32,810 bases of DNA from an uncultured Oscillospiraceae bacterium. Its GTDB lineage: Bacteria; Bacillota; Clostridia; Oscillospirales; CAG-382. Position 1 is the first letter of the stretch, and each line of letters begins with the position of its first letter. The notes under the pieces were generated by a model. The model saw nothing but the letters and a program-made list of their open reading frames with translations. It did not search any database and was not told the DNA's origin. Below are positions 1-32,810 of this stretch, one piece after another. The DNA is taken from positions 1 through 32,810 of the forward strand of contig CAZFZL010000001.1 in the NCBI GenBank assembly GCA_964523005.1, in the 5' to 3' direction. The position numbers were made by a program, and so were the translations under genes.

Positions 1-187
1 GCGCGAAAGAGCTTGTTTCATACGGTTGTTCATACACGGTCACCGGCTCGCCGCACGGTACGTACGCCGACGACGGAACGACGCTTACGGACGGTGTGAC
101 GCGTCGGCAAAGCTCGGACTTGAGACGACCCTGATATACAGCGTGACCGGGGACACGGAATACAAGATCGATCTTGATCTCGGCTGA
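1..187 (+). CDS. 3' end of an unidentified CDS entering from the left edge (frame ambiguous)
   Basis: Frame 3 is open and protein-like from the edge (AKELVSYGCSYTVTGSPHGTYADDGTTLTDGV...) to TGA 132-134. Frame 2 is open to TGA 185-187 and ends ...TLIYSVTGDTEYKIDLDLG just before a strong terminator. Too short to identify. Confidence 0.3.
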   Translation, partial: RERACFIRLFIHGHRLAARYVRRRRNDAYGRCDASAKLGLETTLIYSVTGDTEYKIDLDLG

Positions 188-196
188 TTACAACAA

Positions 197-237
197 GAAA
201 AAAATCACCGCGCCAAATATCGGCGCGGTGATTTTTC
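197..237. terminator. Bidirectional intrinsic terminator between convergent genes
   Basis: Perfect 11-bp stem atcaccgcgcc (204-214) / ggcgcggtgat (222-232), with an A-run upstream and a T-run downstream. Confidence 0.8.
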
Positions 238-257
238 GATATGATTTGTCCTGAAGA

Positions 258-2519
258 TCAGAGCTTGTTGCGCATGATCTTTCCGCTGATGGTTTTTGGT
301 AGCGTTTCGCAAAACTCCACGACACGCGGATATTTATAAGGCGCGGTATGGTGTTTGACGTACTGCTGTATCTCTTTTTTCAGCTCTTCGGTCGGTTTTG
401 TGCCCTTCGTGAGCACAATGACCGCCTTGACGACCTGTCCGCGTATCTCGTCGGGCGTACCCGTAACGCCGCATTCGACGACGTAGGGAAGCTCCATGAT
501 GACGCTTTCGATCTCGAACGGCCCGATGCGGTAACCGCTTGACTTGATAACATCGTCGGTACGGCCTACATACCAGAAGTAGCCGTCCTCATCGCGCCAT
601 GCGACGTCGCCGGTGTGATAAAGGCCGTCGTGCCATACCTCGTTTGTCTTAGCAGGGTCGTTGTAGTAGCCGATGAACAGTCCGACGGGCTTCTTTTCGC
701 CGACGCGGATGACGATCTCACCCGTTTCGCCGGGCTGTACCGGGTTGCCGTCAGCGTCGAGCAGAAGCACATCGTACTGCGGATTGGGCTTGCCCATAGA
801 GCCGGGACGCGGCGTCGTTCCGAGGAGGTTTCCTATCGTGAGCGTCGTTTCCGTCTGACCGAAAGCTTCCATGAGCTTTATGCCCGTCGCGTCGTAGAAG
901 CGGTTGAACACTTCGGGGTTGAGCGCTTCGCCTGCTATCGTAGCGTATGTCAGCGACGAAAGGTCATATTTCGCAAGGTCTTCCTTGATGAAGAAGCGGT
1001 ACATCGTCGGAGGGCTGCAGAAGCTCGTGATGTCGTAGCGTTTGAAGAGGGAGAGCAGGTCGTCGGCGTGAAATTTTTCAAAATCGTAGGCGAAAACGCA
1101 CGATTCGCAGAGCCATTGACCGTAGATCTTGCCCCAAAGCGCTTTGCCCCATCCGGTGTCGGCGATGGTAAGGTGCAGTCCGTCGGGCGTTACCTTCTGC
1201 CACCAGCGCGCCGTCACGATGTGACCGAGCGGATACGTGTAGGAATGGACGGCGAGCTTCGGATAGCCCGTCGTGCCGGATGAAAAGAACATGACCATCG
1301 GGTCGTCGCAGGAGGTCTCGACGCGCTCCAATTTATCGCTTTGCGCTTCGATGCCTTCGGTGAATGAGCTCCAGCCGTCGCGCTTTTCGCCTGCGACGAT
1401 TTTTATTTTCAGGCTCGGAGACGACGCGGCAGCGAGGTCGACCTCGTGTGTGCATTCGCCGTCACCGGTGCAGATGATGCCTTTGATCTCACCGACCTTG
1501 AACCGGTATTCGTAATCCTTCTGTACGAGCAGCGCCGTCGCCGGGACAGCTATCGCGCCGAGCTTATGCAGTCCGAGCAGCGAAAGCCAGAAGCTGTAAT
1601 CGCGCTTGAGCACGAGCATCACGCGGTCGCCTCTGCCTATGCCGAGAGAACGGAAGTAATTCGCCGTTTTGTTCGACAGCGCAGAAAGGTCGGCAAAGGT
1701 GAAGAGCTTTTCTTCTTTGTTCTTGGACAGCCAAAGCAGCGCGCGCTTTTCGGGACATTTCTTCGCGAGCGCGTCAACGACATCGTAGGCGAAGTTGAAA
1801 TTCTTTTCATAATGGAAATCGATGCTCTTGAGCGTGCCGTCGGGATTGAGTGTCTCGTCGGTGAATCTTTTGTAGATAAGGTCACTGTCGTCGGCGCTGT
1901 ACAGCGTCTGCTGCACCTTACCGGCGGCGACGGGCTCGACGTCGGAGACGCCGTCCGGTCTGTAAACGATGGCAAGGAACGTGCAGTCTTTGCCGTCGAT
2001 CGCGATCATTCCGTGGCGGCATGATGAATCATAATAAACGCTGTCGCCTTCGTGAAGTATCTCGACATGATCCTCAAGCTGTATTTTCATTGCGCCGCTG
2101 AGTATGAAGTCAAGCTCCTGTCCTTTGTGTGTGGACAGCGGTATATCCGCTCTTTCTGCCTTTTCATCGAACTTGATCGTAACGTGGAACGGCTCCGAAA
2201 GGCGGTTTTTCAAAAACGGTGCAATGTGGCGGTAAACGAAGCTTTCCCGGCGCTTGACCGGCATTCCTTCACCGCTTCTGTTGATGTTGTAAAACTCGAG
2301 CTTCGGAGCGCTCCCGGTTATCAGCTCAGACAAATCCATCTTCAAAAAAGCTGCGCATTTCGTCAGGAACGTAACGGAAAAATCGTCACGCCCTTCTTCC
2401 AGAAGCAAATACTCACTGAGCGTCTTGCCTGTCGCACGTGCCATCTCTTCGGCGGATATATCGAGTAACTCCCTCGCGCCCTTGAGTCGCTGTGCGATCT
2501 GTTTGGTCGTGTATTCCAT
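258..2519 (-). CDS. Fusion protein: XRE-type HTH + cupin sensor domain + AMP-forming (medium-chain-like) acyl-CoA synthetase
   Basis: 753 aa from ATG 2519 (MEYTTKQIAQRL...), with GGAAGGAG 8 nt upstream. N-terminus is an HTH_3-like segment (IAQRLKGARELLDISAEEMARATGKTLSEYLLLEEG), followed by a cupin (HKGQELDFILSGAMKIQLEDHVEILHEGDSVYYDSSCRHG). Adenylate-forming motifs follow: SSGTTGYPK, GQTET, YHTGD, GRTDDVIKSSGYRIGPFEIE, PKTISGKIMRNKL. Confidence 0.85.
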   Translation of the reverse strand: MEYTTKQIAQRLKGARELLDISAEEMARATGKTLSEYLLLEEGRDDFSVTFLTKCAAFLKMDLSELITGSAPKLEFYNINRSGEGMPVKRRESFVYRHIAPFLKNRLSEPFHVTIKFDEKAERADIPLSTHKGQELDFILSGAMKIQLEDHVEILHEGDSVYYDSSCRHGMIAIDGKDCTFLAIVYRPDGVSDVEPVAAGKVQQTLYSADDSDLIYKRFTDETLNPDGTLKSIDFHYEKNFNFAYDVVDALAKKCPEKRALLWLSKNKEEKLFTFADLSALSNKTANYFRSLGIGRGDRVMLVLKRDYSFWLSLLGLHKLGAIAVPATALLVQKDYEYRFKVGEIKGIICTGDGECTHEVDLAAASSPSLKIKIVAGEKRDGWSSFTEGIEAQSDKLERVETSCDDPMVMFFSSGTTGYPKLAVHSYTYPLGHIVTARWWQKVTPDGLHLTIADTGWGKALWGKIYGQWLCESCVFAYDFEKFHADDLLSLFKRYDITSFCSPPTMYRFFIKEDLAKYDLSSLTYATIAGEALNPEVFNRFYDATGIKLMEAFGQTETTLTIGNLLGTTPRPGSMGKPNPQYDVLLLDADGNPVQPGETGEIVIRVGEKKPVGLFIGYYNDPAKTNEVWHDGLYHTGDVAWRDEDGYFWYVGRTDDVIKSSGYRIGPFEIESVIMELPYVVECGVTGTPDEIRGQVVKAVIVLTKGTKPTEELKKEIQQYVKHHTAPYKYPRVVEFCETLPKTISGKIMRNKL

Positions 2520-2556
2520 GACCGGTTTCACTCCTTCCAAAATTATAAGTTTGCTT

Positions 2557-2585
2557 ATGATAGCATACTGATGTATAAAAGTCAA
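2557..2585 (-). promoter_or_regulatory. Sigma-A-like promoter for the HTH-cupin-ACS gene
   Basis: On the minus strand: TTGACT (2585-2580), 17-nt spacer, TGcTATCAT (-10 at 2562-2557). Confidence 0.55.
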
Positions 2586-2615
2586 TAAAAAATTTCATAA
2601 AAACGAAAAAAGGAC

Positions 2616-2644
2616 TTGCAATACTTTTAATTATGTGTTATATT
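2616..2644 (+). promoter_or_regulatory. Sigma-A-like promoter for rpmE
   Basis: TTGCAA (2616-2621), 17-nt spacer, TGtTATATT (-10 at 2639-2644). Confidence 0.6.
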
Positions 2645-2684
2645 AGACGTTGCGAATAAAAAACCCTTAGAGAGGAGTGCCGAG

Positions 2685-2885
2685 ATGAAGGAGAAAATCC
2701 ATCCGCAGTTCAAGGATACAACTATAAGATGTGCTTGCGGCGAAGTTATAGAGACGAAATCCACTAAAGAGAACCTCAAGGTCGATATATGCTCAAAATG
2801 CCATCCGTTCTTCACCGGGAAACAGAAGTTTGTTGACGCCGGCGGACGCGTTGACAAATTCAAGAAGAAATTCAACCTTGAATAA
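2685..2885 (+). CDS. rpmE: 50S ribosomal protein L31 (Cys-containing, zinc-ribbon type)
   Basis: 66 aa, MKEKIHPQF...CACGEV...[23 protein letters not shown]. This is the classic L31 signature. GAGGAG RBS. Confidence 0.95.
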
Positions 2886-2900
2886 CTTTAGGTATTTCCT

Positions 2901-2944
2901 AAAACGGCGCCTGTGTGCTTAAGCTCACGCGTGCCGTTTTTTTC
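2901..2944 (+). terminator. Intrinsic terminator after rpmE
   Basis: aaaacggc...gccgtttt stem followed by a T7 run (2937-2943). Confidence 0.65.
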
Positions 2945-3020
2945 TGTCAAAAACCGACGCGTGACCCAAAGCGCACAGCTGACGTCGCGCAAGCCTTCGA
3001 CGGAAAGACGAGGTAAAGAA

Positions 3021-4142
3021 ATGAACAGAACAAAAAACGAAAAAGAGGCACGGGCTGTGCTCGTCTCGCTTGTCACACCGGGCGGCGATGAGGCGGAAGC
3101 CGAAAAATCGCTTGACGAACTTGAGCGGTTGCTGGAAACAAGCGGCGGCTTTGCTGTCGCGAAGGTTACACAGGCGCGCGAAAAACCTGATGCCGGAACA
3201 TATATCGGCTCGGGAAAATGCGAAGAGATCGCTGCTCTCATAAAAAACAGTCCAGAGGAAGAGAAGATAACGCTCGCCGTTTTCGACGATGAGCTTACGC
3301 CGTCGCAGATTGCGAACCTTGAGGATGCGCTCGGCTGCCGGGTCATAGACCGTACAATGCTCATTCTCGACATATTTGCTTCACGCGCCGTGACGGCGGA
3401 AGGGAAGCTGCAGGTCGAGATAGCGATACTGCGCTACAGCGTGCCGCGGCTTATCGGCAAGGGCACGCAGCTCTCGCGTCTCGGCGGCGGTATAGGAACG
3501 CGCGGACCGGGCGAATCGAAGCTTGAAACGGACAGGCGTCACGTTAAAAATAGAATAAAAGCGCTCAGCGATAAGCTCTCGGCGCTTGAAAAACAGCGCA
3601 GCACGATACGCGCGGGGCGGAGAAAATCGAATTTCGTGACGGCGGCGATCGTCGGCTACACGAACGCCGGCAAGTCCACGCTGCTCAACAGGCTGACCGA
3701 CGCAGGCATACTCGCGGAGGATAAGCTTTTCGCGACGCTTGATCCCACGACGCGCAAGCTCCATCTGACGTCCGGCAGGGATATACTGCTCACTGACACA
3801 GTCGGATTCATCAACCGCCTGCCCCACAAGCTCATCGAAGCGTTCAGAAGCACGCTTGACGAGGTGCGGTACGCCGATATGATAATTGATCTTCGTGATG
3901 CCTCGGACAGTGAAGAAACACAAAAAATGAAAGCGACCGTAACGCAGGAGCTGCTTTCGCAGCTCGGTGCCGGCGCAAAGCCGGTGATAACGGTCTACAA
4001 TAAAAGCGATGCGTGCGAAACTCAGATAAATGCGCCCGGCGCGCAGGTTATAAGCGCGAAGTCCGGCGCCGGGATACCGGAGCTGCTCAAGCGGCTTGAT
4101 GTTGAGGCGAACGCATTAAAAACGGGAGAGAAAGATGACTGA
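3021..4142 (+). CDS. hflX: GTPase HflX
   Basis: 373 aa from ATG 3021 (GAGG RBS). The track ORF extends upstream across the rpmE terminator, so that extension is not coding. HflX N-domain (LEELERLLETSGG, GSGK.EEI), then G motifs GYTNAGKST, DTVGF, NKSD. Confidence 0.9.
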   Translation: MNRTKNEKEARAVLVSLVTPGGDEAEAEKSLDELERLLETSGGFAVAKVTQAREKPDAGTYIGSGKCEEIAALIKNSPEEEKITLAVFDDELTPSQIANLEDALGCRVIDRTMLILDIFASRAVTAEGKLQVEIAILRYSVPRLIGKGTQLSRLGGGIGTRGPGESKLETDRRHVKNRIKALSDKLSALEKQRSTIRAGRRKSNFVTAAIVGYTNAGKSTLLNRLTDAGILAEDKLFATLDPTTRKLHLTSGRDILLTDTVGFINRLPHKLIEAFRSTLDEVRYADMIIDLRDASDSEETQKMKATVTQELLSQLGAGAKPVITVYNKSDACETQINAPGAQVISAKSGAGIPELLKRLDVEANALKTGEKDD

Positions 4143-5112
4143 AGTATTCGAGTTTGGAAAAGTAAAGGCGGCGAGACTCGACAACGGCATGATAAGTGCG
4201 GTGGTGCTTTCGTACGGAGCGACGCTTGCGAAGCTAAACGTGTGCGGGACAGACGTATGCTGCGGCTACGACAGCGTTGAGGAGTATGAAAACGCAAGCG
4301 GCTATCTCGGCGCGACCGTCGGCAGATATGCCAACAGGATAGCAAACGGGCGCTTTTCGCTCGGCGATCGCGAATATGTTCTTGCAAAGAACGAAAAAGG
4401 AGCGACTCACATCCACGGCGGTGACATTGGCTTTGACAAAAGAATTTTTTCGCTGTGTGCGGAAGGCGACAGCGCGATACTGACGTATTTCTCGCCCGAC
4501 GGCGAAGAGGGCTACCCCGGAAACGTCAGGGTTACAGTGAAATACAGGCTTGACGGCATGGCGCTGTATATCGGATACGAGGCAGTGAGCGATGCCGACA
4601 CGGTGCTCAATTTGACGAACCATTCGTATTTCAATCTCGACGGCGCAGGCTCTTTGAGGGTGCTCGATCATACACTGAGCATAAACGCCGAGCAGTACGA
4701 CGCGGTAGATGAAAGGCTCATACCCGTTGAGACGCGCCGCGTCGCGGGAACGCCGTTCGATTTCAGAACGCCTAAGAAGATCGGGCGCGACATAGGAAAA
4801 GACGACAGACAGCTGGCGGTCTGCGGGGGGTACGACCACAATTTCTATCTCAAAAGCGAAGAGGCGGCGTGCCTGACGGGAAAAAAGCTCGGAATGAAGG
4901 TCTTCACCGATATGCCGTGCATACAGCTTTACACGGCGAACTTCTTCGAGGACGGATATCTGCTCTCAGGCAAAAAGGAGAAGCACAACAACGCAGCAGT
5001 GTGTCTTGAAACACAGACGGCGCCTGATTCGCCGAACCGCTCGGACAGCGCGCTGCTCAGAGCCGGTGAACAGTACCGAAAGAAAACGGTGTATTTATTT
5101 TTCAGAGTATAA
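4135..5112 (+). CDS. galM: Aldose 1-epimerase (galactose mutarotase family)
   Basis: 325 aa with mutarotase signatures: GRYANRIANGRF, HIHGG..GFDKR, NLTNHSYFNL, GYDHNF, CLETQ..PDSPN. Start overlaps the hflX stop by 8 nt. Confidence 0.85.
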   Translation: MTEVFEFGKVKAARLDNGMISAVVLSYGATLAKLNVCGTDVCCGYDSVEEYENASGYLGATVGRYANRIANGRFSLGDREYVLAKNEKGATHIHGGDIGFDKRIFSLCAEGDSAILTYFSPDGEEGYPGNVRVTVKYRLDGMALYIGYEAVSDADTVLNLTNHSYFNLDGAGSLRVLDHTLSINAEQYDAVDERLIPVETRRVAGTPFDFRTPKKIGRDIGKDDRQLAVCGGYDHNFYLKSEEAACLTGKKLGMKVFTDMPCIQLYTANFFEDGYLLSGKKEKHNNAAVCLETQTAPDSPNRSDSALLRAGEQYRKKTVYLFFRV

Positions 5113-5119
5113 CAAAGTG

Positions 5120-5153
5120 AAGAAGGCAGCCGCGAAACCGCGGCTGCCTTCTT
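5120..5153. terminator. Strong hairpin between convergent galM and the GH26-like gene
   Basis: Perfect 15-bp stem aagaaggcagccgcg / cgcggctgccttctt with a 4-nt loop. The flanking U-runs are weak. Confidence 0.6.
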
Positions 5154-5177
5154 ATGTGTTATATTCTCTTTTTGTTT

Positions 5178-7124
5178 CTACTCTTCTTTTGATGCCGCAA
5201 AGCCTTCCTTGAACGCGGCAATTGTTTGCGTGAGATCGTCGGTTATGGAGAGCTTGTTGGTGATATAGCTCTTGCCCTGTATTGTAGCGTAATCGTTTAC
5301 CGAGAACCAGACGGCGCCCTTGATGTGCGAGGCGAAGGCGTTGTTCTCCTTGTCATTGAGCGCCTTGAACATTCCTTTGACCCACTGAGCCTGCAGCGCC
5401 TGGTTTCTACCGAGAACGGTATCGTTATATGAGGAAGTGCCCCAGTTATACAGCTTTTCTCCGCCTGCTCCACAGGCAAACTCGGAAATTATCCAAGGGT
5501 AGTTGTCAAACCACGGCATGTTTTTGTTATAAAGCGTAGTGTACATGGAGGAGAATGAACTTACCGACGAGCCATTGTTCATTTCGTAGTATGTCAGACC
5601 GAGAGCTTGTACATAATCGAGCTCGGGCAGGTAATTGAGCGCTTCGCCCCAGTTTGAATACGGGCAGGAGGTTGCGATCGGGTTCCATATCCAAATGCAG
5701 TTGTCGACGCCCTCTTCGAGGAAGATATCATAGAGGCGTTCCCACGTCATGATAAAAACGTCCGGGTCGAGAAGAGAGATTATACCGCAGTAACTCGTCC
5801 AGTCGGTGTTCATCTCGTTGTTGAGCCGGAACAACACAGGCTTCCCGTATGCCTTGATGTCCTGCGCAAGCTCGCGGAACTGGTCGTCGTATTTGCCGCG
5901 GAGGATGTCGAACATCGGTGTATAACCGCTCAGATCGGAATTGTTGAGCGTGGTGAACTGATAGGTGAACTGAAGGACAGGCTTGCCGTTGAAGCCGTTT
6001 CCGCCGGCGGTCTCAGACGCCATGTTGTTCGGGAAACGGTGAGGAGTCGAGCCGTAGGCAATGTGTGTGTAGGTCGGAATGATTTCGAAGCTGTGATCAA
6101 ACGCCGCTTCAAGCCGTGCCTGCTCGGCGTTGAGCTTTGTGAGGGTGGTGGAATAGGAAGAGCTATTGTCAGAGGGCATCGAGGCGCAGAAGAAGCCCCA
6201 GTCTGTCGAGGTCTGCGTCATGAGCTTGTTGTAATACGCTTTTGTTTCGTCACTCCAATAATCCGGAACGCTGCATTCAAATGATGTTTCTATGCTTTGC
6301 GCCGTCCCGTGCGGTGTTATTTCGCAGAAGGATTTAACGATCGTGTCAAAGCGGTTGAGGTCGCGTTGTGTGCTTTTCATAACGATAAGGTAGAATTTGA
6401 CGTATTCGCCCGTCTCGCGAATGATGGCTATATCGTAAAAAGGCATTTCAATATCGCCGGCGAGGCGTATTTCCATGTTGTAAAGCATGATCTCATATCC
6501 GTTGAGCCAGTCGGTGACGGTCTGTGCGGCGCGCGTGCGGCGGATCGAGTTTGCGGAGAGAAAATCGAGATTTTCAATATATCTGTTGAGCCATTCGGTA
6601 AGGTAAGTGTTCCAGCCGCCCTCAGTGTTGCCGTAGGGGTTCTGGTCTTCGAGCGTTACGGTGATGACGAAATCGTCAGTTGTATACTTCGAGCGGAGCG
6701 CACCGAGTGTATAGTCGGCTTTGAAGTCTGTTGACGGCACGGTGATCGCGTAGCCTTCAGGCAGATCGGCGATGCGCGCGCTGTTTGCGCCGTAGAAGAT
6801 ATAGCGGTAATCGTCGGTGCTTTTTATGTTTTCCGGAAGCGTTTCAGTCGCTTGTCCGTTGTGCCATACGGCAAGCTCATATACGCTGTCTGCATCGGTA
6901 AAACCGCTGTCTGCGTCTGCGTATTCTTTGCTCCAGAGAGTTTTTGCGTTTTCATCGGGTATCCTCACTTCGGACACCTCCTTGCTTTCTTCGCTTTCTG
7001 CGGAGGTGCTGCTTTCGTTGTTTTGTGACGGAGTGCAGGATATCACGCAGGTAAGAATAAATAACAGTGCCATAAGGAGAGAGAGCTTTGCAAGGTGCTT
7101 TTTCATTGGTGTTTCGCCTTTCAT
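5178..7124 (-). CDS. Lipoprotein with C-terminal clan GH-A (GH26-like) glycoside hydrolase domain and an uncharacterised N-terminal half
   Basis: 648 aa. Signal peptide plus lipobox (LMALLFILTCVISC). C-terminal half carries GH26-like catalytic motifs: KPVLFRLNNEMNTDWTSYCG (compare RPxHEMNGxWFWW) and PWIISEFACG (nucleophile Glu). The start could instead be ATG 7106 (MKKHLAK). Confidence 0.6.
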   Translation of the reverse strand: MKGETPMKKHLAKLSLLMALLFILTCVISCTPSQNNESSTSAESEESKEVSEVRIPDENAKTLWSKEYADADSGFTDADSVYELAVWHNGQATETLPENIKSTDDYRYIFYGANSARIADLPEGYAITVPSTDFKADYTLGALRSKYTTDDFVITVTLEDQNPYGNTEGGWNTYLTEWLNRYIENLDFLSANSIRRTRAAQTVTDWLNGYEIMLYNMEIRLAGDIEMPFYDIAIIRETGEYVKFYLIVMKSTQRDLNRFDTIVKSFCEITPHGTAQSIETSFECSVPDYWSDETKAYYNKLMTQTSTDWGFFCASMPSDNSSSYSTTLTKLNAEQARLEAAFDHSFEIIPTYTHIAYGSTPHRFPNNMASETAGGNGFNGKPVLQFTYQFTTLNNSDLSGYTPMFDILRGKYDDQFRELAQDIKAYGKPVLFRLNNEMNTDWTSYCGIISLLDPDVFIMTWERLYDIFLEEGVDNCIWIWNPIATSCPYSNWGEALNYLPELDYVQALGLTYYEMNNGSSVSSFSSMYTTLYNKNMPWFDNYPWIISEFACGAGGEKLYNWGTSSYNDTVLGRNQALQAQWVKGMFKALNDKENNAFASHIKGAVWFSVNDYATIQGKSYITNKLSITDDLTQTIAAFKEGFAASKEE

Positions 7125-7159
7125 TAAGGTATATATATTATTTTGTATTTATAAACATT

Positions 7160-7188
7160 TGCAAAAAGCCGTTTTTTCAAACGGCTTT
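7160..7188 (-). terminator. Intrinsic terminator after serS
   Basis: Stem aaagccgtt / aacggcttt (7165-7173 / 7180-7188), followed on the minus strand by TTTTT. Confidence 0.7.
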
Positions 7189-7195
7189 ATGTTGA

Positions 7196-8479
7196 TTATT
7201 TCTTCGTGATTTTTTCAATGCTGCCCATGTACGGACGCAGAGCCGCAGGGATGCTGACGCTGCCGTCGGCGTTGAGGTTGTTTTCGAGAAACGCGATAAG
7301 CATACGCGGCGGCGCGACGACGGTGTTGTTGAGCGTATGGGCAAAATACTTGCTCTTCTCGCCGTTTACACGGATCCTGAGCCTGCGCGCCTGAGCGTCG
7401 CCGAGGTTCGAGCAGCTTCCGACCTCGAAATATTTCTTCTGACGCGGGCTCCACGCCTCTACGTCGCACGATTTAACCTTGAGATCGGCGAGGTCACCGG
7501 AGCAGCATTCGAGCGTGCGCACCGGTATGTCGAGCGTGCGGAAAAAATCGACGGTGTTTTTCCAGAGCTTGTTGTACCAGTCCATGCTCTCCTCCGGTTT
7601 GCAGACGACGATCATTTCCTGCTTTTCAAACTGATGTATGCGGTAGACGCCGCGCTCTTCAATCCCGTGAGCGCCCTTTTCCTTGCGGAAGCAGGGTGAA
7701 TAGCTCGTGAGCGTATAGGGCAGCTCGGATTCGGGTATAGTGGCGTCGATGAATTTGCCTATCATCGAATGCTCGCTCGTGCCTATGAGGTAGAGGTCTT
7801 CGCCTTCGATCTTGTACATCATCGCGTCCATTTCGGCGAACGACATAACGCCCGTCACGACGTCACTGCGTATCATGAAGGGAGGAACACAGTATGTAAA
7901 GCCGCGGCCTATCATGAAATCACGAGCATAGGATATCACCGCCGAATGCAGCCGCGCGATGTCGCCCATGAGATAGTAGAAGCCGTTTCCTGCCACGCGG
8001 CGCGCCGCGTCGAGATCTATGCCGCAAAACGATTCCATTATCTCCGTGTGATACGGTATCTCAAAATCCGGAACGACCGGCTCGCCGAAGCGTTCGTTTT
8101 CGACGTTTTCCGCGTCGCTTCTGCCGATCGGAACGGACGGATCGATGATGTTCGGGATAGTCATCATTATCTTTTTGATTTTTTCGGCAAGCTCCGCTTC
8201 CGTTTTTTCAAGCTCAAGCAGCTGCTGTGCCTGCGAAGCGACGAGAGCCTTTGTCTGCTCGGCTTCGTCTTTTTTGCCTTGTGCCATCATGGCGCCGATC
8301 TGCTTGCTGAGCTTGTTGCGCTGCGCGCGCAGCGTATCGGCGTTCTGTATGGTCTGCCTGTTTTGTCTGTCAAGCTCTATGACCTCATCGACGAGCGGCA
8401 ACTTTGCGTCCTGAAATTTCTTTCTGATGTTTTCCTTTACCGCTTCCGGGTTCTCGCGTAAAAAACGTATATCTATCAT
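7196..8479 (-). CDS. serS: Serine--tRNA ligase
   Basis: 427 aa. N-terminal coiled-coil arm (MIDIRFLRENPEAVKENIRKK...). Class II core motifs: FRKEKGAHG, YRIHQFEKQEM, GSCSNLGDAQARRL, TLNNTVVAPPR. Confidence 0.95.
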   Translation of the reverse strand: MIDIRFLRENPEAVKENIRKKFQDAKLPLVDEVIELDRQNRQTIQNADTLRAQRNKLSKQIGAMMAQGKKDEAEQTKALVASQAQQLLELEKTEAELAEKIKKIMMTIPNIIDPSVPIGRSDAENVENERFGEPVVPDFEIPYHTEIMESFCGIDLDAARRVAGNGFYYLMGDIARLHSAVISYARDFMIGRGFTYCVPPFMIRSDVVTGVMSFAEMDAMMYKIEGEDLYLIGTSEHSMIGKFIDATIPESELPYTLTSYSPCFRKEKGAHGIEERGVYRIHQFEKQEMIVVCKPEESMDWYNKLWKNTVDFFRTLDIPVRTLECCSGDLADLKVKSCDVEAWSPRQKKYFEVGSCSNLGDAQARRLRIRVNGEKSKYFAHTLNNTVVAPPRMLIAFLENNLNADGSVSIPAALRPYMGSIEKITKK

Positions 8480-8511
8480 ATTACGAATTTCCCTTGTGTG
8501 TATTTTTATCT

Positions 8512-8540
8512 ATTATACAGCGTTTCGCACCTTCTTGCAA
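8512..8540 (-). promoter_or_regulatory. Sigma-A-like promoter for serS (short leader, no T-box)
   Basis: On the minus strand: TTGCAA (8540-8535), 17-nt spacer, TATAAT (8517-8512). About 30 nt of leader before ATG 8479. Confidence 0.55.
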
Positions 8541-8595
8541 GAGGAAACGCAATTTTTTATGACGAAACCTTCATAATATAACCGTATAACGCCTA

Positions 8596-8624
8596 TTGAC
8601 AAGCGCGCCGAATCGGTCTAATAT
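8596..8624 (+). promoter_or_regulatory. Sigma-A-like promoter for the oxidoreductase-nagA pair
   Basis: TTGACA (8596-8601), 17-nt spacer, TAATAT (8619-8624). Confidence 0.6.
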
Positions 8625-8675
8625 ATCATCAGAGGCTTATATGCGCAGTATAATAAACGAATGTGAGGGCTTGAC

Positions 8676-9719
8676 ATGGACAAAATCAAAATAGGCGTGG
8701 TCGGAGCGGGCAACATTTCGACCAACGCGCATCTTCCGGCGTACGCAAAATACGATGGCGCGTCGGTGGAGGCGATATGCGATACAGTGCCTGAGCGCGC
8801 TAAGACAGCTGCTGAGAGATTCAATATACCGCGCTGGTACGGCTCGGTCGAGGAGATGCTCGAAGGCTGTGAGCTCGATGCGGTGGACATATGTACATGG
8901 AACAACGGTCACAGCACCGTTGCGGTAAGCGCAGCTTGTGCCGGCAAGCACATAATGTGCGAAAAGCCTATGGCGCGCACGATGACGGAAGCGCAGGCAA
9001 TGGCGGACGCGGTGAGAAATAACAAGGTCAAATTCATGCTCGCCGTCCCGAACCGTTCGTGCGGCGAAAACAGAAAAGCGCGTGAGCTTATCGAAAGCGG
9101 CGCGCTGGGCGACATATATTTTGCGAGAACATCAGCCGTGAGGCGGCGCGGCACGCCTACGGGCTGGTTTACTGATTTCAAAACGTCCGGCGGCGGCCCG
9201 ATCATCGATATCGGCGTACACCGGATCGACGCGGCGTGGTATCTGATGGGCTGTCCGAAGCCGGTGTCGGTCACTGCCGCGACGTCAAACAGAATAGGCG
9301 ATTATCAGACGAAGGGTGTCGGGCGTTGGCAGGGAACGCCGTGTCCTGACAATAAATTTGATGTCGAGGACTCCGGGGCAGGCTGTATACGCTTTGAGAA
9401 CGGTGCGATAATGCTGTTCGAAGCAACGTGGGCGATAAACGCACCTGACAGCAGCGAAACGCTCGTGTGCGGCAGCAAAGCCGGAATAAGGCTCAGCCCC
9501 CTTACCGTTTTCGGCGAGAAGGACGACTATCTCAGCGACGAAAAGATCGACGCGCACGCCGACGGCGAAGATGTGTTTCTCAATGAGATCGAGGCGTTCT
9601 GCGATTACCTGCGCGGAAAATGCCCGTCGCGCGTACCGCTCGACCAGGCGCTGACGCTCCAGTCGATGCTCAACGCCGCCTATGAATCTGCAAAAACGGG
9701 GAAAGAAATAATACTGTAA
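8676..9719 (+). CDS. Gfo/Idh/MocA family NAD(P)-dependent oxidoreductase
   Basis: 347 aa. N-terminal Rossmann motif MDKIKIGVVGAGNISTNAHLPAY, the conserved EKPMA motif (CEKPMARTMTEA), and a C-terminal alpha/beta domain. GAGGG RBS. Confidence 0.85.
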   Translation: MDKIKIGVVGAGNISTNAHLPAYAKYDGASVEAICDTVPERAKTAAERFNIPRWYGSVEEMLEGCELDAVDICTWNNGHSTVAVSAACAGKHIMCEKPMARTMTEAQAMADAVRNNKVKFMLAVPNRSCGENRKARELIESGALGDIYFARTSAVRRRGTPTGWFTDFKTSGGGPIIDIGVHRIDAAWYLMGCPKPVSVTAATSNRIGDYQTKGVGRWQGTPCPDNKFDVEDSGAGCIRFENGAIMLFEATWAINAPDSSETLVCGSKAGIRLSPLTVFGEKDDYLSDEKIDAHADGEDVFLNEIEAFCDYLRGKCPSRVPLDQALTLQSMLNAAYESAKTGKEIIL

Positions 9720-10856
9720 ATGAACGCTGTTATTAAAAACGCGCGTGTGCTGATAGGCGATGAATTTGTACAGACAAATATAAACGTCGAAAACGGGCTC
9801 ATCTCATCGTTCGGCACATCAGACGCGGAGGGCTTTGACGCGAGCGGACTGTATGCGCTTCCGGGATTTATAGATACGCATATCCACGGTGCTGTCGGCG
9901 ACGATTTTTCCGAGCCGGACTGCGATTTTGAAAAATCACTTCGCTGGGAAGCGTCACAGGGTGTGACGGGAATGCTGGCTACGACTGACAGCGTACCACT
10001 GAGCGCGCTCGAAAGGGCTTTTGAAAATATCGGAAGGCAGATGGCGCGTCAGGTGCGCGCCGGATACGCCCGGGTGTACGGAGCACACGCCGAAGGCCCG
10101 TTTATAAATCCGCTTCGCAAGGGCGCGATGAACGCGAACAACATCGTTCTGCCCGACCCGGATTTCGTGCGGCGCGCCATGAAGCTGAGCGCGTGCGGCG
10201 GCCTGGTACTGAAGATCCTCTCGCTTTCGCCTGAGCTTCCCGGCGCATATGAATGTGCACGGATAATGCGCGAAAACGGCGCGTGCGCTTCTATCGCACA
10301 CACGGTCGCCGATTACGAATGTGCGGCAGACGCTGAAAAAGAAGGCTTTCTTCGCGCGACGCATCTGTTTAACGCGATGCTTCCGCTTTCTTCGCGCGCG
10401 CCCGGCGCCGTTGGGTATGCGCTTCGCTCAAAAGCGATAACGTGCGAGCTGATATGTGATTATGTGCATATACATCCTGCAGTTGCTGCGTTTGCAATAA
10501 AGGCAAAGGGACGCGACAGGATATGTATGATAAGCGATTCCGGAAGCATGAGCGGCTGCGGTGACGGAGAATATTTCATCAACGGCAGAAAAAAATATGT
10601 CAGTGACGGCAAATGCACGCTTGCCGACGGGACGATCGCAGGAAGCTGCGTGTCGCTTTACGCAGGCGTGAAAAATCTGTACGCCTCCGGCGTTTCGCTT
10701 GCGGATATTTCTGTGATGGCGTCAAAAAATCCCGCCGAAGCGGCGGGAGTGAACGCGGGCGTATTGAAGGTCGGAAAGAATGCAGACATAGTGCTGCTTG
10801 ACGAAAAGCTCGGCGTCGCCGCCGTGATGACGGGCGGAATGCTCAAAGCATACTGA
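9720..10856 (+). CDS. nagA: N-acetylglucosamine-6-phosphate deacetylase
   Basis: 378 aa. GFIDTHIHGAVG metal-binding motif, AHAEGPF, SIAHT, ATHLFNAM, MISDS. ATG sits immediately after the upstream stop. Confidence 0.85.
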   Translation: MNAVIKNARVLIGDEFVQTNINVENGLISSFGTSDAEGFDASGLYALPGFIDTHIHGAVGDDFSEPDCDFEKSLRWEASQGVTGMLATTDSVPLSALERAFENIGRQMARQVRAGYARVYGAHAEGPFINPLRKGAMNANNIVLPDPDFVRRAMKLSACGGLVLKILSLSPELPGAYECARIMRENGACASIAHTVADYECAADAEKEGFLRATHLFNAMLPLSSRAPGAVGYALRSKAITCELICDYVHIHPAVAAFAIKAKGRDRICMISDSGSMSGCGDGEYFINGRKKYVSDGKCTLADGTIAGSCVSLYAGVKNLYASGVSLADISVMASKNPAEAAGVNAGVLKVGKNADIVLLDEKLGVAAVMTGGMLKAY

Positions 10857-10960
10857 AAACACCGGTATGTCCGGGAAAGCGAAGCAGGTTCGATGCCGAA
10901 GCCGGAGTTGCGCCCGTGCCTCTGGGGAAAAGTCGGTTTTAAATTATTCCGCGATCAAAT

Positions 10961-10991
10961 AAAAAGGGCGTTGCTGTGCAACGCCCTTTTT
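10961..10991. terminator. Bidirectional terminator between nagA and rpmF
   Basis: aaaaagggcgttgc / gcaacgcccttttt palindrome with flanking A and T runs. Confidence 0.8.
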
Positions 10992-10993
10992 AT

Positions 10994-11185
10994 TTATTTG
11001 TCTTCTTTTTCTACTTTTATTGCTTCCTTGCCGCCGTAAGTGCCGCATTTAGTACAGACTCTGTGCGTAAGGATGTATTCTCCGCAGGAGGGACATTTCG
11101 TCATACCGGGAAGTGAAAGCTTCCAAACGGATGAGCGTCTTTTATCTCTTCTTGCTTTTGAGATTTTACTCTTTGGTACAGCCAT
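10994..11185 (-). CDS. rpmF: 50S ribosomal protein L32 (zinc-ribbon form)
   Basis: 63 aa, [18 protein letters not shown]...CPSCGE...CTKCG. Confidence 0.95.
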
Positions 11186-11199
11186 TTTAAGACCTCCAT

Positions 11200-11706
11200 T
11201 CAGTCATTATTATTTTTGAGCTTTTCGGCGAGCTGTGCGAGCTTCGCGAGCCTTGAATCAGGCTCCTTAAGGCTGCACGGGCAGTTCGCCTTGTTTTTGT
11301 TCACGCCGCATTTCGGACAAAGTCCCTTACAGTCTTTGCTGCAAAGGAAAACCATCGGTATCTCATACAGCAGCAGCTCTCGTCCGAGTGCTTCGGCATC
11401 AAGCTCGCCGCCGGTGATAATGAAATATTCGTCCTCTTCGTTTTTCGTTCCTTCGGGAACGAGCCGGGGCGTAAATGAGTACTGCTCGCGGTAAACGAAC
11501 GGCTCTGCGCACCGCGCACATACGGCGGTGCCTTCGACATATGCCGTTAGCGTCAGTTCGATATACCCCACGCAGTCGGTACAGCGTCCTTCAAAACGCG
11601 CTTTGCCCTGCGTTATGTCGTCGGAAAGATCCGATATGTCAAGCGTAAACGCAATGTCGAGCGTACGCTGTTCTCCGGAGAGCAGCCCGGAAAGATCAAA
11701 CGTCAT
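11200..11706 (-). CDS. yceD: YceD/DUF177 family protein (23S rRNA accumulation protein-like)
   Basis: 168 aa from ATG 11706, with GGAG 8 nt upstream. The track ORF begins at a GTG 9 nt further up. Acidic protein with paired CxxC motifs ([16 protein letters not shown]), in the conserved position directly upstream of rpmF. Confidence 0.8.
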
Positions 11707-11711
11707 TTCCG

Positions 11712-11945
11712 TCACTCCGAAGCGATATCCACTATCACGCGCTTGTTCTCAAGTCCTGCTGCCGCGCGCATGAGAGTACGTATCGATTTCGCGATTTTTC
11801 CCTGTCTGCCGATGACTTTGCCGACATCGGTAGGAGCCACGGAAAGCTCGTACATCACGACGTCGCCGCTGACTTTTTCGCTGACCTTGACCTCATCGGG
11901 AAATTCGACGAGAGATTTTGCGATGTCGATTAGTAACTGCTTCAT
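11712..11945 (-). CDS. KH-domain RNA-binding protein (YlqC/UPF0109 family)
   Basis: 77 aa. GKVIGRQGKIAKSIRTLM KH motif. In the conserved position after rpsP. Confidence 0.85.
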   Translation of the reverse strand: MKQLLIDIAKSLVEFPDEVKVSEKVSGDVVMYELSVAPTDVGKVIGRQGKIAKSIRTLMRAAAGLENKRVIVDIASE

Positions 11946-11960
11946 ATCTGATTCCTTTCG

Positions 11961-12203
11961 TTAGAGAACGCCGTTTGTCTTGAGAAGCGCTCTTACGGTG
12001 TCAGTCGGCTGCGCACCGTTTGCGATCCACTTCTTCGCTTTTTCAGCGTCGAGTTTGATCTCAGCGGGAGCAGTCATGGGGTTGTAGGAGCCTATTTCTT
12101 CAATAAATCTGCCGTCGCGCGGAAAACGGGAATCAGCGACTACGATTCTGTAATAGGGTGCCTTTTTCATACCCATTCTTCTGAGCCTGATCTTTACTGC
12201 CAT
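11961..12203 (-). CDS. rpsP: 30S ribosomal protein S16
   Basis: 80 aa, [52 protein letters not shown]. Confidence 0.95.
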
Positions 12204-12355
12204 GTTTTCACCTCCGAATTATTTTAAGTGCCTGAGCCTTGCTTTGGATGCGGTGAAAACCGGCTCAGTGCATCGGTTTTGTACCGTGATTTATATAGAA
12301 AACGGTCGTAAATCAACGAAAATGTATCGTGTAAACCGCGATCTATCGTTTTTTA

Positions 12356-13681
12356 TCAGAAGCCGAACGGCATACGCATTTTTCCGCGCTTTCCGCCTTT
12401 TGAGAACTGCTTCATCATCAGCTTTATCTGGTCATACTGCTTGAGCACGCGGTTGATCTCTTCGACCGACGTTCCGCTGCCGGCGGCGATGCGCTTCTTG
12501 CGGGAATAGTTTATCACGTCGGGGCGTTCGCGTTCACGCACCGTCATGGACTGTATGATCGCCTCGGTATGCTTGAGCGCCTTTTCGTCGACCTTTGCGT
12601 CCTTGAGCTGCCCCGGCTTGACACCCGGTATCATGGCGAGCATCGAATCGAGGTTCCCCATGTTTTTAAGCTGCGCGAGCTGCGCGAGATAATCGGTGAG
12701 AGTGAAGCTGTTGCGCCTGAATTTTTCTTCGAGCGCCGCCGCCTGCTTTTCGTCGAACTGCTCCTGGGCTTTTTCTATAAGCGTGAGAACGTCGCCCATT
12801 CCGAGTATGCGCGAAGCCATACGGTCCGGGTAGAACGGCTCGATGTTGTCGAGCTTCTCGCCCGTGCCTATGAATTTGATCGGCTTGCCGGTGACATATC
12901 TGACTGAAAGCGCCGCGCCGCCTCTCGTGTCGCCGTCCATTTTGGAAAGCATCACACCCGTTATTCCGAGTGCGTCGTTGAACGATTGCGCTACGTTGAC
13001 TGCGTCCTGACCAGTCATCGCGTCGACGACGAGAAGTATCTCGGTCGGGTCAACGCTGCTTTTCATCCGCTTCAACTCATCCATGAGCGTTTCGTCTATG
13101 TGAAGTCTGCCGGCGGTGTCGATGATGACCATGTCGTGACCGTATTTTCCGGCGTAAACGAGCGCTTCTTTTGCTGTTTTGACCGGATCCTGCGTTCCTT
13201 TTTCAAAGACGGGAACGCCTGCCTGCTCACCGATGACCTGCAGCTGCTTAATTGCGGCGGGACGGTATATGTCGCACGCGACGAGCAGCGGATTCTTGCC
13301 CTGCTTTTTATAGAGCCTGCCGAGCTTGGCGGTGTAGGTCGTTTTTCCGGCGCCCTGAAGACCGCACATCAGTACGACCGTGGGCGGCTTCGGCGATATG
13401 GTAAGCTTTGAATTAGTCGTGCCCATCAGTGCCGTAAGCTCTTCGTTGACTATCTTGACTATCTGCTGCTCCGGAAGAAGCGATTCGAGAACGTCGGCGC
13501 CGACCGCGCGCTGCGTGACCTTTGCGACGAAATCCTTGACTACCTTGAAGTTGACGTCTGCTTCAAGCAGCGCGAGCTTGATCTCGCGCATACCGGCGCG
13601 GACATCGGCCTCCGTCAGACGGCCCTTGTTTTTGAATTTTTTCATCGCGTTCGCGAGTTTATCTACGAGCCCCTGAAGCAT
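12356..13681 (-). CDS. ffh: Signal recognition particle protein Ffh
   Basis: 441 aa from ATG 13681 (MLQGLVDKLANAMKKF). N domain, then SRP GTPase motifs GLQGAGKTT, DTAGR, SKMDGD. Met-rich C-terminal M domain (LKNMGNLDSMLAMIPG). Confidence 0.95.
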   Translation of the reverse strand: MLQGLVDKLANAMKKFKNKGRLTEADVRAGMREIKLALLEADVNFKVVKDFVAKVTQRAVGADVLESLLPEQQIVKIVNEELTALMGTTNSKLTISPKPPTVVLMCGLQGAGKTTYTAKLGRLYKKQGKNPLLVACDIYRPAAIKQLQVIGEQAGVPVFEKGTQDPVKTAKEALVYAGKYGHDMVIIDTAGRLHIDETLMDELKRMKSSVDPTEILLVVDAMTGQDAVNVAQSFNDALGITGVMLSKMDGDTRGGAALSVRYVTGKPIKFIGTGEKLDNIEPFYPDRMASRILGMGDVLTLIEKAQEQFDEKQAAALEEKFRRNSFTLTDYLAQLAQLKNMGNLDSMLAMIPGVKPGQLKDAKVDEKALKHTEAIIQSMTVRERERPDVINYSRKKRIAAGSGTSVEEINRVLKQYDQIKLMMKQFSKGGKRGKMRMPFGF

Positions 13682-13688
13682 TCTCCGG

Positions 13689-14012
13689 TCACCTTTCAGA
13701 CAGTGAGGCGGCAAGCGCCTTTATGCGCCCGTCGTCCGTCAGCGCGGCGATTTGTTTTGCCGTTTCGCCGATCTTTTCGTTTCTTGCGTATATTCCAAGC
13801 TTCTCTTCAAAGAAGTATAGCTGCTCTTCTCCGTGTATTAGCAGGTCGCGAACGCCCTGCCGCGTTATACCGATGTTCTGCGCTATCTCCGACAGCGAGA
13901 GGTCATCGTTATAATAATAATCGAGCACGAGCTGCTGCTTTTCACTCAGCAGCGGTCCGTATGTGTCGTAAAGCGCTCCGAGCAATATCCGTTTGTCCGG
14001 CACGTTGCACAT
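13689..14012 (-). CDS. ylxM: YlxM/UPF0122 putative DNA-binding protein (sigma-70 region 4-like HTH)
   Basis: 107 aa. LYDTYGPLLSEKQQLVLDYYYNDDLSLSEIAQNIGITRQGVRDLL. In the conserved position upstream of ffh. The true start could be the GTG 9 nt downstream. Confidence 0.85.
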   Translation of the reverse strand: MCNVPDKRILLGALYDTYGPLLSEKQQLVLDYYYNDDLSLSEIAQNIGITRQGVRDLLIHGEEQLYFFEEKLGIYARNEKIGETAKQIAALTDDGRIKALAASLSER

Positions 14013-14046
14013 CTCCCTGTAAAGTATTTTTCTTTACACCTTGCTC

Positions 14047-14074
14047 ATTATACACTTAATAACCCGTTTGTCAA
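14047..14074 (-). promoter_or_regulatory. Sigma-A-like promoter for ylxM-ffh
   Basis: On the minus strand: TTGACA (14074-14069), 16-nt spacer, TATAAT (14052-14047). Confidence 0.6.
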
Positions 14075-14094
14075 GAGTTTTTTTGAAAAAACTG

Positions 14095-14123
14095 TTGCCG
14101 AAAGGGAAAAAATATGGTAAACT
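14095..14123 (+). promoter_or_regulatory. Sigma-A-like promoter for the ribokinase operon
   Basis: TTGCCG (14095-14100), 17-nt spacer, TGgTAAACT (-10 at 14118-14123). Confidence 0.5.
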
Positions 14124-14156
14124 GAGCATGAAAAATAAGATGATAAGCAGAGGAAG

Positions 14157-15110
14157 ATGATTATGGCGGATAGAATACTCGTCGTCGGAAGCGCCAATAT
14201 GGATTTTATCATGAGATGCGACCGTTTGCCCTGTGCAGGCGAGACGATAATGTCCTATGATGGCTACGATTACGCGGCAGGCGGCAAGGGTGCCAACTGT
14301 GCTGTGGCGGCTGCAATGCTCGGCGCAGACGTGTCGTTCTGTACGAGGGTGGGCGAGGACACGCACGGAAAGCGGCTTCGCAAGCTGTATGTCGATTGCG
14401 GCATTGATCCGCGGTTTATACATATCGATTCGGTCATGCAGACGGGACTTGCTGTCGTGATGGTAGAGAGCAGCGGCTCAAACAGGATCGTGGTCTATCC
14501 GGGCGCGAACACGCGCGTGAGCGACCTTGATATAGAGGATGCGTTCACCGCGAATCCGGCGCTTGTGCTGACGCAGTTTGAAATAGGACTCGAAACGGTT
14601 CTGCTGACGGCTAAGCTCGCCGATAAAAAGAACATACCGCTCGTAATAGATGCCGGACCTGCGCGCCGTGATTATCCGCTCGAGCGTATACCGCGCGTCG
14701 AGATATTCAGCCCGAACGAGACTGAGACGGAAATACTCACCGGTATAAAGCCAGTGTCGGTGGAGGACTGTCTGCGCGCGTCGATGGCGCTTTATCAGCG
14801 CACGGAGATGAAATACGTCGTTCTCAAGCTCGGCGACAGAGGCTGCTTTGTGTACGACGGAAAATACTGCGATCTCGTGTCTCCGTTTGACGTTACGGCT
14901 GTCGATACGACGGCTGCCGGCGACGCCTTCACGGCGGCGCTTGCGTACAAATACATAAGCGGCGGCAAGGATATACTCCAGGCGTGCCGTTATGCGAACG
15001 CGGTCGGTGCGCTTACGGTCACGAAGCGCGGCGCCGCTCCCTCTCTTCCGACATCGCAGGATGTTGACGCGTTTCTCAAGGAAAGAAGCGTTTTCGATAC
15101 GGCCGAATGA
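14157..15110 (+). CDS. rbsK: Ribokinase (PfkB family)
   Basis: 317 aa. VVGSANMDF, GGKGANCAVAAAMLG, NETE, DTTAAGDAFTAAL, ANAVGALTVTKRGA. By GAGGAAG spacing, ATG 14163 is the more likely start. Confidence 0.85.
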   Translation: MIMADRILVVGSANMDFIMRCDRLPCAGETIMSYDGYDYAAGGKGANCAVAAAMLGADVSFCTRVGEDTHGKRLRKLYVDCGIDPRFIHIDSVMQTGLAVVMVESSGSNRIVVYPGANTRVSDLDIEDAFTANPALVLTQFEIGLETVLLTAKLADKKNIPLVIDAGPARRDYPLERIPRVEIFSPNETETEILTGIKPVSVEDCLRASMALYQRTEMKYVVLKLGDRGCFVYDGKYCDLVSPFDVTAVDTTAAGDAFTAALAYKYISGGKDILQACRYANAVGALTVTKRGAAPSLPTSQDVDAFLKERSVFDTAE

Positions 15111-16201
15111 TGACGCCGTGCTTTGATACGGGGGCGGATTATTCCGCCTTCGCGGACTCTCTGCTTGCGCTCGAAACGTGGCAGGACAGAATAATCGGCT
15201 CCGGACTGCCCGTGGTGCTGTACGGAACGGGAAAAGGCGCACGGAAAACGACTGCGCTTTTTTTGCGTTCGGGGATAGCGGTGTCCGCTGTCTGTGCAAG
15301 CGAAGGCAGCGCTGCACTCGGCAGCTCGTTTTGCGGAATGCAGGTGAAGACTTATGCGGAATGCGCGAAGGAATTCGGCTCGTTCGTGTGTGTTCCGGCA
15401 TTTGCCGCACGCGGCGACGACATCGCGCTCATAACGGAAATTGCACAAGCGCAGACCGTTGTGATGCCGAATCCGCCGGTGGCAGGCGAGGGCATGTGCG
15501 GAAAAGAAACGCTCGTGCGTTTGGCTGAAACGGCGCGCTTCGTTTACGAACGGCTCGGCGACGGTGAATCACGCAGGGTGCTGTACGAGGTGCTTTCGTT
15601 TGGCATCACCGGCGATATAAATTATCTTGCACGGAAATGTCCGCCGCGGCTCATGACGGTGCATCCGGGAAAACGCTTCATAGACGTCGGCGCTTACGAC
15701 GGCGACACGGCGCTCGAATACGCAAGGCTCTGCCCCGAATACGGCGATATAACGGCGTTTGAGCCGTCAGAAGCCAACTACGCGAAGCTTTGCCGAAGAA
15801 CGGAGGGGCTGCGGATAAAGTGTATTTGTGCGGCGGCGTGGGGGAAGCGCGGCGAGGGGTCTGAGAACGGAAACGACGGCAGAGCCGTCAGCGTCAGCGA
15901 AAAAGGCAGCGGCACAGAGCTGTACGCGCTCGACGGGTTTGGCGAAAACGTCGGGCTCATAAAGATCGACGCCGAGGGCGCGGAACGCGAGGTGCTGTAC
16001 GGCGCGTCAAATACGGTCGCCGCCGGCGGCGACGTGTGCTGCGCTGTGTATCACCGCGCCGACGATATAATAACATTGCCGCGGCTGATGCTGTATTACA
16101 GACCGGACGCGAAAATCTATCTGCGCCGCGAGGAATATCTGCCTGCGTGGGATGTGTTCGCGACGATAACGAAGGAGAACAATGTATGTACGGTGAATTG
16201 A
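15107..16201 (+). CDS. FkbM-family SAM-dependent methyltransferase with N-terminal Rossmann-like extension
   Basis: 364 aa. The ATG overlaps the rbsK TGA (ATGA). C-terminal FkbM signatures: FIDVGAYDGDTALEY, AFEPS, IKIDAEGAEREVL. N-terminal roughly 130 aa contain VVLYGTGKGARK. Confidence 0.7.
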   Translation: MMTPCFDTGADYSAFADSLLALETWQDRIIGSGLPVVLYGTGKGARKTTALFLRSGIAVSAVCASEGSAALGSSFCGMQVKTYAECAKEFGSFVCVPAFAARGDDIALITEIAQAQTVVMPNPPVAGEGMCGKETLVRLAETARFVYERLGDGESRRVLYEVLSFGITGDINYLARKCPPRLMTVHPGKRFIDVGAYDGDTALEYARLCPEYGDITAFEPSEANYAKLCRRTEGLRIKCICAAAWGKRGEGSENGNDGRAVSVSEKGSGTELYALDGFGENVGLIKIDAEGAEREVLYGASNTVAAGGDVCCAVYHRADDIITLPRLMLYYRPDAKIYLRREEYLPAWDVFATITKENNVCTVN

Positions 16202-16746
16202 TCACCGAAAAAGACTGCCGCGTGACAGATAAGGCGCGCTCATGCTTTTTCACCGGCCACAGGGATATACCGGAGAGCGAAAGGCAGCCACTTGGCGAAC
16301 GGCTCACGGGCACGCTCGAAAGGCTCGTCAGAGAAGGAACGGATACGTTCTGCGCCGGCGGTGCGATCGGGTTCGATATGCTCGCGGCACAGCGCGTGCT
16401 GAAGCTCAAAGAGAGCGTAAGCGGAATAAAGCTCGTGCTTTTTTTGCCGTGCCGCGATCAGGCATCCGCCTGGACACATGACGAAAGGGAGAAATACGAC
16501 ACCATTCTTGCGCACGCGGACGGAATATACTACGTTTCCGAGCGATATTTCCGGGGATGTATGTATCTGCGCAACAGATGTCTGGCGCAAAACGGCAGCA
16601 CCTGCGTGTGTTACCTCAAAAAGAACTCCGGCGGAACATATTATACAGTCAGGTACGCTTCCGGACGCGGAGCACGCATTATAAATCTTGCAGATGGCTC
16701 GGCGGACGAACAGATGGGATTTTCCGACAGCGTTTTTTTGACGTAA
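16186..16746 (+). CDS. SLOG-superfamily DUF1273 (YpsA-like) protein
   Basis: 186 aa from ATG 16186, with GAAGGAGA 8 nt upstream. Overlaps the methyltransferase gene by 16 nt. Signatures: CFFTGHRD, FCAGGAIGFDMLAAQ, LVLFLPC, YLRNRCL, GGTYYTVRYA. Confidence 0.75.
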   Translation: MYGELITEKDCRVTDKARSCFFTGHRDIPESERQPLGERLTGTLERLVREGTDTFCAGGAIGFDMLAAQRVLKLKESVSGIKLVLFLPCRDQASAWTHDEREKYDTILAHADGIYYVSERYFRGCMYLRNRCLAQNGSTCVCYLKKNSGGTYYTVRYASGRGARIINLADGSADEQMGFSDSVFLT

Positions 16747-16771
16747 AACGGCAAAATGTTTACACAGAGAC

Positions 16772-16800
16772 TTGTTTTTTTCGTATACGCATGATATAAT
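16772..16800 (+). promoter_or_regulatory. Sigma-A-like promoter for the hydrogenase operon
   Basis: TTGTTT (16772-16777), 17-nt spacer, TGaTATAAT (-10 at 16795-16800). Implies a 5' UTR of about 85 nt. Confidence 0.55.
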
Positions 16801-16891
16801 CAATAAGTATGCTGATATCGATATCGCCGCGTTCAGCGACGGCGCGCGCATCAGCCCAATAAGAACAAAACACTGAAAGGGATATCGTACA

Positions 16892-17356
16892 ATGGATGAA
16901 ATCTCGGCAAAAAACAAAGAGCTGAAGGAATGTATCGGACAATACCGCGGCGTGAAGGGCAATCTTATGCCTATAATGCAGAAAGCACAGGAGCTTTTCG
17001 GTTATCTTTCAATGGATACCATGACGCTCATCGCGGACGAACTGAAAATACCGGTAACGGAAGTATACGGCGTTGCGACATTCTACTCGCAGTTTTCGCT
17101 CAATCCGAAGGGTGAGAATGTTGTCAGTGTCTGCACGGGTACGGCCTGCTATGTCAAGGGCGCGTCAGCGATACTTGAACAGGTGCAGTCGGTGCTCGGC
17201 ATAAAGGTCGGTCAGACGACGGCAGACGGAAAATTCTCAATACAGGACACGCGCTGCCTCGGCTGCTGCGGACTCGCGCCGGTAATGGTCATAAACGGAG
17301 ACGTGTACGGACGCCTTGTGCCCGGAGACGTCAAGGGAATTCTTGAAAAGAGATAA
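16892..17356 (+). CDS. hydC: NuoE-like [2Fe-2S] subunit of NAD(P)-linked [FeFe]-hydrogenase (HydC)
   Basis: 154 aa. Thioredoxin-like 2Fe-2S motifs SVCTGTACYVKG and CLGCCGLAPVM. Confidence 0.85.
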   Translation: MDEISAKNKELKECIGQYRGVKGNLMPIMQKAQELFGYLSMDTMTLIADELKIPVTEVYGVATFYSQFSLNPKGENVVSVCTGTACYVKGASAILEQVQSVLGIKVGQTTADGKFSIQDTRCLGCCGLAPVMVINGDVYGRLVPGDVKGILEKR

Positions 17357-17362
17357 CTTTCG

Positions 17363-17704
17363 ATGAAAATCAGCGATATACAGCGTCTGCTTGGTGCAGA
17401 ACTGCTTACGAAAACAGTGAATACCGATCAGGAGGTCTTTTCCGCCTGCGGAAGCGATATGATGAGCGATGTGCTCGCTTTCGTCAAGGAACAGGGCGTG
17501 CTGCTGACGGGGCTGGTGAACTGCCAGGTCGTCAGGACGGCCGACATGATGGATATGGTGTGCGTCGTGTTTGTGCGAGGGAAAAAGCCCTCGCCGGATA
17601 TTATCGCACTCGCGGAGGACTGCGGCATCGCGGTGCTCGCGACGGGAACAAAGATGTTCGAGGCATGCGGCATACTGTACACAAACGGACTTCACAGAAA
17701 ATGA
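17363..17704 (+). CDS. DRTGG-domain protein (copy 1)
   Basis: 113 aa. ACGSDMMSDVLAFV...VLLTGLVN...VVFVRGKKPSPDIIALAEDCGIAVLAT fits the DRTGG fold pattern. 6 nt after hydC. Confidence 0.65.
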   Translation: MKISDIQRLLGAELLTKTVNTDQEVFSACGSDMMSDVLAFVKEQGVLLTGLVNCQVVRTADMMDMVCVVFVRGKKPSPDIIALAEDCGIAVLATGTKMFEACGILYTNGLHRK

Positions 17705-17722
17705 TCGGTATCGGAGGAAGCA

Positions 17723-18148
17723 ATGGGCGAGCCTTATAAGGTAAGCTTCGACGTGGACGGGGAGAACTTTACCTCCGCCGGAGAAGCATCCATTCAGGTC
17801 AAAAAAATATTGCGTCAGCTCGGCTTTGCTCCCGAAACGATACGCCGCGTTTCGATAGCCATGTACGAAGGAGAGATCAACATGGTCATCCACGCCGGCG
17901 GCGGACGCGCGGAGCTTGCCGTTTACGACGATTATATCGAACTCGTGCTCACCGATCACGGGCCGGGGATAGCCGACGTAAACCTTGCTATGCAGGAGGG
18001 CTATTCGACGGCGCTCGAGCAGGTGCGCGCGCTCGGATTCGGAGCGGGCATGGGGCTTCCGAACATGAAAAGGTATACTGACGAGATGATCATAGATACG
18101 AAGCTCGGAGAGGGCACGAGGATCACGATGAGGGTGAAGACGGCATGA
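17723..18148 (+). CDS. RsbW/SpoIIAB-like GHKL ATPase (anti-sigma-type Ser/Thr kinase fold)
   Basis: 141 aa. N box EGEINMVIHA, G1 DHGPGI, G2 GFGAGMGLPNM. No HisKA or sensor domain. GGAGGAAG RBS. Confidence 0.7.
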   Translation: MGEPYKVSFDVDGENFTSAGEASIQVKKILRQLGFAPETIRRVSIAMYEGEINMVIHAGGGRAELAVYDDYIELVLTDHGPGIADVNLAMQEGYSTALEQVRALGFGAGMGLPNMKRYTDEMIIDTKLGEGTRITMRVKTA

Positions 18149-19452
18149 GTGAATATATCCATTCCGTTTCGCTCGACGTGGAAAAATGCAAGGGCTGTAC
18201 CAACTGCCTCAAGCGCTGCCCCACGGAAGCGATCAGCGTCAGGGACGGCCACGCCGAAATAGACGCGTCACGCTGTATCGACTGCGGCGAATGCATCCGC
18301 ATTTGCCCGTATAAAGCAAAAAAAGCAGTATACGATAAGCTTGAAAACGTAAGACAGACGAGCAAATGGCTCATTGCGCTTCCGGCGCCGTCGCTTTACG
18401 GTCAGTTTGACAATCTCGGCGACATCGACTATATAATCCAGGGGCTCAGAGACATCGGCTTCGACGATGTATACGAGGTCAGCGCAGCGGCTGAGATAGT
18501 CTCCGCTTATACGCGGCGCTTTCTAAAGCGTACAGACATAAAAAAACCCGTGATCAGCTCGGCGTGCCCAGTCGTGGTCAGGCTGATAACCCAGCGCTAC
18601 CCGTTCCTTTGCGGCAATATAATGCCGATGCTTCCGCCGGTTGAGATAGCCGCGATGAACGCGAAGGAGCGCGCGCTGAAGCGCCATCCGGAGCTGAAGG
18701 AAGAAGACATATGCGCGTGCTTCATATCGCCGTGCCCTGCAAAGGTGGGATACGTCAAGAACAAGCGCAATAGCGACCGCTCGTACGTGGACGCGGTGGT
18801 GTCGGTCGGCGATGTGTACTTTAAGCTGCTTGACGTTATGAACAAGGCGAAAATGCCGCCTCCCGTGTCCAACACTGGTATAATCGGTATAGGCTGGGCA
18901 TCGACCGGCGGCGAAGCGACAGCGCTTTTCAACGATAAATACCTCGCAGCCGACGGTATAGAAAACGTCATAAAGGTGCTTGAAGAGATAGACAACGACA
19001 ACTTTACCGGGCTTGAATTCATCGAGCTCAACGCCTGCAGCGGCGGCTGTGTCGGCGGCGTTATGACCGTCGAGAACCCGTACATCGCACAGGCGCGTCT
19101 ACAGATGCTCAAGCGCTACCTGCCCGTTTCGCAAAACTGGGTCAGGTCGGAGGGTGAGACGGACGACGGATACATCCCGGACAAATATTTTATTAAAAAC
19201 AATATCGAATACGACCCGACCGCCTATCTTGACAGCGACCGCAACGAAGCGATGAAGAAGATGAAAAAGATAGAAAAGCTCAACGAGACGCTTCCGGCGC
19301 TCGACTGCGGCTTCTGCGGTGCGCCGACCTGCCGCGCTTTTGCGGAGGACGTCGTGCGAAGCGGCGTGAGCGTGGATGACTGCGTTATCCATGTGAGGGA
19401 AATGGTCAAAAAATATAACGAAGAACACAAGAGCACAGGCGAAAACAAGTAA
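18145..19452 (+). CDS. hydS: HydS-type non-canonical (putative sensory, group D / M2e-like) [FeFe]-hydrogenase
   Basis: 435 aa. N-terminal 2x CxxCxxCxxxCP ferredoxin motifs. H-domain has degenerate motifs SSACP (L1), SPCPAK (L2), ELNACSGGCVGGV (L3). C-terminal Cx2Cx4Cx16C (CGFCGAPTC...C). No PAS domain. The ATG overlaps the upstream TGA. Confidence 0.75.
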   Translation: MSEYIHSVSLDVEKCKGCTNCLKRCPTEAISVRDGHAEIDASRCIDCGECIRICPYKAKKAVYDKLENVRQTSKWLIALPAPSLYGQFDNLGDIDYIIQGLRDIGFDDVYEVSAAAEIVSAYTRRFLKRTDIKKPVISSACPVVVRLITQRYPFLCGNIMPMLPPVEIAAMNAKERALKRHPELKEEDICACFISPCPAKVGYVKNKRNSDRSYVDAVVSVGDVYFKLLDVMNKAKMPPPVSNTGIIGIGWASTGGEATALFNDKYLAADGIENVIKVLEEIDNDNFTGLEFIELNACSGGCVGGVMTVENPYIAQARLQMLKRYLPVSQNWVRSEGETDDGYIPDKYFIKNNIEYDPTAYLDSDRNEAMKKMKKIEKLNETLPALDCGFCGAPTCRAFAEDVVRSGVSVDDCVIHVREMVKKYNEEHKSTGENK

Positions 19453-19468
19453 AGAAGGAAGCACGGGA

Positions 19469-19801
19469 ATGAACGTAAAAGAGCTTGCCGAAGCCGAAAA
19501 CCTCGAAATACTTGCGCTTCCGGATCCGAATGCGCAGGCGCAGGGCGTTTATACGGGCGATCTTCTCAGCTATGTCATGGGGCGTGTGAGCGCCGGTGAA
19601 TGCTGGGTGACGATCATGGACAACATCAACGTCCTTGCCGTCGCGTCGCTCGCCGGATGCGCGTGCGTTGTGCTTGCGGAAAACGCACCGGCGTCGGAGG
19701 AGTTTATAAAAACGGCAGAAGCCAAGGACGTCAACGTGCTGCGCAGCTCCGACACATCGGCGAAGCTGTGCTGCGTGCTCGGACGCCGCTTCGGAATGTG
19801 A
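19469..19801 (+). CDS. DRTGG-domain protein (copy 2)
   Basis: 110 aa. YTGDLLSYVMGRV...WVTIMDNINVLAVASLAGCACVVLAENAPASEEFIKTAEAKDVNVL. GAAGGAAG RBS. Confidence 0.6.
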   Translation: MNVKELAEAENLEILALPDPNAQAQGVYTGDLLSYVMGRVSAGECWVTIMDNINVLAVASLAGCACVVLAENAPASEEFIKTAEAKDVNVLRSSDTSAKLCCVLGRRFGM

Positions 19802-19802
19802 T

Positions 19803-20543
19803 ATGTTCATCGATTACAGCTACGACCTTCATATACACTCGTGTCTGTCGCCGTGCGGCGACGAAGATATGACCGTCAACAACATTGCCGGCATGGCGGC
19901 GCTCAACCGATTGAGCATCGCGGCGCTGACAGACCACAACAGCTCGAAAAACTGCCCGGCGTTCTATACGGCGTGCCGCCGCAACGGCGTCGTGCCCGTG
20001 GCAGGCATGGAGCTGACGACGGCGGAGGAAATACATCTGATATGTCTGTTCGAGCTTCTTGAGCAGGCTGCGGAATTTGATGAAAAAGTATACGCGTGCC
20101 TTCCGGACGTGAAAAACCGTGAGAGTATATTCGGACAGCAGCTTATTCTTGACGACTGTGACAACGTGATCGGAAAAGAAGAGAAGCTGCTCATAAACGC
20201 GACGACGCTCTCGCTTGCGGACGCGTGGACGCTCGTGAAAAAATGCGAAGGTGTGTGCTATCCGGCGCATATCGACCGTGAGGCGAACGGCATCGTGGCG
20301 ATACTCGGCACGTTCCCCGAAAAGCCGGAGTTCGGCTTCTATGAGCTTAACAACGCGGATAATTACGATAAATACAGGGAAGAATACCCCATATTGAAAA
20401 AACTGAAAATGCTTTCCTGCTCGGACGCACATTACCTTTATAATATAAACGAAGCCGTAAACACCGTTGCTCTTCCCGACAGGGCGGGCAGCGCTGAAAT
20501 AAGACACGAGCTTTTCGGATATATCAGGGGGCAAACGCAGTGA
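19803..20543 (+). CDS. PHP-domain metal-dependent phosphoesterase
   Basis: 246 aa. PHP motifs DLHIHS, LTDHNS, GMELT, PAHIDR, CSDAH. Starts 1 nt after the upstream stop. Confidence 0.8.
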   Translation: MFIDYSYDLHIHSCLSPCGDEDMTVNNIAGMAALNRLSIAALTDHNSSKNCPAFYTACRRNGVVPVAGMELTTAEEIHLICLFELLEQAAEFDEKVYACLPDVKNRESIFGQQLILDDCDNVIGKEEKLLINATTLSLADAWTLVKKCEGVCYPAHIDREANGIVAILGTFPEKPEFGFYELNNADNYDKYREEYPILKKLKMLSCSDAHYLYNINEAVNTVALPDRAGSAEIRHELFGYIRGQTQ

Positions 20544-21073
20544 GAGAGCTTTCACTCAACATTCTCGACATAGCGCAGAATTCCGTCAAGGCAGGAGCGC
20601 AGCATATCGATATAACGCTCATGGAGACGGATGAGCTGTTCACGTTTGCCGTAAAAGACGATGGCTGCGGGATGAGCGAAGAGCTGCTCGCGCGCGTGAA
20701 AGACCCGTTCACCACCACACGCACCACGCGCAAGGTCGGGCTTGGGATCCCGTTCCTCACGCTTGCTGCCAGACAGACGGGCGGCGACGTGACGATCGAA
20801 TCGTCCGTAAGCCCGAATACGCATGGAACGCTGCTCGAAGCAAGTTTTTATAAAAAGCACATAGACTTCACACCGCTCGGTGATATAATATCGACCGTCG
20901 TAACGCTCATACAGGGCAACCCGGACAGGGACATCACGTTTACTCATGATATGTGCGGGACGGTAATACGGCTTTCGACGGCGGAAATGCGTGAGATGCT
21001 CGGCAGCGTGCCGCTCTCGGAGCCGGACGTGCTCGTGTGGATACGCGAATACCTGACGGAACAATACGGATAA
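20540..21073 (+). CDS. GHKL/HATPase_c ATP-binding protein (kinase catalytic domain only)
   Basis: 177 aa. The GTG start overlaps the PHP stop (GTGA). N box LDIAQNSVKAGA, G1 DDGCGM, G2 GLGIPFL. No phosphoacceptor (HisKA) domain. Confidence 0.7.
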   Translation: MRELSLNILDIAQNSVKAGAQHIDITLMETDELFTFAVKDDGCGMSEELLARVKDPFTTTRTTRKVGLGIPFLTLAARQTGGDVTIESSVSPNTHGTLLEASFYKKHIDFTPLGDIISTVVTLIQGNPDRDITFTHDMCGTVIRLSTAEMREMLGSVPLSEPDVLVWIREYLTEQYG

Positions 21074-21114
21074 ATAAAATAAAATATATAAATCCGAAAG
21101 GAAGAAAAGAAAAC

Positions 21115-21486
21115 ATGAAATCACTCGCTGAACTCGCAGCAATCAAAGAAAGGATGCAGGGCAAGGTCGCGCTTCGCGAAGGCTCGGGAGAAACCCGGAT
21201 CGTCGTAGGCATGGCAACGTGCGGCATCGCGGCAGGCGCAAGGCCGGTGCTCAACACCTTCGTGGAAGAGATAGCGAAAGAAAACCTCACCGACAGAGTT
21301 ACGGTCACTCAGACGGGCTGCATCGGAATATGTCAGTTTGAACCGGTAGTCGAGGTCTACGAAAGCGGCAAGGAAAAGGTCACTTACGTTAAGATGACGG
21401 CGGACAAAGCGAAGAGGGTCGTTGCCGAGCACATCAAGGGCGGCAAGGTCGTTTCCGAGTATACAATAGGAAATACTAAGATATAG
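21115..21486 (+). CDS. Thioredoxin-like [2Fe-2S] ferredoxin (HydD-like small subunit)
   Basis: 123 aa from ATG 21115 (GGAAG RBS). VVGMATCGIAAGA ... GCIGICQFEPVV. Confidence 0.8.
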   Translation: MKSLAELAAIKERMQGKVALREGSGETRIVVGMATCGIAAGARPVLNTFVEEIAKENLTDRVTVTQTGCIGICQFEPVVEVYESGKEKVTYVKMTADKAKRVVAEHIKGGKVVSEYTIGNTKI

Positions 21487-21499
21487 GAGAACATGACAG

Positions 21500-23290
21500 A
21501 TGATTCGTGCACATGTAATGATCTGCGGCGGCACAGGCTGCACATCCTCAGGCAGCGACAAGCTCGCGGCGGCGCTTGAAACAGAGCTTAAGACGAGAGG
21601 GCTTGAGGAAGAAATAAAGGTCGTAAGGACAGGCTGCTTCGGCCTGTGCGCGCTCGGCCCGATAATGATAGTTTATCCCGACGGTACGTTTTACATCAGG
21701 GTAACGCCTGATGATATTCCTGAGATCGTCGAAGAACACCTGCTCAAGGGCAGAGTCGTGCAGAGACTCGTCTATGACGATTCCGGCGTACCGGACATCA
21801 AGGCGAACTCGCTCAACGAGACGGGCTTCTATAAGAAGCAGAAGAGAGTCGCGCTGCGCAACTGCGGCGTTATCAACCCCGAAGAAATCGACGAGTACAT
21901 AGCTCTCGACGGTTACAGAGCGCTCGGTAAAGTTCTTACCGAAATGACTCCGGACCAGGTCATCCAGACCATTCTCGACAGCGGGCTGCGCGGCAGAGGC
22001 GGCGGCGGATTCCCGACCGGCCGTAAATGGATGTTTGCCGCGAAGGTACCGTCCGACAAGAAATATGTCGTATGTAACGCCGATGAGGGCGACCCCGGCG
22101 CATTCATGGACCGTTCGGTGCTTGAAGGCGATCCGCACGCAGTCATAGAGGCTATGGCTATTGCAGGCTATGCGATAGGCGCAGACGAAGGCTATATCTA
22201 CGTCAGAGCCGAATACCCGATAGCTATCAAACGCCTTGAGATCGCAATACGCGAGGCGCGCGAATACAATTTGCTCGGCAAGGACATATTCGGCACAGGC
22301 TTCAACTTCGACATCACGCTTCGCTTCGGCGCAGGCGCGTTCGTCTGCGGTGAAGAAACGGCGCTGCTCACCTCGATAGAAGGCAAGCGCGGCGAGCCGC
22401 GTCCGAGACCTCCGTTCCCGGCGGTCAAGGGTCTGTTCGGTCAGCCTACGATAATCAATAACGTTGAAACACTCGCAAACATCGCACAGATTATACTCAA
22501 GGGCGCGGACTGGTTCGCTTCCATGGGTACTGAAAAGTCGAAGGGCACGAAGGTCTTTGCGCTCGGCGGCAAGATAAACCACACCGGACTCGTTGAGATC
22601 CCGATGGGCACGACGCTGCGCGAGATAATATATGACATCGGCGGCGGTATCCCGAACGGCAAGAAATTCAAGGCGGCTCAGACCGGCGGCCCGTCCGGCG
22701 GCTGTATCCCGGCTTCGCATCTTGACACGCCGATCGATTACGATTCGCTCATAGCTATCGGCTCGATGATGGGTTCAGGCGGACTTATCGTCATGGATGA
22801 AGACAACTGCATGGTCGACATAGCGAAATTCTTCCTTGAATTCACGGTCGACGAATCGTGCGGCAAATGCGCACCGTGCCGTATCGGTACAAGAAGGATG
22901 CTTGAGATACTCGAACGCATAACGAACGGTCAGGGTCAGGACGGCGATATCGAGAAGCTCGAAGAGCTTGCCATGAATATAAAAACATCGGCGCTCTGCG
23001 GACTCGGTCAGACGGCTCCGAACCCGGTGCTCAGCACGCTGCGGTATTTCCGCGACGAATACGAAGCTCATATCTATGAGAAACGCTGCCCGGCGCACCA
23101 CTGCAAGAAGCTTGCCGTGATCTCCATCAATCCGGAAAAATGCAAGGGCTGCTCCGCGTGCTCGCGCGCATGTCCGGTAGAAGCTATCAGCGGCGAGATA
23201 AAGAAGCCGTTCGTCATAGACCAGTCCAAGTGCATCAAGTGCCGCACCTGCATTGATAAGTGCAGATTCGGTGCGATAGAAATAAAGTAA
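21500..23290 (+). CDS. hydB: NuoF-like flavoprotein subunit of bifurcating-type [FeFe]-hydrogenase (HydB)
   Basis: 596 aa. N-terminal 2Fe-2S (ICGGTGC...GCFGLCALGP). FMN/NADH site GRGGGGFPTGRKW. N3-type CGKCAPCRIG. Two C-terminal CxxCxxCxxxC ferredoxin motifs. Confidence 0.9.
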   Translation: MIRAHVMICGGTGCTSSGSDKLAAALETELKTRGLEEEIKVVRTGCFGLCALGPIMIVYPDGTFYIRVTPDDIPEIVEEHLLKGRVVQRLVYDDSGVPDIKANSLNETGFYKKQKRVALRNCGVINPEEIDEYIALDGYRALGKVLTEMTPDQVIQTILDSGLRGRGGGGFPTGRKWMFAAKVPSDKKYVVCNADEGDPGAFMDRSVLEGDPHAVIEAMAIAGYAIGADEGYIYVRAEYPIAIKRLEIAIREAREYNLLGKDIFGTGFNFDITLRFGAGAFVCGEETALLTSIEGKRGEPRPRPPFPAVKGLFGQPTIINNVETLANIAQIILKGADWFASMGTEKSKGTKVFALGGKINHTGLVEIPMGTTLREIIYDIGGGIPNGKKFKAAQTGGPSGGCIPASHLDTPIDYDSLIAIGSMMGSGGLIVMDEDNCMVDIAKFFLEFTVDESCGKCAPCRIGTRRMLEILERITNGQGQDGDIEKLEELAMNIKTSALCGLGQTAPNPVLSTLRYFRDEYEAHIYEKRCPAHHCKKLAVISINPEKCKGCSACSRACPVEAISGEIKKPFVIDQSKCIKCRTCIDKCRFGAIEIK

Positions 23291-23303
23291 TCGGGAGGAA
23301 ATA

Positions 23304-25052
23304 ATGATGAACACAGTAAATATAACCATTGACGGCATCAAAGTGACGGTTCCTGCCGATTACACTGTGCTTGAAGCCGCGAAGGAAGCAAAGGTATATA
23401 TACCTACGCTCTGCTACCTCAAGGGCATCAACCAGATAGGCGCGTGCCGCATGTGTCTTGTTGAGGCATCGGGAACGAGAGGGCTTGCCGCCGCGTGCGT
23501 GCTGCCCGTTACCGACGGCATGACGGTCACGACGAACAACGATAAGATACGCAAGGCAAGAAAATCCACACTCGAGCTGCTTCTCTCAAACCACAACAGA
23601 GAATGCACGTCCTGCATCAGATCAAGAAACTGCGAATTTCAGACGCTCTGCAACGAATACGGCGTTGACGGATACCCGTACGACGGCGCGAAGACGGAAT
23701 CGACGATCGATGACGTCAGCCCGTCAATCGTCAGAGACAACAGCAAATGTATACTCTGCCGCCGCTGTGTTGCAGCGTGCAACGACGTTCAGAAGATAGG
23801 CGCGATAGGCGTCGGACGCAGAGGCTTCAAGACGAGAGTCGGATGCATCTACGACAAGTCGCTCGCCGATTCACCGTGCGTTAACTGCGGACAGTGCATC
23901 GCCGCGTGCCCGACGGGCGCGCTCCACGAAAAGGACAGCACGGCAGACGTTTGGAAGGCACTTGCCGATCCGGATAAATATGTCGTCGTTCAGCCCGCGC
24001 CTGCCGTAAGAGCAGCGCTCGGCGAAGAATTCGGAATGCCGGTCGGAACGTGTGTCACGGGCAAGCTTGCGGCTTCGCTTCGCCGTCTCGGCTTTGATAA
24101 GGTGTTCGACACTGACTTCGCTGCCGACCTTACGATCATGGAAGAGGGCACGGAATTCCTCGGAAGGATCAAGAATAACGGTGTGCTTCCGATGATCACG
24201 TCATGCTCGCCCGGCTGGATCAAATACTGCGAGACGTTCTACCCCGAATTTATACCGAACCTCAGCTCCTGCAAATCACCGCACGAGATGATGGGTGCTG
24301 TAATAAAAACGTATTTTGCCGAAAAGAACAACATCGATCCCGAAAAGATATACACTGTATCGGTCATGCCTTGCACCGCGAAGAAGTTTGAAGCAAAGCG
24401 CGGCGAGCTCGGACGTGACGGCATACAGGACGTTGACGCCGTTATCACGACCCGCGAGCTCGCGAGGATGATAAGAACGGCAGGCATCGATTTCACGGAG
24501 CTTGACGACGAGGATTTCGACGATGTGCTCGGCGAATCGACCGGCGCAGGTGTCATATTCGGAGCTACGGGCGGCGTTATGGAAGCGGCTCTTCGTACAG
24601 TGTACGAGGTCGTCACCGGAAAGACGCTCGAAAACGTCAACTTTGAGGCTGTAAGAGGAACCGAAGGCGTTAAGGAAGCGACGATCGACGTCGGCGGCAC
24701 CCCCGTAAGAGTGGCTGTCGCGAACGGTACGGGAAATGCTTCAGCACTGCTTGAAAAGGTCAAGAGCGGCGAGAAGCATTACGATTTCATCGAGATCATG
24801 GGCTGCCCGGGTGGCTGCGTGACCGGCGGCGGTCAGCCGATACTCACCGCGAAGCAGCAGCTTTCGCTCGACGCGAAAACGCTCAGAGCATCGGCTCTCT
24901 ACAAAGAAGACGAGGGCAAGACGCTCCGCAAGTCGCACGAGAACCCCTCCATCAAAAAAATCTACGCGGAATTCTTTGGAGAGCCTAACAGCCATAAAGC
25001 GCACGAGCTTCTTCATACATCATATGTACCGAGGAAGAAATACAACATCTGA
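23304..25052 (+). CDS. hydA: [FeFe]-hydrogenase catalytic subunit (HydA, M3/CpI-like architecture)
   Basis: 582 aa. 2Fe-2S (CYLKG..GACRMCLVE), His-ligated 4Fe-4S (HNRECTSCIRSRNC), two ferredoxin motifs. H-cluster motifs MPCTAKKFE and EIMGCPGGCVTGGGQP. L1 reads TSCSPGW instead of TSCCPGW. Confidence 0.9.
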   Translation: MMNTVNITIDGIKVTVPADYTVLEAAKEAKVYIPTLCYLKGINQIGACRMCLVEASGTRGLAAACVLPVTDGMTVTTNNDKIRKARKSTLELLLSNHNRECTSCIRSRNCEFQTLCNEYGVDGYPYDGAKTESTIDDVSPSIVRDNSKCILCRRCVAACNDVQKIGAIGVGRRGFKTRVGCIYDKSLADSPCVNCGQCIAACPTGALHEKDSTADVWKALADPDKYVVVQPAPAVRAALGEEFGMPVGTCVTGKLAASLRRLGFDKVFDTDFAADLTIMEEGTEFLGRIKNNGVLPMITSCSPGWIKYCETFYPEFIPNLSSCKSPHEMMGAVIKTYFAEKNNIDPEKIYTVSVMPCTAKKFEAKRGELGRDGIQDVDAVITTRELARMIRTAGIDFTELDDEDFDDVLGESTGAGVIFGATGGVMEAALRTVYEVVTGKTLENVNFEAVRGTEGVKEATIDVGGTPVRVAVANGTGNASALLEKVKSGEKHYDFIEIMGCPGGCVTGGGQPILTAKQQLSLDAKTLRASALYKEDEGKTLRKSHENPSIKKIYAEFFGEPNSHKAHELLHTSYVPRKKYNI

Positions 25053-25064
25053 TCTGCGTTCATC

Positions 25065-25091
25065 AGGGCTTGCCGGCGGCAAGCCCTTTTG
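25065..25091 (+). terminator. Intrinsic terminator after hydA
   Basis: agggcttgcc / ggcaagccct stem followed by TTTT. Confidence 0.7.
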
Positions 25092-25124
25092 CGTTCATTC
25101 AGCGGGAAAGGAAACGGTCAGGTC

Positions 25125-25808
25125 ATGGAAAAAACGTACTTCGGATATACTGCTTCTCAGATAATATCAAAAACGGACCATACGCTTCTCGGCAGGACCG
25201 CAACGCTTGAGCAGCTCGATAAGGTATGCTGTGAAGCGCTTGAATACGGTGCGGCAAGCGTGTGCATACCGCCGTGCTTTGTGAAAACGGCGCGCGCATA
25301 TGACGGTAAACTTACAGTCTGCACCGTTATCGGTTTCCCTAACGGCTATTCGACATCGCGCATGAAGAGCTTCGAGGCTCGGTGCGCTGTCGAGGACGGG
25401 GCGGACGAGATCGATATGGTCATCAATACAAATTATGTGCGAATGGGCAGATACGCTGACGCGCTTGCCGAGATCAACGAAGTCAAACGCGCCTGTGATT
25501 GGAAAACGCTCAAGGTGATAATAGAAACGTGTCTGCTGACGCAGAGCGAGAAGATCAACGCCGCGAGAACGGTATCCGAATCGGACGCCGATTATATCAA
25601 AACGTCCACCGGTTTTTCAACGGGCGGCGCGACGCGCGAGGACGTGGCGCTTCTTAAGGCATACTGCAAGGGAAAAAAGCTCAAAGCGGCAGGCGGGATA
25701 AAAACAATAAGAGACGCGGCAGATTTTCTGTCGCTCGGAGCTCATCGGCTAGGCTCAAGCTCATTGCTCGGGATGATATTAAAAGAAGAAAACGATGAAA
25801 AACTATGA
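25125..25808 (+). CDS. deoC: Deoxyribose-phosphate aldolase
   Basis: 227 aa from ATG 25125. IDHTLL-type motif (KTDHTLL), EIDMVIN, the Schiff-base lysine context DYIKTSTGF, KAAGGI. Confidence 0.9.
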   Translation: MEKTYFGYTASQIISKTDHTLLGRTATLEQLDKVCCEALEYGAASVCIPPCFVKTARAYDGKLTVCTVIGFPNGYSTSRMKSFEARCAVEDGADEIDMVINTNYVRMGRYADALAEINEVKRACDWKTLKVIIETCLLTQSEKINAARTVSESDADYIKTSTGFSTGGATREDVALLKAYCKGKKLKAAGGIKTIRDAADFLSLGAHRLGSSSLLGMILKEENDEKL

Positions 25809-26208
25809 ATTTCTTGCCAAAGCCGCGCTTGAGGCGGTGAAGAACGCCTATGCACCTTATTCGCACTATACTGTCGGTGCCGCGCTGTTAACGGCGCAGG
25901 GCAGGATATACACGGGCTGCAACATCGAAAACGCTGCTTACGGTCCGTCTGTGTGCGCTGAGCGCACGGCGCTTTTCAAGGCGGTAAGCGAAGGCGAGCG
26001 TGAGTTCGAAGCGATAGCCGTGGCAGGCGGAAAAGACGGCGAATGCGTTGAATATTTCATGCCGTGCGGCGTGTGCAGACAGGTGCTGGCGGAGTTTTGC
26101 AAAAGCGACTTCGTTATATGCGCTGTATGCAGCGGTGCGCCGACGAAGTTCTATACTCTCGCACAGCTTTTGCCTTATATGTTCTCGAAAAAGAGCATCG
26201 GACAATAA
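25795..26208 (+). CDS. cdd: Cytidine deaminase
   Basis: 137 aa. CAERTALFKAV and PCGVCRQVLAEF zinc-binding motifs. Overlaps deoC by 14 nt. Confidence 0.9.
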   Translation: MKNYEFLAKAALEAVKNAYAPYSHYTVGAALLTAQGRIYTGCNIENAAYGPSVCAERTALFKAVSEGEREFEAIAVAGGKDGECVEYFMPCGVCRQVLAEFCKSDFVICAVCSGAPTKFYTLAQLLPYMFSKKSIGQ

Positions 26209-26223
26209 CGGAAGGAAACGGAT

Positions 26224-26991
26224 ATGGAAAGCGAAAAAGCGTTTCATCTCAAAATAAGCCGCGGTGACGTCGGCAGATACAGCATTCTCCCCGGCGACCC
26301 TGGCAGATGCAAAAAAATAGCGCGTTATTTTGACAGCGCGATGTTTCTTTCATCAAACCGCGAATACACTGTCTGGACAGGTACGCTTGACGGCGAGAAG
26401 GTGAGCGTATGCTCTACCGGGATAGGCGGCCCCTCGAGCGCGATAGCAATAGAAGAGCTTGCCGGCTGCGGTGTCGATACGTTTATCCGCGTCGGGACGT
26501 GCGGAGGGCTGAACGAGAAGGTTATGAGCGGTGACTGTGTAGTCGCGACCGCCGCTATAAGACAGGACGGAACGAGCAGAGAATACGCGCCGTACGAATT
26601 TCCGGCGGCAGCGGACTTCTCTGTTGTGAGCGCACTTGTAAGCTCTCTTGAAGAGCTTGGGTTCAGCTACCACACGGGCATAGTGCAAAGCAAGGATTCC
26701 TTCTACGGACAGCATTCGCCGGAGCGGATGCCGACGTCGCAGGAGCTTTTATACAAATGGGAATGCTGGAAACGGCTCGGAGTGCTTGCGAGCGAAATGG
26801 AGTCGGCGGCGCAGTTCGTTGTCGGTTCGTCGCTCGGTGTGCGTTGCGGTGCAGTGTTCCACACGGTCTGGAACCAGGAACGCGCAAAGCTCGGACTGCC
26901 GAATCCGCAGGACGAGGATACCGACAAGGCAATAAGGGCGGCGATCGGGGCGCTCCGGATATTGATTGCAAAGGATAAGGCAGGAAAGTGA
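26224..26991 (+). CDS. udp: Uridine phosphorylase (PNP/UDP-1 family)
   Basis: 255 aa. Collinear with E. coli Udp as I recall it: [54 protein letters not shown]. Confidence 0.85.
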
Positions 26992-28955
26992 CTCATCTGC
27001 ACCGTTTTCTTTTGCTTTTTTGCGCGGCTGCGATGCTGCTGATGCTCATTGCGTCGTGCAGCCCTCAAAACGGCGTATCAACCGCTCCGGCGGCTTCGTC
27101 TGAAGCCGATCCCGGGCAGGCGTCTCTGTCGGAAGAGAGCACAGCACAGACGGAATTCATTGCGGCCGGGCTTGAAGAGCTTGAAGCGCTGCTCACGACG
27201 CTGCCGCAGAACGGGAGCGCCGTAGTCACCGTGACGGGCGACGTGACGGTCAACGCCGATCTTACGGTCGGTTTTCCTCTTACGCTCATTTTCGGGGGCA
27301 CGGTGGAATACGGCGGCTCAACGGTGTATGTGAAGACCGACAGCGAAGCGCCGATAACCGTAATAACACAGTCGGGCGCGCAGGAAGGCGCGATATGCAT
27401 CGAAGCGCCGTTCGCATCGCTTGTCTGGGAGGGCGAACAAATTCCCGACGAGCTGTATACTGCGATGTACATGAACGTGAAGGAATACAACGGTACGCCG
27501 ATGAGCAAATACGGCTACGGCGGCACGGGCAGCGCACGGCTGGAGTTGTTAGACGCGTGCGGACTTGAATGGACGGTAGACGGGAGCACGGTAAGCGCCG
27601 TATACCCGTATAGCTTCAATGAGAAAGAATTACTTTCTGCCGTGCCGGAAACGACGTCCTCGGGCGAGACTGCGTTTTCCGGGGAAAAAGAAGACGGAAC
27701 TGTCGACCTTTCGGACGGATGTACGCTGTGCGTGACCGACGGAGACGGCGCGTCGTTTACTTACGTCATAATGGCAGTAAGGAAAATATACAGTATACCG
27801 CAGGTAAATATATATACTGACGACGGCTGCAAAATAACAGAGCGCTACGAATACGTCGGCGCGACGGTGAGTATAACGGGCGTCGGCGAATACGAGTCGC
27901 TTGCAGCTGCTGCGGCGCAGATAAGAGGGCGCGGCCATTCGACGTGGAAATTTGAAAAAAAGCCGTACAGGATAAAATTCGACGAAAAGACAAAGGTGCT
28001 CGGAATGAAAAAGTCGCGCGACTGGGTGCTGCTTGCCAACTATTCCGATAAATCGCTTATACGCAACACCGTAGCTCTTGAACTTGCGGCGCAGTTCTCG
28101 TTCGATTTCACACCGCAGCAGATACCGGTCGACCTGTTTGTCAACGGCGAATACGCAGGCGTGTACAGCATCGGACAGCGCATAGAGGTCACAGACGGCA
28201 GGGTGGAGCTTGCCGAAGGCACGACACCCGAAACGACGGGCTATATGTTTGAGATAGGCGGCGCGGACACGTCAAGCGAAGTACAGGGCATCGATTATTT
28301 CACTGCAGGATATATAAAATTCGCGCGTATAATCTATCCCGAGGACGAAGACCGTACGGCGCAAATGAACAAATGGCTCATATCGTACATGAAGAAGGCG
28401 GACGAAGCCGTCACCGCGCTCGATGGATATGAGGAGTATATCGACGTCGATTCGTTCGTTGACTGGTTCATATTCACCGAGCTGACGTATAACCTTGACG
28501 CGTGCTTCAGGCGCAGCTGCTTTATGACGCTCGACGCGGGCGGAAAGCTGAAAATGGGACCGGTGTGGGACTTCGATCTTGCGCTCGGAAACTTTTCAAA
28601 GGACAACTTTTCGTACAACGACTGGGCAAGCGTCGGCGCTGAGGATGAATATGTCAAAGTGACGTGGATGAATTTTCTCACGAAGGACGAAAGCTTCATG
28701 ACGCGTGTAAGCGAGCGGTGGAACGCGCTGAAGGATACGCTGTACGACTGCGCGATGGAATCGATAGAAAGAAACAGCGCGCTCGTCGGCGCGTCGCAGG
28801 AAGAGAATTTCACCGTTTGGGACATTTGGAACGAGCGCGCAGGCTATCAGCCGGCGTTCATGTATAAGACTTATAACTCCTACGAAAAACAAATAGAATA
28901 CCTCAGAGCGTTCATAAGAAAACGCATTGCGTGGATGGACAGAAAGCTCAACTGA
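26988..28955 (+). CDS. CotH-family (atypical kinase fold) lipoprotein
   Basis: 655 aa. The GTG start overlaps the udp stop (GTGA). Signal peptide plus lipobox (LMLIASC). N-terminal roughly 270 aa are uncharacterised. CotH-like region: [51 protein letters not shown]. Confidence 0.7.
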
Positions 28956-28966
28956 AAGGGAAAAAG

Positions 28967-29608
28967 ATGGAACTGTACATAATCAGGCACGGAGACCCCT
29001 ATTATCCGACCGATTCGCTCACCGAAAAGGGCGTTTGGGAGGCAAAGCTTCTTGCGAAGCGAATGAAAGAGTTGCGCCCTGATAAAATATATACTTCGCC
29101 GCTCGGCAGAGCGAAGCAGACCGCGTCGTATACCTGCGAGGCGCTTGGAATCGAACCGACCGTGGAGGATTGGACGGCGGAAAGCATGGACTATATGCGT
29201 TATCTCGACAGGAACGACGAAGAGTGTCTGAAAAAAAGCTATAGTTTTTCGTTTACGGACGGCGTGACGAACTATGAAGATTTCGCGCACGAGGAGCGCA
29301 GGACGTTTCTTGACACGATGCGGAAAAATTCCGATGATTTTCTGGCACGCCACGGCTATGGGCGCAGCGGCGCGCTTTACAGTATACTTGAGCCGAACGA
29401 TGAACGCATCGCCGTGTTCTGCCACGGCGGCTTCGGCGGCGCGTGGTGCTCACACCTGCTTTCGCTCCCGGCTGAGATGGGCTGGGTGGTGCTGACGCTC
29501 GCGACGACATCCGTATCGAAGTTTTCGTTTGAAAACCACGACAGCGGCAGGACAGTTCCGCGCTGCATATACCTCAACGACTGCAGCCATCTGCCTGATG
29601 TGCGATGA
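28967..29608 (+). CDS. Histidine phosphatase superfamily protein (PGM-like branch)
   Basis: 213 aa from ATG 28967. LYIIRHGD catalytic RHG motif, TSPLGRAKQTA, FCHGGF. No signal peptide. Confidence 0.8.
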   Translation: MELYIIRHGDPYYPTDSLTEKGVWEAKLLAKRMKELRPDKIYTSPLGRAKQTASYTCEALGIEPTVEDWTAESMDYMRYLDRNDEECLKKSYSFSFTDGVTNYEDFAHEERRTFLDTMRKNSDDFLARHGYGRSGALYSILEPNDERIAVFCHGGFGGAWCSHLLSLPAEMGWVVLTLATTSVSKFSFENHDSGRTVPRCIYLNDCSHLPDVR

Positions 29609-30012
29609 AAAGCTCAAAGAAACGCCTGATCTTTGCCGGCGTGTTCGCGCTGCTGCTCGCCGCAGAGGTGCTTATCGCGTTGTATGTGCACGACTCGTTC
29701 GTGCGTCCCTACGGAGGAGACATTATAGCCGTCATCGCGCTGTGGTGCTTCATGCGTATATTCATGCCGGAGAAGATCAGCTTTTTGTGGCTGTTGTGCT
29801 TCGTTGCGGCTGTAGCGCTGGAAATATCGCAGTACTTCGGTCTTGCGGATTGCCTTACCGAGGCTTTCGGGCTTGAGAAGGGCGGAGTGCTGTATACGCT
29901 GCTCGGAAGCTCGTTCTCGTGGTATGATATGCTTTGCTATGCTGCCGGTACGGTGGTAACGGCACTGCACGATATAAAATCTTCTCATAGAGAAAAGGAA
30001 GTTCATAAATGA
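29605..30012 (+). CDS. DUF2809-like small integral membrane protein
   Basis: 135 aa, about 4 TM segments. DSFVRPYGGD and LGSSFSWYDMLCYAAG resemble DUF2809 signatures. ATGA overlaps at both ends. Confidence 0.55.
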   Translation: MKSSKKRLIFAGVFALLLAAEVLIALYVHDSFVRPYGGDIIAVIALWCFMRIFMPEKISFLWLLCFVAAVALEISQYFGLADCLTEAFGLEKGGVLYTLLGSSFSWYDMLCYAAGTVVTALHDIKSSHREKEVHK

Positions 30013-31877
30013 AAAAACTGATCGCTTTGGCTCTGAGTGCGCTACTGCTCTTCTGCTGCTGCTCATGTGACCTGCTCAAAGAGCTTGCTTCCGATTTGTC
30101 ACAAAGCAGTAATGCACCGCAGTCAGTCGCTTCATCCGCCGTTTCATCCCCCGATGAATCTGCCCCGGATGAATCTGCCCCGGATGAATCCGCCCCGGAT
30201 GAATCCGCAGATGAAAGTGAAGCTGTATCACAGACAGACAGCAAAACGGAAATATCCGTTGATGAAAGCGCCACGCAGGCAAGCGTTCCCGACATGTCTG
30301 CGGATGAGAGCGAAGCTGTCAGCAAACCCGAAGAGAGCGTTGCGGCAGTCATGTCAGGCGTGATAGCAAAATACATCGGTGACACGCTTTTTGTAGGCAG
30401 TACGATCGACAAGAGCGATATAAAAATAACGGCGCTGTATTCCGACGGCTCGACGAAAGATATTACTTCGTTCACGATCAGTCCGTCAACAGTGAAGGCG
30501 GCAGGGAATAACACGGTCACCGTAACGTATTCCGGTAAGACGACGACCGTCACCGTGCCGGGCAAGGCGGTGACGCTGGCGGGGATAAGCGCAAAATACA
30601 ACGGCAGTACGCTCTATGTCGGCGACAGCATCGCCAAGAACGATATAACGGTTACAGCATCGTACTCTGACGGAACGACTCAAAAGGTCACGTCGTTCAC
30701 AATCAGCCCGTCAACAGTGACGGCGGCAGGGAATAACACGGTTACCGTAACATATTCCGGTAAGACGACGACCGTCACCGTGCCGGGCAAGGCGGTGACG
30801 CTGGCGGGGATAAGCGCAAAATACAACGGCAGTACGCTCTATGTCGGCGACAGCATCGCCAAGAACGATATAACGGTTACAGCATCGTACTCTGACGGAA
30901 CGACTCAAAAGGTCACGTCGTTCACAATCAGCCCGTCAACAGTGACGGCGGCAGGGAATAACACGGTTACCGTAACATATTCCGGTAAGACGACGACCGT
31001 CACCGTGCCGGGCAAGGCGGGTGTGCAGGCGGACGTTGAGGATACGGCGGTCATTTCGATCGGCAGCTCGCAGATATGGATGACAATGACGGTGGACGAG
31101 CTGACTTCGAGCTACGGGCAGCCGGACGAAAAGCTTGCGTCGTTCAAGAGCTATACGTGGTATGTATACGGAACTGACGACTATGCTGACTTTTTTGCGG
31201 TAGGTATTGAGAACAAAACGGTCGTCGCGATTTACGCGAACAGCCCGGCGTTCAGCTATGAAGGCGTCGGATTCGGCGATGTGTGTCCGATCTCGACGGA
31301 CGACAGCACGAGCAACAAGGGCGTCAGAAGCAAAGCGTATACAACGCTCGACAAATACACGGTGACATACTATGTCGACCATAACAATACCGACTCCGAC
31401 GGGAATGCACTCGTGCATGCGGTGTGCATCGAAAAAACATCGTATATCAAAAATATTCTCTATTATTCATATACACAGTCGGAGCTTGACGACGGCTGCA
31501 GGCTGAATTTCCACCTGCTCAACGCGTTCCGCCTTTGCTACGGGCTGAACATACTTGAATGGTGCGATACGGCGGCAGATGTCGCACAGGCGCACAGCCT
31601 TGATATGGCGACGAACGACTACGTTTCGCATACGTCGCTCGACGGACGCACGATGTCGGAGCGTATTACGAACGGAGGAATATTATGGCGGCGCTGCGGA
31701 GAAAATATAGCGGCAGGCTCGGACACGGCGCTGTTTACGCACAACGGCTGGGTTAACTCATCCGGACACCGTGACAACCTCATCGGCGAATTCGAGCGTG
31801 TCGGCATAGGCGCGTCGTACAACGAGGATTCGACTTATCGAGTCTATTGGACGCAAAATTTCTACACGCCGCGGTAA
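30009..31877 (+). CDS. Surface lipoprotein: acidic repeat linker + 3x Big_3 Ig-like repeats + CAP-associated N domain + CAP/SCP (YkwD-like) domain
   Basis: 622 aa. Lipobox LLFCCCSC, (PDESA)n linker, three repeats of 74-75 aa (AKYxG..L.VG..I.K.DI.VTA.YSDG.T..VTSFTISPSTV.AAGNNTVTVTYSGKTTTVTVPGKA). C-terminal CAP motifs: HS.DM..N.Y.SH, GENIA, GW.NS.GHR.N, WTQNF. Confidence 0.8.
   Translation: MKKLIALALSALLLFCCCSCDLLKELASDLSQSSNAPQSVASSAVSSPDESAPDESAPDESAPDESADESEAVSQTDSKTEISVDESATQASVPDMSADESEAVSKPEESVAAVMSGVIAKYIGDTLFVGSTIDKSDIKITALYSDGSTKDITSFTISPSTVKAAGNNTVTVTYSGKTTTVTVPGKAVTLAGISAKYNGSTLYVGDSIAKNDITVTASYSDGTTQKVTSFTISPSTVTAAGNNTVTVTYSGKTTTVTVPGKAVTLAGISAKYNGSTLYVGDSIAKNDITVTASYSDGTTQKVTSFTISPSTVTAAGNNTVTVTYSGKTTTVTVPGKAGVQADVEDTAVISIGSSQIWMTMTVDELTSSYGQPDEKLASFKSYTWYVYGTDDYADFFAVGIENKTVVAIYANSPAFSYEGVGFGDVCPISTDDSTSNKGVRSKAYTTLDKYTVTYYVDHNNTDSDGNALVHAVCIEKTSYIKNILYYSYTQSELDDGCRLNFHLLNAFRLCYGLNILEWCDTAADVAQAHSLDMATNDYVSHTSLDGRTMSERITNGGILWRRCGENIAAGSDTALFTHNGWVNSSGHRDNLIGEFERVGIGASYNEDSTYRVYWTQNFYTPR
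30150..30209 (+). repeat. 15-nt in-frame tandem repeat x4 (PDESA pentapeptide)
   Basis: cccgatgaatctgcc / ccggatgaatctgcc / ccggatgaatccgcc / ccggatgaatccgca. Confidence 0.9.
30363..31019 (+). repeat. About 225-bp in-frame tandem repeat x3 (Big_3 modules); copies 2 and 3 essentially identical at DNA level
   Basis: Unit starts are 30363 (222 bp, diverged), 30585 and 30810. I see no mismatch between 30585-30794 and 30810-31019. The antisense ORFs 30486-30683 and 30711-30908 are near-identical, consistent with this. Confidence 0.9.
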
Positions 31878-31913
31878 ATACTCCTTCACAACGCAAAGAA
31901 AGGCATGATCTGA

Positions 31914-32588
31914 ATGTACTATTATTATCTTCTCTATATGCTTCCGGCTCTGATATTGACGATGGCAGCACAGTTTTTCGTCAAATCAACCTACAAAAAA
32001 TATTCGTCCGTCGCTTCATCGCGCGGACTGACCGGCGCGGAATGCGCGCGCCGCGTGCTTGAAGCGAGCGGCTGCAGCGGCGTGCAGATCGATATGATAC
32101 AGGGAAACCTGTCGGACAATTACGATCCGCGCTCAAACACGATCCATCTTTCGCAGCAGGTCTATTCATCTCAGTCGGTCGCGGCACTCGGTGTAGCGGC
32201 GCACGAGGCGGGTCACGCGGTTCAGTACGCGAAGGGCTATGCGCCCGTGAAGCTACGCACGGTGATATATCCTGCGTGCTCGTTCGGCTCGCGCTGTGCG
32301 ATGTATTTGCTGCTTATCGGCGCGTTCGCGGCGATCCCCGTGCTTTATTACGCCGGGATAGGCGCGTTTATGCTCGCCGCACTGTTCCAGCTCGTTACGC
32401 TTCCCGTTGAGTTCAACGCATCGCGCAGAGCAATAAGCGCACTCGACAAAGAAAGCATCCTGACGGGCGAGGAGCTGTCAGGCGCGAAAAAAGTGCTTAC
32501 GGCAGCGGCGATGACGTATATTGCCGCATTGTTCGTTTCGTTTTTGCAGATCGTTTATCTTCTATCCCGCACGGGAAACAGACGATAA
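31914..32588 (+). CDS. YugP-like membrane zinc metallopeptidase (Zn_peptidase_2 family)
   Basis: 224 aa. N-terminal TM segment, LSDNYDPR, HEAGHAVQ zinc motif, two C-terminal TM segments. Confidence 0.8.
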   Translation: MYYYYLLYMLPALILTMAAQFFVKSTYKKYSSVASSRGLTGAECARRVLEASGCSGVQIDMIQGNLSDNYDPRSNTIHLSQQVYSSQSVAALGVAAHEAGHAVQYAKGYAPVKLRTVIYPACSFGSRCAMYLLLIGAFAAIPVLYYAGIGAFMLAALFQLVTLPVEFNASRRAISALDKESILTGEELSGAKKVLTAAAMTYIAALFVSFLQIVYLLSRTGNRR

Positions 32589-32607
32589 CAAAACCGCGTG
32601 TACTGCC

Positions 32608-32636
32608 TTGACAAAAAACGCCCGATGTGATATAAT
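32608..32636 (+). promoter_or_regulatory. Near-consensus sigma-A promoter for tRNA-Leu
   Basis: TTGACA (32608-32613), 17-nt spacer, TGaTATAAT (-10 at 32631-32636). Confidence 0.75.
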
Positions 32637-32651
32637 CAGCGGTACATTGAC

Positions 32652-32735
32652 GCGGGTATGGCGGAATTGGCAGACGCGCCGGTCTTAGGAACCGGTTCTT
32701 TATGAGTGTGGGTTCAACTCCCACTATCCGCACCA
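32652..32735 (+). tRNA. tRNA-Leu (anticodon UAG), type II with long variable arm, CCA encoded
   Basis: Acceptor stem GCGGGTA/TATCCGC. Anticodon stem CCGGT/ACCGG with loop CTTAGGA. T arm GTGGGTTCAACTCCCAC. Terminal ACCA. Confidence 0.9.
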
Positions 32736-32740
32736 AAAAG

Positions 32741-32767
32741 CACCCGGCGATGAAACATCGCCGGGTG
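32741..32767. terminator. Hairpin terminator after tRNA-Leu, probably shared with a convergent gene beyond the right edge
   Basis: 12-bp stem cacccggcgatg / catcgccgggtg with loop aaa. An A-run on the left gives a U-run on the minus strand. Confidence 0.65.
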
Positions 32768-32810
32768 TGCGTTATTATGTCGGGAGCTTATTTTTTCTTT
32801 TTCATTACGA

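Follow-up and report, generated by a model that had tools for sequence, protein, structure and literature searches.

A conserved set of DRTGG, GHKL-ATPase and PHP proteins accompanies NADH-linked electron-bifurcating enzymes and may include the signalling partners of HydS, a putative hydrogen sensor

What is the role of six tightly packed genes that separate hydC from the other structural genes of a hydrogenase operon? The question is raised by the window analysed here, a 32,810-nucleotide stretch from an uncultured Oscillospiraceae bacterium (contig CAZFZL010000001.1), in which a sequence-only reading had recognized a signalling cassette whose logic was not established experimentally. The literature agrees with the latter statement: publications from 2010 on connect HydABC with a "histidine kinase" and with HydS of group D (M2e) but leave the two DRTGG proteins and the PHP protein unmentioned, and the interaction partners of HydS were still awaiting identification in 2026 (PMC13104023). 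The six open reading frames lie where they had been placed, at spacings of 6, 18, -4, 16, 1 and -4 nt counted from hydC, the 4-nt overlaps being ATPa/HydS and PHP/ATPb (Table 1). All of their domain calls were supported by Pfam and NCBIfam profiles, and the HTH, receiver, sigma-factor, STAS and HisKA domains that had been described as absent gave no Pfam match at E <= 0.01 in the ten proteins of the operon. The order hydC-DRT1-ATPa-HydS-DRT2-PHP-ATPb-hydD-hydB-hydA is bracketed by a promoter-like site about 90 nt 5' of hydC, missing from the scan list because its -35 element is under the scan threshold, and by the sole plus-strand terminator-like site within positions 16000-25900.

Table 1. 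Operon features in the window, with the evidence for each assignment
Feature	Position	Strand	Basis
Promoter-like site, TTGTTT-17 nt-TATAAT, TG before it (extended -10)	16772..16799	+	Inferred by eye only
hydC, NuoE-like [2Fe-2S] subunit (BfuC)	16892..17356	+	Pfam 2Fe-2S_thioredx 176 bits; NuoE/HoxE NCBIfam models
DRT1, stand-alone DRTGG protein	17363..17704	+	Pfam DRTGG 22.8 bits (cut-off 25.2 bits); hhalign to DRT2
ATPa, SpoIIAB/RsbW-like GHKL ATPase, putative Ser kinase	17723..18148	+	HATPase_c_2 39.2 bits
HydS, group D (M2e) putative sensory [FeFe]-hydrogenase	18145..19452	+	Pfam; invariant motifs
DRT2, second DRTGG protein	19469..19801	+	Pfam DRTGG 27.2 bits; hhalign
PHP-family metal-dependent phosphoesterase	19803..20543	+	Pfam PHP 39.7 bits; all metal-ligand motifs present
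ATPb, histidine-kinase CA domain without DHp/His domain	20540..21073	+	HATPase_c 47.5 bits
HydD, small thioredoxin-like ferredoxin-fold protein	21115..21486	+	Pfam 27.3 bits
hydB, NuoF-like FMN/NADH subunit (BfuB)	21500..23290	+	Complex1_51K 157 bits, NADH_4Fe-4S 122 bits, Fer4; N-terminal [2Fe-2S] and C-terminal 2x[4Fe-4S] domains (Pfam)
hydA, catalytic [FeFe]-hydrogenase subunit, NADH-dependent/bifurcating type	23304..25052	+	NF040763 924.7 bits (NCBIfam cut-off 765 bits); Fe_hyd_lg_C 342 bits
Intrinsic-terminator-like hairpin, 10 bp stem with 7 GC pairs, then T-rich tail	25065..25087	+	Terminator scan

The linkage of these genes was conserved across 80 related species-level genomes, and the ten-gene order was kept in all 42 complete loci among them, an arrangement far beyond chance. 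The position of hydC upstream of the cassette, which had been regarded as unusual, is typical of the lineage (first in 37 of the 42 complete loci, after PHP in five). Median gaps in the related loci, which rest on heuristic start-codon calls, were -4 nt for DRT1-ATPa, HydS-DRT2 and DRT2-PHP and -1 nt for PHP-ATPb. Twelve distant loci, including those of Mcinerneyibacteriota, Spirochaetes, Hydrothermia and Bipolaricaulaceae, extend the association: DRT1 and ATPa, separate or fused, adjoin NuoE/NuoF genes in all twelve, and the five-gene set of DRT1, ATPa, DRT2, PHP and ATPb is complete in eleven. HydS occurs in seven, and where present it is always encoded directly 3' of ATPa. The partner enzyme may be an [FeFe] hydrogenase, an [NiFe] hydrogenase, a formate-dehydrogenase type or a NuoF-GltD fusion. 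Judged by gene content, the cassette is independent of HydS, a new point established here across the distant loci, and of the type of catalytic subunit. The six genes and HydD constitute a self-contained accessory module that goes with the NuoE/NuoF-type diaphorase modules (HydC/HydB, 'BfuBC') of enzymes that perform flavin-based electron bifurcation. The set, made up of small DRTGG proteins, a phosphoesterase and kinase-like proteins, is widely conserved and uncharacterised; it accompanies such NADH-linked enzymes in many bacterial phyla, and this conserved association suggests candidate signalling partners for HydS.

DRT1 scores just under the Pfam cut-off that DRT2 exceeds. It was nevertheless assigned to the DRTGG family because it matches DRT2 in profile-profile comparison (98.6% probability, hhalign) and, weakly, the DRTGG structure 2IOJ (E 0.012), and because three longer relatives carry a DRTGG domain at 35.7-37.5 bits. 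Homologues of DRT1 form 643 clusters (50% identity, E <= 1e-10). Its invariant motif, S-D-M-M-S35-D-V-L, aligns at the serine with G-D-L-L-S34 of DRT2, which is kept in distant loci. The two are paralogues with a common invariant D-L-(L/M)-S motif, a relationship first described here. ATPa matches the anti-sigma F factor model TIGR01925 (NCBIfam, E 3.9e-15) and aligns over its full length with SpoIIAB (PDB 1TIL, E 8.5e-6); its N, G1 and G2 boxes are intact, and both ATPases retain these boxes across phyla. Also new is that DRT1 and ATPa are fused into one polypeptide in 120 or more sequence clusters. For one natural fusion, P0202, the relatives number at least 120; they are 249-305 aa long, show 44-100% identity and come from several lineages, among them Thermoanaerobacterales and Aminicenantales. 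The AlphaFold model of P0202 reached a pLDDT of 86 and, although its linker is disordered, a pTM of 0.79, which would imply a defined interdomain interface. The best Foldseek match of the ATPa-homologous C-terminal half of the model was SpoIIAB (TM 0.83, E 1e-10), with TM 0.83-0.86 against SpoIIAB/RsbW structures. By sequence and predicted fold, ATPa is thus a full-length SpoIIAB/RsbW homologue, which is new. A DRT1-ATPa co-variation analysis covered 201 natural pairs and had low power.

Our tentative best guess is that the diaphorase module is the target of a phospho-switch resembling partner switching. The cassette would most likely encode an ATP-dependent protein switch without a dedicated transcription factor, in which ATPa binds the DRT1 encoded upstream of it and probably phosphorylates the invariant serine of its D-(L/M)-(L/M)-S-D motif, DRT1 taking by analogy the role of the STAS antagonists of classical systems. 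As for the direction of signal flow, HydS, where present, would relay information on H2 or redox state to the DRT1-ATPa pair. A second arm would consist of DRT2, PHP as a putative reset enzyme and the CA-only ATPb, genetically tied to HydC, HydD and HydB. Output may be post-translational, on the activity or assembly of the enzyme complex itself or on its association with HydD. Among the observations that count against this explanation, the only role documented for the DRTGG domain is as a dimer contact in CBS-pyrophosphatases, not as a phosphoacceptor, and the arms can be uncoupled from each other, since PHP, ATPb and HydD are all missing from one locus with a DRT1::ATPa fusion (L089).

The kinship of ATPa with SpoIIAB/RsbW is also compatible with transcriptional control through an unlinked factor, which we consider rather unlikely. 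ATPa would then be a true anti-sigma factor or bind another regulator, with DRT1 as antagonist and HydS and the second arm setting the switch, and the output would be expression of the hyd operon or of a wider regulon. The source annotation of the fusions is 'anti-sigma regulatory factor', a role in controlling expression is attributed to group C HydS systems, and an AraC-type regulator is reported to flank TamHydS (Land et al.). However, neither a sigma factor nor a DNA-binding protein is found within the ten genes, and the 4-kb flanks of the related loci for which flanking sequence was available (50 with at least 3 kb upstream) hold no conserved regulator, the largest flanking gene family occurring in 6 of 50 loci. 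Moreover, no regulator recurs in the distant loci (a Fur-like gene is present in 2 of 12), searches for a Rex box and a known riboswitch found neither, and the linkage tracks NuoE/NuoF genes regardless of the catalytic subunit.

The second arm of the proposed phospho-switch includes the PHP protein, whose metal ligands (D44/H45, E70, H78, H156, D208/H210 and an N-terminal DLHIH motif) are all conserved across phyla. Its closest solved relative is the PHP domain of Endonuclease Q (E 3.7e-15); the pAp phosphatase Cv1693 and RNase AM are also near, and all act on nucleic acids or nucleotides, whereas a CpsB-type protein phosphatase was not detected among its solved relatives. The sequence-only reading had taken the protein for a candidate phosphatase. 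The PHP domain stands, and these relatives weaken a role as phosphatase of the DRTGG proteins. They speak for sensing of nucleotides or energy charge, in which the DRTGG proteins would be dimerising or ligand-responsive adaptors, PHP would degrade a nucleotide or oligonucleotide signal, and the GHKL proteins would be ATP/ADP clamps gating the NADH-linked enzyme. DRTGG domains are known solely from nucleotide-regulated proteins, the DRTGG-containing CBS-PPases respond to Ap4A, and ATPb lacks a phospho-acceptor domain. This explanation is nonetheless unlikely: the CBS domains that bind nucleotides in CBS-PPases are absent here, the closest relatives of ATPa are protein Ser kinases, and a cyclase or synthetase that would make a signal nucleotide is missing from the module.

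The sequence-only reading had placed ATPb in the cassette and HydD among the structural genes; earlier publications already give both a name, as genes of the operon that do not encode subunits. Residues 1-92 of ATPb match histidine-kinase CA domains in the PDB (E 2e-10), its C-terminal part of about 80 aa has no significant Pfam family (best E 0.062), and the gene holds the operon position of A. mobile 'HisK' and Caldanaerobacter Tte0891. In A. mobile, the NiFe-HydABCSL operon holds HisK and HydD, both absent from the purified enzyme; in Caldanaerobacter, HydD, unlike Tte0891, is counted among the four enzyme proteins HydA-D. The A. mobile finding favours the proposed switch, as do two others: group C1 hydrogenases of Hydrogenedentota carry a fused HATPase_c domain, and pH2 affects the NADH-dependent hydrogenase activity of Caldanaerobacter (cited in PMC3561251). 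HydD had been called a 2Fe-2S ferredoxin, but it has only three cysteines (C36, C69, C73) beside an invariant GIAAGAR motif, and among the close and distant orthologues compared, those of several lineages retain the motif without any cysteine. Such conservation, together with a tie to NuoE/NuoF genes that does not depend on the catalytic subunit, would suit factors for assembly, maturation ('maturation' as in Feng et al.) or repair of the HydB/HydC/HydD flavin and Fe-S module, the GHKL proteins being chaperone-like clamps and HydD a placeholder subunit. This is quite improbable, given the Caldanaerobacter assignment of HydD and the occurrence of a sensor-type hydrogenase at seven of the twelve distant loci and at all 80 close ones, which favours signalling; moreover, SpoIIAB-type proteins are not known as chaperones.

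The proposed switch would receive its H2 or redox input from HydS, whose assignment as a putative H2 sensor of group D/M2e was upheld. It comprises two N-terminal [4Fe-4S] motifs (Fer4), an H-domain (Fe_hyd_lg_C, 100.8 bits) and, at the C-terminus, a Cx2Cx4Cx16C cluster (PF04060, 45.6 bits); Pfam detects no PAS domain. ISSACP, FISPCPAK, ELNAC.GGCVGG and C388/C391/C396/C413 are invariant, and the active site carries sensory-type substitutions (compared with PMC8163306). A cassette built around HydS, as a dedicated H2-sensing cascade specific to HydABC, agrees with these substitutions and with the constant place of HydS between ATPa and DRT2 throughout the window's clade, yet it is the least probable of the alternatives because five of the twelve distant loci lack HydS yet retain the other five genes, and because [NiFe] hydrogenases, formate-dehydrogenase types and GltD fusions are among the partners. 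From the same gene content, HydS looks like an optional, add-on input.

The earlier interpretation is therefore partly supported: its domains hold, and its HydS-centred, HydABC-specific scope was too narrow. Its idea of partner switching, whose mechanism is still a proposal, is strengthened by the homology of ATPa to SpoIIAB, by the DRT1::ATPa fusion in many lineages and by the gene order DRT1-ATPa-HydS, which mirrors spoIIAA-spoIIAB-sigF.

The gene coordinates proposed in the sequence-only reading, as well as the spacings of 6, 18, -4, 16, 1 and -4 nt between successive genes starting at hydC, were matched exactly by an ORF map. Pfam and NCBIfam profiles backed every domain call in that reading, with the DRTGG assignment of DRT1, the first of the two small DRTGG proteins, falling slightly below threshold and resting on paralogy with the second, DRT2. 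The same profiles found no HTH, receiver, sigma factor, STAS or HisKA domain in the ten operon proteins, as had been stated. HydA with a NuoG-like N-terminus and an H-domain, NuoF-like HydB and NuoE-like HydC assign the enzyme to the HydABC/Bfu type, and bifurcation is predicted from its sequence. A promoter-like TTGTTT-17-TGATATAAT lies ~90 nt 5' of hydC, and the terminator-like hairpin at 25065-25087, 3' of hydA, is the only one on the + strand within 16000-25900, which is consistent with a single transcription unit comprising all ten genes from hydC to hydA. A strong sigma-70-like consensus match, TAGACT-16-TATAAT preceded by TG (10/12; 20862-20889, + strand) is located inside ATPb, ~225 nt 5' of hydD, and could serve as an internal promoter driving hydD-hydB-hydA apart from the cassette. 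No Rex operator was found near the operon (a single match with three mismatches, at 5098, does not exceed chance expectation), Rfam matched nothing in the window except a tRNA at 32652-32732 (+), and the predicted folding of the hydC leader is no more stable than that of shuffled sequences (z = -0.15). Base composition is uniform along the window, so that a horizontal-transfer island was rejected; chance ORFs were also rejected as an explanation of the cassette.

Coordinates of the operon genes in the window and of HydD homologues in distant loci
Gene	Sequence	Positions	Assignment and profile support
hydC	window	16892-17356	NuoE-like (Pfam architecture)
DRT1	window	17363-17704	DRTGG, 22.8 bits (threshold 25.2)
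ATPa	window	17723-18148	HATPase_c_2 and anti-sigma F model matches
HydS	window	18145-19452	two Fer4 motifs, H-domain, C-terminal PF04060 cluster
DRT2	window	19469-19801	DRTGG, 27.2 bits, above threshold
PHP	window	19803-20543	Pfam-supported PHP
ATPb	window	20540-21073	HATPase_c
HydD	window	21115-21486	small thioredoxin-like ferredoxin-fold gene
hydB	window	21500-23290	NuoF-like, with extra clusters
hydA	window	23304-25052	NF040763 (NCBIfam NADH-dependent [FeFe] hydrogenase), 924.7 bits (cut-off 765)
HydD	L081	2650-3018	
HydD	L083	12034-12399	
HydD	L084	11667-12200	
HydD	L086	5453-5815	
HydD	L087	11881-12243	

A genome scan yielded 80 species-level loci (Oscillospiraceae, Christensenellaceae, Acutalibacteraceae and others) with HydS proteins of 57-66% identity, onto which the ten window proteins were mapped. 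Linkage and order of the cassette proved to be conserved across these loci, the neighbourhood check that the sequence-only reading had proposed. When order was scored on the loci complete for all ten genes, it was identical in every one except for the position of hydC, which comes first in 37 and lies between PHP and ATPb in 5. The separation of hydC from the other structural genes, previously regarded as an oddity, is therefore the norm of the clade. Median gaps, based on heuristic start-codon calls, are -4 nt for DRT1-ATPa, HydS-DRT2 and DRT2-PHP and -1 nt for PHP-ATPb. Incomplete loci are consistent with truncation by contig ends, with one exception: in L058 (57-1382), alone among the 80, the HydS homologue has no DRT2-PHP-ATPb after it. 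Its contig starts at HydS, and the genes 3' of HydS lie on the opposite strand and include none from the cassette; this HydS may be a second, unlinked paralogue. No flanking gene family recurs (the biggest is present in 6 of 50 loci), which argues that no regulator is linked to the cassette. In the window, genes for a YpsA/SLOG-family protein (16036-16746) and an FkbM-type methyltransferase (15107-16201) are located directly 5' of the operon, and deoC, cdd and a nucleoside phosphorylase-like gene are located 3' of it; none of these is kept beside the cassette in relatives.

By its motifs, HydS is a group D (M2e) putative sensory [FeFe]-hydrogenase (Fe_hyd_lg_C, 100.8 bits). The H-cluster cysteines C141, C197, C298 and C302 are invariant among 14 diverse homologues, as are C388, C391, C396 and C413 of a C-terminal Cx2Cx4Cx16C cluster (PF04060 at residues 383-414), and two [4Fe-4S] (Fer4) motifs are present at the N-terminus. 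No PAS domain was matched in HydS at E <= 0.01. The motifs ISSACP, FISPCPAK and ELNAC.GGCVGG are invariant and contain substitutions of the proton-relay Cys (CpI C299) and of Met353 and Met497 (ISSA140CP, FIS195PCPAK and ELN296AC, respectively), which match the description of M2e enzymes (PMC8163306). HydS-like proteins of the same architecture are very numerous, with at least 8000 clusters at 90% identity and E <= 1e-20, and P0001 is 100% identical; the window itself is a contig of a Bacillota MAG.

ATPa, which always adjoins HydS where the latter occurs, is a GHKL protein of ~140 aa that has N, G1 and G2 boxes but no DHp domain and aligns over its full length with SpoIIAB (E ~9e-6). Its boxes are kept across phyla (N, YEGEIN; G1, DxGPGI; lid/G2, AMQEGYSTA...GFGAGMGLPN). 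DRT1 and DRT2 are clearly paralogues at the sequence level (hhalign 98.6%) and have in common an invariant motif, (S/A)D(L/M)(L/M)SDVL in DRT1 and GDLLSxV in DRT2, that is absent from the DRTGG structure 2IOJ; three longer relatives carry the DRTGG domain (PF07085) at 35.7-37.5 bits. A search with DRT1 returned 643 clusters at 50% identity (E <= 1e-10), nearly all of them stand-alone proteins of ~115 aa. Among the matches was P0202 (275 aa), an in-frame DRT1-linker-ATPa fusion, which in turn has at least 120 relatives of 249-305 aa that cover 93-100% of the fusion at 44-100% identity; the source names among the matches listed include Aminicenantales and Thermoanaerobacterales. An AlphaFold model of the fusion (122 sequences; pLDDT 86.2) has a pTM of 0.79 despite a disordered linker at 116-129, which implies a defined predicted interface between DRT1 and ATPa. 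The C-terminal half of the model is closest to SpoIIAB (TM 0.83, E 1e-10), followed by RsbW and UsfX. Mean-field DCA on 201 natural DRT1-ATPa pairs, underpowered at Meff ~99, gave noisy top pairs. Stand-alone DRTGG proteins of the DRT1 family (P0289, P0290, P0298, P0301 and P0309, among others) bear the public name 'predicted transcriptional regulator' and have no detectable DNA-binding domain. Our guess is that this label was inherited from multidomain CBS/DRTGG regulators; TamHydS, the group D enzyme of Thermoanaerobacter mathranii, is said to be flanked by an 'AraC regulator', a name that might have arisen likewise.

The remaining cassette proteins are a phosphoesterase and a second ATPase. 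All metal-ligand motifs of the PHP family (HxH, DH, E, H, H and DxH) are present in PHP, including a DLHIH motif, and the ligands D44/H45, E70, H78, H156 and D208/H210 do not vary among 15 sequences from different phyla. Among solved proteins, PHP is closest to the PHP domain of Endonuclease Q (E 3.7e-15, both halves), and then to TM0559, a Bifidobacterium phosphoesterase, the pAp phosphatase Cv1693, RNase AM and PolC; no protein phosphatase was found among the solved relatives. PHP is shorter than Endonuclease Q (246 vs 400 aa) and lacks its DNA-binding domains. Residues 1-92 of ATPb match the CA domain of histidine kinases (E 2e-10 against solved kinases) with no DHp, the C-terminal ~80 aa have no significant Pfam match (best E 0.062), and a single-sequence AlphaFold model was too low in confidence to interpret (pLDDT 38.6). 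A classical two-component system was rejected because ATPb is CA-only and no protein of the operon matches HisKA or Response_reg.

HydD, encoded at 21115 and previously labelled a 2Fe-2S ferredoxin, possesses only three cysteines (C36, C69 and C73), as compared with four in the N-terminal HydB domain to which it is homologous. Five distant lineages have Ser, Glu and Ser in place of these three cysteines, while GIAAGAR is invariant. HydD thus need not be an Fe-S protein, and the replacements suggest that in the Cys-less lineages it may lack a cluster and be a regulatory or adaptor protein instead.

Twelve distant loci (L081-L092), from Mcinerneyibacteriota, Spirochaetes, Hydrothermia and Bipolaricaulaceae among others, were retrieved as single look-ups of distant DRT1 or fusion proteins, and their genes were identified with HMMs built from the 80-locus orthologues (L081-L090) or from Pfam tables (L091 and L092). 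In all 12, DRT1 and ATPa, either as two genes or as a fusion, occur together with a DRT2-type gene beside NuoE- and NuoF-type genes, and 11 also contain PHP, ATPb and HydD; the cassette of L089 consists of DRT2, the fusion and HydS only. HydS itself is present in seven and missing from L083, L084, L087, L091 and L092. ATPa directly precedes HydS wherever HydS occurs in these loci, and DRT2 follows ATPa where it is missing. In L083, L085 and L087 the ATPb and hydD reading frames share 4 nt. The neighbouring catalytic genes can be divided into four types: (i) [FeFe] HydA (L081, L083, L085, L088 and L091); (ii) [NiFe] large and small subunits (L084, L087 and L090); (iii) a molybdopterin formate-dehydrogenase type (L082 and L089); and (iv) NuoF-GltD fusions (L086 and L092). 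Since HydS is optional and the catalytic genes vary while NuoE/NuoF-type genes persist, the constant partner of the cassette is the 'Bfu'-family diaphorase module, HydB/HydC(/HydD), not HydS or HydA. The HydS-centred framing of the sequence-only reading was accordingly too narrow.

Several distant loci have features of their own. In L090 (9001-18828), a group D [FeFe] HydS and a cassette with the DRT1::ATPa fusion lie ahead of NuoE-HydD-HydB, and the further genes encode a HydA-like, Fer4-rich protein that lacks an H-domain, then FlpD/MvhD and the two [NiFe] subunits, small and large; in this locus the [FeFe]-type sensor apparently goes with a catalytic enzyme of the [NiFe] type. L085 and L088, which carry hydC after PHP, have a divergent Fur-family regulator upstream (8399-8818 and 8220-8642, respectively) and a convergent SpoIIE/PP2C gene downstream (17345-18357 and 17334-18354). 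These neighbours could represent lineage-specific ties to transcription or to classical partner switching.

The suggestion of a partner-switching-like phospho-switch survives, and is strengthened for the DRT1-ATPa pair by the SpoIIAB homology and the natural fusion. Our preferred model, held tentatively, is a switch of this kind acting on the HydBCD module. ATPa and DRT1 would form a SpoIIAB/antagonist-like pair with Ser35 of DRT1 as the likely acceptor, HydS would provide an optional H2/redox input, and DRT2, PHP and ATPb would constitute a second arm. The output would be on the HydBCD module, since no DNA-binding partner is ever linked. We know of no case of a phosphorylated DRTGG domain. 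Transcriptional control through an unlinked sigma factor appears unlikely: neither a sigma factor nor a regulator is linked in the operon or its conserved flanks, and no cognate sigma factor was found in the 12 distant loci. Sensing of nucleotides or energy charge, somewhat less plausible still, draws on the relatives of PHP, which act on nucleotides and nucleic acids, a caveat to its putative role as a reset phosphatase. That the cassette encodes assembly or maturation factors is improbable. A strictly HydS-centred cascade is the least credible reading, given the five of 12 distant loci from which HydS is missing.

More broadly, the phospho-switch model could be extended, as a possible though doubtful proposition, to a hitherto unrecognised control system for flavin-based electron-bifurcating (Bfu/HydABC-type) enzymes across many phyla. 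Stand-alone DRTGG proteins would be the phospho-switch partners of a SpoIIAB-like kinase (STAS-independent partner switching), PHP the reset phosphatase and group D HydS an optional H2 sensor, and the output would act directly on the NADH/ferredoxin diaphorase module, gating it post-translationally, and not on transcription. HydABC/Bfu enzymes set the balance of H2, NADH and ferredoxin in fermenting anaerobes, among them gut Oscillospirales-type bacteria, the source of the window's relatives, and thermophiles engineered for biofuels. Group D 'sensory' hydrogenases are intensively studied, and their interaction partners are still to be identified according to a 2026 paper (PMC13104023). The findings bear on this explicitly open signal route by naming candidate partners: ATPa, DRT1 with its specific Ser, DRT2, PHP, ATPb and HydD. 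Moreover, the module is not confined to [FeFe] systems, which turns a question of 'H2 sensing' into the broader one of 'regulation of bifurcating diaphorase modules', testable with existing genetic systems.

Loci of this type are very common and already known in broad terms, and the window is an ordinary example. In Caldicellulosiruptor, C. thermocellum, C. phytofermentans and Thermoanaerobacter, the 'group D M2e' hydrogenases listed by Carere et al. (2012) lie exactly seven locus tags upstream of hydA, and a survey of the genus Thermoanaerobacter lists Tmath_0862, a group D-like hydrogenase of T. mathranii, three genes before Tmath_0865-0869. TamHydS resembles the window HydS in its two N-terminal clusters, lost proton-relay Cys, C-terminal four-Cys cluster, lack of PAS and position upstream of a bifurcating HydABC. 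Published locus-tag offsets for its locus fit the hydC-after-PHP variant, whereas hydC precedes the cassette in the window. The two also differ at the equivalent of CpI Met497, which is Asn in the window (N296, nearly invariant in the 14 homologues), Leu in TamHydS and Ser in TmHydS; the H-cluster may be tuned differently in the window's clade. Group C HydS systems (Thermotoga maritima HydS, Ruminococcus albus HydS and Thermoanaerobacterium HfsABCD) likewise place a sensor-type [FeFe]-hydrogenase and kinase/phosphatase genes near catalytic hydrogenases, but they employ PAS and PP2C (SpoIIE-type) domains, in contrast to the PHP, DRTGG and two GHKL proteins of the PAS-less cassette. A Hydrogenedentota paper describes HATPase_c fused to group C1 hydrogenases, by analogy a lead for a possible ATPa-HydS contact. 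HoxBC-HoxJ-HoxA of Cupriavidus necator is similar in concept, a low-activity hydrogenase being the H2 sensor coupled to a kinase; however, it works by genuine two-component signalling between a PAS histidine kinase and a response regulator, and the cassette has neither.

The 'HisK'/'HydD' of Acetomicrobium mobile and Tte0891/HydD of Caldanaerobacter subterraneus occupy the same operon positions as ATPb/HydD, an equivalence based on gene order and the homologous loci L084, L087, L085 and L088. In A. mobile, 'HydD, HydP and HisK' belong to the NiFe-HydABCSL operon and are reportedly absent from the purified enzyme; in Caldanaerobacter the native gene order is hydC-tte0891-hydD-hydB-hydA, and Tte0891 was described as 'hypothetical'. 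Neither report describes DRTGG, SpoIIAB-like or PHP genes or a common module. The linkage of HydS, a kinase and HydABC is thus already known, unlike the make-up of the cassette and its logic. A full-text literature search for DRTGG together with hydrogenase returned nothing relevant, and the six-gene composition, the DRTGG::SpoIIAB-like fusion, the common Ser motif and the independence from HydS and catalytic subunit type appear to be undescribed in the searchable literature. The DRTGG domains of CBS-pyrophosphatase (3L2B/3L31) and AF_1212 (2IOJ) are of the same size as the DRT proteins and give weak, consistent profile matches (E 0.01-0.3), but they lack the D-L-M-S-D motif and make dimer contacts within larger nucleotide-regulated enzymes.

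In kind, the cassette is a candidate for partner-switching-type signalling with non-canonical parts. As in SpoIIAA-SpoIIAB-SpoIIE and RsbV-RsbW-RsbU, a ~140-aa GHKL protein, here a full-length SpoIIAB homologue of the same fold, is encoded with a small alpha/beta partner directly 5' and a bound 'target' directly 3', often overlapping, and the same locus has genes for a phosphoesterase and another kinase-like protein, comparable to RsbU and RsbT. No STAS antagonist was matched in the ten operon proteins, the upstream partner being a DRTGG protein with an invariant Ser, and no PP2C phosphatase occupies the cassette position, where PHP is found instead, a SpoIIE gene occurring only as the convergent neighbour in two distant loci. 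Thus, the cassette differs from the SpoIIA/Rsb systems in having DRTGG for STAS, PHP for PP2C and no sigma factor, and in an antagonist-like protein that is often fused to its putative kinase.

Follow-up and report, generated by a model that had tools for sequence, protein, structure and literature searches.

The hydrogenase gene studied here raises the question of what becomes of an H-cluster when one of the Cys residues that ligate its [4Fe-4S] part ([4Fe-4S]H) is replaced by Ser. In the preliminary description of the window (the whole stretch of DNA analysed, 32,810 nucleotides), the catalytic subunit HydA was reported to read TSCSPGW at a motif, L1, that was held to be near-invariant TSCCPGW; Ser at this place was considered very unusual, and Ser-O ligation, recruitment of a nearby Cys, an inactive or altered-bias enzyme and an assembly or sequencing error were put forward as explanations. 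The following genes of the window are relevant to the question.

16892..17356, + strand: hydC, NuoE-like [2Fe-2S] subunit (top PDB match 7q4v_C, E-value 3.3e-52)
17363..21073, + strand: regulatory cassette separating hydC from the structural genes, encoding DRTGG-like, GHKL ATPase, HydS-like, DRTGG-like, PHP and GHKL ATPase proteins (ORFs; Pfam PHP and HATPase_c)
18145-19452, + strand: HydS-like gene with L1 reading SSACP (Fe_hyd_lg_C match at 18370-19059)
21037..21486, + strand: small thioredoxin-like [2Fe-2S] protein in the HydD position (Pfam 2Fe-2S_thioredx, NCBIfam fdxn_Clost)
21500..23290, + strand: hydB, NuoF-like flavoprotein with an N-terminal [2Fe-2S] and C-terminal 2x[4Fe-4S] domain (Pfam; match to 7q4v_B, E-value 5.2e-296, residues 3-593)
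23304..25052, + strand: hydA, M3-type group A [FeFe]-hydrogenase catalytic subunit (582 aa, without internal stops)

The domains found in HydA by Pfam (Fer2_4, NADH-G_4Fe-4S_3, two copies of Fer4, Fe_hyd_lg_C and Fe_hyd_SSU) make up the M3 architecture of CpI-like and HydABC-type HydA, and include all the M3 F-cluster domains ([2Fe-2S], His-ligated [4Fe-4S] and 2x[4Fe-4S]). PF02906 (Fe_hyd_lg_C) is matched over its full profile length (E-value = 2.1e-102) and PF02256 (Fe_hyd_SSU) with an E-value of 2.3e-26. HydA scores 562.5 bits against TIGR02512 (cutoff 405.95) and 924.7 bits against NCBIfam NF040763 (FeFe_hydrog_A6; cutoff 765), covering profile positions 1-571 of 571; the latter family is titled 'NADH-dependent [FeFe] hydrogenase, group A6'. 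The database cluster representative of HydA is 581 aa long and starts one Met downstream. When the PDB was searched with phmmer, HydA1 of A. woodii (7q4v_A) was the top match (E-value = 8.8e-234). With respect to the L1 criterion TSCCPxW, the relay Cys of HydA is there and the ligand Cys is changed to Ser. Since Ser is a natural alternative accepted in the literature, this change is no bar to membership in group A.

The neighbouring genes point to the type of complex in which HydA would work. The translation of HydB, the top PDB match of which is 7q4v_B, contains GGPSGG, and the GGPSG motif of HydB has been tied to bifurcating enzymes (Losey et al., PMC7311640). Based on the domains and GGPSG motif of HydB, and on the matches of HydB and HydC to 7q4v_B and 7q4v_C, the locus corresponds to an A. 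woodii-type HydABC operon. The true start of the small [2Fe-2S] protein is probably an internal ATG near 21115. Judging from these sequences, the hydA product would be the catalytic subunit of an A. woodii-type HydABC, linked to NADH and ferredoxin and either electron-bifurcating or confurcating.

Within hydA, the H-cluster motifs and the residues discussed below are located as follows.

24198..24218, + strand: L1 motif T299-S300-C301-S302-P303-G304-W305 (acg tca tgc tcg ccc ggc tgg), ungapped against CpI, T. kivui and A. woodii HydA1
24204..24206, + strand: Cys301 (codon tgc), the proton-relay Cys (CpI C299), retained (alignment; invariant in alignment A1)
24207..24209, + strand: Ser302 (codon tcg), equivalent to CpI Cys300, A. 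woodii Ser301 and CrHydA1 C115 (mature numbering)
24228..24230, + strand: Cys309 (codon tgc), the +7 Cys of KYCE, inside helix 304-312 (AF2 secondary structure)
24366..24392, + strand: L2 motif MPCTAKKFE, residues 355-363, with Cys357 as cluster ligand; canonical (consensus MPCxxKxxE)
24792..24839, + strand: L3 motif EIMGCPGGCVTGGGQP, residues 497-512, with Cys501 as ligand and Cys505 as bridging ligand; canonical (consensus ExMxCxxGCxxGGGQP)

The proton relay of CpI is C299, and the next residue, C300, is a ligand of [4Fe-4S]H. Rereading of the codons gave the reported T-S-C-S-P-G-W, and the same residues stand in the uninterrupted 582-aa ORF. The flanks of L1 in HydA (PMITSCSPGWIKYCETFYPEFIPNLSSCKSP) are, as had been stated, collinear with CpI. 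In phmmer alignments both CpI (pmftsccpgwvrqae) and T. kivui HydA1 (pmftsccpswil) remain gap-free for >90 residues on each side of L1, and for this reason Ser302 can be placed on the second Cys of TSCCP (CpI C300, T. kivui C299), the ligand position proposed earlier. The HydS-like paralogue of the same genome confirms which of the two positions is the ligand: its SSACP has dropped the first Cys and kept the second, as expected for sensory hydrogenases. The same assignment has been made for CrHydA1, with C115 as the ligand next to C114 (mature numbering; Kertess et al. 2017, PMC5855289). The claims that the proton-relay Cys is kept and that the other H-cluster motifs are canonical were likewise borne out: Cys301 aligns with the first Cys of TSCCP, and in the ungapped alignment the proton pathway is complete (C301, E281, S321, E284 and R288, corresponding to C299, E279, S319, E282 and R286 of CpI).

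The same substitution is present in an enzyme of known structure. In A. woodii HydA1 the L1 region reads ITSCSPGWIKF, with Ser at the same place. This Ser301 was described as a cluster ligand that leaves the IR signature of the H-cluster and the activity unaffected (Katsyv et al. 2023, PMC10021017); the maps of A. woodii HydABC come from cryoEM, with Ser modelled as the ligand. According to the same study, HydABC of A. woodii (Ser) and of T. kivui (Cys) have similar IR signatures and activities, both being active and bidirectional. Nor is the substitution rare. Ser occupies the ligand position in ~20 % of HydA sequences (Kertess et al. 2017, PMC5855289, citing Winkler, Esselborn and Happe 2013), and TSCSPGW hydrogenases were mentioned in passing by a 2013 Melainabacteria paper. 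An exhaustive search of cluster representatives at 50 % identity gave 119 with a full H-domain, of which 19 (16 %) have Ser in the ligand column, in agreement with the published figure. Ser is found throughout the clade around HydA, and the notion of a near-invariant motif and a very unusual residue has to be abandoned. The Ser variant is real, already documented, lineage-conserved and found in a solved active enzyme, which makes the finding an ordinary one.

Comparison with characterized systems places the enzyme closest to that of A. woodii. HydA1 of A. woodii HydABC(D) (7q4v, 7q4w, 8a5e; PMC10021017) is also of the M3 type, has nearly the same length (583 aa against 582 aa here) and 62 % H-domain identity, and shares the identical stretch ITSCSPGWIK; HydB and HydC of A. 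woodii are the top PDB matches of their counterparts as well. The two operons follow the same logic, in that hydC and hydB are separated by genes for a small [2Fe-2S] protein and a GHKL ATPase, but the regulatory cassette here is larger and includes the HydS-like gene. Further differences are the source, a MAG of uncultured gut/rumen-type Clostridia rather than an acetogen, the residue at +7 (Ile in A. woodii HydA1, Cys309 here), and HydEFG, which, unlike in A. woodii, were not detected in the assembly. HydA1 of T. kivui (8a6t; 58 % H-domain identity) and HydA of Thermotoga maritima (7p5h) have the bifurcating HydABC type and domain layout in common with the present enzyme, but they have canonical TSCCP and an all-Cys [4Fe-4S]H. 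C. pasteurianum CpI (1feh, 3c8y, 4xdc; 51 % H-domain identity) is an M3 enzyme with collinear L1, L2, L3 and proton pathway; unlike HydA here, it is monomeric and ferredoxin-dependent and has TSCCPGW with Cys300 as ligand. The C115S/D/A variants of CrHydA1 (Kertess et al. 2017, PMC5855289) affect the same position, the second Cys of TSCCP. Engineered C115S was inactive and had lost most of its [4Fe-4S] cluster, in contrast to the natural Ser-type enzyme of A. woodii, which is fully loaded and active. This difference suggests that Ser ligation depends on context.

Taken together, these comparisons suggest a mechanism in which the first ligand position of [4Fe-4S]H would be occupied by Ser302, its Ogamma replacing the thiolate of CpI Cys300. 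The remaining three ligands of [4Fe-4S]H would be Cys357, Cys501 and the bridging Cys505, while Cys301 would still relay protons to the [2Fe] subsite, with the rest of the pathway intact. By analogy with A. woodii, where the structure supports the Ser-O ligation that the preliminary description had listed first among its explanations, we consider it very likely that HydA is an active enzyme with a normal H-cluster and a Ser302-ligated [4Fe-4S]H in an A. woodii-type HydABC. Sequence, register, lineage conservation and subunit context were computed here; Ser ligation, FTIR and activity come from the A. woodii literature, and the behaviour of that enzyme is expected to carry over to the one of this uncultured organism, in which Ser302 would thus be an O-ligand.

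The preliminary description had called for a comparison with orthologues to see whether TSCSP is conserved in the lineage, and it is. Each of the 121 nearest cluster representatives at 90 % identity (74-100 % identity to HydA) has TSCSPGW, as do 29 of the 30 best-match orthologues from 17 families of the same order, the exception (L033) having TSCCPGW. Among named genome loci, 77/80 have TSCSP(G/A)W and the remaining three are regex misfires; the loci come from uncultured Clostridia of the gut and rumen (Oscillospiraceae, Ruminococcus, Lachnospiraceae, Christensenellaceae, Monoglobaceae). In alignment A1 the column of Ser302 is an invariant Ser. At the nucleotide level, 109 of 110 fetched loci have a Ser codon at the site, with all six types in use (TCA 33, TCT 26, TCG 17, TCC 13, AGC 13, AGT 7), and the single TGC is a revertant. 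Conservation across the lineage by means of all six Ser codons implies that Ser is old and maintained; for practical purposes, the same two observations rule out a sequencing error or a decaying gene. It had been argued that an error is unlikely since two base changes separate tgc from tcg. This argument is weak, because TGC to TCC takes one step and every Ser codon occurs at the site, yet the conclusion holds on the evidence of the relatives. The TCN and AGY codon families are joined by single steps through TGY (Cys), which would fit toggling between Ser and Cys. HydA is under constraint, dN/dS being 0.04-0.12, and 0.05 against the same-genus orthologue.

To place these observations on a phylogeny, we built a tree from the H-domains of 173 sequences, after removing redundancy at 80 % identity and omitting the trait column. 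HydA and A. woodii HydA1 belong together to an all-Ser clade with support at the starred (95) level. This clade is nested in a larger one of 68 rows (support 96), in which 59 sequences have Ser and nine have Cys; T. kivui and CpI lie outside it, among Cys-type sequences. The best tree has 18 changes between Ser and Cys, of which strongly supported branches force at least seven. They include Cys revertants within Ser clades (L033, P0126), and one Ser group is sister to monomeric CpI. Given the repeated interchanges and the position of the latter group, the Ser/Cys state is not bound to one enzyme type. In a search for a compensating residue, H-domain columns were ranked by their association with Ser, and none was significant on phylogenetically independent pairs. 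The top columns were 298 (I versus F), 309 (C versus V/A), 217, 229, 291 and 247; the test comprised only six supported pairs and gave a median p of 0.5 or higher.

The alternatives put forward earlier can now be weighed against Ser ligation. An error in the sequencing or assembly of the MAG has a negligible probability, since the same residue is found in the 121 nearest relatives, all independently assembled, and in 109 of the 110 fetched loci. The idea that Cys309 of KYCE is recruited to replace Ser302 as fourth ligand of the cluster can draw on the distribution of this Cys, which occurs at +7 in 48 out of 67 Ser-type and only 8 out of 91 Cys-type sequences of the non-redundant set and reaches a conservation of at least 90 % in alignment A1. 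However, the association is unsupported on independent pairs (median p 0.5), the H-cluster of A. woodii HydA1, in which Ser was modelled as ligand, is normal and active despite Ile at +7, and a further 18 Ser-type sequences, making 19 of the 67, likewise lack this Cys and carry I, M, A, V, G or L (e.g. L029, L070, L083, L100). In the AF2 model of HydA (pLDDT 86.3, pTM 0.88), moreover, C301-S302-P303 form the loop after strand 297-300 and Cys309 lies in the middle of helix 304-312, two turns from S302. The Ser variant thus does not need Cys309, the data contradict this Cys as a ligand for the family, and we regard its recruitment here as highly improbable. Somewhat less remote, though still very unlikely, is an inactive or non-catalytic HydA, whether because the gene is decaying or because the protein is an electron-transfer scaffold that lacks the [2Fe] subsite. 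Such a reading could appeal to the loss of the cluster in algal HydA1 C115S (PMC5855289) and to HydE, HydF and HydG not being found in the MAG. Yet the MAG is just 87 % complete, and same-genus genomes do have hydE-hydG-hydF; L1, L2, L3 and the proton-pathway residues are all intact, the gene sits within an intact HydABC operon, dN/dS against the same-genus orthologue is as low as given above, and the A. woodii homologue is active (PMC10021017).

A further possibility refines the preferred reading of an active, Ser302-ligated enzyme and is compatible with it, namely that Ser is selected and not merely tolerated: an O-ligand beside the relay Cys might retune [4Fe-4S]H, in its potential or its protonation, and so shift the catalytic bias of HydABC-type enzymes. 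Ser is near-exceptionless in a large clade (51 of 53 rows of the non-redundant tree and 109 of 110 loci) and has been kept although synonymous changes were frequent and ran through codons a single step away from Cys (TCT, TCC, AGT, AGC). This speaks for purifying selection that favours Ser in the present context. Ligand changes engineered at the other ligand positions of HydA1 are also known to shift bias (PMC5855289). On the other hand, the Ser and Cys enzymes of A. woodii and T. kivui are alike in IR signature and activity (PMC10021017), Ser and Cys have been interchanged repeatedly, with Cys revertants nested in Ser clades, and epistatic entrenchment predicts the same conservation without any functional tuning. 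We therefore view selection for Ser as possible but rather unlikely, and are slightly more doubtful still about the stronger version, in which Ser is an adaptive, by now entrenched retuning of [4Fe-4S]H and the ancestral, chemically 'better' Cys is selected against in the clade. If the stronger version were true, the O-ligated cubane would alter the potential or permit redox-linked protonation beside the relay Cys, and would help to set how reversible or how biased bifurcating hydrogenases are.

A separate observation concerns the maturases. HydG, HydE and HydF were not detected in the MAG (1.56 Mb, 178 contigs, 87 % complete), and a local tblastn search of the MAG with same-genus HydE/F/G proteins gave no match. 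In a set of 41 genomes of relatives, a close HydA orthologue is present in 39 and HydG in only 17; for the 36 genomes at least 90 % complete the numbers are 34 and 14. According to a 14-genome subset, HydE, HydG and HydF are either all present as one cluster or all absent. Two same-genus genomes carry the hydE-hydG-hydF cluster, and absence is mostly uniform within a genus, extending to genomes that are 99-100 % complete in 9-20 contigs. Values of dN/dS for HydA are 0.04-0.12 in pairs from maturase-less genera and 0.04-0.13 in maturase-bearing pairs. More than half of the related genomes, and probably this one, thus have a constrained HydABC operon without HydE/F/G. A Hyp-based substitute for HydG fails to explain the pattern: of 12 maturase-less genomes examined, 11 lack HypD, which was found in a single genome with maturases and a single one without them. 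A link between the Ser state and the maturases was rejected too, as TSCSP occurs with and without them and the TSCCP revertant G020 also lacks HydG. The same pattern was published earlier for archaea and some protists, for which an alternative maturation route was proposed (PMC11216029); in a limited literature search we did not find a report of a hydrogenase without HydE/F/G in bacteria. Bacteria with a constrained HydABC but without HydE/F/G would bring the question of maturase-independent H-cluster assembly to this domain, and this side observation may matter more than the Ser variant itself.

As for the Ser variant, it has a consequence for annotation. TSCSPGW should not be taken for a defect; it is a mark of A. 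woodii-type HydA, a lineage abundant among Clostridia of the gut and rumen, and genes with this motif should be scored as functional hydrogenases. Furthermore, considering that the natural Ser-type enzyme is active whereas engineered C-to-Ser HydA1 is left without its cluster, the clade supplies many sequences for finding what makes Ser ligation viable.

The serine at the [4Fe-4S]-ligand position of HydA (window 24207-24209) is encoded by all six serine codons across the relatives, the same codon in loci L005-L114 being TCA in 33 cases, TCT in 26, TCG in 17, TCC in 13, AGC in 13 and AGT in 7. The loci using AGY constitute one subclade. The TCN and AGY codons connect to one another in single steps via TGY, which encodes cysteine, the functional alternative to serine at this site.

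Two neighbouring residues follow the serine state in raw counts. Position -4 (Ile298, window 24195-24197) is Ile in 58 of 67 Ser-type sequences versus Phe in 70 of 91 Cys-type sequences, and a cysteine at +7 (Cys309, window 24228-24230) likewise goes with serine. Neither association is significant on phylogenetically independent pairs, and therefore both residues may be mere clade markers.

The hydC-hydB interval of the same operon holds a DRTGG/GHKL-ATPase/PHP cassette, which contains a second hydrogenase-like gene:

18145-19452, + strand, HydS-like paralogue of 435 aa (L1 SSACP, L2 SPCPAK, L3 ELNACSGGCVGG)

Its L1 motif has alanine in place of the relay cysteine and retains the ligand cysteine. 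Two further Fe_hyd_lg_C paralogues, about 3 kb apart, are located on another contig (C14) of this MAG:

C14:15010-15660, Fe_hyd_lg_C paralogue (L003)
C14:18306-18989, Fe_hyd_lg_C paralogue (L002)

One member of the pair (478-aa frame) carries the L1 motif SSCCPAF; the other (561-aa frame) has no recognisable L1 motif. In the representative library, the 4122-aa protein P0122 matches HydA in seven distinct regions (2064 bits). It could be a very large fusion of several hydrogenases, or else the product of mis-assembly or a mis-call.

Among this MAG and its relatives G001-G040 (HydA loci L005-L034), H-cluster maturases are missing from some genomes with intact, strongly constrained HydABC operons. 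A close HydA orthologue is present in 39 of the 41 related genomes, HydG in only 17, and in all 14 genomes tested HydE, HydG and HydF occur either all together or not at all. Maturase absence is mostly uniform within each genus and extends to genomes that are 99-100% complete. HydA dN/dS is about 0.04-0.12 in maturase-bearing and maturase-less genomes alike, and HypD was not found in 11 of 12 of the latter. HMM searches and local tblastn detected no HydE, HydF or HydG in this MAG; all three are present in two MAGs of the same genus. HydA without maturases has already been published for archaea and protists (PMC11216029); our literature search found no published account of maturase-less HydABC in bacteria.

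Finally, locus L033 (G020:C131) and library protein P0126 have TSCCPGW inside clades that are otherwise all-Ser (support 98 and 91). In these 'revertants' cysteine has naturally replaced serine within an otherwise Ser-type protein background, which would make them useful for comparative biochemistry.
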